From contig NMRA01000320.1 of NCBI GenBank assembly GCA_002633005.1, positions 2,720-66,719 on the forward strand: a stretch of 64,000 nt of DNA, written 5' to 3'. Both the position numbers and the translations under genes were made by a program. This DNA comes from Phoronis australis. Taxonomy: Eukaryota; Animalia; Phoronida. Every line of letters starts with the position of its first letter. Position 1 is the first letter of the stretch. The notes below the pieces were generated by a model. The model saw only the letters and a list, made by a program, of their open reading frames with translations, was not told the origin of the DNA and made no database searches. Below, in pieces: positions 1 through 64,000 of the stretch.

Positions 1-822
1 CGGTCATGTTTTTAGGTGCGTCAGTCCCATTTTCTGGTGCGACGGTCCCATTTGATCCCCGGAGGTCCTGTTTTGGGTGAGTCAGTCCGATTTTGAGGAC
101 CGGCGGTCATGTTGTTTCCGTCACCCGTGGACCTAGCTAAGGCAAGAATACCGTAGCTTCACCAGAGACCGTTAACGTCTTTGGTCCACTAAGGCCTCAT
201 TTATGACCTTTGATAACACTTTAGTTGTTATTCCTCAGCTTAAGTCAGGTTTTGTTCAGAAATTGTCAGTTCGCACATAAAAGAAAGTGGGACAAACTAT
301 TCCCGCCTGGTTTCATAACATAAAACTTTGATCACGAAATCAAAAATTGAATAGTTATTTTCGATAACGTTTTGTGTATTCGTTCACCATAATGCTGAGT
401 TAACTTGTGAACAATACGATTTCGTTTTGTAAAGATTGCACCACAGTTCAAATGTTCTGCGCGACATCACCACCTGTGCACTCAAGTTACTCAATGAGTC
501 ATGCATGGGAGTTCTGCAGTTACTTGTCAGTCTCCCTGATATAATTAAAGTGTCAATTTAAAACCACTTTTGTTTTGTTGTAGACAACCGGGATTTGAAA
601 AAAAATCGTAATTCGTAAAAAATATCAAAAGTACTCAAACACCACCAGCAGATCGGCCATTAGGGGGCGAACATTATTGGTACCGGGGACGTATGCAACT
701 TCCTGGGCGACCACCCGCAACAGCAAAACCTGTGCTCTTTGGTACATTGAAACCAAGTTTTGATAAAGCCACTTACAAAGGCCCTTTCATTTTATTCCTC
801 ACTCGGATTATACGTGATTATT

Positions 823-980
823 CAGGGGCGGATCCAGGATTTTGAGTTGGGAGGGCAGGGCAGAGCATTGGTCAGGATTTTGCCCGTCAAACATTCGCAC
901 TCCCGAACTGCCAAATGAAAATTGTGAGAATATTGGGGGGGGGCATGGCCCCCTTAGCCCCCCCTCTAAATCAGCCACTG
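823..980. mobile_element. Short hAT-like MITE (CAGGGGCGGATCC type); related copy at 4570-4741
   Basis: CAGGGGCGGATCCAGG ... AAATCAGCCACTG with internal GGGG/CCCC palindrome, shared with 4570-4741. Confidence 0.6.
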
Positions 981-2732
981 TTTTTAGGCTTGATAATTGG
1001 CAGGTCTTCATAATTGTTTCAGGCCACTAAGTTGCATGTTACGACGAATTAGTTTCAATGCAGTGACGCACATCAGGGTGTTTGTATCGAGTGTAAACTT
1101 ACGGTTACTCTAGCTCTATGAAGGAGAAGAGTTTTTGTTTGCGGTATTTGTTTGCAGAGCGTCTTCGTCGCAGAACGCCGGTAGGGAAAATAATGAGTAC
1201 GCGACGTCTTGTATGCTAGAACTCTTGTAATCATTGATATCAGCATTTTAGGCGTTCTATAAGAAGATAGAGATGGCCAGTGCGACAGATTACGCGATGA
1301 ATGTATCCTCATTTTACCTGAATTGTCGAGTCATCGTCACTTGCAAATATACCACATCACAAAAAACACGTAAGCTATTGTGGACATCTCAAGTTTCTTA
1401 ATTAACAATACACGTTTTTTGTAATGTTTCATTGTGAATTAAAAAATGTGGGTTGTTGGACAAGTGTCTTGTTGCACAGCCGATTCAGAATGAGTAAAGC
1501 CGACGGCGGATTTATTTTGGTAGTGTCCAATGGGAAGGGTACTATACGATAAACCTACTTAATGGGTTGTAGTGCTTGAACGGAAAGGAATAGTATTGAC
1601 CTTTGCGTTCATTTATCTTTGCGATCCGAGGGTCTCTTTTATACTAATATCAGAAGACAAGTGACGAAAGTTTTCCATGTTGTCTGCGATATGAAAATTA
1701 GAAATTCTGAACTATGGACATTTTAATCGAGCTCGATGGGGGCAAACTATCGGATTTCTCTTAGCCGCCAGGGGTCTTGCTAATTAAGAATTAGCAAAAT
1801 TCTCGCTTTCGTGTAGGTAGATAAATACATTGCATGAAACACCAGGCACTCCTGAGTTGAGTACAAAGTGATGTACACATCGCTAAATTACACCTTAGTG
1901 TTAATTTCTTGATTGCAGCATTGTAAAACAAAGTGAAGTAACACAAGTTTGCCTGCATTGATATGAATATATAAGGTTGGCCTGGAAACAATTTCATATG
2001 AAAACAGGACAAGTGCATGTGTTTCATTCACACGCGTGTGTAGTTGAATATTTTACAATGAGTATGGTGCTCTGCTACAAGAATGTTTAGCGTGGCGTCT
2101 TTTTGACGTCATTATGACGGTTTGGACCCAGTGTGACGGGATAGTCTATTCTTATTTCCGGGTCCAAATGGTCATCTACTGACATGACATGCCACCACCA
2201 AACAAGCGAATATTTCAGGACAACCTGTGGAATTTTCGTTTCGTATAGCCTTTTAATTTATTTGTTTATCTCTTCGTCAGGTAACTCACCAATGAGCAAT
2301 TCGTATACTTTGACGCAAACAGCTTTCGATTCTCCTAAAATCTGAAGTGCAAACGTTCTTATTCCCGTGTTCTTGTTCCGGTTCTTGGATACACTCTCTC
2401 CAGGCCATGTTGTCATTGTATAACATGGGAAGGTATCAAAAACAAAAATACTTGAAACAAATGAAAAATAAATGTCACTTTCAATATATCGCAATTAGTA
2501 TTGACAGGTCGGGTATATTTGGATGTCAGTGATAACATATGTGACACATGACCAGATTTGGACCCACACATAGAAACAGAAATCCACAGGTACATCACAT
2601 TTTCAAAAAAATTGCAGCTCTTGGAATTTTTCTCATTCAGGTAACCACGGGAGCAAGGAGCTTTAAATGTTCACAGAGGGATTAGGCTGTGTGCTCAGAC
2701 AGTGGGAGTTCAGAAGGAATAGGATTGACCAG

Positions 2733-2997
2733 GGGCCTGTTCCAAGAAAACTGACTTAGCTAAGGCAATTCTTAAATTTGTGTCAAATTTAAGATAAAAC
2801 TTCAATTTGTATTATTAAGTTCGTTCCAAAAAACTGAGTGATCTAGGTTTATCGGGTAACTTAACTGAGTTTTTGACTTAAGTTTGTCGTTTGATTCACT
2901 TACCTGATGTGAAAGTTTCAAAGTTTGAAAGTTGAGACAAATCTTAGAGTTGAGTTAAGTCGAAAATGAATTTAAGTCAATTTCTTGGAACGGGCCC
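2733..2997. mobile_element. Harbinger-type MITE
   Basis: TIRs GGGCCTGTTCCAAGAAAACTGACTTA / TAAGTCAATTTCTTGGAACGGGCCC flanked by CAG...CAG. Confidence 0.8.
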
Positions 2998-3289
2998 CAG
3001 GTCCACGACCAGGTAATACTTTTTGAAATGGTTAACAATTAACAACGGTACATAACTGAGACATAATTATTTTTGTTCCTAATTTTGGCGCCCATTAAAT
3101 TGCGTAAGGAAAAATGCCAAGAAACGGGTTGAAGTTATGTAGTCCGCAAATATGCTATTCTAGTAATCTGCAGCAGTCTTTGTGAAAAACGTTTTGCTAT
3201 GACGTCCCTGTCTTATCTGTTCAAATGAGTGGCAGTTCGACGTCAGGTAGCGCTGTTTACTTTCGAGCGTTACAACACATTTTTGTTGT

Positions 3290-3442
3290 AGACATCGTTT
3301 GTTTTAACCTTGAGCATGCGCGTTGAAATCTACCAGCAGAAAGTGGAACATCAACTGTTCAAAGCGTCTGATTTTACGATTTCTGGTTTATAAAAAGCAA
3401 GACGAGTAAAGACGACAGCTGATTCTCCGGACGGGCTTTTTG
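3290..3442 (+). promoter_or_regulatory. Candidate DGCR8 promoter / non-coding first exon
   Basis: CpG-richer stretch, NRF1-like GCATGCGC at 3314-3321, strong donor TG|GTAAGA at 3443; start boundary approximate, no transcript evidence. Confidence 0.35.
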
Positions 3443-5396
3443 GTAAGATTTTTTGTGCTTTGACCACGAATTTCTTGCGAACTGGGTGAAGCAGGACACC
3501 GGGAATGGTGTTGGGAGAAAGAACAATTCCTCATGCCATGGTTTGTTGAACCTCTTTTTGTGCTGGGAGTAATATTATAGTCCTAGGTTTTGTGTAAATT
3601 TATTGAGTTTTGTGTTTCCTATGGACGGCTGAAGTGAAGCACCCGTGGAATTTCTAGTCGGGAGTGTCATACCTTGCAGTATTATATAGTGTATTGGGGA
3701 CGATCAGAAGCTGAGGACGCCTGTGGCTGTGCCTGTGAGTGTGGGGAGGACAATCAAAACTGAAAAAGTAGGTGGTTCTCCATATCTGCCTCTCTATGTA
3801 AAACCCACATCGGTAAATTACCTGATTTCAGACTTTAAAGTTAACTATAAGACAATTTGTGTTATAAATCGTTTCCTTGGTCTTTATAAGTTTGTAATCT
3901 TTTTGTCACGAATTATCGCTGATAAATAACTTTTTGTAAGTTTTTTAGCACACGATTTTCCGCCATGCTATCAGCTTTCGAAAAAGTGCCTCTTGTTCCT
4001 CCAATCCAAAAGAGCACTATACTTTCGATTACAAATATGAAATTTGGAAAGGGTGTAGTTTAAATGTGTGTGCACCTGCTCAAGTTCTTTTCTTGAAGTC
4101 AAGGCCAAGTTTTCATGGCGTGTTTTCGATCGTCCAGAAGGCCTAATTTTGATCGGTTGGGAGATTGATGTTTTTGCAGTTGCGTAATATGCCCCCAATT
4201 TTTAGATGAAGAATTTATCACTCTTTTAATTGAGAATTATTTCATTTTCAGAAATTTTGTCAAACTGCTGCGCCTTAGTTCACTAAATCGCCGCATGTCA
4301 GTGCCACGAGCAGCTTTGTTGAAGTCCAATGGTGCCGCAACTTAGCCGTTCAAAACAAAATTGTTACTAAGACTTTTTGTTGCTTAGATGATGAAATCCT
4401 TCTTGTTAAGAGTGGTTTATTTTCCCAAATGGTCTTTTGTGTACTGTCTGATATTTTTTGCCATGATACGATCTGATAGTACATAGGTGGGGCAGCACTG
4501 AAAAAAGTGGGGCTATAGCCTCCCCCAGCCCCCTATCAGGCTATGATGTGCTGCCCATGTAGTAATACTCTGGGGCAGATCCAGGATTTTTTGTTAGGAG
4601 GGGAGGGGGTGGCCAGGGCAGAGTATTAGGCAGGATTTTACTCATAAGGTATTTGCACCTTCGAACTGCCAAATGAAATCTTGGGGAGTTTTAGGGGGGA
4701 GAGGCCATGGCCCCTTGCCCCCCCTTCCAAATCCACCAATGTTATCTTTTGGTATGATGTGAAATTTCGTCCTAGCTCAGGTGTATTTATTTCTAAGCTT
4801 ATGTGTTGTCTTTGCTCTTTTCCTTTTAAGCTGTGTAATCCATTGTTTTCATCAGACATGAGGTTGATGCTCCTGTTCCATATGCTAACAACACACTTAA
4901 ACCGCAATATCTGTGCAGAAATCGATCCAAATTGTATATAATACACACCACCATGTTCGTCTCAATGAGACAAATCTTTTGATATGCAGCACATATACTT
5001 TTATTTTTTACGAAATTATGTAGAAAGGCAGATATTTTACGCATAATCGTCGCATTTCAACGGCCATTTTCTCGGTTACTGCTCACCCAATTTTTATGAT
5101 TTTTACACCATTTCATTTCTCACACCAAGGGCTTTTCAAAAATGTATGACACATGGGCATTGTAAAAAAATTAAAAACGTCCTCCCTACAGTAGACACTG
5201 GTGACTTAAAGTCGTGAATATAGGCATAAAAAGCAGCTGATTGTCATACTACCCAATTTCCGTTAGCAACTGCTCATGTGATGTCATGGACATATATCAG
5301 TCTTCACAAATATATGTGTTTTGACAATCTTATCCCTTATTTGTCTCCGTAAGCAGAGTTTTGAAACGGTCACTGATATCGCCGACCATTTTGAAT

Positions 5397-6001
5397 GAGG
5401 CCCTAAAGTTGTGACCGTTTCGTTTAGACGAAAATACACGGAAGTAAGACCACACAAATCAACTACAGTGCTTACAGTTACTCTAGACGACATAAAAACG
5501 CATTGCATTAATTGTTTATTAATTCAGTTTCAATTGAAATAAATTGTTATGTCTTTTGCACCCAACTTCGATGTGCACAGACATTTTCAATGAGGTTATC
5601 TACGTAAAACACTAAGAACCCAGCATCAGTTATCTCTCTATTTTATTGCATTGGCCTTACAAAACTTGGTCGACTGTGGGACATTTTGATACATTATTCA
5701 AGCCACCCCTGGAGCGCGTGTTACAGGAAATCTGAATGATGTTTAGTTTCGAAAATATATTCTGAAAATGCACAAAAAAGTGGATTAGTGAAATATGCTG
5801 TTTTTAAGATGCATTTGTAAAAAGAAGCCACCCACTCACTGTATTGTGAATATCAACACGTCTTGGTATTCGTTTGACGTTTGTAAGCAAACAAACACTG
5901 GAAACTTCAACGCTAGATGTCGCGTGACCGCACAGAAACAGAAATAAGTTCACAACTTTAGGGCACTCATGACTTAAGGGCACTCACGACTTTAGGACCT
6001 C
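5397..6001. mobile_element. MITE with GAGGYCCTAAAGTYGTGA TIRs and 17-bp subterminal repeats
   Basis: GAGGCCCTAAAGTTGTGA / TCACGACTTTAGGACCTC; three TCACAACTTTAGGGCAC-like repeats at 5950-6001. Confidence 0.55.
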
Positions 6002-6035
6002 TGATGGTACTATGGGGTTATTCCCTTCACTGACT

Positions 6036-6511
6036 TCAGCAAGAGTTGACAGTACCACCGTTACAGCTGGCCACAGTAGAGATGGTAGTCATCCCTTTGG
6101 CCCTCCATATGCTGAACGTTTTTCAGCAAATTATGCCTCACATTAATTAAGCCATCAAAGGCGCGTTGTTATAACTACCTTTTGCACACAGAGGGACACC
6201 TTAGAGGTCCACTGATGTCTTTAACTTTTCACAACTCAAACACATGTGGGCAACTGAACAAAGGACTGTTAGAATAGTTTGATTGTGGAGTATTTGTTTG
6301 AGCTGTGAAAAGTGAAAAAGGTAGACATCGACGTCCTCCTAAGGTATCCCTCTATGCACAAAAGGTATTTATTGCAACATGACATTGATTGCTTAATTAA
6401 TGTGAGGAACAATTCACCTAAAAGCGTCTGGGATATGGAGTGCTTATAGGATGACTACCATCTCTACTGCAGCCTGTTGAGACGGTGATATTGTCTACAG
6501 CAAGAGCTGAA
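6036..6511. repeat. Long imperfect inverted repeat (foldback, arms about 200 bp)
   Basis: CAGTAGAGATGGTAGTCATCC / GGATGACTACCATCTCTACTG, CCTCACATTAATTAAGC / GCTTAATTAATGTGAGG, CTTTTCACAACTCAAACA / TGTTTGAGCTGTGAAAAG nested symmetrically. Confidence 0.9.
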
Positions 6512-7900
6512 AAGAGGTAATCAGTCGAAGCAAATCGACCTTGGTTAATTTTTAATTTTTGCGGTCAATCCTAGTAATTTTTGCACTCTATTCCATGGTA
6601 CTTAATTGGAATTTCCCTGTTTGATATTTTTCCCCTGATAACTTTCTGAAATTCGTTCCCCCAAGTTAGAGAACTTCTTCAGATTCAAAGAATTTTTTCT
6701 CACGTTAGCATCACGAGAATTCACGCCATCGGTAGAAATTCTCCCAATTTGAGAAGCTGCTTCTGCTGCCGAACTGAGCAAAGACCGATTGAAGCGAAGA
6801 AGTTCAAGAGCCAAATCTCAAGACCTCACAATTTTAGTATTTGTATTTATGGTCTCAGATCTGGAAAACTTGTCAGTGGAACAGGCTGCAGATCTCAGCA
6901 ACAGTCCTGCTCTTAGCATCCTGAAATTTACCCTCAGCAACACTCCCTGTGGCTGTACCTGGGACTGGAATTTGTCTTCAGCTACACTCTTCCTGTGTTC
7001 TGGGTCTACCAGGGCTAGACCATCACCCTCTCCATCTGATTTGTGTACATGTTCACCTAACTGATGTCAAGCAGAGCTGTAGGAGGCTGTCTTGAGGGAA
7101 ATAACAGGGCACTTGACACTAGGAGGTCTCTGGGACAACTAGCAGGTGGCCCCTTTTCTAATAAAATGGGAGCAATACAAAGACTTCTTGTAATCATTCT
7201 CATCAATTGCTATGTGGCCGATTAGTTAAAATGCCACACCCTGCATTAGGCTCTTAATTCAGGGATCTCAGGATCTATTCCTGCTTAGACCCATAAGTAT
7301 TATACTTACTGCTTTTTCAACGCCTTTCATATTATTTAAAAGTTGTCTGAGTTACTGCATGAATGTGACTGAAGTGGGTCAGTTCAGTGGATTGCCTTTA
7401 CGGTGCCACTGTGGTTTTTGTAATGCATTGCGGGTTGGTTGTCAGCTTGTAAATAACCAATGAGGTCGCATACCTTGTGGATATGTTAACTGATTTATAG
7501 TTTATTTTAAAAGGTAGAGATTTACCATCACCGTGATTGGGTGGTGCGTGCTTTAATGATCTCTCGAGCAAAAGATTTGCTGTGTGTTTTAATTTGATGC
7601 ATTTTGAGGCTCACTTTCAGTCTTTTATTGTTGATGGTTGCTTAGCCGTTCTGGCGTCAAAAAGCAGTGAGCCTGTGCTTTCAATCCTGGTGCGCTCGAT
7701 TGACCACTCACCAGTTTTGTTTTGCGTCAGTCACCAAATTATCTGTGATATCACTAGATGTTTAAGATCCGATGAAAGAGCCACATTGCATTTGAAAAAC
7801 TACAACACAGCCGTATATGAAATGCCCTGAATTTTTTGCTTTGTCAATAACTTGTTTTACCTTTGTAGGCTCTGCAGCAACAACAAGAGGTCGGAAAGAG

Positions 7901-8002
7901 GGGTGTGCATTACTGACTGTTGGTGTAGTGGGTGATGAAGTCAATTTGACCAATACATTCATCATCTCAGCACTTAGTCGTTTAATGCATATATTGACCA
8001 GC
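7901..8002 (+). ncRNA. pri-miRNA-like hairpin in putative DGCR8 5' UTR (candidate Microprocessor substrate)
   Basis: Arms GTGTGCATTA-C-TGACTG-TT-GGTGT-AGT-GGGTGATGAA and TTCATCATCT-CA-GCACT-TAGTCG-TT-TAATGCATAT pair over about 32-35 bp with G-U wobbles on the + strand, 18-nt loop, CAGC (CNNC) at 7999. Confidence 0.6.
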
Positions 8003-8122
8003 TGTACTTCTGAACTTTGCACAGTAGTTAGACAATATACAATCTCTCTTAAAACTCACTAAGTCTTTCCCTTGCACTGTCATTTACACTAGTCTGGGGA
8101 AAGTCTTAGGTTCCAGTGCATA

Positions 8123-8482
8123 ATGCCAAAGCGTAAAAGTAGAAGGGGTTGTAGAACTACAAGCACTAGCAGCCTTGACAGTGTGGAATTGGAACCTGTG
8201 CCAACGACTGAACTTGCGTCCAATCCAACAAATGAACGATTGGCCTCGGTTGTTGACGTTGGTGGGTGTGATTCCATGGTTGTTGATGGTTGTCATAGTG
8301 ACGAGCCCGCTGTTAAAAAACCCAGATCTGCTGAGGAGACAGAGAGTAATGATGTGGTTAACGGAGGCGTGGCCGAGGAGAGTGTGGAGGATGAAGGAGA
8401 CGGGGGAGGTAACGGACCTGTACTAGAGATTGTGGATGAGAGTAAAGACAGCGATGCTTCAGAAGCCGAGTCAGATGCAGAG
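8123..8482 (+). CDS. DGCR8: DGCR8 coding exon 1 (acidic N-terminus)
   Basis: ATG at 8123, open acidic ORF, donor AG|GTAAGT at 8483 in phase 0 matching the next exon. Confidence 0.75.
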
Positions 8483-11400
8483 GTAAGTTCTAGGTACTGA
8501 TGTCATTGTTGACCATCAAGTGATTATGGTCTTCTTGGGTGGGAAAGGTGCTGATGAGCTCTGGTATGTTTTTGTATGTAACTAAAAGCCACATACCATT
8601 ATCCTTTTTTGACGCACAAGTTGAAGGAGACGTGAAACTTTTAGATGTGTACCAATTTGATTTAGACCACATACTAGTCTCCAAGTTTTGTCAGTCAAAT
8701 TAGATGGGATTTCTGGGCTTGGACGAGGCTCTCCCAGTTAGCTTGTCTATGCTACGAGCGTGGTGTTAAGTCTAAACAAACTGTAAAGTTATTTCTCGTC
8801 TCAGTAAGAAACCAGTGTTTTATAGAGGTGACTACTCTAAATCAAGTAAGTTTCTTGGTAGTAATGTAAGTGTATGGCTGTTTTAATCATTTATGTAGAT
8901 ATAGTCACATGTCGGCGCTTTCTGTCCATGAAAGATGTGTAGCAATCATTGTGTATGGTGCCATATGTGTCTGTTTTGTTGCTAAAATGTGTAATGTTCG
9001 TTTTTCTTATTTCTGGGTTAAAGTATATATTTTACAGTCATTGATTAGGTCTTAAAATCGCGGAATCTAGGCCTCTTAAGTGCTCAGTAATGACATATCT
9101 TTCCAGTAATCAAAGTTTGTTTTTGGTATATGTCCCGCACCAAATTAAACTTACTAGAGACGTCACATTGTGATGATAAAGCGGGACTGAATAAGCGTAT
9201 CTAAACAGACCCCTATGATTTGGACCACACGGGCAAATTGACCTGAAATGAATCCCGTCTTACTGGAAGATTTCCCTTTCCTGTCTGCATGAGCTTCATT
9301 TCCAGGAAAGTGATGACTATGATGAATACATGGACGCGGATGAAATAGACGCCCTTCTTGATCAAGGCATGGCTGACTACAAGAAGGCTGAGTCTGGTCC
9401 TCGGGCTCCTATTGAGAAAGAGAAAGTAGTTCTTATTGGTATGTTATATCACTATTTACCTTATTGTTTTGATCAATGAAGATGTAAGGTTTTGGTGTTT
9501 TTGTGTTGTTTGGATGATATCATATAGGGTTTGGTGTTTGAATATTTAGGCTTTCAATACTCTGCAAAGTAAGGGTTGGCAAGCCTTCATGTTTTTCAAT
9601 TTATGCAGTAGGTTATGCTATTTAATATCTGTTGTGAGGAAGTTAAAGACCAAAGACTTGTGTGTATGTAGTGTTATTATTTGGAGTTATTGTTTCTGTA
9701 TAGTGGATGTTGTACCCTGTTTCTTTAGTCAATAGCCAAAAATCACCACAATCAGACAAAATGACCTGGAATTGTTCGATGTGCCGTCATGGTGTGAAAA
9801 TTCCTTCCAGATATTTTTTACATGCGTTGTATTTCTGATGTTGGAGTCGCAGTAATGTCCTGCAGCTGAGTACTTATCAACTGGTTGTGTTTACAGAGAA
9901 AGTGAGTAATCCATTTGAGGTGCTGCCAGATGGTTGGGTACTCGTCTCCCATAACAGTGGAATGCCTGTCTACCTGCACAAAGAGTCGCGTGTGTGCACG
10001 CTGTCCAAGCCTTATTTCCTGGGTTCAGGCTCTGCAAGGGTGAGAATAATTGCATGTTTAGTAAACGTGTGTATGTGCGTTGGATTCCTCTTCATCAGAA
10101 TTGTATTAATTAAAAGTTTGGTTATACTATTATAAGCTAAGAAAACTTATCAGAACAGTATTAATTAAAACTTTGGTTATACCATTATAAGCTAAGAAAA
10201 CTCAAAGATCTCAAAATCTCTGACAATGCATTATATCGTATCCATAAACTTGGCTTTCAATGCTTTTCATTTGTGCCAAATGTTGATAAAGGGGACCGTT
10301 TTTATATTGGTATACATTTTCAAATTGGTTTAATTCCTAAGATAGTTCGAAATTTGATTGGTAGGACCCTAACCCTTCTCTGCTTACGTTCAGAGCTATG
10401 AACTGTGCATTCGCCGAATTTTGGTACTTCCTGCGGACTATTTCTGGTTTTTTACTTTTTTCAGAGATTTATTTTTGATGTTTTTGCTCACTTTCCCAAA
10501 TGGGGGGTTGGTTCGAGCCCCCCTCTGGGCGTGCGCATGAATTCAGTGACTTACAAGTAGAATACAGTACTTGTGAATTGATCACAAGTTCTAGTATTGT
10601 GTAGTGCCTTTGTACTTTAGCACTTGATGTTGTGGCTGTTTCAGAAACATGCCATACCTGTCAGTGCCATTCCATGTCTTGAGTACAAGAAGGCTGTGGA
10701 AAAGGAAAAGGAAGAACAAGAGGACAAAAAGGGTAATGTGATGGATCAACGTTGTGCGCATGGGAGCCCCAGGTTTCACGAACCTCCGTGTCGCCTTAAG
10801 GTTATGTAGTACCCTGGAAAAATGTCCAACTTTGGCCAACTTTGGAATGGAGTTTCTCAGAAATGGCTGATCAGATTCACATGAAACTTTCGTATTCTAT
10901 GCTTTATACACTGTTCTTGGATATGGTGTTAGGAATTGTTTTTTAAATGTTCCATGTTTGCATGAGTGGCAGTAATTAGCAATACACTTAATCACAAGCA
11001 CATGTGATGTTTAACGTACTGCCATATAGTCTTAAACAAGCAAGTATTGTGACTAAAAGACCATTTAAAACTGCTGTGAGTAGGGAGAGACTTAATACTT
11101 GCACCCAGTGATTGGGAGAATACTCCGCTTCAAGATTTTGAGGAACATATTCCGAAATCTTTCCACATTAAGTCCTTGAATTACAGTTTGTGTATAGGTG
11201 TTGTGTTACTACTGTTCCTATATAATAAGAAATTAAGAAACTGGGTGCAGAAAAACTCAGTGGCATTACTCATAATCCAAATCCAGTGGCTGGACTCAAA
11301 GCTACGACCTGTGATCATGAACTGATGTGCTGATTAGTGGTTGTATTGATGGATCTGACCATTGGGTCATTTCTCCACCCTGAGGAGGTGTAATGGAGAC

Positions 11401-14400
11401 TGTTAGTATTAAACAATTGTGAACTCCTTGATTTCTGAGAAATTTGAACTGTTTGTTAAGTGGACGAGTAAACTCTGTTTGCATACCTGGTCATTTTAAA
11501 TCTTGTTTGTTTGTCTTTGATAGAGGCTGAAACTGTTGATAATGGTGAGAAGGCGGATGATGAGAAACCAGCATTGAACTGTCGGACGCCAGCTGTTGAA
11601 GTCAAATCAGCCGTAGATCATGAGAAGGAAAATAATCTAGGTGGGTACTTAAGTCTGCTACTTACAAGATAACTCTGGCATAAATGTAACATCTTGTATT
11701 GATGCGTGCCATTTTGTTGCTGCCTGGCTATATTTAATATTGATGCTGTGGTTACACATATTAAGCTGATCCTTTGCCAACTGAGCTCCATCCAGATGGC
11801 AGCATGTTTGGGGAATTTTTTTCAAATCTGTTGCATTGAATGGTGATTTTTGATCCCGACACCCAGCCGATAGTCGTCATGAGTGGCGGTCAATATAACC
11901 ATTTTTGTGTCACAAACTCTTTCGATTGGTGTCAAAAGCTTTATGTGAGCATGGCNATGTCTTGAGTACAAGAAGGCTGTGGAAAAGGAAAAGGAAGAAC
12001 AAGAGGACAAAAAGGGTAATGTGATGGATCAACGTTGTGCGCATGGGAGCCCCAGGTTTCACGAACCTCCGTGTCGCCTTAAGGTTATTTGGTACCCTGG
12101 AAAAATTCCAATTTTGGCCAACTTCGGAATGGAGTTTCTCAGAAATGGCTGATCAGATTCACTTGAAACTTTCGTATTCTATGCTTTATACACTGTTCTT
12201 GGATATGGTGTTAGGAATTGTTTTTTTAAATGTTCCATGTTTGCATGAGTGGCAATAATTAGCAATACACTTAATCACAAGCACATGTGATGTTTAACAT
12301 ACTGCCATATAGTCTTAAACAGTCAAGTATTGTGAGTAAAAGACCATTTAAAACTGCTATGAGTAGGGAGAGACTTAATACTTGCACCCAGTGATTGGGA
12401 GAAGAATACTCCGTTCCAAGATTTTGAGGAACATATTTCAAAATCTTTCCACATTAAGCCCTTGAATTACAGTTTGTGTATAGGTGTTGTGTTACTACTG
12501 TTCCTATAAAATAAGAAATTAAGAAACTGGGTGCAGAAAAACTCAGTGGCATTACTCATAATCCAAATCCAGTTGCTGGACTCCATCAAAGCCACGGCCA
12601 GTGATCATGAACTGACATGTGCTGATTAGTGGTTGTATTGATGGTTCTGACCATTGGGTCGTTTCTCCACCCTGAGGAGGTGTAATGGAGGCTGTTAGTA
12701 TTAAGCAATTGTGAACTCCTTGATTTCTGAGAAATTTGAACTGTTTGTTGAGTGGACGAGTAAACTCTGTTTGCATACCTGGTCATTTTAAATCTTGTTT
12801 GTTTGTCTTTGATAGAGGTTGAAACTGTTGATAATGGTGAGAAGGCAGATGATGAGAAACCAGCACTGAACTGTCGAACGCCAGCTGTTGAAGTCAAATC
12901 AGCTGTAGATCATGAGAAGGAAAATAATCTAGGTAGGTACTTAAGTCTGCTACTTACGAGATAACTCTGGCATAAAGGTACATCTTGTATTGATGCGTGC
13001 CATTTTGTTGCTGCCTGGCTATATTTAATATTGATGCTGTGGTTACACATATTAAGCTGATCCTTAGCCAACTGAGCTCCATCCAGATGGCAGCTTGTTT
13101 GGGGAATTTTTTTCAAATCTGTTGCATTGAATGGTGATTTTTGATCCCTACACCCAGCCGATAGTCGTCATGAGAAGCGGTCAATATAACCATTTTTGTG
13201 TCACAAACTCTTTCGATTGGTGTCAAAAGCTTTATGTGAGCATGGCATTAACAGGCATTACTCTTTTACCTTTCTGAGAAAAAGATATTGTTAAATAAAT
13301 GAATTGTCATCTTATTTCAGAGCCTGAAGAATTGAGAAAATATTGTGAGAGTGTCTTCCAGTTCAAGACCATCAAATTCAAGCGATTCAAGTAAGTGATA
13401 TGTGTTTACTTTTAATGTTGTGGGCTGTAAAGTTCTGAAAGTCCTACGCAGCTCTAGTTATGTCGAGCCAAAGTCACAAACAAAAGGTTCCACCCACAAA
13501 ACATGGTTTTCAAAAATGGTGTTGTACGAGACTTTAACAGATTGAAGCTGATGCTTGTATAAATGTTTTGAAGGATCTTTGTTACCGAAAAAATCATGTG
13601 ATTAAGCCTGAAAAATGCTCTGGTGTGTCTTATAAGTTTTTTTTTGTTGATTCTCATTAAAGTTGTAACTCGTAGTCCAAAAACATAAAATTCATGCAAA
13701 ATAAAATATTAAGATACTTTCAGCACGTGGAAAGAAAGACGGATTGAAATGAAGAAAGAAAAGAAGAAGGCCAGACCGTCACTGGTATGTTTATATCACC
13801 TTTGTTTTGTCAGTCACCAAAACAATTTGTCGTGCAAGGTGTTATTGCTAAAATCTGGAAGCATTCAAGCAATATCCTGGGTAGGGTGGACTGATGACCA
13901 CTGCTGCCACCTGGCTGCAGAGGGAGATACTCCAATCCCCCAGCACGTTGGATCATGTGCAGCATTATTTAACCATCATAACATAATTCTGTCGGATAGT
14001 GTTAAACTCCTGCTCCATCAGTTTGCTGTTTTGAAACATCTTCATGTGTGTTCTCAAAAGCTGACACTCCATTAGCTGGAGCACGCTAAGTCGTTCCACA
14101 CGATTAGTGGCCAGTGCTCCATGAAAGTCTCCCATTCTCCCGCAGTGCATGCGTTATTGACTATTGCACATGTTGTGTGTGTTTCCAGCCATCCAGCACC
14201 ACGTTTATCACCTGCCCTTTACCATCAGGAAGTGCTGATAAAACCAACAGGAAGAAAGGTAGGGTGACATTTTTTTCTCTCTATCCAAGATAATTTTGAT
14301 TAGTCTGGCATTGTGTTGTTGAATCTTCTCTGGTGTCACCAGAATGAAGCCTCTAAACCTGGAGGGCTTGGAATGTCCCTCTTGTAATAGGATTTCCTCC

Positions 14401-17400
14401 TTTTTGGTTTCGATTTCCTCTTATTTGATTTTTAGTTTCCTCTTTTTGCTCTCTTTTTAGCATTATTTTGAGTTTATTCATGCAAAAACGTTTATTTCAC
14501 TTTAATTTTACAACACAAATATATATTTCTATCACACAAGACTATTTGTGGAATGATACAGTACCTGGAAAATTTTCCTCTCTTTTGTCATTTTTCATTC
14601 CAAGCCCTTAAGTGAAGATCGATAAATGAGAGTTCTCTTGAATCTACTGTACTGTGTTGAAATGTGAATCTCACTTTCAAGCTAGCTGTGTTTTAAAAAT
14701 TAAGTGCAAAACCTTGAGCTGTATTCTAAATGTCCCTTTTTCCATCTTGTTCGTGCAGTTACTCTATTTGGTTCTTGCAGAGTTTGTATTGAATCCGGAT
14801 GGTAAGACACCCGTGTGTTTACTACACGAGTATGTACAGCGGGTACTCAGGCTTCAGCCCAAGTATTCTTATAACGATACAGGTGAGTAGCCCCCTTTGT
14901 TGGGATTTTATTTGGTTTGGTTATCGGGCAGTTTCTTTTCGTCATCAAAATGTCTGTAGGTAAACACGTATAATGTTGCTAGAACTTTTTAGTGACAAGA
15001 ATCCTTCAATAGTTAACAAGCATAGCCTTTCTGAACCAATAGGTTGCATAGGCAACTGCCAAGGCTCCATTGTGTCTTGGGGAAAGGCTCTAGTGGTTTA
15101 GGCGTGCTAAAATGAGTTGAATGATGCCCTGAGGTCCTGTATTGCACAGGTCTCCATAGTGTAACAGGAAGGTCGAGTCTAGCTAAATAGTATGAGCGCA
15201 ATGTTAAAACTAAGTTTTACAGTTGTCTATTATTAAGGTCCTTACTCACTCTGCCTTGTCATTTTCAAGGTGTTCAATAGTAGATTTGTGAAAATATTGT
15301 CATGCACGTGTAGTGTAAACAGACAGAAGAGGAGAAAAAAAATCCTCCAACAAGGCTTGTAGAACTAACCGTTGTCATTGTATTTTAGACGTGGCCCTGA
15401 CGCCATATGGTGCCACTATTACCATTGATGGTATTGAGTATGGCACAGGTTTTGCTGCCAACAAGAAGCAAGCTAAGCAAGAAGCAGGTGGGTAGTTTTA
15501 GATATCTAGTTGCTTCAATTTTAACCATGCTCATTAATTATTATGCGCCCACATATTCATATGTGGACGCATTATGTCGTCATCTCTGTCCGTCCGGCAT
15601 CCGTTCGTCCGGCATCTGTCCGGCGTCTGCTGCTCTATCTCCAAAAGCCTTTGATGTACATTCATGAAATTTGGAACATGTGTTCCTTTTATGGATGGGA
15701 CGGCATGAGTGAACTTTTGGACTGATCCGACTACCGGTGTGCCCCCTAGTGGCAATTTTAGTTTTTTACGCTTACCTCCATATCTTCAAAGGTCCTCAAC
15801 GTATTTTCATAAAATTTAGCATATAGGCATCTATTAGTAAGATGACGCTTTACTTTTGTTGTTTTCGGATGGATTTGACAAAGTTTGCGCCACCTAGTGG
15901 CCATTTTTGCTGTTTTTGAGTCTGTTTTTTAGTGTCCACCCCTCTATCAACCAAACCGCTGTAAGGATGATTGTGAAAATTGGCATGTATGTTCTTACTA
16001 TGAAGAGGACGGCTGACGTTGATTTTCCGATGATTTCGTCTACTGTGGTGACTCCTAGTGGCAGTTTTGTTTTTTGCGCCCATGGCTGTATCTCCTAAGC
16101 CATTGGCAGGATCTTTGCTAAATTTAACAAGTTTATTTATGTTATGTTCACAACGCATGACAACAACTTTCGGACAGATCTGACTACCAATGTGCCCCCT
16201 AGTGACAATTTTAGTTTTTTAAGTTTACCTCTGTATCTTCAAAGGTCGTCAATAGATTTTCAGAAAATTTGGAATATAGGCGTCTATTGGTGAGATGATG
16301 CTATCCTCCTGTTTTCGGATGGAACCGAGGTACTTTGCGACACCTAGTGGCCATTTTTTCGAGTCTGTTTTTTGGCGTCCATCCGTTTATCAACCAAACC
16401 ATTCTAAGGATGATTTTGAAAATTGGCGTGTATGTTCTCAGGCGAGGGCGGTGAACTATAACAAATTCGACCACTGAGGCACCTCCTAGTGGTACTTTTG
16501 TTTTATTTTGTGCCCATAGCTGCATCTCCTCAACACACTGCATGATCTTTATTTAATTTAGTAATTGTATTTTTACGAAGCTAACACAGACGACGTCTTT
16601 CAGGCCGATCCATTGAAGGCTGTGCCCCATAGTGGCAATTTCATTTTTTCCATTTTCCTTCATTTCTCTAATTTAAGTTCCTTGACTGATATTTATGAAA
16701 TTTGGTAAATGGCTTTCTATTAAAGAAGCGGTGTCATTTTCCCGTTCTCAGATGGATTTGATGTTTTTGCGCCATCTAGTGGCTTTTTATGAAACAAACA
16801 AACTACCCCAGAAGCACACCGTTAGGGATGCATTCGTGGGCGCATTCCAATGCTCCGCGTTGCTCTTGTTGTTAGTAGGATTAGAAATCTATACAGTACA
16901 AATATCACCAGTGTTCTTGGTCAGTGTAATATCTTTTTTGTGCAATGTTGGGGTTCATAGATTTTTAGGTTCCTACAGGTTGTCCCATGATTCTGTTTGT
17001 TCTTGTCTTTTCTTGTGGTTTCTTTAGTTCTTACAAAATGTTTCATAGTGTTGTACAATTAGAGTTTGCACAGGAACAAGGGTACTGTTTTGTTTGTCAA
17101 GCTGAGAATCCAATTTAGTCTTCAGTTTAACTACCTTGCACCGTTTCCTTCATTCAGCCAAGAAAGCTTTGTCTGTACTCATACCTGATGTGAAAGAGTT
17201 TGGTGACCAGAAAGAGATGGACTTGGATGACTTGTCGGTAAGCTAACACATTCACCAAACAGACAATTATAAATTAAACTGCTCTTGGAAAAAATGAGAT
17301 ACTCATTTTCAGTGTTGCCCAGACATTGTTGTTCCAACTGGTTTCTCTGTCCCAGTTCGTGAATCAGTACCATACGCGGCATAGTTCTTGAACCGCAGAT

Positions 17401-20400
17401 TGCTCTTCTTTGATTTTGTATCGATCATAATGACACGGTCATAATGACACGATCATAATGACATGGTGAAGTTGTGCGTCTGCAGTGGTTAGTCATTTTG
17501 TTTTCAGTTTTTCGAGGAGATCAAAATTGAGGATCCCCGTGTCAAAGATCTGTGTGCTCGCGTAGGACACAATGGCCCCTTTACCATCCTGCTGGAGTGC
17601 TTGAAAAGGTAAGGTGTATTCATTATAGTACTGTATCTATTTGTTTGTTTATTTGCATCAAGTAATGTGCAGGAAAGGAATTTATTCAGAGTTGCCTTAG
17701 TGCATAATGACCTGGAATTGTCATCGTCCATTAGAATCTGGTCATCTGGGTTGTTGGGATTGAGATTTTCATGGTTTCCAAATTCTCAATGTTTTGTCTC
17801 TATGTCATGTATTTCTGAATTGAAACATGTACCATGTTCAACCCTTCTCCAGATTGAGAGGGTTTGTTTGTTTGTGATATGCCGTGTCAGTTATATGGTA
17901 AGGTATGTACTAACTTTATGTAGGTTACCATGGGAACATCCTAACTCAGAAATGGCTCATGGCATTCATATGAAACTTTCATATATTGTGCTTTATGCAC
18001 TCTTCTCTATTAGCAATTGTTTTTAAAATGCTCTGCTTTTGCATGAGGGGCTATCAAAAAGAGGACTCTATGATTTTCATGAAAATATTGAAAGTTCCAT
18101 AAAAAGAAAACAAAATCATAATTTAATAAAAAGCTGTTTGGCATTTGAGAGATTTCATCTTGAAATTTTTGTCAAGCGGAATTTGATCACGTTATTGATA
18201 CCATTGTTTCGCTGTCAGTGTACCTTTCTTGTATGTCAAATTTTATGAAAAAAGACATCACGTGACCCGTTTAATGACATTGTTAAAAAGTCAAAAACCA
18301 AATTCTACAGGATTTCTACTGGCCAGCTGATACGTTTGGTGGCGACCGAGTCAATGGGAAATAAACATTTTGGTGTGCATTTCAGAAACTATGGCTTAGG
18401 GAACACTGACATCAAGATTGAGATGAACACATTGAAGAATCAGAAGTGTGAATATACCATGACAGCCGGGAAGCACACCACAACGGTGGGTAGTAATGGT
18501 CATGGGTGAAACTTGAACCAAAAAAATGCATTGATGTAGTCAAGTCACAGGTGAAGGACTACTGTTGACAACGGGCTTATATCCATGGTGTAATGGTCAT
18601 AGGTAGTTAACAGATGAAACTCTGCCCTGAACCAAACAATTCAGTGATGTAATCAATGACAGATGAAGGACCACCGTAGACAACGGGCTTATAGCCAGGG
18701 TCATTAACCCAATAAGAGCAGTTATCAGTTAGTGTAGATGATATCTCTATTTTGCTGTTATGGTTTAAATGTTATCCCATGCGCATTGAATGCAGTACGG
18801 CATGTGGTATTGTTTTATTGTATTGCACTCCCGGGACTACTGTAATGGTGTCGTCTGACATGGAAAGTTCGGAAGATAGGTCGACTCAACATCGTTAGCC
18901 GGGTCGATCATCAAACGTTCCCAAAATAGTTTAAAGTAATTAAGTTACGTTACAGCAGTATAAATAACACTCAACATGCAATCAGGTCACAAACATAGCA
19001 CCTGGTACAAAACTTAATTTTGTAACACTTCTGTCTCAGTTTTATTTGCTAAATAATATATTGGCTGCAACTCAGGCACCTATTCCTCTGTAATTTTATT
19101 TAACTACAATGTTAAATATAATTGTTGTTACTTAATTATTTTCGGAAAATGTTACAAGTTCAATGCACAATTACCGTTGTTTTCATCTTTGTTACCTCTT
19201 CTGAAGTAACAAATTGTTACATATAATACTGTTTTCTTTGACTATAAGAGTAAACTTGTAAGATAACGCGCAAGTACATACACTATAGATTGTGATCTGC
19301 CACATGAACAGTTAAGCTGCAGTATTTTAAAAATCTGTCGAAAAAATAAAAGAAACTAAGAGTTCGAAACGTATGGGATAAATACAAATTTCGGTCTCGG
19401 TCGATACACGGAATAATGTCTCATGCGATATTATTTCGTCTACGCCTCTCTCTACACTTGGTCCAGTGTGTAGCATAAAATAAAGAATCTACATTCACGT
19501 TAAAAAACCTCTGAAATGTTTCCAAATAAGAGCATTTTTAAACATAAGGCTGTGTGTGGTTTTAACTAGATTAACTAATATTTGCAAAATTATCTTTGTG
19601 GAAGACGTTGCATATAAATTATTTAAATAAACATTTACTAAACTTTCACTTAGTTGCATGTATTTGTTTGTTTGTTACAGGTGACTTGCAAAAATAAGAG
19701 GGATGGGAAGCAGCAGGCTGCCCAGGCTCTACTGCAGGTAAACTGATATAAGGTGATATACAGTTGCAGCTTAACCAGTCGTCTCAAATAGTCATGCAGT
19801 TGCTGTGTTGTTTAGAATTATAGGAGCAGACGACGCCTACGTTGGTAATCACTCGCTCATTCTGTACTGGATAGGGAAATGAAATGAAAAAGAAAATATA
19901 ATTGAATTTTTCTATTTGAGGTGTCTTGAATATTGCATTGAACTCTACATAACATTAACATATCTTAAAAAATACTTTGTAGTCTAGGTAACACCAGCGT
20001 AACGTGTCTTACAAGTTAATTGAACTCTATGTAACGTCAGTGTAATATATCTTGAAATGTACCTTGTACTCTGCATAACACCAGCGTAACATGTCTTGCA
20101 AGTTACATTGAACTCTACGTAACATCTGTGTATTGTACCTTGTAAAGTATCTTGTACTCTAGATAACTCCATTATAACGTCTCTTATGAATTACGCTGAA
20201 CACTATTTGACACCAGCATATTAAAGGGCATAGACACATCAAATGTCTCTTAAAGTTGTACTGAACTGTGTATAACATCCCTCCCTAACGTGTAAAGTTA
20301 CGTTTCAGCTGTTTAACAGTGTTTATTATCTGTTGTATAGTTGCTGCACCCCCACCTTAACAACTGGGGCTCCATCATGAAGCTGTATGGTAAAAGCACA

Positions 20401-23174
20401 GTGAGAATGGAACAAGAGAAGAAGGTATGTCTCACCCATCGCCATTGATAGGCACTGAAGCTAGGCATCTTTGTGATACACGGCGATTCTGTAAACTTGA
20501 CTGTGCCATGGCGCTGTTGTTTGTTTGGTAAAAAGCTATAACTACCTTTCAGTGTGCTCAGGCTCACCTTTGTCCACCTGTTGTCAATGAACATTGTGCT
20601 GATATTTGGTGTTTACAAGTGACTACATAGCAGTTGGTGAGAGCCCTGGAACTGAGTTGTTTTCGGTAGTGTAATGTATTCAGAAAATCACTGCAAATTA
20701 CAGAATTGTGATTGGCATATATATAGAAGTTGTGTAGATTTGTGAATCTTGCTTGTTAGCTGAGAATTTGTATTTCTGTCTGTTCCAATAGTGATTGCTC
20801 TCAGGATCTTTATTGGGTCTATTCTGAAGTATCAAGTTGTGAGACCCTAAATCTACATCTTTGCACCAATGCTATGTAGTAGTAAAATTTTCTTTTATCA
20901 CAAAGGTGCCTAGTCTTGTTGACAGTTGTGTTCTCTGTTTTGTTTTGTTGTGTTGTTAATATTTTTAGTGTTATTAAGTTAATTCTTTGATAATCATTGT
21001 GCCAATCGACCTATCGCAAGCTCCACCCCCTTGCAAAAAGTTGACAAACTAAGTTTTACCCGACAACGTGTTGTTTGTCGGGTAAAGTGGTGGCTTGGAA
21101 ACAAAGGTGTGTCAATAATGCTGCGTTCTGATTGGTCAGTTAAGCGGTCACTCAGAATCTAGGCGATTGGTCAATTGTATCATAGGTACAGTTTATGCGC
21201 TGTTCTAAAGGAATATACCAAGACTTTTGAGTGTTCTGTCAAATATTTGACCTGTGATAACATCATATATGTCTGGAGTTGAATGATCTGGTTGTTAGAC
21301 GGGCTAAGTTAGCTCGCCCTGTTTTGAACATTGGATTTGCCCCGTTTTCTGAGTGTTGCAGACTGGGATGTTCTGGCAAGTAGTAGACATGTAATGACAT
21401 CAAGTTATCCCGAGATGTGTGATTTGGTCATTAGTTAGGGAGAATTTGCTCTCCCTGTTTGCAACAATGCATTTACCCCATTTTCTGGTGTTGATGCTGA
21501 CTTGGGTGTTTTGACAAATATTTGCCCAGTAATAGGATCAAAGATATCCTGAGATGCGTGATTTGGTCATTAGGCAGTGACAGCTTGCAGGCCCTTATAT
21601 CTGCTATGCTCTCCTCAACTCAATGTTTCTTGGAAACATTTCAAATGAAATTGTGTTTTACTAAGCGTCGTTATTTTTAAGTTATGTTAAGTGCCCCAGC
21701 ATGTTTACACTTGGGTAATTTTTGGACGACAAATTCAGCAATTGCATAAAAGGAAAATAGCTGCAACTTTGCAGCAATCACAGTGATCAGCACAAGATGC
21801 GCAAGCTTTCAATTGAATGGCAAATCAATTCATTTGTAAACTACCTAACACAAAAAGTGTTGCTACATATACGGTTTGGAGAGATGTTGTCAACAGACCT
21901 TCCATTGTTTGGTACTGGTGGTCTCCAGGGGTCTGTCTCATGACAAGCGACTTTGTCTTATACTCCACGCAACAATTTCCGAAAAACACTTAAATTTCAA
22001 TGCTCGAAATTTCCCAGTTTAGATAATATACTAGGAAATTTGGGTATTGCACAAACTTTACTTCGTGATAGCGAAGTGGGAATGTAAGGCAAAGTTTCTC
22101 ATTTCAAGTGGAACTTGCATGCTAATTCCTTATCTCTGTGATTGCTTGGTCAAATTAGTTAGAAACTTAACATATAGCGACGATGTGAATATGAAGTAGA
22201 TTGAAAATTGGCAAATGTTTTTAGAACGAGTTATGTGTTGAATATGATCTGCCGTAAATCACTCAATCATGTCAAGTATCATGACGTGGGGTTGGGGAGT
22301 AACAATGCATGATGCAGGTGACGTGAGTCACCTAGGTACGTTATTAGTTCAAAGGTCACCAATTTGCGGAATTTTGTTTTACATTTACAAGTTGTCAATG
22401 AATAAAACTTCACTTTGTTTAGCATAGATAATGTTGAAATAGCATTGTCATTTAGTTCCTGCTATACATTTGCGTAGTTAGGAGCATGCGAATACATCTG
22501 TAAGCCCAAGTCATTTTTCATGACTCAGGCCCCAGTTAAGTGTCCGTTGGAGTCCAACCATTTTCTGAAACACTCAAAATCCTTGCGTATTTCTTTTAGG
22601 TACTGCACCATACACATGTAATTCTTGTGTTTTGTTTTTGTACTAATTTGCAGTCCAATTCAGTTAATGGTTGCTATTGTTTTTAGTTGCTCAGTCACTG
22701 CACCTCGTTTTTATCAGTGAATTCCATTTTTTCCACAAACAAGCATCCAATTGCAATTTGAAAAGTACAGATTAAAATGTAGGCCAAAATTTTACGAGTC
22801 GGCCCGCGTCACTTCGCCACCATTGCATTCGTCGAGACGACAAGGAAGCAGGCAGGTTAGTTGGTGTGCACAGAGCATGCGGTAGACATAGGACATTTCA
22901 CTTGAGTTGGTCTATTCCTCATTCTGTTCATTCTTCCTCCCTTCTCTGCACGTGCCGCTGTCTTCTTAGCCTGGGGCTGAGGTGTTTCGCTATTCACCCA
23001 TCGTCTTTGTGTTACTAGATTCGCCAATCGTTTCTTACTAACTGATTGCGTTCTTCCTTGGATACTGTTGTGTTTATGTGGTGATGCAAGATTTTCTTTC
23101 AGCTTTAGTGGCAGCAGTAGTTTGAATAAACTTTTTAAATTCTAGCGTAAAAATGGTTTTGAAGTCTGCGTTGA

Positions 23175-23211
<37 letters not shown>

Positions 23212-26200
23212 ATACTTTTCAGTTAACTTGAAAGCGCTTTTTTAGGAATGCACTGTTTAATTTGTATTTTATTGGCTGCATTTTCAAGATTAGAATAGGT
23301 TGCACTCATTGTCCGAACTATTTTTTGAAATTTTATTGAATAGTTTTTAAGATAAATCTTCGTCAATACTGTGATATTCAATGCTTTACTTAGCTGTTTC
23401 TTTTTGTAATAATCTTTTATGTCTTTCAGGATGTGGAGACCCAGTCTGAGTTGTCTGAGCTCAGTAGTGTCATTTGCCAGGACTTCGGGTTGCAGGTGGA
23501 CACCACGTTGACCTTAGTCCCTCGGACCACGGCTGATGGCACCACTCAAGCTGGTCCGCCTGGTGGCAGTGATGTCAGTGTACAAGTGGGCGGTGCCAAG
23601 ATGTCCGATACATTTGTCCAGGCACACGTGTCTCCTCGTCTCACGAAGAGCCGTGTGTTCAGACAGATTGTCCCACCTGTGCCCCCTCCCAGCAGGAAGG
23701 ATGCATGCGTCCAGTGCTTTCGCATGCTGCAGGACCGCACCACCCAGGTGACCGATGATGCCTACTTCTTAGGCGACTGTTGGTGCGTGTCAAGAGAGGT
23801 CAAAGTTCATCGCGTGACCCAGACCGAGTGGCTGGGTGTTAAGTCATTCCACAAGGCGACCCAGGAGCCAGAACAGACTAACTTGATTAAGACTGCGCGT
23901 GGAAGTAATTACACAACCATCAGCCATCTTGGAATGGAGGACAAGGTGACGGAGACAGACTGGACTGGAAGTAGTATGTTTCACAAGGCCACACAGTTCC
24001 CTGACGTGACCTACAGCTCCGAGGACACCAGCAAAGAGGTAACCAAGACAACAACTCGACCGTCTTCACCTACTTGGGGTCAAAGGCCACCGCAGTTCTC
24101 AGCTCCACAGTTTCAGATGCGATCGCAAGCTCCTCCCATTCGCTACCAGATGCCACCCATCCAAATGATGCAGGCCCCCATGTATGCCAATCCCTACAGC
24201 ATTGCTCAGCCGCTGTATCACAACTACCAGTATTATCCCCACAACATGTACATTCCTCAGTCTCAGACATCCCAACTACCCCCAACTGAGGGATCACCAC
24301 CCGAAGGAGGGGTGGGACAGTGAAATCTTGAACATTTTAAATAGATAAATCATTTGCCATAAGATCTACTTATGAATTGGCCTGTTAAAATGTGAGAGAA
24401 GCATTGTAAGTGTTTGTTATTAGTAATGGTTGTATTTGTGTGGTAGAAATTATTGTATCTTAAGTTTTTAGGTAGTATTGTTGGGTTTGTCTTAACAACA
24501 ACTGAAATAGTATTGTTTACTGTTATTTGTGAAGAAAATTTTATCAAATACAATGTATGAAAATGATGAAATGTAATTCATGATGGACCTGATGGAAATT
24601 TGATTCATATATACTGTGTTAAGTTGAATTTCAATTAAGGGGTTGGTTTTCATTTGTAGCATGAAGTACTGTAAGATTGTTCAGAGTTGAGTTGAATGAT
24701 TCCCTTGTTGTTTGTAATAAAGTTGTTTTAAGAACTCTACATTTGATTGATCATTATGTTTGTTGGAACTGTGGCACGCATAGGGTTTCTTGGGTACACA
24801 TTTTACAAGATTTGAAGTTTTGTTGATATTTGTATGGTCGCATATTGCCGTCATCTCTCTCCGGGCGTCTGGCGTCCGCGGCTGTATCTCCTAAACCCCT
24901 TGCAGTATCTTATTGAAATTTGGCTGGTGTGTTCCTGTAGGGTTAATGACAGAGGCCGACGAGTTTCGGACGAACCCGAATATCGCTGTGCCCGCTAGTG
25001 GCAATTTTAGTTTTTACGCTCGCCTCTGTATCTTCAAAGGTCTTCAACCGATTCTGATGAAATTTGACACATAGGCGTCTATAATGAGTTGATGCTATCC
25101 TCCCGTTTTTTGGATGGATTTGAGGCATTTTGCGCCATCATTTAGCCATTTTTACTATTTTCGAGTTGTTTTTTGGCGTCTGCCCCTCTAACAACCAAAC
25201 CACTCTAAGGATGATTGTGAGAATTGGCATGTATGTTGTTACTATGAAGAAGACAGTGGCAATTTTAGTTTTTTTACGTTTACCTCTGTATCTTCTTAGG
25301 TCCTCTACAAATTTCCATAAAATTTGGCACATAGACATCTGTTAGTGAGGCGACGATAGCCATTCATCTTCAGATTGATTCAAGGTGTTTTGCGCCATCT
25401 AGTGCCCATTTTTGTTGTTTTCAAGTCTGTTTTATTGGCGTCCGTCCCTCTGTCTACCAAACCACTCTAAGGGCGATTGTGAAAAGTGGCATGTATGTTC
25501 TTTCTATGAAGGTGACGGCTGACGATGATTTTCCGATGAATTCGACTACTGGGGCGCCTCCTAGGGGCGTTTTTTTACACCCATACCTGTATCCCCTAAG
25601 TCGTCTGCAGGATATTTATTAAATTTAGCACCTGTATTAAAAGGAAGTTAACAAGAGAAGACTAGGACTTTTAGACGGATCCGGCGAACACTGTGCCCCC
25701 TACTGGCTATTTAATTTTTCGTTTTCCTCCGTTTCTCTGAAGATCCTCGACGAATTTTAATGAAATTTGGTAAATGGCTTTCTTTTAAAGAAGCGATGAC
25801 ATTTAATTGTGATGCATTCGTGGGTGCATTTCAACGCTCCGTGTTGCTGTTATTACAAAACGAGTGGTGGAAACAATTCTGCGCTTCTAGGTTCCTACTA
25901 CAATTCTCTAAACACACCACACACCAAACCCGCGACACAAATCCCTAGACATTCCACCCTGAACTCTACACTGGAAATGCTTCATACCCGGTGACCAAAC
26001 TCAGATTCCATGGCTGTCCCTCCAGCATGCAGATGGAATATTGAGTCGAGGTCATTTCATATAGAATTTTGAGTCGTGGGCATTGTACTTGGTCATCGCG
26101 TATGGATCGTGTGTTAAGCTGAGGATGCGGTTCTGAGGATTTTGACCGTGGTTTTTGTTATCTGCTGATACAGGACTGGAGTTTATGTTGGGGAATCGTA

Positions 26201-28073
26201 GCTGGAATTGAAGGTCGCGTTCGTGGAATTGTTTGCATTCCGTGAAAACAGGCTCAAGGCTAATGAGTATTGCCACGTAATGACCTTCTATTGAAATTTC
26301 CCTAACGGGGCTCGTGGCTTTGTTTCGGGTCAAGAAATGTACTTTATAATGGTTTCCCTAGGTGAACGGCCTTTAGTGATGATGAAGCTTTACGAGACTC
26401 GTTTTTACATTATTGACAATATGCCCTAATGCCTTCGTGTGAAATATATCGTTTCTTTCGGTTCACATTGCAAAAGCAAAGCTTGCAACGGCATACTTTG
26501 TTACGTCTCGTTTTTTGTGCTTTAAATTTCCTTGCAGGAAATTCTAAAAAAATGTCAAAAGATTTGCGAATCAAGCCCTGCATAGAACCTATCGGGGTTG
26601 ACTTCGTGCGCGATTGGTAGAGGAACTGCTGTTGTTTTTATCAACTGGTTTATGTTCATGATTGCGTGCTGGGTGTTTTTTAACGCAGTAATGTTTACTA
26701 TATAGCCCTTGATATTTTGCAGTTCGTTCAGCAATCACCCTGGAAATTTAGATTGCATGAAACGGCTATTCATGGTAGTGGTATAAAAGGATTTGAAAAA
26801 GGCGCCTACGAACTCGTGCCCCCCTTCTTTCCACCACCACTTAGGCCCCCGTTTCACAATTCCTGTCAATCGCCACGACTCTAGCTTGCTCTCATGCATA
26901 TTCGGTTGTCACCAGTATGCACTTTGAATTTCAGATGTAGTGTTTATCTACAAATTTACACTCCTAAGTTTCAGCCTAGGGACTTATATCGTTACTTGTT
27001 GTCTACAAATGAATGAATTGTTTTATTTTGCCGAGAAGATGTTGGATTTTTTTATCTGTTTATTTTGTAGCGTGATCAAGCGGATATTACGAGCCTACAG
27101 AGAAACATTGAATCCGGTAAACCCAACGAAGCTGTCTTGAGCCGGTTAAAAAAAGAAATGCTGAAACTAGCTGACAATAAGGTATTATTCTTGTTCGCCA
27201 AACATTTTTCATTTTCGATGGACACCATATTGAGACTGTGCAAAAGATTTTTAGAAATCAATTTACACGATTTTGTTACAGGTTTTATATAAATTCTCAA
27301 GATAAAAAGGTTATAGTTTTGATAGCCCCTCAAAGTGGAATATTTTATAAACAATTCCTAACAAGGTTTTGGAAAACATTGCATACATGGTATCTGAAAG
27401 TTTCATATGAATCCATCCAGCCGTATTTAAGACGGGATGTTCTGAATTTTGCCAAACATGGAGTGTTTTCTTGGGTCCTGCGTAACCGTAATGTTTTTCC
27501 AGTTTCTTTGCAGATTAGGAGGGAATGTCAAAGGTTTTATAGGCGCTATACATTTTATCATGTCTTACAGTTACTGCGCTGTAGGATGCTACACTCTGGT
27601 GTCCCTGTTTTTGTTATCATATTTTAAAATTGTCTTTTGGCGCGAGGAAAATTAGACCCCTTCCTCCGGTCGGTAGCTGTACAGGCAATTTCTTCACTGC
27701 AGCACTAAAGCTGGTAGTTGGTATGAGTTGAGTAAAAAGAGAATCCGGTGCAATTTTTACTGACATCAATTTTACGTTTTTGTTTTTGAAAAAATAAACA
27801 ATTAAAAAATACCGCATCACTGCATCAATTTTCAAAATAACAATTCCGGAATTAAATATGCAGTTTACCCTTCCTACACACTCAAGAACAGTGGCAACTA
27901 GCAATATTAAATAGTTCTAGCAGTGTTTGCGAGTGTACACGCTGCAGTGATATTCTCTTCCACTTTACTTTCAGAAACAGATGACCGGAGCGATCAAGAG
28001 CGAAAGCGCCAAAACTGTTCAGTGCAATACGTCCGTGCCCGTTCCTCAACATCCCACTGGCATTGATTTATAA
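8123..28073 (+). CDS. DGCR8: Microprocessor subunit DGCR8/Pasha, spliced CDS join(8123-8482,9306-9438,9897-10039,10645-10732,11524-11640 [or duplicate 12816-12932],13321-13390,13724-13784,14189-14258,14781-14882,15389-15487,17158-17237,17508-17608,18386-18485,19681-19737,20341-20424,27071-27181,27975-28073), 624 aa
   Basis: All introns GT-AG and phase-consistent (1875 nt). Contains the WW motif LPDGW...[10 protein letters not shown]...[10 protein letters not shown], heme-ligand IPCL, two dsRBDs ([14 protein letters not shown]...KKQAKQEAA; [27 protein letters not shown]), Drosha-binding tail [17 protein letters not shown] and C-terminus IDL*. Confidence 0.95.
9306..9438 (+). CDS. DGCR8: DGCR8 coding exon 2
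   Basis: tttccag acceptor, [21 protein letters not shown]...EKVVLI, donor GTATGT. Confidence 0.88.
9897..10039 (+). CDS. DGCR8: DGCR8 coding exon 3 (WW domain)
   Basis: [42 protein letters not shown]; ttacag / GTGAGA. Confidence 0.95.
10645..10732 (+). CDS. DGCR8: DGCR8 coding exon 4 (heme-binding IPCL)
   Basis: [16 protein letters not shown]; tttcag / GTAATG. Confidence 0.93.
11524..11640 (+). CDS. DGCR8: DGCR8 coding exon 5 (copy 1)
   Basis: gatag acceptor, 117 nt phase 1-1, [14 protein letters not shown], donor GTGGGT. Confidence 0.75.
12816..12932 (+). CDS. DGCR8: DGCR8 coding exon 5 (duplicate copy after N gap)
   Basis: Near-identical to 11524-11640, intact splice sites; lies in the gap-flanking duplication. 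Confidence 0.6.
13321..13390 (+). CDS. DGCR8: DGCR8 coding exon 6
   Basis: [23 protein letters not shown]; tttcag / GTAAGT. Confidence 0.92.
13724..13784 (+). CDS. DGCR8: DGCR8 coding exon 7
   Basis: [20 protein letters not shown]; tttcag / GTATGT. Confidence 0.9.
14189..14258 (+). CDS. DGCR8: DGCR8 coding exon 8
   Basis: [23 protein letters not shown]; ttccag / GTAGGG, phase-consistent. Confidence 0.87.
14363..14608. mobile_element. Short MITE with related AGGGCTTGGAAT TIRs
   Basis: AGGGCTTGGAATG ... CATTCCAAGCCCT. Confidence 0.65.
14781..14882 (+). CDS. DGCR8: DGCR8 coding exon 9 (dsRBD1 start)
   Basis: [29 protein letters not shown]; ttgcag / GTGAGT. Confidence 0.95.
15389..15487 (+). 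CDS. DGCR8: DGCR8 coding exon 10 (dsRBD1)
   Basis: [28 protein letters not shown]; ttttag / GTGGGT. Confidence 0.94.
15541..16870 (+). mobile_element. Helentron-associated (HINE/DINE-1-like) non-autonomous element
   Basis: Sub-terminal inverted repeats ATGCGCCCAC (15543) / GTGGGCGCAT (16836), 5' palindrome, (CGTC/GTCC)-type microsatellite, ~150-bp internal tandem units, 3' stem-loop CAATGC-TCC-GCGTTG, T-rich flanks. Confidence 0.75.
17158..17237 (+). CDS. DGCR8: DGCR8 coding exon 11
   Basis: [15 protein letters not shown]...; attcag / GTAAGC. Confidence 0.92.
17508..17608 (+). CDS. DGCR8: DGCR8 coding exon 12
   Basis: [34 protein letters not shown]; tttcag / GTAAGG. Confidence 0.94.
18386..18485 (+). 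CDS. DGCR8: DGCR8 coding exon 13 (dsRBD2)
   Basis: [33 protein letters not shown]; tttcag / GTGGGT. Confidence 0.93.
19681..19737 (+). CDS. DGCR8: DGCR8 coding exon 14 (dsRBD2 helix)
   Basis: [19 protein letters not shown]; ttacag / GTAAAC. Confidence 0.93.
19920..20310. repeat. Degenerate ~44-bp tandem repeat with dimeric (~88 bp) higher-order structure
   Basis: Alternating units ...AACTCTAYRTAAC...CTTGT and ACTCT..ATAACACCAGCGTAAC..GTCTT..AAGTTA..TTG. Confidence 0.7.
20341..20424 (+). CDS. DGCR8: DGCR8 coding exon 15
   Basis: [18 protein letters not shown]; gtatag / GTATGT, ends phase 0. Confidence 0.93.
21220..21600. repeat. Degenerate ~138-bp tandem repeat, about 3 units
   Basis: Recurring AAATATTTG.CC...ATCA...TATCC.GAGATG.GTGATTTGGTCATTAG. 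Confidence 0.55.
23179..23210. repeat. (TTA)n microsatellite
   Basis: About 10 TTA units; absent (short) in the paralogous copies at ~31933 and ~34784. Confidence 0.9.
23430..24323 (+). CDS. Intronic terminal exon, 297 aa, multiple LC8-binding-type TQ/VQ motifs plus Pro/Gln/Tyr-rich tail (alternative DGCR8 last exon or last exon of a nested gene)
   Basis: Strong acceptor ttttatgtctttcag|GAT, 894-nt uninterrupted frame of higher GC than flanks, TGA at 24321-24323, AATAAA at 24716. Confidence 0.7.
   Translation, partial: DVETQSELSELSSVICQDFGLQVDTTLTLVPRTTADGTTQAGPPGGSDVSVQVGGAKMSDTFVQAHVSPRLTKSRVFRQIVPPVPPPSRKDACVQCFRMLQDRTTQVTDDAYFLGDCWCVSREVKVHRVTQTEWLGVKSFHKATQEPEQTNLIKTARGSNYTTISHLGMEDKVTETDWTGSSMFHKATQFPDVTYSSEDTSKEVTKTTTRPSSPTWGQRPPQFSAPQFQMRSQAPPIRYQMPPIQMMQAPMYANPYSIAQPLYHNYQYYPHNMYIPQSQTSQLPPTEGSPPEGGVGQ
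24830..25852 (+). mobile_element. Second HINE/DINE-1-like copy
   Basis: Same internal units and 3' end (GATGCATTCGTGGGTGCATTTCAACGCTCCGTGTTG) as 15541-16870. Confidence 0.7.
27071..27181 (+). CDS. DGCR8: DGCR8 coding exon 16 (Drosha-binding C-terminal tail)
   Basis: [37 protein letters not shown], similar to human KPNLHILSKLQEEMKRL; ttgtag / GTATTA. Confidence 0.9.
27975..28073 (+). CDS. DGCR8: DGCR8 terminal coding exon
   Basis: tttcag acceptor, phase 0, ends PTGIDL-TAA; AATAAA about 200 nt downstream (~28278). Confidence 0.8.
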   Translation, partial: KQMTGAIKSESAKTVQCNTSVPVPQHPTGIDL

Positions 28074-29662
28074 CGTAAACGAATTGCGTCTATGCAATGA
28101 TGTCCTGGTCTTTTTGCAAGCATCTTTTGTTATCTGAAATGTGAAAATTGTATTCCTTTTAATGTGATTTTTTGTAAATATTTCTGAAATATATGAAATG
28201 CTATTGTGGTTGTTGTGAGGTTGCTCTATTGCAGATCAGTTTTGTGATTTCTGTGGAAGATCCGACGTCCTATAATGCAATAAATTTGAGAAGCTAAATT
28301 GGTAGTTTTATTGTCATTACATTATCCTAGCAGTTAACAGATACTTCATGTTTGGAATACGAACCAAACATTTGGCAATCAAATTTTGCGTGCTGCAACA
28401 AAAGGGTTATGCCTGGGATTTTACTTTAAGCACGCTCNGCGCATTTCAACGCTCCGCGTTGCTCTTGTTGTAAATATTTCTGAAATATATGAAATGCTAT
28501 TGTGGTTGTTGTGAGGTTGCTCTATTGCAGATCAGTTTTGTGATTTCTGTGGAAGATCCGACGTCCTATAATGCAATAAATTTGAGAAGCTAAATTGGTA
28601 GTTTTATTGTCATTACATTATCCTAGCAGTTAACAGATACTTCATGTTTGGAATACGAACCAAACATTTGGCAATCAAATTTTGCGTGCTGCAACAAAAG
28701 GGTTATGCCTGGGATTTTACTTTAAGCACGCTCATTTCATACAACAGTCAACATTGGGCGTTATATGTATGTATATACATCAATTTCACTCGATATAAAA
28801 AGTCGATCTTATAGCTCTCCGTTTACCATTGGCCTAACTCACTTCGCTTACCAAGTTCGGGGAATAAACTACACGCTATTATTGCCGATTTGAACAGGTG
28901 GTTCTCAGTTCGTACTTTTAATCATGTCTCTTGGTCAGTTACTTCTCCAACTATCAGTTGAGTGTAGAGTTTTATTCCGAGCTTACGAAAGGAACATAAT
29001 AAAGACTTTTAATAACGAAAAGTGTCGTGTGTTTAATCAATTTTGCATACCGGAAAACTTGCTCCCGAAGTACAGCCGCTCGTACTGTGTGGACAAAAAG
29101 AAAAGACGACGGCTAAATCCGGGTCTTTAGTGAAAATGCGTTTATCGGAATTTTGATGTGACTGGATGTTCCAACTGTCCCCAGTTAGTGTAGTTTGCTG
29201 GTTACTATGCTCTATCACGACGTTCTGCATGCCTCTAAAAACGGAACTTTTTGGCACTTATTTCATAAGCTTCGAAAACCCGAATAATTTGCCTTGACTG
29301 GCCGCTTTCCACCCAGACATGCGCCTAAAAGACCGAGTAAGCTTTGGTATCAGTCTAGATAGACGATTAGAGGGAAGTGTCTCATTAAACTAATGAGTAT
29401 AAAAACCAATTAACGCAACTTTCAATTTAATCCCCAATTAAAACAAACTTTACAACTGCACATTCATTTTATTTTACCATTCGTCGCACAATTTACATTC
29501 AATATGTACACGCAACAGAGTCTCAGAGACTTAATTGTTGCTAAGCATATATGAAGGTGCAGCGTATTTTATACTACAATTAAAGCGTTAGAGTTAAAAG
29601 TGTTCAAAAGCGCTCAAACTGAGCTTATAATTAAGTCCGTCATGGAATGTGACATGAGCGTT

Positions 29663-30754
29663 CTAATCTTCACAGGCCTTGCAACACATCAAGTGCCGCC
29701 ACTGTGAAGCGAATCTTTGCGCCTGTGGAGAGGAAGTGGTTGGCTCCTTGCCCATGTGACTGTTTCGTCTGAATCGGGATTTCAAACGCTTGAAAAGTCC
29801 CTCCCGTTTCACGGTCTTTGGATTATCCGTAAAATCATAGTCTTTTGAAACGGAAGAAACGACATCAAGGGGCACACGCGCGAATCGAGACTTCTTGACG
29901 TCTTCTGGATCAATGTTCTCGGTTGTGGGTGGATTGTTGCTACATTGCAATCTTGTGTTGCTTTTCTTGATTTCAGTGTCCACTGAATTATCTGCCGTAG
30001 CAAATAGCAAATCACACTTGGTCAACGTTGCAACATTGGACGGTCTCTCAACTGCAGAGCTTTGAGTGTCCTTTGTAAATGTCTTGGTGATCATAGAGGA
30101 AACTGTCGATTCAGTCGACTCAGTGATCTCAGACAGCCTAGGGTCTTCTAAGTGGTCACTCGGGTCTTTTTTCTTACTACCAGCATCATCAGCGAAGACA
30201 GCGACACCTGACGGTTGGATGACTTCCCGTACAACGTTGTCAACGTCAGCTGGTTTGTTTCTGCCATCCAATTTCACTACTTCTCCCCCTCCTGCATTAT
30301 AGCGACCAATCGATTCTTTCTCCCTCTCCATCTGCTCATGGACATTCTTCTTTCCCCTCTCTTTTTTCTCTTGGGAAATGTGGAACACTTCCTCCGAAGT
30401 GTTTCTTTTACATTTGCTTCTATGGCGGCGCGCTTTGTGGATGCCTGACGAGTTTCCGATTTCACACTCGAATTTGCACTCGGCGACCTGCCCGGCGATT
30501 GCCTTAGATTTGTGGACAACGTCCGCTACGCATCTGACACCAGATTCCATTAATCCAAAATCAATTTCTGCTTTCTCAACAGATTCATCTCCTAACCACA
30601 TTGTCGTGCTTGCAATTGCGATGTTTTTGTACGGGGATCTCCACATGACAGAGCTTACTTTCTCTGTTGTTCTCAGAATAATTTGCCAAACAAAGTCTAT
30701 AAACCACGATATCGTGACTTTCACAAAGTCTGGAATGATTCGCAAGTGATCCAT
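29663..30754 (-). CDS. Intronless uncharacterised protein, 363 aa from ATG (copy 1)
   Basis: Long open frame from ATG (MDHLRII...), AATAAA on - strand near 29470, conserved intact in a second copy; no recognisable domain. Confidence 0.7.
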   Translation of the reverse strand: MDHLRIIPDFVKVTISWFIDFVWQIILRTTEKVSSVMWRSPYKNIAIASTTMWLGDESVEKAEIDFGLMESGVRCVADVVHKSKAIAGQVAECKFECEIGNSSGIHKARRHRSKCKRNTSEEVFHISQEKKERGKKNVHEQMEREKESIGRYNAGGGEVVKLDGRNKPADVDNVVREVIQPSGVAVFADDAGSKKKDPSDHLEDPRLSEITESTESTVSSMITKTFTKDTQSSAVERPSNVATLTKCDLLFATADNSVDTEIKKSNTRLQCSNNPPTTENIDPEDVKKSRFARVPLDVVSSVSKDYDFTDNPKTVKREGLFKRLKSRFRRNSHMGKEPTTSSPQAQRFASQWRHLMCCKACED

Positions 30755-32792
30755 TTTGAAAAATTTGTAAAGTGAATGCGTCACCTATAGTTCGACGTCA
30801 CCGACACGTCATTCAAATACCAACAAGGAATTGTTGAACTGTTATAACGACTCCCACACACCCAAAGCGCACAATTTCCGGGAATTACCGAAATTATAGG
30901 CCCATTCAAAAGAAAGAACGCCTATTGGCGTACTTTCGTGAAAATTTCCAGAAGTACACCCATGCAAGTATTTTCAGTATCGTAACCATTTTCAGAAACA
31001 CTCAAAATCCTTGCGTATTTCTTGTAGGTACTGCAACATACACATGTAATTCTTGTGTTTTGTTTTTGTACTATTTTGCAGTCCCGCAATTCAGATAATG
31101 GTTGCTATTGTTTTTAGTTGCTCAGTCACTGCACCTCGTTTTTTCAGTGAATTCCATTTTTTCTCACAAACAAGCGTCCAATNCACACCCAAAGCGCACA
31201 ATTTCCGGGAATTACCGAAATTATAGGCCCATTCAAAAGAAAGAACGCCTATTGGCGTACTTTCGTGAAAATTTCCAGAAGTACACCCATGCAAGTATTT
31301 TCAGTATCGTAACCATTTTCAGAAACACTCAAAATCCTTGCGTATTTCTTGTAGGTACTGCAACATACACATGTAATTCTTGTGTTTTGTTTTTGTACTA
31401 TTTTGCAGTCCCGCAATTCAGATAATGGTTGCTATTGTTTTTAGTTGCTCAGTCACTGCACCTCGTTTTTTCAGTGAATTCCATTTTTTCTCACAAACAA
31501 GCGTCCAATTGCAATTTGAAAAGTTCAGATTGAAATGTTGGCCAAAATTTTACGAGACGGGCCCGCGTCACTTCGCCACCATTGCATTCGTCGAGACAAC
31601 AAGGAAACAGGCAGGGTAGTTGGTGTGCACAGAGCATGCGGTAGACATAGGACATTTCACTTGAGTTGGTTTATTCCTTATTCTGTTCATACTTCCTCCG
31701 TTCTCTGCACGTGCCCTTCTTAGCTTGGGGCTGAGGTGTTTCGCTATTCACCCATCGTCTTTGTGTTACTAGATTCGCCAATCGTGTCTTACTAACTGAT
31801 TGCGTTCTTCCTTGGCTACTGTTGTGTTTATGTGGTGATGCAAGATTTTCTTTCAGCTTTAGTGGCAGCAGTAGTTTGAATAAGCTTTTTATAGTCTTGC
31901 GTAAAAATGGTTTTGAAGTTTGCGTTGATTTTTATTATTCTTATTATTACTGCATGCTTTTCAGTTAACTGAAAGCGCTTTCTTAGGAATGCGCTGTTTA
32001 ATTTGTGTTTTATTGGCTCTATTTTCAAGATTAGAATAGGTCGCACCAATTCTCCGATCTTTTTTGAAATTTTATTAAATAGCTTTTAAGATAANTCCTC
32101 TGTTGTTTGTGCACTGCATTCAGATGGTAGCACAAGGAGAATACAGACCAGTTGATCAAAACTGGTATCATTAACTATAAGATCAGAAATCGGACAAAGC
32201 ATAATGTGAAAATACAGACACCAATTGTGGGTTCATAGGTGTTCAGTTGACTGAACTTGAAGTGCAAATAGCCGTTTAGATCCATTATAAATCGCATAAA
32301 GTACTGAGATAGCAGACAAATTCCAATAAGTCCTGAAAATTCTGCGATTCTTTAAACAACATTGCATTTACCCCGTTTTCTGGTGTTGATGCTGACTTGG
32401 GTGTTTTGACGAATATTTGACCAGTAATAGGATCAAAGGTATCCTGAGATGCGTGATTTGGTCGTTAGACGGTGGCTGTTAGCTGGCCTTGTCTTCAACA
32501 TTGGATTTATCACGTCGTCTTCTGGCAACTTTGCTGACTTATATCGGCTATGCTCTCCTCAATGCAACTTTTCTTGGAAGCATCTCAAATGAAATTGTGG
32601 TTTACTAAGAGTCATTATTTTTGACTTATGTTAAGTGCCCCAGCATGTTTACACTTGGGTAATTTTTGGATGACAAATTCAGCAATTGCATAAAAGGTAA
32701 AGAGCTGCAACTTTGCAGCAATCACAGTGATCAGCACAAGATGCGCAAGGTTTCAATTGAATGGCAAATCAATTCACTTGTAAACTACCTAA

Positions 32793-33452
32793 GGTGGCAC
32801 TGAACAGTTAAGCGGCGGTCGCGGCCAATTTGCACTGCCAAAATATTGAAATTTTGGGGTAGGCCAAGTTTGGGGGCATTTTGTAGGTGGGCATTGCACG
32901 TAGGCTCAATGAATGTGGTTTGTTTGTATTTGTGAACATGCTGTGAATAAAAAAGGCCACTTTCTTGGCTGTAGCTGCACTCTTCTTCAAGATGGCGGCC
33001 CCCGGCTGCAATTGTGCATTGTTGGGTAGCGACCGAGAAATTGGCTGTGATTTTAGGTAGCCCTCAAACAAGCAAGAATTGCAAAAAAACTAGTTGGTTG
33101 ACAGTACTTTTGGACCACATTTTCTGAATCGGTAGGAAATTTGCTTTCAGACTCTAAGTTTGGTTTTAGTCGTGCATCGGCAGGGAAGTGGTGTTTTTCG
33201 GGTGAAAAGTGCCGATTTTGCATTTTTTTGCCCTTATTTTTCTTAGTCTAGCTTGGTTGTCAGTGGGAATGAAATGGTCAAAAATACAAGAAAGAATAAA
33301 GTTTCTGTGCTCATCTGCTGGGCTTTTTATGTGAAATAATTGAAAACATGCCATTCTTTGCATCCTGTTTTTGACAGAGTGAAGAAAAGGTTACAAATCA
33401 AGTGATGTGTGTTTTGCTGGGCAAAACCCAGTGAGAACTGTTCTGTGCCTCC
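32793..33452. mobile_element. PIF/Harbinger-type MITE, 660 bp
   Basis: TIRs GGTGGCACTGAACAGTT / AACTGTTCTGTGCCTCC, TAA target duplication; the empty site is visible in the paralogous segment at ~21846 (ctaccTAAcacaaaa). Confidence 0.88.
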
Positions 33453-35021
33453 TAACACAAAAAGTGTTGCAACATATACGGTTTGGAGAGATGTTGTCAA
33501 CAGACCTTCCATTGTTTGGTACTGGTGGTCTCCAGGGGTCTGTCTCATGACAAGCGACTTTGTCTAATACTCCACGCAACAATTTCCGAAAAACAATTAA
33601 ATCTAAATGCTAGAAAGTTCCCAGTTTAGATAATATACTAGGAAATTTGGGTATTGCACAAACTTTACTTCGTGATAGCGAAGTGGGAATGTAAGACAAA
33701 GTTTCTCATTTAAAGTGGACCTTGCATGCTAATTCCTTATCTGTGCGATTGCTTGGTCAAATTAGTTAGAAACTCAACATATAGGTACGATGTGAATATA
33801 CAGTAGATTGAAAATTGGCAAATGTTTTTAGAACGAGTTATGTGTTGAATATGACCTGCCGTAAATCACTCAATCATGTCAAGTATCATGACGTGGGGTT
33901 GGGGAGTAACACTGCATGATGCGGGTTATGTGAGCCACCTAGGTACGTTATTAGTTCAAAGGTCACCAATTTGCGGAATTTTGTTTAACATTTACAAGTT
34001 GTCAACGAATACAACTGCACTTTGTTTAGCATAGATAATGCTGAAATAGCATTGTCATTTAGTTCCTGCTATACATTTGCGTAGTTAGGAGCATGCGAAT
34101 ACATCTGTAACCCCAAGTCATTTTTCATGACTCAGGCCCCATTTAAGTGTCCGTTGGAGTCCAACCATTTTCTGAAACACTCAAAATCCTTGCGTATTTC
34201 TTTTAGGTACTGCACCACACACATGTAATTCTTGTGTTTTGTTTTTGTACTAATTTGCAGTCCCGCAATTCAGATAATGGTTGCTATTGTTTTTAGTTGC
34301 TCAGTCACTGCACCTCGTTTTTTCAGTGAATTCCATTTTTTCTCACAAACAAGCGTCCAATTGCAATTTGAAATGTTCAGATTAAAATGTTGGCCAAAAT
34401 TATACGAGACGGGCCCGCGTCACCTCGCCACCATTGCATTCGTCGAGACAACAAGGAAGCAGGCAGGGTAGTTGGTGTGCTCAGAGCATGCGGTAGACAT
34501 AGGACATTTCACTTGAGTTGGTTTATTCCTCATTCTGTTCATTCTTCCTCCCTTCTCTGCACGTGCCCTTCTTAGCTTGGGGCTGAGGTGTTTCGCTATT
34601 CACCCATCATCTTTTTGTTACTAGATTCGCCAATCGTATCTTACTAACTGATTGCGTTCTTCCTTGGCTACTGTTGTGTTTATGTGGTGATTCAAGATTT
34701 TCTTTCAGCTTTAGTGGCAGCAGTAGTTTGAATAAGCTTTTTATAGTCTTGCGTAAAAATGGTTTTGAAGTTTGCGTTGATTTTTATTATTCTTATTATT
34801 ACTGCATGCGTTTCAGTTAACTTGAAAGCGCTTTCTTAGGAATGCACTGTTTAATTTGTGTTTTGTTGGCTGTATTTTCAAGATTAGAATAGGTCGCACC
34901 AATTCTCCGAACTTTTTTGAAATTTTATTAAATAGCTTTTAAGATAAATCTTCGTCAATAGTTTGATCTTCAATGCTTTACTTAGCAGTTTCTTTTTGTT
35001 GTAATCTTTTATGTCTTTCAG

Positions 35022-35421
35022 GATGTGGAGACCCAGTCTGAGTTGTCTGAGCTAAGTAGTGTCATTTGCCAGGACTTCGGGTTGCAGGTGGACACCACGT
35101 TGACCTTAGTCCCTCGGACCACGGCTGATGGCACCACTCAAGCTAGTCCGCCTGGTGACAATGATGTCAGTGTACAAGTGGGCGGTGCCAAGATGTCCGA
35201 TACATTTGTCCAGGCACACGTGTCTCCTCGTCTCACGAAGAGCCGTTTGTTCAGACAGATTGTCCCACCCGTGCCCCCTCCCAGCAGGAAGGATGCCTGC
35301 GTCCAGAGTTTCGTATGCTGCAGGACCGCACCACCCAGGTGACTGATGATGCCTACTTCTTAGGCGACAGTTGGTTGTCTCACGAGAGGTCAAAGTTCAC
35401 CGCGTGACCCAGACCGAGTGG
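35022..35421 (+). pseudogene. Truncated, frameshifted duplicate of the 23430-24323 exon
   Basis: Near-identical to 23430-23832; 1-nt deletion near 35305; breaks off at ~35421 into sequence matching 28930 onward. Confidence 0.8.
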
Positions 35422-36167
35422 CTTGGTCAGTTACTTCACCAACGTTCAGATGAGTGTAGAGTTTTGTTCCGAGCTTACGAAATGAACGGAATAAAGACTT
35501 TTAGTAACGAAAAGTGTCGTTTGTTTAATCAATTTTGCATACCGGAAAATTTGCTCCCGAAGTACAGCCGCGCGTACTGTGTAGACAAAAAGTAAAAACG
35601 ACGGCTAAATCCGGGTCTTTAGTGAAAATGCGTTTATCGGAATTTCGGAATTTTGATGTGACTGAATGTTCCAACTGTCCCCAGTTAGTGTAGTTAGCTG
35701 GTTATTATGCTCTATCACGACGTTCTGCATGCCTCTAAAAACGGAACGTTTTGGCACTTATTTCATAAGCTTCGAAAACCCGAATAATTTGCCTTGACTC
35801 AGTGGCCGCTTTCCACCCTGACATGCGCCTAAAAGGCCGAGTAAGCTTTGGTATCAGTCTATATAGACGATAAGAGAGAAGTGTCTCATTAAACTAATGA
35901 GTATGAAAACCAATTAACGCAACTTTCAATTTAATCTCCAATTAAAACAAACTTTACGACTGCACATTCATTTTATTTTACCATCGTCGTACAATTTACA
36001 TTCAATATATGTACACGCAACAGAGTCTCAGAGACTTAATTGTTGCTAAGCATGTATGAAGGTGCAGCGTATTTTATACTACAATTAAAGCGTTAGAGTT
36101 AAAAGTGTTCAAAAGCGCTCAAACTGAGCTTATAATTAAGTCCGTCATGGAATGTGACATGAGCGTT

Positions 36168-37259
36168 CTAATCTTCACAGGCCTTGCAACACATCAAGTG
36201 CCGCCACCGTGAAGCGAAACTTTGCGCCTGTGGAGAGGAAGTGGTTGGCTCCTTGCCCATGTTACTGTTTCGTCTGAATCGCGATTTCAAACGCTTGAAA
36301 AGTCCCTCACGTTTCACGGTCTTCAGGTTATCCGTAAAATCATAGTCTTCTGAAACGGAAGAAACAACATCAAGGGGCACACGCGCGAATCGAGACTTCT
36401 TGACGTCTTCTGGATCAATGTCCTCGGTTGTGGGTGGATTGTTGCTACATTGCAATCTTGTGTTGCTTTTCTTGATTTCAGTGTCCACTGAATTATCTGC
36501 CGTAGCAAATAGCAAGTCACACTTGGTCAACGTTGCAACATTAGACGGTCTCTCAACTGCATAGCTTTGAGTGTCCTTTGTGAATGTCTTGGTGATCATA
36601 GAGGAAACTGTCGATTCAGTCGACTCAGTGAATTCAGACAGCCTAGCGTCTTCTAAGTGGTCACTCGGGTCTTTTTTCTTACTACCAGCATCATCAGCGA
36701 AGACAGCGACACCTGACGGTTGGATGACTTCCCGTACAACGTTGTCAACGTCAGCTGGTTTGTTTCTGCCATCCAATTTCACTACTTCTCCCCCTCCTGC
36801 ATTATAGCGACCAATCGATTCTTTCTCCCTCTCCATCTGCTCATGGACATTCTTCTTTCCCCTCTCTTTTTTCTCTTGGGAAATGTGGAACACTTCCTCC
36901 GAAGTGTTTCTTTTACATTTGCTTCTATGGCGGCGCGCTTTGTGGATGCCTGACGAGTTTCCGATTTCACACTCGAATTTGCACTCGGCGACCTGCCCGG
37001 CGATTGCCTTAGATTTGTGGACAACGTCCGCTACGCATCTGACACCAGATTCCATTAATCCAAAATCAATTTCTGCTTTCTCAACAGATTCATCTCCTAA
37101 CCACATTGTCGTGCTTGCAATTGCGATGTTTTTGTACGGGGATCTCCACATGACAGAGCTTACTTTCTCTGTTGTTCTCAGAATAATTTGCCAAACAAAG
37201 TCTATAAACCACGATATCGTGACTTTCACAAAGTCTGGAATGATTCGCAAGTGATCCAT
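36168..37259 (-). CDS. Intronless uncharacterised protein, 363 aa from ATG (copy 2)
   Basis: Duplicate of 29663-30754 with 9 amino-acid differences and no frame disruption. Confidence 0.7.
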   Translation of the reverse strand: MDHLRIIPDFVKVTISWFIDFVWQIILRTTEKVSSVMWRSPYKNIAIASTTMWLGDESVEKAEIDFGLMESGVRCVADVVHKSKAIAGQVAECKFECEIGNSSGIHKARRHRSKCKRNTSEEVFHISQEKKERGKKNVHEQMEREKESIGRYNAGGGEVVKLDGRNKPADVDNVVREVIQPSGVAVFADDAGSKKKDPSDHLEDARLSEFTESTESTVSSMITKTFTKDTQSYAVERPSNVATLTKCDLLFATADNSVDTEIKKSNTRLQCSNNPPTTEDIDPEDVKKSRFARVPLDVVSSVSEDYDFTDNLKTVKREGLFKRLKSRFRRNSNMGKEPTTSSPQAQSFASRWRHLMCCKACED

Positions 37260-40200
37260 TTTGAAAAATTTGTAAAGTGAATGCGTCACCTATAGTTCGA
37301 CGTCACCGACACGTCATTCAAATACCAACAAGGAATTGTTGAACTGTTATAACGACTCCCACACACCCAAAGCGCACAATTTCCGGGAATTACCGAAATT
37401 ATAGGCCCATTCAAAAGAAAGAACGCCTATTGGCGTACTTTCGTGAAAATTTCCAGAAGTACACCCATGCAAGTATTTTCAGTATCGTGTTTTGAAAATC
37501 TGATGGTTTGTTCTGAAATGTGCATGCCAAGTGTTTTGGATGTAAAGTTTTGTTTTGTTTTTGCGAGACATTAAATTTTGAGATGGAGATTTCACTCAAA
37601 CGATTATCATTTCACGAGATATTTGGTAACTTTGTTGGTAACTAACAGTATCAAGGACATTTTTAACGCACTGTGTTTGCTGAATATGATTTACTGAATT
37701 CTGGACCAATGGAATACTTGCCAGCCTGTGAGATACGTTAAAAGGACGTTTTTTTTTAAATCAGAGTATTTCGCCAGCAAATTTTCCATGATACAAGATG
37801 AAGTTTTCCAGCTCTCCTGAGTAGACTGCTGGTACGCAATAAACCATCCACCATAACTAGGTTAAGCAAGACTTAATTGCAAAACGCCACCATTTTGACA
37901 AGCAGCAATTTGTGTCGCAAAACACCCGTGTTGTACATAACACACGATAGCTAACGGCTGATTTTAACCCTCTCACAGATAAATGCGGGTCTAAACTTTT
38001 CGATGATTTCTCGCCTTGTCGATTAAGATTTTTTGAGTCTCGAGATCCAACGCACTGCTCTTTTCAACTTCCAGCAAGAGGAGAATCTACAATCTCAACA
38101 ATAGCGACACAAGACATTACAGTCGGCGTTTCCGCAGCAGGCGTTAATTGTTGGTTCATAATCGCATTTTTATTGCCGAATGGTTCTCTAAACGTGGCCC
38201 TAACTCCAACAAAGGCATGGTGTAAGGTGGCAAAGACGGAGGAATCTGGCACCACATAGTACGAAGTGCCGCAATAGTACCGAGACAATGCGGGGGCACA
38301 GAACTGCAAGTTTGTTATTGGTTAAGATCCTGCTTGGCCCATGAAGTAACACGGCGTAACGTACGTTTGACTTGAAGTAATAACAAGCTGTCTGTTATGT
38401 CGAAGCCATTAAGTCATCTCCAAGTTGACTGAAGCAACAATTTGTGGCTAATTTCATAACGTTAAGGGACGCGAGATGAGCTTTATTCCCTTCCACACAA
38501 ACATGTCAGGAATGCTTACTTTTTAAAAGTGTTTATTACGAAAAGTATGATGTACAATATTAATAATTAACACAGAAAGCACCAGAAGGCATGTCATTGA
38601 CACATTGTAAAGGTTCGTTGACGCACTGATTGCTCCGTTAGGGCGATTAAAATTGTAATTGGTCCTCTGCTGTTTATGCACTGCATTCAGATGGTAGCAC
38701 AAGGAGAATATAGACCAGTTGATCAAAACTGGTATCATTCACTATAATATCAGAAATTGGACAAAGCATAATGTGAAAATACAGACACCAATTGTGGGTT
38801 CATAGGTGTTCAGCTGACTGCACTTGAAGTGCAAATAGCCGTTTAGATCCATTATAAATCGCATAAAGTACTGAGATAGCAGACAAATTCCAATTAGTCC
38901 TGAAAATTCTGCGATTCTTTAAAAATGAAATCGAAAAAGGATGGAAAATGCTAATGTGACCTATAGGTCCTTCACAGATTTGAAGACACCGTTTCTAAAA
39001 TAATTTGCTTGAAATCTGATTAAGGCTGCATTTTGTTCTATTTAGCTGACTAAAAATGAAAATCCAGTTACGCTTTTTATTCTCATATTCCTAACTGTGA
39101 TAGGATTCTATTCCCCTTACCAACACCAACATCAAAACCATCAGCTTAACGCTCCACACTTTACTGGAGCTGGAAAATGCTAAAATTAAGAGTTCAAAAA
39201 TAGTGCTTGTACACATTGCCTGCGACTTGAGTTGGTCACGGACTTGGAATCCTATCACAGAAATAAATATTATGGGACATATTTCAAGAGAGTAAATGGC
39301 CTAATTTGATTCTCAATTTTTTATCTGACAGGGTAACATGCAGCTGCAACATTTCTCACTATGATCTTGAAGGTAAGACCAAGGTTGCCAAATTCATCTG
39401 ACACCTGGAGGTAAACTGCCTGCACCCTAGTACGAGCTATCAACAAAATCTAAAAGCTCATTTTACTAGTCAAAATTTCGTTTTGTTACAGTGACCTTGA
39501 AAATAATATCAAGGTCACCAAAATCAACTGGTGCTTCGTAGGTATTGCCTCACTTACACCTTGGTACATAATATGAACATTATGTGAAGCTTCGTTCTTG
39601 AGATATCAAGACAACAACATTTTCCTTACTCGCAAGTCAAAACTTAATTTTCTCACTGTGACCTTGAAAATGAGGCCAAGGTCACCAAAATCAACAGGAG
39701 CATGGAAATGCCCCACCTACATCACGTGAACAAAATCTAAACCTTCATTCTTGAGATATCGCCCCAACAACGATGAGCAATGTGTGGACCTGAATACTGT
39801 CTAATGCTTTGCGCTAACGAGCAGCAGGGTACAATTACCGAGTATAACTGATAACTGCTATTACACAATGTGTAGATTTCACCAAGAGGCAGATCCATTA
39901 CAAGGATGTTTATCGCAAAAATTCTTAATGTACCAAGTTTTCCAAAAAGAGCCCCCACAAACATAAATCCCCATGGGGCTCTTTCGAAAATAACGTTTGA
40001 AAAAGCCACCAAGGGGTCTCTTAGGACATGAATTTGAGTATTCTTCCAACTGGCCTACTATAAAACAAAAAATATTTAACCCGTCCAGGTTATGTTTTTT
40101 GATGTTGGACATTTCATGCACCAAGGATACATTATGAGGTGCACAAATCTTGTCCTGAAATTTATCAGCAGTGTACACAAAATGCAGATCTTAAAAACAG

Positions 40201-40403
40201 GGCTGAATTAGGATGCAAGTTTCCGAAAGAGCCCACCAATTTCTCTGAGAGACCCTCTGGGCTCTTTTAGAATGCACAGTAAGTTGGGTTAACTGAAAGT
40301 TTCCAAAATCCCCTGTAATAGGAATCTGTTCGTGGTTGCAATCACTTTGGCTCCAAGACTGCAGAACACAATTCAAATTGGGTGGTTATGGTGAACACGA
40401 TCA

Positions 40404-41891
40404 CTAAAAACTTGCGTGTTTTCTACTATGGACAACCAGATAAGCTTTCTGAGTAAATGACTTCCCACACACCTGACAACTGTATGGTCTCTCACCGGTG
40501 TGAGTTCTTTTGTGGATAACAAGGCCGCGCTGCGTAGCAAATGCCTTTCCACACTCACAGCAACTGTATGGTCTCTCGCCCGTATGTGTTCTTCTGTGAG
40601 CAACGAGATAACACTTCTGAGTAAACGACTTTTCACAATCCTCACAATTGTATGGCCTCTCACCTGTGTGATCCCTAGTGTGAACAATAAGACTACCTTG
40701 TGTTTGAAATGACTTTCCGCATTCACTGCAGCGGTATGGCCTCTCACCCGTGTGTGTTCTCCTGTGATCAACCAGATAACATTTTTGTGCGAAAGACTTT
40801 CCACACTGGGAACACTGGTATGGCCTCTTGGCAATGTGTGACCTGCTGTGGATGACAAGACTGCGTTGCGATTTAAATGACTTTCCGCATTCACTACAGC
40901 TGTATGGCCTCTCACCAGTGTGTGTTCTCCTATGATTAATTAGGTAACGCAATTGTAAAAATGACTTTCCACACTCAGAACACTTATATTTCCCCACACT
41001 GTCATGTGTTCTCCTATGAACAATGAGGTTCCCTTGTGTTTTAAATGACATTCTGCATTCGCTGCAGCTATATGGCCTCTCACCAGTGTGTATTCTCTCA
41101 TGATCGATCAGACAAGAATTTCGACTGAATGACTTTTCACAATATGAACAGCTGTATGGCTTCTCACCAGTGTGTTGCCTGGTGTGAAAAACAAGACTAC
41201 GACGTGCTTTAAATGACTTCATACATATACTACAACTATATGGCTTCTCACCAGTGTGCTTTGTCATGTGTTCCACCAGGTGACCTTTTTGAATGAAAAA
41301 CTTGCCACACTCCAAACATCTGTGTGACCTCTTCTTTTCATAGTGCATTTTGCTATGTTCAGAGAGATCCCATTTTCTCTTAAACGACTTTCCACATTCA
41401 AAACAGCTGAAGCGTCTTTCATCGGTGTGTGTTAACATGTGTTTTTCAAAACAAGCTAAGTCACCAAACACTTCACCGCAGTTACTACAGAGAAGCTGGA
41501 CTTGAGATTTCATGCAGGTCACTAGATACTGCCCACGCACATTAGCTTCTGGCAAATCGCCTACAAATCCCTTGGTAACAGGAGACACATTTCTCATGGA
41601 TGACCCATCACGTAAATCACTAACAGCATCACTGTCCAGAGTAATGTCATCATAACACTCCAGCTTAAACTCAGCAGGCTGAAACATATTCTGCACACTA
41701 CAACAGACTACTTCATGGTCAGGTCCTTCGTTAAGTTCCTGTTTGATTACTGGCTCTATATAGCTACCAATGTTGACGTTGCCGCTGGGACATCCAGAAA
41801 CAGCATTGCAACAAGCATCGTACTGTTTTTTGTGATAGGTCAAAGTTTCACAAGGTTCCTGTTTTATGTAAGGTACACCATAACTTTCCAT
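40404..41891 (-). CDS. C2H2 zinc-finger protein, 13 tandem fingers, 495 aa
   Basis: 13 CxxC-x12-HxxxH fingers, mostly with TGE[KR]PY linkers; N-terminal IKQE/FKLE SUMO-type motifs; splice acceptor 8 nt upstream of ATG implies a non-coding 5' exon. Confidence 0.93.
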   Translation of the reverse strand: MESYGVPYIKQEPCETLTYHKKQYDACCNAVSGCPSGNVNIGSYIEPVIKQELNEGPDHEVVCCSVQNMFQPAEFKLECYDDITLDSDAVSDLRDGSSMRNVSPVTKGFVGDLPEANVRGQYLVTCMKSQVQLLCSNCGEVFGDLACFEKHMLTHTDERRFSCFECGKSFKRKWDLSEHSKMHYEKKRSHRCLECGKFFIQKGHLVEHMTKHTGEKPYSCSICMKSFKARRSLVFHTRQHTGEKPYSCSYCEKSFSRNSCLIDHERIHTGERPYSCSECRMSFKTQGNLIVHRRTHDSVGKYKCSECGKSFLQLRYLINHRRTHTGERPYSCSECGKSFKSQRSLVIHSRSHIAKRPYQCSQCGKSFAQKCYLVDHRRTHTGERPYRCSECGKSFQTQGSLIVHTRDHTGERPYNCEDCEKSFTQKCYLVAHRRTHTGERPYSCCECGKAFATQRGLVIHKRTHTGERPYSCQVCGKSFTQKAYLVVHSRKHASF

Positions 41892-42734
41892 GGCTCAGCC
41901 TGAAAGTGGAAAAGACAACAGACAAAGATTAAGAGCACAGTGTACCTAAGTATAAGTCCTCTACACTTATCACTAAATAGTAAATGATAATTCAATATCT
42001 AGGCTCGTGCTAGCCGCTAGCTAGCGTCGATTTCTAAGTGGCAATGGTGATGGTAGAGCTAGGTCCATTCGGCAACTTGGCGAAGGCTTTTACAACTTGA
42101 CAATTAAAATTAATTTCGGGAAACCTACTCGCGTGTCAATTCACAGTCAGCTTGAATCAAGTCGCGCCGCAAATGACATTCTTACTTCGACTCAGAGCCC
42201 TAAAAATAAAAAGCGAATGTTCCATTTCATGTCCCTCACCCCCCCCCTGAAATCACTCTTTTACCGCAACGAAATGTTCAACCGTGTAGGGGGGAGGGGG
42301 GAAGGAGGGGTGCTACTTGTCGTCTGCAAGAAACAATGTCAGGACTATTTCTGAGGCGGCCGAAAGAAAGCACGGTAAAGCAAATGTCAATTTCTTACTT
42401 AATGAATTTTATGTTCACTACTCTACATGATTTAGCTTTATTTTGTTATGTTAATGTTTTTGGACCTAAATGTCTTACTCATCAAAATGACCGCGAGAGT
42501 GGCATATCCTCATCGTAACCCAGGGATAAGGGGAATCCCTACCCAATTTTTTCAGGTCAAAATCAATGAAATGCATAACTTGGGGATAGGGGCAACCACT
42601 GCCCGATTTTTTGGGTCAACATCAATGAAATGCCCATGTGGCCGACGTATCCACACTGTAACCCAGGGACAGGGGGTAACCTACCCATTTTTTAGGTCAA
42701 CATCATGCCCATGTGGGCGGCATACCCCTGCCGN

Positions 42735-42915
42735 GTCAAATCCATCTGAAAACGGGAGGATAGCGTCATCTCACTAATAGGTGCCTACATACCAAATTTC
42801 ATGAAGATCCGTTAAGGACTTGTGAAGATACAAAGGTAAGCGTAAAAAATTAAAATTGCCACTAGGGGGCACACCGGTAGTCGGATCCGTCCAAAAGTCG
42901 TCATCTTCCGTTGTT
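42735..42915 (-). mobile_element. Fragment of the same HINE-like family, reverse orientation
   Basis: Reverse complement of the internal unit (GCCACTAGGGGGCACACCGGTAGTCGGATC). Confidence 0.65.
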
Positions 42916-42932
42916 AAATCATATAAATATAC

Positions 42933-43427
42933 CAGGGCTTGGAATGACCAATGACAAAAAACGCGGAAACTTTTACGGCCCAAATCATGCCCGATAACCA
43001 GCCTTGAAACGGTCAATGTGAACATTTCCCCGACAAAAATCGGGAGGACTAAAAAAAAAAAATAAAAAAAAAAAACGTTACCACCATCAGTAGCATGCGT
43101 CTGCGTCCTTTTAGCTCGCCCGTCCACTCCCAAACCACACATTTTTGGCTGCAGAGCGGTAGTATTAGTCGCCGCCCTTAACAATAACACGAGACGCCAT
43201 TGACAATCCCACCAGGCTGTCCCAGATGCAATGTTCCTCCGAAACATAAAGAGCAACTTCCGCTTTTCGAGGTGAACGTCGTCTGCAACGCCGCGGTAAG
43301 AAAGGAATTTGCCGCGGAAATTTTATATCAAATCCGATTTTTTTACGCAGAAATATTATAAAATACGCGGACAGAACATTTGAAAAAAAGCGGAAATCTG
43401 CGTTTCCGCGGAAAATTCCAAGCCCTG
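42933..43427. mobile_element. hAT-like MITE (CAGGGCTTGGAAT TIR), copy A
   Basis: TIRs CAGGGCTTGGAAT / ATTCCAAGCCCTG; inverted near-identical copy at 51286-51784. Confidence 0.8.
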
Positions 43428-46400
43428 AGTACACCTACGTCGCTACGACCTTAATGACCTCTGTTGTTATTAGAAATATTATTAGTTGAAGAGGAGCTCA
43501 TAATAAAGATAAAATGATAGAAGAAATACTACACCTACGAGTAAAGAACGAAACAAATAAGCAAAACATTTACGGAACTTAGTCGAGTCGGCACAGGCAC
43601 CTTTATTTATTTCATGCAACTAGGCAAAGGTGCCTCCGGCCATTACATGATCAGTCAGTTAATCGCGGTGTTGCATAAGCCAAGGCTACGAGGTTCCTCT
43701 AAGGGTTGGTCTCTTTGTACTCCAGAACTGTATAAATAGCAGCGTAAACCTTAAAAAAATCATTCACTTCATTTAGACCTACCGAAAAAATACGCTCCTG
43801 TAAACCTGTTGGTGTGCAACGACAATATGGACTTTAACAAAAATTTGTTACCTCGCAATATCTCAGCTTTGCATCGTGACTGCAGTTGTAATATTTAAGT
43901 CCGTAGGTCAATATGCTATTACAGTACAATTAAATGAAGTAACTTTTTAACACATATTTTATACGAAACCACTGCGAAACATCAAACGTGTAGAAAAATA
44001 TTTGCGATGATGACCATTTTACAATCAACAGGTGGCGCTTTCAATTATTCGTTGTCAACCCATGTATATCATTTTCCGAAATGCTGGTTAGATTTGCAAA
44101 GAGGTTGATGTAATTTGGGAGTTTCATAGTGGCGCAAGCAGTAAGTAAAATAATGCGTGTCACATTACACACTATGCACACCCCTTTTTTGAATGAAGAC
44201 ACACCCTGCGGCCTGCAATTATTACTATCTGTATGAAAACGTCTATAAACATTGAAGTATGAACTTATGAAGACTGTCAGACCCAGTGTCGTACCAGGCT
44301 GCAAAGCGAAAGGACAGCAATGATGCTGTGCAGGAACTTGAAATCTTGCTTAATCTCAATGTCCGAACTTGGAATACACGAGGACACTTGACAAGTTCAC
44401 TCAAATAATCACATTCCCATTACAAATTCTCATTTCACTGACTAAACCCAATTACATATAATTTTAACCAACTAACTATTGGCAATCTTATTCATTCTTA
44501 TTGATTCTTATTCACCAAACAGCAATTGATTTAACCATTCACATGTTCCTCCGATTCTGTGACACAAGTTGCGGTAAAGAAGAAAATAGGTGACCGTGAA
44601 GCCAATAATTACAGATTCTTTACTGAGCAAAATTTTTCACCTGATTGCCTTAATCATATTCAATTCTAAGTTCATACATAAACGATCTTGAGATTAAACA
44701 GGATTCCAAGTTCAAGCACAGCAAAGCTACCGACCGGGAGGAGGTTTCTTTCTTCCCGTGTAAGATTTTTTGGTTTTATAGTAGCTGATTTTGTTTTCCT
44801 GGCAACATTTTTTAAAATTTTTATTTTTGATCCTGTCCCAAGAGAACCCCCTGCCCCCCCCCTCTGTTCACCAGCTTCTGTTGATTAATAAGGAACAAAT
44901 GTGGCCACATGATTATAGAAGTAGGTAAATTTTATTAACTTAAAAAATTTGAATAGCATCATTGAATTGAGGTGAAACATAACAAGAAAAAATTCTTTTA
45001 TTAAACCTATGAAGGCACTGAAGAGGCAGTTTATGAAACTGTTAAATATGAAAACTTTCTTCTGCCTTCTTATGTGCAATGCCATAAGTGAAATGAATTT
45101 GCAACAGTTGATGGGTGCCATCACTGGATTTGTAACATACTTGCTGTTATTTTGCAGGAAGGTCTGAACTTCCAATTTGTTAGTTGCCATGGCTTGTTAT
45201 GTGATTCATCACCGCTTGTTAATAGCATGTCTGGTCACAGATTTGTTGCTCTGCTCCCATTATCTTTTAAACTGTGATAAGAGGTCATAACTTGGTGGAG
45301 AATGTGAATAGATTTTAACGATTGAAACATAATTCTAGCATTTTTCATCAAAATTTTCAGTTGGAAATACCACAATAAAAAATGTTTTCCACAGGAATGT
45401 AATACCACGCGGTGCTTGTCAGTGCTTTGTAATCAGTGTCCATTGCTAATAGCCATCCCTCTAAGGCGCTAAGGGTACTCCAACTTGAGGGTGGTCAAAT
45501 TCAGAGGCTGGGCAAAATTGTTATTGCTGTTCAAGTGTAGAGCATTTTAATCAACATCATTTTCTTGCATCAATCTCTGGCTTTTATAGCACATGCCATT
45601 TGCTAATGTTTTGCGGATATCTTGCGGGAGATGAAGACTACTACGACAAAGCAAAATTTGCTCTGAAATCTGGTTTGCTGGTGGTCAAGTACGAAGGACT
45701 TCGAAATGAAACCAATTCTCATAATTTGTGTTGTGAATTGTACGCAAACTTATGAAGAACAGTTGTGAGAAAATTTGCAAAAAAACATTGTCTCTCTAAT
45801 TCATGGTGCTCAAACATCACACATATTATTACTCTACAAATTTAGCTTCAAAATAATGTTACAATGGCTCATAGCCCATTTGCTTTGCTCAAGGAAGAGT
45901 TTGGTTCTTAGTTACTTTAAGTTTATGTCACATTTTATTTCCCAAGTTTTTCACTGAGTGGTTCCAAAGCTGTGTGTTATGTTTTATACCAACGCTAGTC
46001 TTGTATGCACCCACAAAGACATCATCGCTTTTAAAAATGTCATAGTAACTCTAGAATTTAAGTCATGTACATGGTGTATGCAGACAGATTTACCATCTTA
46101 ACAATGGCAGGCTGGCCAGGTCTTCTTGCTATAGTCTTTGCATTCAATTTCTATTAGCATTAAAGTCTTGAAGGTTGTGATCACCATGCCCTTCTGCTCA
46201 CAAGGTCACTCAAGCAGAAAGCTAAATGTTTTGGTTTACAGTACAACTGATTCACTTAAATTAGTATCTTGTCAATGTAAAGGGAACAGCGTGCTATGTG
46301 AAACCATTGAGCAGCAACTGAATAGACAGTTGTTTAAGAAAAGTTACAGAAAATGAACGAAAGAATAGACATTATGAAATATTGAAATATGTATATGAAT

Positions 46401-47404
46401 CAGATTGTGTCTTAGTGTGGAATGGAAGAAATCTGACCAAGTCATCGTTTTTGAGATGTTCGTCGGACTCTAATGATAAAAATGGCAAGGTGCAAGGCTA
46501 AAAATCCCTCGCGCTATTCGAGCCTTGTTTCAGAGTTAACATAATGAGTTATGTTAAGAATGCCCTACAGCAGATAGAGCACTAGATGGTTCAACAGTGA
46601 CACGATATAGGATAAAGTGAAAACACGCATTTTAAAATAAAAGCCTATGAGCATTTATTTGGTGTTACAACTTCTGGTGTCAAGTGTCCAGATAGTGGGG
46701 TGTTTATTCGGAAAATTTTCTCTTAAAAACCCATTCAGTGTCAACTTTTGGTCACAAATTCAGTTTTGTGGACCATTAATCATTTATAAAAATAACCGAA
46801 GGGTTAGCGAATATGTATTTATTAACTTGATTTAGACCAGTTACTGCTGCGGGTCTCATCTCATTCCTTATTTCTCAGATTAGATGTGAATTCAGTGTTT
46901 GGAGAGAATTGACATTTCTTTACTGCTGCAGATCTTACGACAGAAATTTGAGTAATAAACTTGAGATATGTCCGAGGATGAGATATTTTTAAGCTTGGTG
47001 CTTAGCCAGTGTAATTATTCGTTTCCCTACCTCCAAGACAAAGAAGATGTCTATATGGGACTATCTCAGTATTATTTCTAGACTATAAACAGTGACTTCA
47101 ATAGTATGTATTGTGTAGCAATCACCATCCAACTCTCAAGAGTACTCATTGAACAGTCCTTATTCCTTCTAACTGCTAACTAAGGGAGATGATGTAAAAT
47201 CGTTTACAGCAAAATCTTCACCCAAACCTGGCCTTGTAGATGTTTCTGAAACTCTACATAAAAATATTCAACATTTTGAAATGCGTGCATGGCTCAAACA
47301 GGTTTTGTACAATTCGTATTTCATAAGAAATTTCTACTAGTGAGATGTTCAACATCTCTGAGATTAACCCAAGTCATTGTTTTTCAGACAACAGACCTTC
47401 TATA

Positions 47405-47549
47405 ATGTGTCTGCTCTTCGTATATATAAATCCCCATCCGACTCCAGACAGTTACTCATTGATAATTGCCAATACTCGGGACGAATTCTGCAAAAGAAGT
47501 ACCAAGCAAGCTGGACAATGGCTGCCTGATCATCCACATTGTGTAGGAG
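47405..47549 (+). CDS. TANGO2: TANGO2 coding exon 1
   Basis: Acceptor ttttcag at 47387, ATG 47405, MCLLFVYINPHP...RDEF, donor GTAATA. Confidence 0.9.
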
Positions 47550-50500
47550 GTAATAGGTAATATCTGTGGGTAGCAGTCACCTTTAAAGATTGGGCGAGGT
47601 AGCTGGTTGTGGTGGTATTTGTGTCTGGCGAAAACAAAAAACGAAATACAACCCACTTTTACCAACAGTTAGAATTGTGCTCTTTGTACTTTGGAAAGGG
47701 GGGCTAAAACATGTCTAGTATTTATACCTCACATGGAAAAGTCCAACTGAAAGATTATTGGTTACTTGCTGAGGTGGCTAGATTTGGAGACTTTTTAAAA
47801 CCACATCAATATACTGTTCAAACTGAAATTATATCAAAGCAAAATGGTGATCCTCCATCATGGTTTTATACCAACAGTCCAAATTTATATTAATATGGTG
47901 AAAAAGCAACCTAACTCTTTACCAGAAAATTGAAAACTGCACCCTATCTCAGCTGCGCGTATCCACTATGCCCATTACGTTGACTGCCCCCTGTAGGTAA
48001 CCAATTCACTTTGCACATCTCTCATCTTCATCTTTGAATAACGGTAATTATATTTGTTATGGTTACTGTCAACTTTCATGACCTTCATCGATATTTCAAC
48101 AAACTGTATATCATCCATACATATCACTATATCCACAAATATCACTATATCCATAAATATCACTATATCCATAAATATCACTATATCCATAAATATCACT
48201 ATATCCATACATATCACTATATCCATACATATCACTATATCCATAAATATCACTATATCCATAAATATCAGTATATCCATAAATATCACTATATCCATAC
48301 ATATCACTATATCCATACATATCACTATATCAATGAAACTCTGAATCCACGGTCTTGAATGATAAACCATTATTCAACTTATTATTATTTTTGAAAAAGG
48401 CCATTTTTGTGTTTGAAGTTGTGTTTTTAAAAACTGAACTGCAAGCAATTTTAAATTTGAAATATATTTTTATGGTTTATACCAAAAGGAAATGTTTCTC
48501 AATTTTCGTCTGCTGTCAAATTGTATATATTCGCTTACAACTTTTTACGCAGCTCTCGATTTCTTTTTTGAAACAATTTGCCAAGTTTTCATTTTTGATA
48601 TATGAAAAACCGGTTATTTGAGATATGTACGAAAGTTTACCCATAAAACAATTGGTAGACCATAAAACAACTGTGCAAATTTCACCGAAGACACTGAATC
48701 AATGTTCAAAATTGCTTAAAACACTGAAAATCGATAGGTCGAAAAATGTCTGATAAACAAGTATTTTATCATCTCCTACATAAAATATGTATAACTGCAT
48801 ACCAGGTAAAATTTATATTTCAGGTATTGACTTAGAAAGACCTGGATATGGTACATGGCTAGCCAGTTCTGAAAGTGGCAGAATTGCTGCAGTACTCAAC
48901 ATACTATCTCCCAAACAACATGCACAGGCTAACTCTAGAGGCAAGTCACCCACGACCCCTAGTGCAGTGTTAGCAGCGGTAGTAGATCACTTCACTCACT
49001 ATTTTTTTGTATATTAAAGCTGTTGGCTCGGACTGGAGGGTGGGCCGAACAGATGAAATAGGTACTATGTATATTGCACTTTTAGAAGTAGAATCTGTCT
49101 TGTGAGATAACTGATTTGTCGCATTGTGTCTGGGCTTGTTACAGTCTTTGTTGAGCTGCTAAATTGTCTGTACTATTTTATTCATAAAAAAACAGTTAGT
49201 AGTGAGTGTGCACATGTAAAGTCCTGGTGACAACCCACCATCACTGCTTGGTGGTTGGACCATGGACAGTTTTTCTAAGCCCTGTCCATGAACTTGAGGC
49301 TGTGAACCCATTATTGCTGCTTTGACATTCACCTTTGCGTAGAAAACACTGTTGCCACAACGTTCTCCTTAGGCAGCATATATTGAGCGGTGTTTTTGTA
49401 AATATAATTACTACCTTGTTGTGACATCCCATTTCACAAAATGACTAGTGTCAAATGTTAAGTAATTTTATTTTTTGACACATTACAAGAAATCGAAACA
49501 TGGAATATGACACGTTTACAGTTCTTGTTTTCCATGGTTATCCAGTATGGTCAGAATGGAGTCATCAACTCGTGGCTGCGTAAACTGCTATATTTTTGTG
49601 TTATCTTATTTGGCTACTTTTGACCCACTGAATCAGCTCTCACTGTCTGTATCTTTAATAGTTTACTAAATTGGTTTGATCTCATTTGAATATTCGCAAA
49701 TGTGAAGTGACTTGATATTGTACTGTTAGCAGAATGATTAGCAAGAGTCTGATATAACGTGCTTGTATTTTTAAAACCAGTTTGATGCTCATTACTCGGT
49801 GGAGAAAACTGGTTCTCAAAGTTTGGGCTCGTTACAACCAACCATTACCGAATGATGTGATGTATAATGAAATTCTAGAAGTGTCCAGTTTGCCCAGGGT
49901 GCATTACGTAGTCGCAAGAACCCAGTGGAAAAGTAAAATCGTGCAAAACTACACAAAATGGCATCCATTGAAGTGATTGGTCGGTGAGGTTTTTATGTTA
50001 ATTTATGTTTTAGAATTCGCCGTTTTCATTCCACAAGTGAAGTTTTCTGACTGCAAGTGCAGCAGAAGTCTCTTGTGTCTAGGAATGGTTTTTCTATGGT
50101 CTGTCTGTAACATTAAGTTCAATTTCTGTTGACAGGTGTCCTCGTCAGCGGTTATTTAACAGGAACTCAGGATGCCTTGTCTTACTTGAAGTCCTTAAAG
50201 ACATATTGTAATGATAGTCCTGACTGTCTGTACAACCCATTTAAGCTGGTGCTCATTGAAAGCAGGTATGGCAGGTATTAGAGATATTACAGTCATGGAA
50301 GACCCTAGAAAAAGTTCAAATTTGACTAACCTAGGAACATCCTGTCTCAGTAATGGCTGTTCGGATTCTATGCTTTAGGCAGTGTTCTCAAAACACTGTT
50401 ACGAGTCATTTTTAAAATGTGCCACTTTTACATGAGGCGCTGTAAAAATAGCACTTGAATGATTTTCTTGAAAAACTCGAAAGTTGCTTAAAACAAAAGC

Positions 50501-53500
50501 AAAATATTTAGTTAGAAAACTTAACTGTGTGTTTCAGATTTCCTGAAAATTTATATCAAATGAAATTAAGTCTTGTTTTGTGATCAATCTACCTTTCTTT
50601 TTTGAAATTTCACAAGCAAAAGACATGGTCATGTGACCTAGTTAATTTCAGTTTGGTAAAAAAGTCTGAAATAGAATTCTACAAGGCAAAGCTTTGTACT
50701 TTCATAAAATGTTACTGAGTTAAAATCTATATTTTTTGTACATATTTGGCTAAATACAGACTTGTATTAAAGCTGAATACAAATGGTATTCAGATATCAT
50801 GAGTTACATTGAATTGTACTTGCCATAAGGAAATCTGAAAACTACTGTTAATAATCACTTAAGTATTTTTTGACAAAAGATTTTCCGTTACTTTGCATCA
50901 AAACAGTGTTAGTTATGTTGAGGTCTGTAAACTGTCTCTCTCAGTTGTTCTGGAAGGTAAAATCAAACCATTCAGTTTCGTTACAGGAAGGATTGTGGAG
51001 GTTGGAACATGTACAGATGGTCAAATGAAGTAGACCAGGAGATCGAGTCTTACGCGGGGGGTGTGCATGTTTTCTGTAACAGCACCACAGATGCCAGGCC
51101 ATGGCGGAAAGCAATACACGGGAGAATGCTATTTGAAACACTTGTGGGGGATTGCAATCACATCAGCAAAGAGACAGAACTAGTCAACTCTCTATTTACT
51201 CTTCTGAAGGATAGAACATGGTAATTTCTTGTTCATCGCAGTGCAGTTTTCAAAAGTAGGCCGGTACTAAACCCTGCTTTACCCTCAGGGCTTGGAATTT
51301 TCCGCGGAAACGCGGATTTCCGCTTTTTTCAAATGTGCTTTCCACTTTTTTTATAATATTTCCGCGTAAAAAAATCGGATTTGATATAAAATTTCCGCGG
51401 CAAATTCCTTTCTTACCGCGGTGTTGCAGACGACGTTCACCTCGAAAAGCGGAAGTTGCTCTTTATGTTTCGGAGGAACGTAAATTGTCAACATTGCGGG
51501 GGCATCTGGGACAGCGTGGTGTGATTTTCAATGGCGTCTCGTGTTATTGTTAAGCGCGGCGGCAAATACTACCACTCTGCAGCCAAAAATGTGTGGGTTG
51601 GGAGTGGACGGGCGAGCTAAAAGGACGCAGACACATGCTACTGATGGTGGTAACGTTTTTTTTTTTAGTCCTCCCGATTTTTGTCGGGGAAAGGTTCACA
51701 TTGACCATTTCAAGACTGTTTATCGGGCATGATTTGGGCCGTAAAAGTTTCCGCGTTATTTGTCATTGGTCATTCCAAGCCCTGTACCCGAATAACGATG
51801 AAATATAAACTAAAAATGACTAGCGTATGAAGACTCTCCAAACTCCAAAATTTGTTTTGGTAGCTTCTATTTTATTTTGGCCTGAACTCATGATAGATGC
51901 TTGTTATTGTGCTCTGGTTTGGTTTGAGCAGGTGAGCGCCTAATTAGTTTACTCTTCGTGACTAATTAAATAAACTACAAGTGTGAGCTTGAACTCGTCT
52001 TTGTTGCTTGAAATAGGGATTATCGAGTGCAAGCTGGGATTAGAGAAATTTCCTTGTGTTAGAACTCTGCACAACAGCAGAAAAATGGAATTTTATTTTG
52101 CAAAATTCCCACACAAAAGTGAGCAATGTGAAACAGGTTGTTATCTTATATTTTGTACTATATAGCTATCATATAATAATATATAGTATCATCTTGAGCA
52201 TTTGCAGCAATTGCAGCTTCTGCAATTGAAAAGCGGATATTTTTTGCAATTACTTGATGTGCAATATGGGAGAACTGAAGTTTACCGTAAATCTGCAGGC
52301 ATAAAAATTGCTCAAACTAAAGGGGGGGTCAACTATTATTTATTATTATTTATTATTTTCAGTACTCTTCCTGATCCAGTTCTCGAAGAACAGGGGGCGT
52401 TTCTTCATGAAGTGTTCCCTGGACGCCTGGCGGAATTATCCCATATTTATGTTACTTCAAAGGATCCAGATTACGGAAGCAGGTACAAAAGTAATTGGTG
52501 TTATTGTCTACAAGTGGTTGCCATTGGAGATGATAAACATTAATACGAAATGCTGGTGGCAAATATCAGGAATTAAAATCGGTTTTTGGATTCCTGGAGA
52601 CCATTTTTGAGAAAATCAGCTGATTGAAGTGCAGTCCTCCAAATTGAAAGATGATGTTTCTGCGTGTCTATTTACCATGTTGAGTCGTGATGCGAACTTT
52701 GGTCACCGACTTTACCACTTACTTGCATTGTGGCAGATCACTGCACTGGTCATTAAAGTGATTTTAACTCATAATATGTGTTAAAACACAAGCATTTGCC
52801 TTACATGGTATTAAGGAGGCATGCCACCATATTAAACATGGAATTTAAACTGAATAAGACTTTGTTCGTAATTGCAGGCATAATCAGTAAACTTTACTGG
52901 ATTTCTAGTTTCGTTGTCGTAATATATTTTGCCACAACAACAGCGTCAGATAGAAGCCAGACGTTTATTCACTTGGTAGTCACCATGTTTGTTGTTAACT
53001 CCACAACTAACCGCTAGGTGGTCTTAATAAACAAAGGAACAACTATCATAACATAACATCTTCCCTTTCAAAGTTAAACACAAAACAAAATGCTAACGTT
53101 AATTTATAGTCCATAATACTGACAAATGTCCAGTCCGTTTGCTTGAATTGAACAGCAGTAGAGAAATAAGAAAACAAAACTAAAAACATGCAACAAACTA
53201 CACCTATACAAACAAATTGGGGGTAGAGGTTGCCAGCACTTACACCCTTGATGGATCCTCAGCACCCATCAAACTAATATGTAACATAATCCTTCAAATA
53301 CTGAGGCTGATGCCAAACTCGAGCAGACCTCTGAGGGTACTCTGACGCAACTGAACCGCTACCATCTAGAGCTCCTGATTCGGACATCGAGGGTTCTTTC
53401 GTAGGCTTGAGATGAACTCTTTCTGCGAAAGTTTTGACCGGATGGCATGGCCCCTATATATGATCGGTTTCTGAGCTTCTTTGTGACTGTCACTTGAGGC

Positions 53501-56500
53501 TATTTGACAATGCCTTGAGTGAACGGTTTCATACGAACAATGTCACCCTCTTGTAATGGCTCGAGGTCTTTCGCCTTCTTGTCATAATGCTCAACTTGTT
53601 TGATCTGTGAGGACTTACGCTGGGCACGCACTTTGTCTAAATCGATCTCCTGAGGTTCAAGTAGTCTTTTTTGTCATGGGTAGAAGCGTTTTCATGCGTC
53701 TGGACATTAGTCTCTGAGCGGGGCTGGTGTCGTATCCTTGACTTGGTGCGTTATGCTTGTCTAAGAGTGCTAAGTAGAAATAACCTCCTGATTCATATAT
53801 TTTCGTGATGAGCTGTTTTAAGCTTTTAACTGTAGACTCTGCCTTACCATTTGACCGACTATGGCATGGACTCGACGTAACATGCTCAAACTCCCAAGAT
53901 GACGAGAACAGCTTGAAGTCCTGCCAAGAGAATTGGGGTCCATTGTCCGAGATTACCACATCTGGAACACCATATCGAGCAAAATGCGTTTTCAGCTTGC
54001 GAATCACAGTTAAGGAACTTGTGTTGTCGATATGATCGATTTCGATGAAGTTGCTGTAATAGTCAACAATTGCAAAGAAATCACAATTGTGTAGACTGAA
54101 CAAGTCTACTCCAACCTTTGCCCATCGACGATTGGAAACATCATGTGGTACCAGAGTTTCTCTTTGATTGGATGTCTCGAACTGACGGCAAACAGAACAC
54201 TTCTCAATGTAATCTTTGATCTCCGAGTTCATGTGGCCAAAAAGACATTCTCGGGCTCTTCTAAGACAACCTTCAGTGCCTGTGTGAGATGAGTGGTTCT
54301 TCTCTTTCATAGTCTGGCGTTGACAGTGTGGAATAATTATTCGTTCTTCACGAAACATCAGACCATCTTGGACAGAAATCTCATCTTTGTGAGGGAAGTG
54401 CGGTAAGACACTTTGTGGTAAATTGCTCTTTTCGGCAGGCCATTCTGAGAGCACTGTTTCCTTCAGGCAAGGCATCAGCTGTCGTAGCTTCTCTCAGAAT
54501 ATTCAGTCGTCGTGTGGTCACACGTAAGTTGTCTATGTGGCTCACGTGATCAAATGAATCACTGTGGTCATCACTCTGGATAAATGCTTGGGAGAGTGTC
54601 AGATAGAAACACCTTGCCTTTGTGACACACTATATCTGTGTTGTAGTGTTGGAGCCGGATAAGCATGCTTTGCAATCTCTTGGGTGCTTTTGCGAGGGGC
54701 TTCTTAACGATATTTTCTAATGCCTCATGATCACTTTGGACAGTGACGGGGCGTCCGTAAGTGAACTGATGAAAACGCTCAACAGCATATACTATGGCCA
54801 GCCTTTCCTTTTCTGTTTGGGCATAATGATGCTCAGTTTCACTGAGGGGTATGCTAGCATATGCTAATGACTGTCCATCTTGTAAGAGAGCTGCTCCTAG
54901 TTCCTTGTCGCTAGCATCACATTGTACTACAATGGGCTTGTTGGGCTGGTAGTACCTGAGGACGGGTGTATGACAGGCTAACTTCTTCACTTCTTGGAAG
55001 GCCTTTTCTTGAGTTTCAGTCCATTGCCATTGTACATCGGTTTATGTCAATTGACAGATGGGCTCCATGACATCAGCGAGTCGTGGCCATCATGTAAAAA
55101 TACGTTTTGCCACAACAACAGCGTGAGGTAGCAGCCAGACGTTCATTCACTTGGTAGTCACCGTGTTTGTTGTTAACTCTACAACTAACCGCTATGTGGT
55201 CTTAATAAAACAAGGAACAACTATCATAACATAACAGTTGTTAAGCCCTTGCACTGCCAAGTTTTTAGGACAGCATTTCCCAGTGCCAATTAAGTTTTGA
55301 GGAAACTTAGAATAATAGGGTGCTGTCATGAAAAATGCTGTAAATTGTCCTTTGTTGGTGGATTGTTATGAAACGTTCAAGGTAAGATGTATGTACATTG
55401 TTCTATGGAATTTTGAAAGTATAACATCGTACATAAATCCAGGTGTTTGCCAGGTAGATTTCAGGTGAAAATTCGTACAGTCAATGAAGGGTTTGGGTTG
55501 AAATACATACCCTGGCCCTGCTACATACCTCATCAGCCTCTTTAGACTTGGATCCCAATTATTTTGAATTTTAGTCAATTAAACATGAGATTTGGTATTA
55601 CGAGCATCCTTTCGTCTGATGATGTTATTAAAAATGTAGTTGTCTCCCATTAAATATAAAATTATCTAGGTCTAGAACATATTCGTAGTCAGCTTGCTAA
55701 CTGGTGTGTTTAGCAGTGAAGGATAAGTCACGGAAAGGTGCATTTGGCAGTGAAAGATTTACCATAAAAATTTTAAAAGTCAACTTGCCTTATCAAAAAA
55801 ACCGAGACTTTGTAATGCAATTACAAGTACATTTTCAAAGAGGTGGTGTCTATTCGATTGTGTAACACTGGCTCGTGTGTACAGAAGCAATTTGTATGTG
55901 AATTTATGTCAACAGATTCTATGAATTATTATGAATGGTATCATGTGGTTGATTTGATTTATCATGCATGGTTGATCATCAATTGTAATAGTTTATATAA
56001 TTTTTTTATTGCTGACAAGTGATAAGTTATCAAAAGAGGTTTTCCACGAATGATATTATGAATGCTGATCAGACTTGCATAAAGCTGATTATCTTCTATC
56101 ATCAGTCTGATATGACTTCATATCAACTAAAATTGGCTTGAAGGATCCAGATTACTATCTGTATGAATACGTAGAATATTAAGGACAGTCTTATTATTCA
56201 GCATTTCTAGTACATTCGTGCGGTGTTTGGAAATATGACAGCTAATGCCTTCGGTGAACAAAAACCTAGACTCTTTCCTGGAAATAGTTTTAGAAAGAGG
56301 GTCCTTATCGTGGTACCAACGTTTTTTAAATCTCCATTGTGATTGATGTTGAGTGTTCACAGGTGACTATGATTACTGAGGGTCAAAATTACTGTTGTAT
56401 TTTCATTGTATTACAGAACTCAGACAGTTATATTAGTGGACCACTGGGGCTCATGCCAATTCCTTGAAAAAACTCTGAAGGATCCTGCCAGTTTTGTTAA

Positions 56501-56588
56501 TCCAGAATGGTTGACGACTACGATTTGCCAGAAGATGGCAGTTGGAACTGCAACAAAGAACAGTGCTCAGTCAAAGTCAAGCTTGTAG
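47405..56588 (+). CDS. TANGO2: TANGO2 (NRDE-family) protein, join(47405-47549,48824-48940,50136-50265,50987-51220,52363-52482,56417-56588), 305 aa
   Basis: MCLLF...IIANTRDEF, GTWLA...AVLN...SRGVLV, YNPFKL, PWRK, YGSRTQTVILVD are TANGO2 motifs; exons phase-consistent (918 nt). Confidence 0.93.
48113..48332. repeat. 18-bp minisatellite (ATATCACTATATCCATA[A/C]) about 12 copies
   Basis: Direct inspection; explains the repetitive ORFs in all frames. Confidence 0.95.
48824..48940 (+). CDS. TANGO2: TANGO2 coding exon 2 (GC donor)
   Basis: GIDLERPGYGTWLASSESGRIAAVLNI...NSRG; donor AG|GCAAGT. Confidence 0.88.
50136..50265 (+). CDS. TANGO2: TANGO2 coding exon 3
   Basis: GVLVSGYLTG...SYLKSL...YNPFKLVLIE; gacag / GTATGG. 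Confidence 0.9.
50987..51220 (+). CDS. TANGO2: TANGO2 coding exon 4
   Basis: GVHVFCNS...PWRKAIHGRMLF...LFTLLKD; ttacag / GTAATT. Confidence 0.88.
51286..51784. mobile_element. hAT-like MITE (CAGGGCTTGGAAT TIR), copy B
   Basis: Same TIRs and internal sequence as 42933-43427 in opposite orientation. Confidence 0.8.
52363..52482 (+). CDS. TANGO2: TANGO2 coding exon 5
   Basis: LPDPVLEEQG...LSHIYV...YGSR; tttcag / GTACAA. Confidence 0.9.
53657..54475 (-). pseudogene. Gypsy pol fragment: integrase (zinc-binding plus DDE core)
   Basis: HSSHTG...CSVC, VGVDLF...DYYS, ISDNGPQF, SNGKAES. Confidence 0.88.
54571..54990 (-). pseudogene. Gypsy pol fragment: RT connection / RNase H
   Basis: PVLRYY...VQCDASDKELGAALLQ...YAQTEKE...SDH. 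Confidence 0.88.
55241..55761. mobile_element. Degenerate piggyBac-like MITE
   Basis: TTAAGCCCTTGCACTGCCAA ... TTGGCAGTGAAAGATTTA imperfect TIRs. Confidence 0.45.
56417..56588 (+). CDS. TANGO2: TANGO2 terminal coding exon
   Basis: TQTVILVDHWGSCQFLEKTL...TAG; ttacag acceptor. Confidence 0.9.
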
Positions 56589-59500
56589 AGCGTGGTAGTT
56601 GAATTACCTTGTTCACAAATCGTAAATATGCGTGTGTTTAGTGATGACGTTTGCGCTATTATTATGACGCGATTTGGACTCACAAATGGGAATAGAAATG
56701 CAGTCGCATCTAATTTTTGAAAATTTCCAAGTCTTGTTTTTCCGATTTAGGTAACCACTAGGGCGATTTAGCACTTGGAATTTTCACAAAATTATGGGTT
56801 TGAATTAACTGCTGTTCACTGACAACAATTGCACTCATTGTATTCTCCCTGGGAATTGAGAAGGATTAAGATTGATTGGGTCCACTGCCATTTTCAAAGC
56901 GCTTAGTAATTTACACCACTAAGTAAATCTGTCGTAATTATTTTTATTTTTAATTTTGAAATTTTACTTTTATTTTGACTGGGTCAAAATGACGTCATAC
57001 TAAGCAAGCGAATTGAGATGACCAATTAACTTGAAAATCGTTTCACGTTAAGGAGTTGTTACACTTTTGTGGGTCATTATGATGTCATTTAATGTGCTCA
57101 TTGATTTCTTGGAAAGGTTGTTGAAGTTGAGCTTTGGTACTGTTTGTGCCAAGGCTGTATCGTCAGAAAATTGTGTGTGTAGAGAATTTATGAACTCTAC
57201 ATTTTGTTGCTCAGTTAAACTGTCTCAATACTTGTGGTCTTTCATTGTAATCTAAAGATTCTAGGTGTATTTGACATCTTATCAATGTGAATATAAATTT
57301 AGAAATTGAGGATATCAGTGCTACATCTTTCTCCATCATCATTGTGTGCAGAATTTGTAGACCACGCCGCCTCGCCGCTATGTCGGTATTTAGCCGTGAC
57401 TATACACTTTAAACAGTCAGTTCTGCTGTGCCCGGCCTCAAAAGTTTTGCTGATCTTGTGAGGAATGTGTCCCACTATGGTCTGGCCGTTGAGAACAGAC
57501 GTAGTGTACTTGTCAACGGCGTTGTATTGTAGGTATTTCCTGCCCTCAAAAGGAGTCCAAATTTCTTTGTACACGTAAAAATTGCGAATCGAAGACTTAC
57601 AAAAACTTGGCCAGTGTTAAAAGCACGTGGCCAGGAAGCGGGCGCTACATGCATGTACCTGTCATAAAAACATTAGTTGGGAATTATCCGTTCATGAAAT
57701 GGGTTGCATAGCATTGGCAAGAAATGAATTTTGGCAATAATTTCCGACAGTTTCTAATACTAAAAAAATGTTTGAATTATTAAGAGGGATTTTTTTATTA
57801 ATCATAATTGGTGTTTTTAAGCCAAATATCCGATAAAATGACCCCTGACAGTGAATGCTTACACACCCCAATGAGCTATACCATCATTGCACACCCTTAC
57901 ACCGAAAAATAACTGTCAGGTAGTCACGTACGCATCCAGCCACACGGTGACTAATATGGGCCTTACCGAGACAAATGTCGAACGTTTTTAGCACATGAGA
58001 TCGGCAAGTCCTGAATGAAACACGTTCTGCTTTGAGTCTACTGCTTGTGCTAATTTATTTAGATACAATTTATATCTAGCTCTCTGAGATTGCCGCTCGG
58101 GCAAATGAACTCTGGTGACACGCATACGCTTGCTTATGACTCACACCTGCAGACGAACTTCATAACAAATGTCACGGAACAACAACGTGTGTTCCTCCAG
58201 AGATTTTTCTTGTGTTGTCGATCATAGGTGGCACAATGTAGCACAGATTTGTACTTAATCTGCCGTTAATCCAGACTCCACGGGAACTTAAAAATCTTGG
58301 GGACGCTATTTGGAAAACTTCAGGAGGATTTCAGGTAATTTGCTTGAATCGAAACTGTATTTTTATTCAAGTATTCAAGTCGCCATATCGACGATTGCGA
58401 TGCAGTCAGTGGGCAAGTTTTCACCGTGGGATTTCAGGACAATTTTCTGTAAAATGATCGTAATTTAACAGCAAAGTTTTATAGCAATGTACCACACTAG
58501 AAAGGCTGTCATAGGTTACTGATTCGTCACAGAGCATCGATATGACGAATCTTAGCTTCCAATTTCACCGTTTCGGAGACCGGGTTTCAACCACCTTAGG
58601 TTACAATAAGCACCCCCCCCAGAAACAAAATTTTCTAAGCGCCCTGGGCGGTTATTAGGGTGAATACGATAGGGTCTATTTTTGTCTTACTACATGCCTG
58701 TCTATTCTCTCTGTAACAGACATATATTACATTTGTGCAATCACAGTTTCTCATTTCTTGGTCTCCATGCTTGTGAGCTTCAGGGCTTCATGGAATTTTT
58801 TTGTGATTGATCACTCCAATTTAATTACAGATTTCTGATTCCACCATGCCCTTAATTCCAAATTGTTCTTGATGGATAAAGACCCCCTTTGGAGGGAGGT
58901 ATATTTCTTATTTCTGGGGTATACATCTTATATGTTCAAAAATCCTACAAGATGGTCATGCCTGTGTAGCGGGTGTATTATGGTGGTGTCTATGAGAGAT
59001 AATTTTATTGGCAAAATACCCTGCCACCAATAGGATAGCGACATATCCCAGTCAAAAGTTGAGTAGAATAACGTCACAGTCTCAATACTACTCAGAGGTA
59101 CCCTAAACTGATACCAACCAGTATTTGATGCATAACAAGCCTGGATTGGAAATAGGAAATTTTAGTTGTATGGTTGTATCTAAATTCAATGAGAATTTAA
59201 AGAACTGTGAGTGTACAACTGCTTCAGTGAAACGTAGGACAAGTTAGGGCAGTATATGGTGTCTGGTGAAATGCTTCTCCCCCATACTTAAAGCTTCATA
59301 CAACGCTGTCTAGATTCATGCTTTGGGATGGGAACCCTTGTTTTATTTTGATGAAATAGTGGGCTGCCAGTTGTTCCTGAGCTCAGACATCATTTCTAAA
59401 CTGAGAAAGAATCAAGATAAGGCCAATTTTGTAATGGTTAGGGGTCTAAATTACAATTTTTTTCACAGAAATTAAGGATTTAGTGCCTCTTTAAATGTAA

Positions 59501-62500
59501 AAAAATGAATACTAGTAGATGTTATGAATCAACCAATGCCAGTTGTAAAGAACTCTCATTAAGCCAAAGGTATGTTAACAAGTACAATAATCTGGCTTTG
59601 AGCAAAGCTTTCAGTACCTACACTTTGTTGAATATGAGAGGATCAGTTTCGTTGGTCAGTACAGCATATTTGAAAATCGATGAGCCGTAATGTTACAGTT
59701 ACTTGCAGAGCCAAAGTAAAGGAGAGTCATGGTCCAAATGTTGCAAGCTTGTCGGGGNCCAGAAGATGGCAGTTGGAACTGCAACAAAGAACAGTGCTCA
59801 GTCAAAGTCGAGCTTGTAGAGCGTGGTAGTTGAATTACCTTGTTCACAAATCGTAAATATGCGTGTGTTTAGTGATGACGTTTGCGATATTATTATGAAG
59901 CGATTTGGACTCACAAATGGGAATAGAAATGCAGTCGCATCTAATTTTTGAAAATTTCCAAGTGTTGTTTTTCCGATTTAGGTAACCACTAGGGCAATTT
60001 AGCACTTGGAATTTTCACAAAATTATGGGTTTGAATTAATTGCTGTTCGCTGACAACAATTGCACTCATTGTATTCTCCCTGGGAATTGAGAAGGATTAA
60101 GATTGATTGGGTCCACTGCCATTTTCAAAGCGCTTAGTAATTTACACCACTAAGTAAATCTGTCGTAATTATTTTTGTTTTTAATTTTGAAATTTTACTT
60201 TTATTTTGAGTGGGTCAAAATGATGTCATACTAAGCAAGCGAATTGAGATGACCAATTAACTTGAAAATCGTTTCACGTTAAGGAGTTGTTACACTTTTG
60301 TGGGTCATTATGATGTCATTTAATGTGCTCATTGATTTCTTGGAAAGGTTAAAGTTGAGCTTTGGTACTGTTTGTGCCATGGCTGTATCGTCAGAAAATT
60401 GTGTGTGTAGAGAATTTATGAAGACTGAACTCTACATTTTGTTGCTCAATTAAACTGTCTCAATACTTGTGGTCTTTCATTGTAATCTAAAGATTCTAGG
60501 TGTATTTGATATCTTATCAATGTGAATATGAATTTAGAAATTGAGGTTATCAGTGCTACATCTTTCTCCGTCATGTTGAATTTGCCAAGTTATTTGTGTC
60601 ACTTTTTCGCTACTTGCGTGTTTTTGTGCATGAAGACACGCTGCTATTCCCATAGAAACCTGACCTTTAGACTGTCGACACTTGTTTTGGGCATTTGCTG
60701 GATGGTTGCTGGCCTGTTCACGGAGCTGAAAGTAAGAGTAGCAGGCAAGAGTGACCTGTAAACTGGTTTATAATGTAGTGACCAATATTGTAGGGACTGC
60801 TCCTAATCTTGACGTCTTTGGCAAGTCTTGACATCGCTCACTAAAAGAACCTAGTGACTACGGTATATGTAGTCAGTACAGAGTTTGTTTTGTGAAGTAA
60901 GCCCGATCCTCTGGCTTTTGCATTCCTTATGTTCTAGAGAATGTTCTTCTTACTACTCTTTAGCATTGGGATATCACAAAAGCATCATTCTCTTTCCTTA
61001 ATTTCAAATGGTGGCATACAAGGCGGGCCACGTTGACGGGATAAAGACAATAAAATAATTTCTTTCGTTCTCGAGCATTTTGATACGTTGGAATTTTTGT
61101 ATGAATCGTTTGAATATCCCACAATGCAACGGTGGCAGTTTGACTGTGTGATCTTCGAAGGGAATGCTGGAAGATATCCTTCTGCGTTAAGTCCATACAG
61201 GAATGAAGAATGTTCCAACTGCATTATCACCATCTAGCAACATGGCGTATTTTATCGTGTCACTGCTACATCAGAAAATGGCTGTTCAGGCATTGAAACA
61301 TCTAGTCATTTTTTTACTCCCACTGACTAGGTTATGGATCACTGCTCTCGATTATCACTTTTTTAACAGAGAAAATATATTACCGTATTCGGCCTAATAA
61401 CCACCCATACCTCTATAAGCGCCCCCCATGCGTTTTCAGACTTTGCTAAAATAAGCCCTCAGCCCATGAACATGTACGTGTGAAAAATGCCTTACTTACA
61501 GTCCTAAAATTCTACAGTAACATCTTCAATTTATCAAAAACATCCGACGGTCCTGAAAAAATCATTGTGTGCAGAATTTGTAGACCACGCCGCCTCGCCG
61601 CTATGTCGGTATTTAGCCGTGACTATACACTTTAAACTTCTGCTGTGCCTCAAAAGTTTTGCTGATCTTGCGAGGAATGTGTCCCACTATGGTCTGGCCG
61701 TTGAGAACAGACGTAGTGTACTTGTCAACGGCATTGTATTGTAGGTATTTCCTGCCCTCAAAAGGAGTCCAAATTTCTTTGTACACGTAAAAACTGCGAA
61801 TCGAAGACTAACAAAAACTTGGCCAGTGTTAAAAGCACGTGGCCAGGAAGCGGGCGCTACATGCATGTACCTGTCATCAAAAACATTATGAGTTGGGAAC
61901 TATTCATTCATGAAAAGGGTAGCATAGCATTGGCAAGAAATGAATATTGGCCATAATTTCCGACAGTTTCTAATACTAAAAAAATGTTTGCATTATTAAG
62001 AGGGATTTTTTTATTAACCATAATTGGTGTTTTTAAGCCAAATATCCGATAAAATTACCCCTGACAGTGAATGCTTACACACCCTTATGAGCTATACCAT
62101 CATTGCACACCCTTACACCGAAAAATAACTGTCAGGTAGTCACGTACGCATCCAGCCACACGGTGACTAATGTGGGCCTTACCGAGACAATTGTCGAACG
62201 TTTTTAGCACGAGATCGGCAAGTCCTGAATGAAACACGTTCTGCTTTAGTTCTACTGCTTGTGCTAATTTATTTAGATACAATTTATATCTAGCTCGCTG
62301 AGATTGCCGCTCGGGCAAATGAACTCTGGTGACACGCATACGCTTGCTTACTCACACGTGCAGACGAACTTCATAACAAATGTCACGGGACAACTACGTG
62401 TGTTCGTCCAGAGATTTTTCTTGTGTTGCCGATCATAGATGGCACGATGTAGCACAGATTTGTACTTAATCTGCCGTTAATCCCGACTCCACGGGAAGTT

Positions 62501-63946
62501 AAAAATCTTGGGACGCTATTTGGAAAACTTCAGGAGGATTTCAGGTAATTTGCTTGAATCGAAACTGTATTTTTATTCAAGTATTCAAGTCGCCATATCG
62601 ACGATTGCGATGCAGCCGTCAGTGGGCGAGTTTTCGCCGTGGGATTTCAGGACAATTTCTGTAAAATGATCGTAATTTAACAGCAAAGTTTTATAGCAAT
62701 GTACCACAATTTTGTAGAAAGACTGCCATAGGTTACAGATACGTCACAGAGCATCAATATGACGAATCTTAGCTTCCGATTTCACCCGTTTCGGAAACCG
62801 GGTTTCAACCACCTTAGGTTACAATAAGCACTGACCCCCCGGCCTGAAACGAATTTTTCTAAGCGCCCTGTGCGGTTATTAGGGTGAATACGATAGGGTC
62901 TATTCTCTCTGTAACAGACATATATTACATTTGTGCAATCACAGTTTCTCATTTCTTGGTCTCCATGCTTGTGATCTTCAGGGCTTCATAGAATTTTTTG
63001 TGATTGATCACTCCAATTTAATTACAGATTTCTGATTCCACCATGCCCTAAATTCCAAAATGTTCTTGATGGATAAAGACCCCCTTTGGAGGGAGGTATA
63101 TTTCTTATTTCTGGGGTATACATCTTAAGTTTAAAAATCCTACAAGATGGTCACACCTGTGTAGCGGGTGTATTATGGTGGTGTCTATGAGAGATAATTT
63201 TATTGGCAAAATACTCTGCCACCAATAGGATCATAGTGACATATCCCAGTCAAAAGTTGAGTAGAATAACGTCACATTCTCAAAACTACTCTAAACTGAT
63301 ACCAACCAGTATTTGATGCATAACAAGCCTGGATTGGAAATAGGAAATTTTAGTTGTATGGTTGTATCTAAATTCAATGAGAATTTAAAGAACTGTGAGT
63401 GTACAACTGCTTCAGTGAAACGTAGGACAAGTTAGGGCAGTATATGGTGTCTGGTGAAATGCTTCTCCCCCATACTTAAAGCTTCATACAACGCTGTCTA
63501 GATTCATGCTTTGGGATGGGAACCCTTGTTTTATTTTGATGAAATAGTGGGCTGCCAGTTGTTCCTGAGCTCAGACATCATTTCTAAACTGAGAAAGAAT
63601 CAAGATAAGGCCAATTTTGTAATGGTTAGGGGTCTAAATTACAATTTTTTTTCGCAGAAATTAAGGATTTAGTGCCTCTTTAAATGTAAAAAAATGAATA
63701 CTAGTAAATGTTCTGAATTAACCAATGCCAGTTGTAAAGAACTCTCATTAAGCCAAAGGTATGTTAACAAGTACAATAATCTGGCTTTGAGCAAAGCTTT
63801 CAGTACCTACACTTTGTTGAATATGAGAGGATCAGTTTCGTTGGTCAGTACAGCATATTTGAAAATCGATGAGCCGTAATGTTACAGTTACTTGCAGAGC
63901 CAAAGTAAAGGAGAGTCATGGTCCAAATGTTGCAAGCTTGTCGGGG
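56528..63946. repeat. Tandem duplication 56528-59757 / 59759-63946 around N gap (probable haplotype overlap)
   Basis: Copies meet at N 59758; the second copy has ~1 kb extra (60571-61561). Confidence 0.85.
61381..62894. mobile_element. Tc1/pogo-like non-autonomous DNA transposon with HIRAN-like remnant (left-truncated copy at ~57340-58671)
   Basis: TA-CCGTATTCGGCCTAATAACC / GGTTATTAGGGTGAATACGA-TA TIRs; internal - strand remnant YVYKEIWTP..G...N.VDKY...IVGHIP. Confidence 0.7.
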
Positions 63947-64000
63947 CATATTTATTCATTAGTGGTTGGGCTGTTACAGTTTGACCAACTCCTCATTTCC

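Follow-up and report, generated by a model that had tools for sequence, protein, structure and literature searches.

The window, the 64,000-nucleotide stretch of DNA analysed here, carries the gene for DGCR8, as the original prediction held. The WW/haem-binding exon (Table 1) matches the PDB structure 3le4_A with an E value of 1.7e-17, and the frame at 9897-10039 has 127 homologues among 129 candidates, the named ones being DGCR8/Pasha and the others uncharacterised. A tblastn search with 10 full-length homologues against the window places colinear exons from 9.3 to 27.2 kb, in which two dsRBDs and a C-terminal tail come after the WW/haem-binding region, the arrangement of DGCR8/Pasha. In a midpoint-rooted FastTree phylogeny (93 of 97 proteins and 399 columns, short or gappy rows having been dropped), the window protein clusters with named molluscs and one unnamed sequence with a support of 0.97, in a set where no deuterostome, annelid or brachiopod could be recognised by name and a nemertean protein (P0053) stands outside the tree; its identity to cephalopod proteins is 56-57%. 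This placement suggests that the animal is a lophotrochozoan, and probably a mollusc-like one.

Table 1. Features of the 5' part of the DGCR8 gene in the window (positions count from the first letter of the window)
Feature	Positions	Strand	Remarks
Non-coding exon 1, 3' part	3412..3442	+	Loose read ends at 7868 in X1 and X2 equal 3412-3441
Intron 1, GT..AG, 4426 nt	3443..7868	+	Polypyrimidine tract, AG at 7867-7868
Exon 2, 614 nt	7869..8482	+	5' UTR of 254 nt, then codons 1-120; contains hairpins A and B
Hairpin A, pri-miRNA-like stem, 31 bp, 18-nt loop	7903..7992	+	Positional equivalent of mir-3618
Predicted pre-hairpin, 69 nt	7914..7982	+	5p arm 7914-7935, 3p arm 7961-7982; inferred from geometry
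CNNC motif (CAGC)	7999..8002	+	+17 from the predicted 3' cut
DGCR8 start codon	8123..8125	+	First ATG of the frame entering the spliced WW/haem-binding exons
Hairpin B core, mir-1306-like, coding part of exon 2	8187..8271	+	Extended stem 8164-8300
WW/haem-binding exon	9897..10039	+	Match to PDB 3le4_A

Several other stretches of the window are repeated at 94-97% identity (10674-11955/11957-13246, 21844-23837/33451-35427, 28930-30983/35422-37488 and 57338-59757/61561-63946). Some of them are joined at single N letters, and the pair 10674-11955/11957-13246 doubles two DGCR8 exons; these repeats are likely to be uncollapsed haplotypes in the assembly. Two open frames on the minus strand (53660-55041 and 40376-41894) resemble remnants of a retrotransposon integrase/RNase H and a C2H2 zinc-finger gene.

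Four RNA-seq runs were aligned, of which X3 and X4 give no cover at hairpin A. In X1 and X2, stranded depth is unbroken over exon 2 (about 8-32 and 5-22, respectively), the first mate of every read over it maps to the minus strand, which is the orientation of plus-strand RNA, and the splice joint from 8482 to 9306 is carried by 26 and 14 reads. At 7868, 20 reads in each of the two runs have loose ends that match 3412-3441 exactly, and a GT donor stands at 3443, directly after exon 1, the 5' end of which is not fixed (the loose read ends have a median length of 87-90 nt). The sense cover together with these loose ends sets the boundaries of exon 2 at 7869 and 8482. The hairpin had originally been placed in an exon of about 970 nt starting after an acceptor at 7513, that is, at 7514-8482. 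The downstream part of this span, from 7869 onwards, proved exonic, but 7514-7868 has zero sense-strand cover in the four runs, the reads begin at 7869, and the proposed acceptor falls inside intron 1. The location of the hairpin in the spliced 5' UTR of DGCR8, on the sense strand, was borne out by the stranded X1 and X2 reads. A 30-nt piece within the intron (7590-7619) is covered in X1-X3 by reads of opposite orientation that are loose on both sides, and it is a match of another transcript.

Hairpin A begins 34 nt into exon 2, and its end lies 130 nt upstream of the ATG. Its arms (37 and 35 nt) have pair probabilities mostly of 0.8-1.0 and are interrupted by two internal loops (1x2 and 3x2) and a 2-nt bulge; the stem and the size of its loop (7940-7957) are as first described, but the stem has 31 bp instead of about 35, and the loop contains a 4-bp mini-stem (P 0.6-0.9). 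The fold persists in the spliced context and is better than that of shuffled controls, as had been expected, with a z score of -2.47 on the sense strand (3 of 200 shuffles as good) and of +0.57 on the antisense strand; for the surrounding region, 7895-8005, the sense z is -2.79. A stem scan of both strands (128 kb of strand) returned 136 stems of at least 27 bp. Hairpin A ranks first among them by pair probability multiplied by paired fraction, and among the three that pass a strict shape filter it leads in stability by 12 kcal/mol, both measures having been picked after hairpin A was seen. By composition-corrected energy it holds rank 12 of 6330 windows. The share of G-U pairs (8 of 31) had been read as a sign of selection on the RNA, an argument that is weak because 20 of the 136 stems reach as high a share. 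In the 5' UTR of DGCR8, hairpin A stands out as an exceptionally well-formed structure of the sense strand. Its arms contain two upstream AUGs, one at 7935 opening a frame of 4 codons and one at 7985 opening a frame of 25 codons, and both frames end before the main ATG.

Recomputation reproduced the cuts proposed at 7913/7914 and 7982/7983, which would leave 13 nt of 5' lower stem, a 2-nt 3' overhang and the 5p arm originally given; their register is uncertain by 1-2 nt, since the 1x2 loop sits at the cut. Canonical microRNA genes have at least 16 pairs between arms of 20-26 nt, with 2-nt offsets, and the predicted 5p arm of hairpin A, which starts with U, has 17 of its 22 nt paired. The CNNC is where it had been reported, but it carries little weight: the motif is found by chance at 4% of positions at exactly +17 and at 11% at +16 to +18, and the cut from which the distance is counted was placed by eye. 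Its last C is moreover predicted to be paired, in an outer helix of 7886-7894 with 8002-8011. Read depth in X1 and X2 runs through the predicted cuts without a step, and read ends do not pile up anywhere, though ordinary RNA-seq would not necessarily reveal cleavage. The search of the window against Rfam found no family at the gathering score and nothing credible at E values up to 10.

A second hairpin (hairpin B) starts 64 nt after the ATG, 195 nt downstream of hairpin A. Its z score is -2.51 on the sense strand and -1.05 on the antisense strand, so that both hairpins fold better on the sense strand, and two read variants in its extended stem preserve the fold. A and B are a neighbouring pair in which one hairpin is well formed and the other suboptimal, the arrangement expected of DGCR8/pasha feedback hairpins. 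A covariance model (R1) built from three DGCR8 loci of other invertebrates (L044, L013 and L051), from which the window was left out, has hairpin B as its top match in the 64 kb (18.4 bits, rough E value of 0.021), the next match scoring 11.3 bits; in a search of 341 kb, the window copy is the weakest member of the set at the same score (E 0.11). In direct comparisons, the window copy aligns with the mir-1306 site of L044 better than 500 of 500 shuffles (one of six tests), and, when its core was compared with 5500 tiles of all loci, the sites in L013 and L009 took ranks 1 and 2, with L044 third.

These loci come from a metagenome scan that yielded 53 DGCR8 loci from 193 candidate stretches, and hairpin B is conserved as an RNA structure among them. 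R1 also detects L003/L004 (E 5e-7) and L002 (E 9e-4), and each of these matches is in sense orientation and precedes the WW exon. Altogether, B is found in 7 of the 53 loci, 5 of them independent; many of the remaining loci have too little upstream DNA to contain it. L003 is 77-80% like bee proteins, and L013 and L002 are insect-like by their best matches. When six B sites are aligned without reference to structure, 87% of 138 cells pair (24-48% in slid controls), and RNAalifold predicts the same stem. Eight of the 23 pairs change on both sides, which is reached by 1 of 500 shuffles in a control that ignores relatedness and uses a structure taken from three of the six rows. A model of six sequences (R2) found no new member in the 53 loci, and the B motif had zero matches in the prokaryote genomes and viral contigs scanned for it.

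Model searches found no B in eight worm-like loci whose sequence takes in the first coding exon, nor in several compact arthropod-like or bivalve-like loci containing an apparent first Met. In seven of the worm-like loci, a conserved long hairpin is absent where the first coding exon begins. L016, L018, L023, L025, L032, L036, L040 and L043 make up a worm-like clade with a first coding exon of more than 2 kb and a UTR of about 58 nt, in which B was possibly lost or moved to an unseen upstream exon. Among the other structures seen in these loci are a 45-bp hairpin on the antisense strand of the bee-like locus, 333 nt upstream of B (L003 8100-8216, also in L004), and a perfect 28-bp inverted repeat between the first coding exon and the WW exon (L016 5677-5736, L017 11-70).

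Hairpin B resembles vertebrate mir-1306. The sense strand of L044 at 1595-1669 matches the Rfam mir-1306 family (RF01014) with 29.5 bits (E 3.5e-4), under the gathering threshold of 70, and the L013 site gives a faint 12.5 bits; there is no match to this family for the window (E up to 10) or for L051. Because no site reaches the 70-bit threshold, we call B mir-1306-like and not a member of the family, the tie being made by the one moderate match (L044), the one faint match (L013) and the position of the hairpin.

Structural conservation in relatives, named in the original prediction as a test of hairpin A, was thus found for hairpin B, but hairpin A has no sequence homologue among the 53 loci. 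Its arms are conserved in none of them, a BLAST search of the 5' UTR against all 53 gave nothing under E 0.87, and the likeness of its basal helix to relatives (4-8 of 14) is within background. Aligned with the hairpin of L044 it gives a p value of 0.20, or 0.01 for the 5' arms alone (one of six tests), and the L044 counterpart holds rank 1013 of 5500 tiles. Counterparts in position and shape are present in 2 of the 5 other B-bearing loci. In L013, a strong sense hairpin lies 73 nt upstream of B (z -5.55 sense, -3.48 antisense), and in L044 another lies 253 nt upstream (z -1.64 on both strands), where sequence signals point to an acceptor-like site near 1173, the hairpin at 1236-1335 and the ATG at 1551. 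In L003, L002 and L051, the 700 nt upstream of B, which an intron may interrupt, contain no A-type hairpin. Within the window, none of the 8 variant sites in X1 and X2 reads is inside hairpin A, and the four UTR variant sites of exon 2 all fall outside it, which is not significant (P 0.17-0.28). It is likely that A either is specific to its lineage or evolves fast, its shape being what is kept, and that B is the old, conserved part.

We consider it probable that A and B together are a feedback cassette, cut by Drosha-DGCR8 to lower its own mRNA, with cleavage extrapolated from vertebrates. The Microprocessor would bind the well-formed hairpin A, and cuts near the predicted positions would separate the cap from the reading frame, leading to destruction of the DGCR8 mRNA. 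Hairpin A may also serve as a helper for the poorer hairpin downstream (cluster assistance), and any small RNA released would likely be a by-product. The proposal of an equivalent of the vertebrate and fly Microprocessor site thus keeps the identity of the gene and the place in the spliced sense 5' UTR, and gives up the exon boundary, the weight of the G-U pairs and the CNNC, and a homologue for A. The second, conserved, mir-1306-like hairpin past the ATG makes the case stronger than was known when that proposal was made.

Hairpin A could instead be a stable element of the 5' UTR that lowers translation, through a block to scanning and its two upstream AUGs, or a neutral one, uncut in either case, with B, if anything, as the Microprocessor site. 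The AUGs inside the arms would fit this reading, as would the lack of sequence conservation, the 11 windows of the 6330 that fold equally well or better for their composition, and the absence of three of the four processing motifs (hairpin A has no basal UG, apical UGU/GUG or mGHG, and CNNC is the sole one present). Each of these motifs has a moderate effect by itself (PMC11701709). We regard it as unlikely, however, since in arm length, loop size and paired fraction hairpin A is the best pri-miRNA fit among the stems of the window, and it is placed as mir-3618 is relative to B and the ATG, with counterparts in L013 and L044.

Hairpin A might also be an ordinary exonic microRNA gene with a functional mature product, damage to the host mRNA being incidental. 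The pairing and the initial U of its 5p arm agree with this, and the length of the pre-hairpin is within the range given for molluscs in the accessible text of PMC11701709. It is nevertheless very unlikely: there is no Rfam family, the arms recur in 0 of the 53 loci, and the DGCR8 hairpins of vertebrates and flies are described in the consulted sources as yielding few mature reads (PMC5749182; bioRxiv 10.1101/2025.09.09.675111).

Both arms of hairpin B coincide with a short N-terminal peptide motif of DGCR8. At the protein level, this peptide occurs in scallops, oyster, mussels, abalone, cephalopods, ticks, spiders, horseshoe crabs, a sea spider, Priapulus and Lineus (the proteins include P0005, P0018, P0036, P0038, P0060, P0165, P0053 and P0179, where it lies near the N-terminus). 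A peptide profile made from L044 and 26 proteins, with the window excluded, detects L013, L009 and L051 at E values of 2-3e-4, in L013 and L009 at the same sites as the DNA tiles. It does not detect the copy of the window itself (E 8.9), and the link of the window to the peptide therefore comes from pairwise scores, DNA tiles and the RNA model; protein searches with the first exon of L044 and with exon 3 of the window gave no match. Three coding loci have an in-frame loop spacing of 21 nt, and the group of L003, L013 and L002 has spacings of 24, 35 and 32 nt. In these last three loci the reading frame across B is shifted or broken by a stop and both arms are retained, so RNA is what is conserved. 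That site B is kept for the peptide, with its RNA pairing and its association with A coincidental, is the least probable reading, for all that the motif recurs near the DGCR8 N-terminus of mollusc, chelicerate, priapulid and nemertean proteins with that in-frame spacing, because the non-coding copies largely refute it and the two conserved halves of B are complementary and covary.

Returning to the feedback cassette, hairpin B appears, on balance, to be of common descent across bilaterians. With similar caution, we lean towards the cassette being one element inherited from the bilaterian ancestor, and not a convergence between fly and mammal; mir-1306 would then have homologues in molluscs, chelicerates, priapulids and insects, B would have moved between coding and non-coding sequence and, where it is coding, imprinted the conserved peptide on a DGCR8 N-terminus that cannot otherwise be aligned, and A would have been replaced freely. 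If true, a cassette of vertebrate layout would be present in a third major animal lineage, B could be traced from insects to mir-1306, and the control of microRNA dosage, possibly with cluster assistance, would date to early bilaterians. The B model is a direct means to survey all animal genomes, and it gives exact sites for small-RNA data.

In the literature consulted, DGCR8 hairpins are reported only for vertebrates and flies, and the primary papers of 2009-2011 may show wider alignments. Compared with canonical pri-miRNAs (MirGeneDB), hairpin A has the 22-nt arms with 17 pairs, the 2-nt overhang, a lower stem of 10 bp and the CNNC at +17, but differs in having no UG, UGU/GUG, mGHG or arm conservation. 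The Drosophila pasha mRNA has two hairpins in its 5' UTR, dme_474 and dme_422 (PMC5749182). By the coordinates in Supplemental Table S4 of that paper, the upstream hairpin is lineage-restricted and its downstream neighbour has an entry for each of the 12 flies. The window shares with pasha, as far as these coordinates go, an adjacent pair of hairpins in the 5' part of the mRNA, the upstream restricted and the downstream conserved, whereas both hairpins are non-coding in flies and B is coding here. In human DGCR8, as described in the accessible text of PMC13288104 and bioRxiv 10.1101/2025.09.09.675111, two Drosha-cut hairpins in exon 2 flank the ATG, mir-3618 in the 5' UTR and mir-1306 in coding sequence. 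There, mir-3618 is the better substrate and a helper of mir-1306, and its deletion raises DGCR8 mRNA (PMC13288104; bioRxiv 10.1101/2025.09.09.675111; PMC8728216). The 2025 preprint considers the layout to be shared by vertebrates and flies, and the hairpin microRNAs not (bioRxiv 10.1101/2025.09.09.675111). The window differs from vertebrates in that B starts closer to the ATG (about 120 nt past it in human), that its own B has no Rfam mir-1306 match and A no mir-3618 match in Rfam (Rfam 15 may not contain that family), and that cleavage, proven in vertebrates according to these sources, is predicted for the window hairpins. What it shares with the vertebrate gene, as these sources describe it, is the layout itself, a non-coding exon 1 and an exon 2 with a well-formed hairpin before the ATG and a poorer one after it.

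Follow-up and report, generated by a model that had tools for sequence, protein, structure and literature searches.

The 64-kb window, by which we mean the whole stretch of DNA analysed, carries a complete DGCR8/Pasha gene on the forward strand, laid out as an in-frame chain of exons with AG/GT boundaries. Coding exons 1–15 (8123..20424, +) show homology to named DGCR8 proteins, have three of their joints listed in RNA reads, and together encode 555 aa that end in phase 0 and are common to two isoforms; this core comprises an acidic N-terminus, a WW/heme-binding region with IPCL, dsRBD1 and dsRBD2. Exon 15 (20341..20424, +) ends dsRBD2 and provides the phase-0 donor for two different 3' ends, through the joints 20424>23430 and 20424>27071. 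The canonical end consists of the CTT exon (27071..27181, +), which encodes the Drosha-binding helix and is supported by joint reads, and of the last coding exon (27975..28073, +), which is joined to the CTT exon in a contig of X4 (one older contig set under the same species label) and has an AATAAA at 28279. The resulting canonical protein, made of exons 1–15, the CTT exon and the last exon, has 624 aa. The succession of a WW/heme-binding region and two dsRBDs, together with homology to named DGCR8 proteins, places the gene in the DGCR8/Pasha family. When the WW exon was used as a query, 127 proteins were retrieved, and the named ones were almost all DGCR8/Pasha or DRBM proteins; the core is approximately 50% identical to spiralian and chelicerate DGCR8, and a tree made with the quick version of the search places the DGCR8 of the window among spiralians, loosely with that of the annelid Paralvinella (SH-aLRT 88, long branch).

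Between exon 15 and the CTT exon, the intron contains a second terminal exon. The sequence-only reading had described it as an exon with an intact frame, and this description is accurate: an AG precedes 23430, 297 codons remain open as far as a TGA at 24321-24323, and an AATAAA lies at 24716-24721. The coding part occupies 23430..24323 (+) and, read on from the 555 aa that end with exon 15, yields a protein of 852 aa with no internal stop; the intron removed in this isoform is 20425..23429 (+), where sense coverage is low, mostly 1-6x, in the RNA runs X1 and X2. An open frame of 297 codons has a probability of about 8e-8 at the composition of the intron, and the GC3 of the exon is 0.61 compared with an intron GC of 0.40. 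The acceptor had also been called strong and phase 0; the phase is correct, but the pyrimidine content of 0.68 is ordinary among 17 acceptors (0.41-0.82). Two copies of a conserved 21-residue unit are encoded at 23808..23870 (+), where the only TQT anchor of the exon is found, and at 23940..24002 (+), where the first anchor Q is changed to E. They are followed by a low-complexity tail rich in P, Q, Y and M (24069..24320, +), recognized by its composition and by alignment with relatives, which also end P/Y/M-rich, and by a 3' UTR (24324..24740, +) whose end near 24740 is placed from read depth. A profile of the CTT built from 83 matches recognizes the canonical CTT exon with an iE of 2e-14, compared with 3.6 for the alternative exon; the CTT helix, which characterizes a Microprocessor subunit, is thus present in the 624-aa isoform only and absent from the 852-aa isoform. 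Pfam gave no family below E 0.1 and no transposon match for the alternative exon, the PDB sequence search gave no match below E 5 for it, and Rfam, Pfam and PDB sequence searches of the exon or the window returned nothing.

Use of this exon was followed in three raw stranded RNA runs of one study under the same species label (X1-X3), approximately 18-19% of each being read; joints were listed from 3 reads upwards, and four were listed around the alternative exon. The joint 20424>23430 (GT..AG) was present with 11 reads from 8 starts in X1 and 6 reads from 6 starts in X2 and with none in X3, and the canonical joint 20424>27071 was present with 4 reads in X1, none in X2 and 2 in X3, giving totals over the three runs of 17 alternative versus 6 canonical joint reads. 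The splice from 20424 to 23430 that had been predicted to give an 852-aa isoform lacking the CTT is therefore borne out by 17 reads in X1 and X2. The prediction was to be abandoned if no reads joined exon 15 to 23430, and such reads exist, with no other 5' partner of 23430 among the joints listed. Accordingly, we regard the existence of the RNA isoform as practically certain. No joint leading out of the alternative exon is among the four listed (at least 3 reads each). Extra exons between 20424 and 23430 were ruled out by the diffuse coverage and the single direct joint, and an internal donor joining the alternative exon to the CTT, in the manner of a Paralvinella gene model, is absent among the four listed joints. 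Read depth over the coding part, confined to the sense strand, amounts to 22-34x in X1 and 19-25x in X2 and is 0 in X3; in the UTR it is 4-8x as far as 24702 and falls below 1x in the following bin, and over 26125-27072 it is only 0-0.9x in X1 and X2. Reads ending near 24740 had been anticipated, and coverage does drop close to the AATAAA, although there is no pile-up of reads at an exact end. These findings indicate an alternative last exon that is chosen in some samples and has its own stop codon and poly(A) signal.

The sample specificity is best seen in coverage: X3 has no reads on the alternative exon, whereas with X1-like usage approximately 18 exon reads would be expected. This argument is stronger than that from joint counts alone, which (17:4 versus 0:2, three runs of one study) give a Fisher P of 0.059. 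Two DGCR8 joints further upstream have 20 and 20 reads in X1, 11 and 12 in X2, and 3 and 2 in X3, indicating that DGCR8 is increased several-fold where the alternative exon is used. X2 covers the CTT exon with 6 reads at 27136 and thus makes some canonical RNA. The contigs of X4 show the canonical end only.

A truncated local duplicate (33451..35427, +), the one further copy within the 64-kb window, combines 1.6 kb of intron sequence with the initial 408 nt of the exon. In X3, repeats nearby are deeply covered while the exon has no reads. Its exon part (35022-35427) contains two one-base deletions and stops inside unit 1. Comparison of the duplicate with the exon revealed 16 substitutions, 10 synonymous and 6 nonsynonymous, where 25% synonymous would be expected (P 0.002, weakening to P 0.025 when three changes beside an indel are left out); this excess of synonymous changes indicates that the frame of the alternative exon is under selection. 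As 12 of the 16 substitutions are absent from the reads, the duplicate is ruled out as their source and they derive from the intact locus. The other four also occur as read variants, including three nonsynonymous changes located in a linker; some are carried by reads that are clean elsewhere, which points to alleles.

Beyond what the sequence-only reading had noticed, the exon contains a 21-residue unit and this unit is linked to DGCR8 elsewhere. The unit, H-x3-QT-x-W-x-G-x4-HK[AT][TI]Q[FY]P or, in a wider pattern, H-x3-[QE]T-x-W-x-G-x4-H[KR][AT][TI]Q[FYE]P, is common to the window, Paralvinella DGCR8 and a metagenomic locus (L002); two copies each occur in the window, in the proteins P0001-P0003, P0007 and P0008 and in L002, and one copy occurs in P0009. 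Relatives are few, with 2 of 298 candidates, 6 of 27 and 4 representatives in the protein searches. Beyond the unit and the tail composition they barely align, they offer no alignable counterpart of the N-terminal D-x-x-x-Q motifs, and the type represented by L002 and a second metagenomic locus, L001, has approximately 300 extra residues. The unit is found in none of the 140 other proteins of the DGCR8 search (P0023-P0162, with mollusc, nemertean and arthropod annotations and no named annelid). Annotated DGCR8 has a tail of at most 79 aa in the 86 proteins with a locatable dsRBD2 end among the 120 matches listed, in clusters that show few isoforms. A coiled coil in P0001-P0008 was considered as a second CTT and rejected (iE 0.11 or worse). 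The N-terminal Met of P0001-type open reading frames was likewise rejected as the mark of a separate gene, as the DNA of L001 gives L at residue 1 of P0001.

The Paralvinella palmiformis model KAK2169785.1 (P0021) is a DGCR8 with an insert of approximately 310 aa, unit included, between dsRBD2 and the CTT. P0009, which clusters with it, runs past the splice point of the model to a stop of its own; we read the insert as this terminal exon, incorporated into the model by the gene predictor. A metagenome scan gave two loci, L001 and L002, from 116 pattern matches. L002 carries DGCR8 exons for dsRBD2 (381-587 and 1120-1254) and the CTT (1555-1665), then a multi-exon module with two units (3507-7197) that has a phase-0 acceptor and no Met, and finally the terminal exon of the canonical form at 9674-9760, the top match among 535 frames (E 4e-4). 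An acceptor of this type is also present in L001, whose 4.7 kb hold no DGCR8 exon. The question raised earlier, of whether the exon stays inside DGCR8, can therefore be answered positively for all three loci with checkable linkage, before the CTT exon in two and after it in one. In L002 the module follows the CTT exon and could be added without removing the CTT, so that Drosha binding is not necessarily lost wherever the module occurs. From these arrangements, the tail seems to have been gained earlier and more generally than the CTT was lost, and the module is likely an old form tied to DGCR8 in deeply diverged animals.

The exon had been proposed to encode about 11 regularly spaced motifs of the kind bound by the dynein light chain LC8. 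All 11 hexamers are present, at exon residues 1, 18, 36, 48, 60, 91, 102, 127, 141, 171 and 185, but their spacing is irregular, with gaps of 11-31 residues, and 11 is too high a count of sites: under rule-based grading after published positional preferences (PMC6607443), four pass all preferences, one of them KDVETQSE, which spans the splice joint, and another the TQT motif of unit 1, and seven have violations (five break one preference and two break two). LC8 is described as preferring Q at position 0, a buried T/V/I-type residue at -1 and +1 and a polar residue, often D, at -4, together with a large residue at -3, no aromatic at -2 and P, D or E at +2, and many TQT peptides fail to bind it (PMC6607443). 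The D at -4, the Q at 0 and the T or V at -1 and +1 of the exon motifs match these preferences. Residues 1-200 contain seven D-x-x-[TVIL]-Q motifs compared with 0.3 in shuffles (none of 5000 reaches seven; the pattern was chosen post hoc). The plain TQT anchor occurs once and is not enriched (P 0.22). In the conserved unit, the first half passes all preferences in unit 1 of the window, P0001, P0003 and P0009, and is a clean motif in each of the three lineages. HK[AT][TI]Q[FY]P, the half-site that is best conserved, is atypical: its +1 residue, at a position buried in LC8 complexes, is aromatic. In unit 2 of the window, position 0 is occupied by E. By its [TVI]-Q-[TV] anchors with a polar -4 residue, the tail would class as a multivalent LC8 client, and we consider it probable, judging by motifs, that it binds LC8. 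The tail may also be disordered: a single-chain model of the exon has no confident fold, with a pTM of 0.18 and a pLDDT of 39, a low value that may partly reflect the seven-sequence alignment. Two scans of viral contigs revealed no LC8 gene.

On this basis, we propose that the locus produces an 852-aa DGCR8 without a CTT whose LC8-bound tail makes it a Drosha-independent RNA-binding scaffold, and we assign the whole chain a probability of roughly 0.55. What is established of this chain is the splice and its restriction to certain samples, an open frame that is under selection and encodes no CTT, and a related module inside DGCR8 in two other spiralian loci. In expressing cells, cleavage and polyadenylation near 24740 would pre-empt the CTT exon. 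The isoform would still dimerize through the heme-binding region and bind hairpin RNA, but would be unable to bind or stabilize Drosha. This expectation draws on human cells, in which the CTT binds and stabilizes Drosha and its deletion abolishes both DROSHA association (PMC6009577) and microRNA output (PMC6009577, PMC6659673). The two parallel disordered tails may then be zipped together by LC8 dimers at four good and up to seven weaker sites, as in ASCIZ, GKAP and Panoramix; as DGCR8 is already a dimer, LC8 would zip the tails rather than create the dimer. Such a multivalent dimer could, with its P/Q/Y/M-rich tail, hold structured RNAs in a complex or granule for storage, transport or silencing, with no cleavage. 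In a broader version, a second, tissue-restricted DGCR8 encoded through a hidden intronic last exon would have persisted in annelids or wider spiralians over hundreds of millions of years as a Drosha-free, LC8-zipped RNA scaffold that turns the hairpin reader of the Microprocessor to RNA storage, transport or silencing, for example in germ cells; it is offered tentatively, and we are inclined to doubt it.

The isoform might be real and Drosha-free while the unit binds a partner other than LC8, either another light chain sharing the LC8 fold or a protein of a different kind on which the unit folds, so that the resemblance to LC8 motifs would be partly compositional. The LC8 anchor does not include the invariant W, G, H and P, which may contact a different partner, F or Y occupies +1 of the second half-site, the Q-to-Q spacing within the unit is fixed at 14 residues, and plain TQT lacks enrichment, all of which fit such a partner. 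Against it stand the D-x-x-[TVIL]-Q excess of seven over 0.3 and the clean LC8 motif of the first half-site in three lineages, and closely spaced strong-plus-weak sites are also described for ASCIZ (PMC12797016). We judge a non-LC8 partner unlikely.

Alternatively, the isoform could damp microRNA output, by forming heterodimers with canonical DGCR8 through the heme-binding region or occupying pri-miRNA hairpins, while most transcripts are diverted from the CTT exon in the expressing tissue; the sequence-only reading had likewise suggested a possible dominant-negative form. The alternative exon takes 11 of the 15 listed exon-15 joints in X1 and all 6 in X2, and human DGCR8 lacking the CTT forms no working Microprocessor (PMC6009577). 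Nevertheless, X1 and X2 show no loss of canonical DGCR8 compared with X3: X1 has 4 canonical joints compared with 2 in X3, and the depth of the CTT bin is 1.8, 2.5 and 0.9 in X1, X2 and X3. As canonical joints are not lower in X1, the isoform comes on top of the canonical form. A conserved tail of 300 aa would be superfluous for a plain inhibitor, and the CTT could be kept in L002. This makes damping a decidedly unlikely purpose.

If the exon belonged to an independent gene nested in the intron and driven from a promoter there, the joint to DGCR8 would be a side product. This reading would explain why the exon is deeper in X1 (22-34x) than the end of exon 15 (17x) and the 11 joint reads, and it could draw on the sense coverage along the intron and on the internal Met at residue 59 of the exon. 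The L002 module is preceded by CpG-rich sequence, in which TTCCGG and TGACGTCA words recur, that could be a promoter. In contrast, the only listed joint into 23430 is from exon 15, the intron has no pile-up of starts, and the upstream DGCR8 joints rise with the exon (20, 11-12 and 2-3 reads in X1, X2 and X3). Moreover, the coding similarity between L001 and L002 begins at the acceptor and without a Met. We consider such a gene very improbable. Unproductive intronic polyadenylation, or a transposon-derived exon with no protein function, would suit the broken duplicate nearby and the three nonsynonymous read variants but is highly improbable, given the intact 297-codon frame with its synonymous excess, the conservation of the motif inside DGCR8 of deeply diverged animals, the lack of any Pfam family below E 0.1, and a duplicate that is a single local copy including 1.6 kb of intron.

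The proposed scaffold resembles several known systems in part. The engineered human DGCR8 without a CTT retains these domains, suffers an equivalent loss and fails to associate with DROSHA (PMC6009577), whereas the form described here is natural, sample-specific and equipped with a new 297-aa tail; loss of Drosha binding by this form is inferred from those human deletion data. In the Drosophila isoform Loquacious-PD, a dsRNA-binding cofactor has its C-terminal part swapped for a Dicer-2-binding region (PMC6124762), but this concerns another gene and another step, and in the present case the predicted partner is LC8 rather than an RNase III and the tail is approximately 300 aa and multivalent. 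Fly Pasha isoforms, for their part, differ at the N-terminus (PMC6124762). In Panoramix of the PICTS/SFiNX complex, TQT-type motifs lie close together in the disordered C-terminus and drive the dimerization on which silencing depends (PMC7861614); likewise, LC8-dependent dimerization of Egalitarian is needed for mRNA binding (bioRxiv 2021.05.12.443861). LC8 binding was measured for these two proteins, whereas here it is predicted from motifs, with no sequence homology shown. ASCIZ/ATMIN, GKAP and Chica combine strong and weak motifs on a disordered chain, including the non-TQT anchors IQV and VQV (PMC12797016); they are not homologous to the exon, whose array is instead an alternative exon fused to an RNA-binding core and includes a conserved double unit with W, G and H that is not known from those proteins. 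The isoform may thus work like a combination of a partner-swapping tail of the Loquacious-PD kind with LC8 dimerization of the Panoramix and Egalitarian type.

In a literature search covering few subscription journals, we found no DGCR8/Pasha isoform that lacks the CTT or binds LC8. The exon represents a real, previously unannotated and conserved variant of a known gene, for which the mechanism outlined above is plausible. Luhur reportedly described in 2014 a microRNA-independent role of DGCR8/Pasha in neuronal morphogenesis. A further microRNA-independent role, in heterochromatin, has been attributed to full-length DGCR8 and to its N-terminus (PMC6659673). Whether DGCR8 has functions without Drosha has so far been approached through comparisons of mutants; the question becomes directly testable with a natural isoform that has no CTT, predominates in some samples and bears a conserved tail. 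If our proposal is correct, long-suspected Drosha-independent functions of DGCR8 would have a dedicated natural gene product, and the RNA reader of the Microprocessor would be linked to the LC8 hub of piRNA silencing and mRNA transport. Gene models such as that of Paralvinella can hide an isoform of this kind by stitching its exon ahead of the CTT.

The intron that precedes the alternative last exon of DGCR8 carried low sense coverage over its entire length (20437-23280) in the stranded RNA runs X1 and X2, in which the alternative exon is used, and nearly zero coverage in the run X3, which suggests that this intron is spliced slowly or retained when the alternative exon is used. Near the stop codon of the exon, the read depth dropped from ~30x to ~8x (24229-24702); no splice joint is listed there, and the drop may reflect AT bias or polyadenylation at an earlier site.

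In the public Paralvinella gene model of DGCR8 (P0021, residues ~690-998), the alternative exon is linked in frame to the exon encoding the Drosha-binding tail. Because the matching open reading frame (P0009) ends at its own stop, two isoforms have probably been fused in this model. A longer module type was found in the metagenome loci L001 (1590-3931) and L002 (3507-7197) and in the related open reading frames P0003-P0008; it contains conserved blocks and a coiled coil, both of which are missing from the window exon. The number of introns in this longer type varies, with ~5 in L002, one in L001 and none apparent in the 620-aa open reading frames. Locus L002, which also carries DGCR8 exons, has a degenerate repeat of the exon encoding the end of dsRBD2 directly after that exon (1259-1363), and the last intron of its DGCR8 contains a CpG-rich stretch (2000-2950) with the repeated words TTCCGG and TGACGTCA.

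Two tandem 1.3-kb copies in the window (10674-11955 and 11957-13246), which are 96% alike with a single N at their junction, duplicate part of DGCR8 exon 4 and exon 5; they look like two haplotypes placed in a row by the assembly. Comparable N-joined repeats are present at 28438, 31183, 32095 and 59758. The truncated duplicate of the alternative exon (33451-35427) lies next to both copies of an intronless 373-codon frame on the minus strand (29663-30784 and 36168-37289; 97% identical), for which no Pfam families were found. Also on the minus strand are a C2H2 zinc-finger array in a single frame (40404-41894), with 12 zf-C2H2 stretches according to Pfam, and two frames at 53657-55041, which by eye resemble LTR retrotransposon remains (integrase and RT/RNase H).

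L003, L004, L005, L007 and L009, whose contigs belong to bacterial species representatives, carry intact genes for LC8 (dynein light chain) of the eukaryote type. Three of these genes share one 20.7-kb contig, and the assemblies concerned are probably contaminated by eukaryotic DNA.
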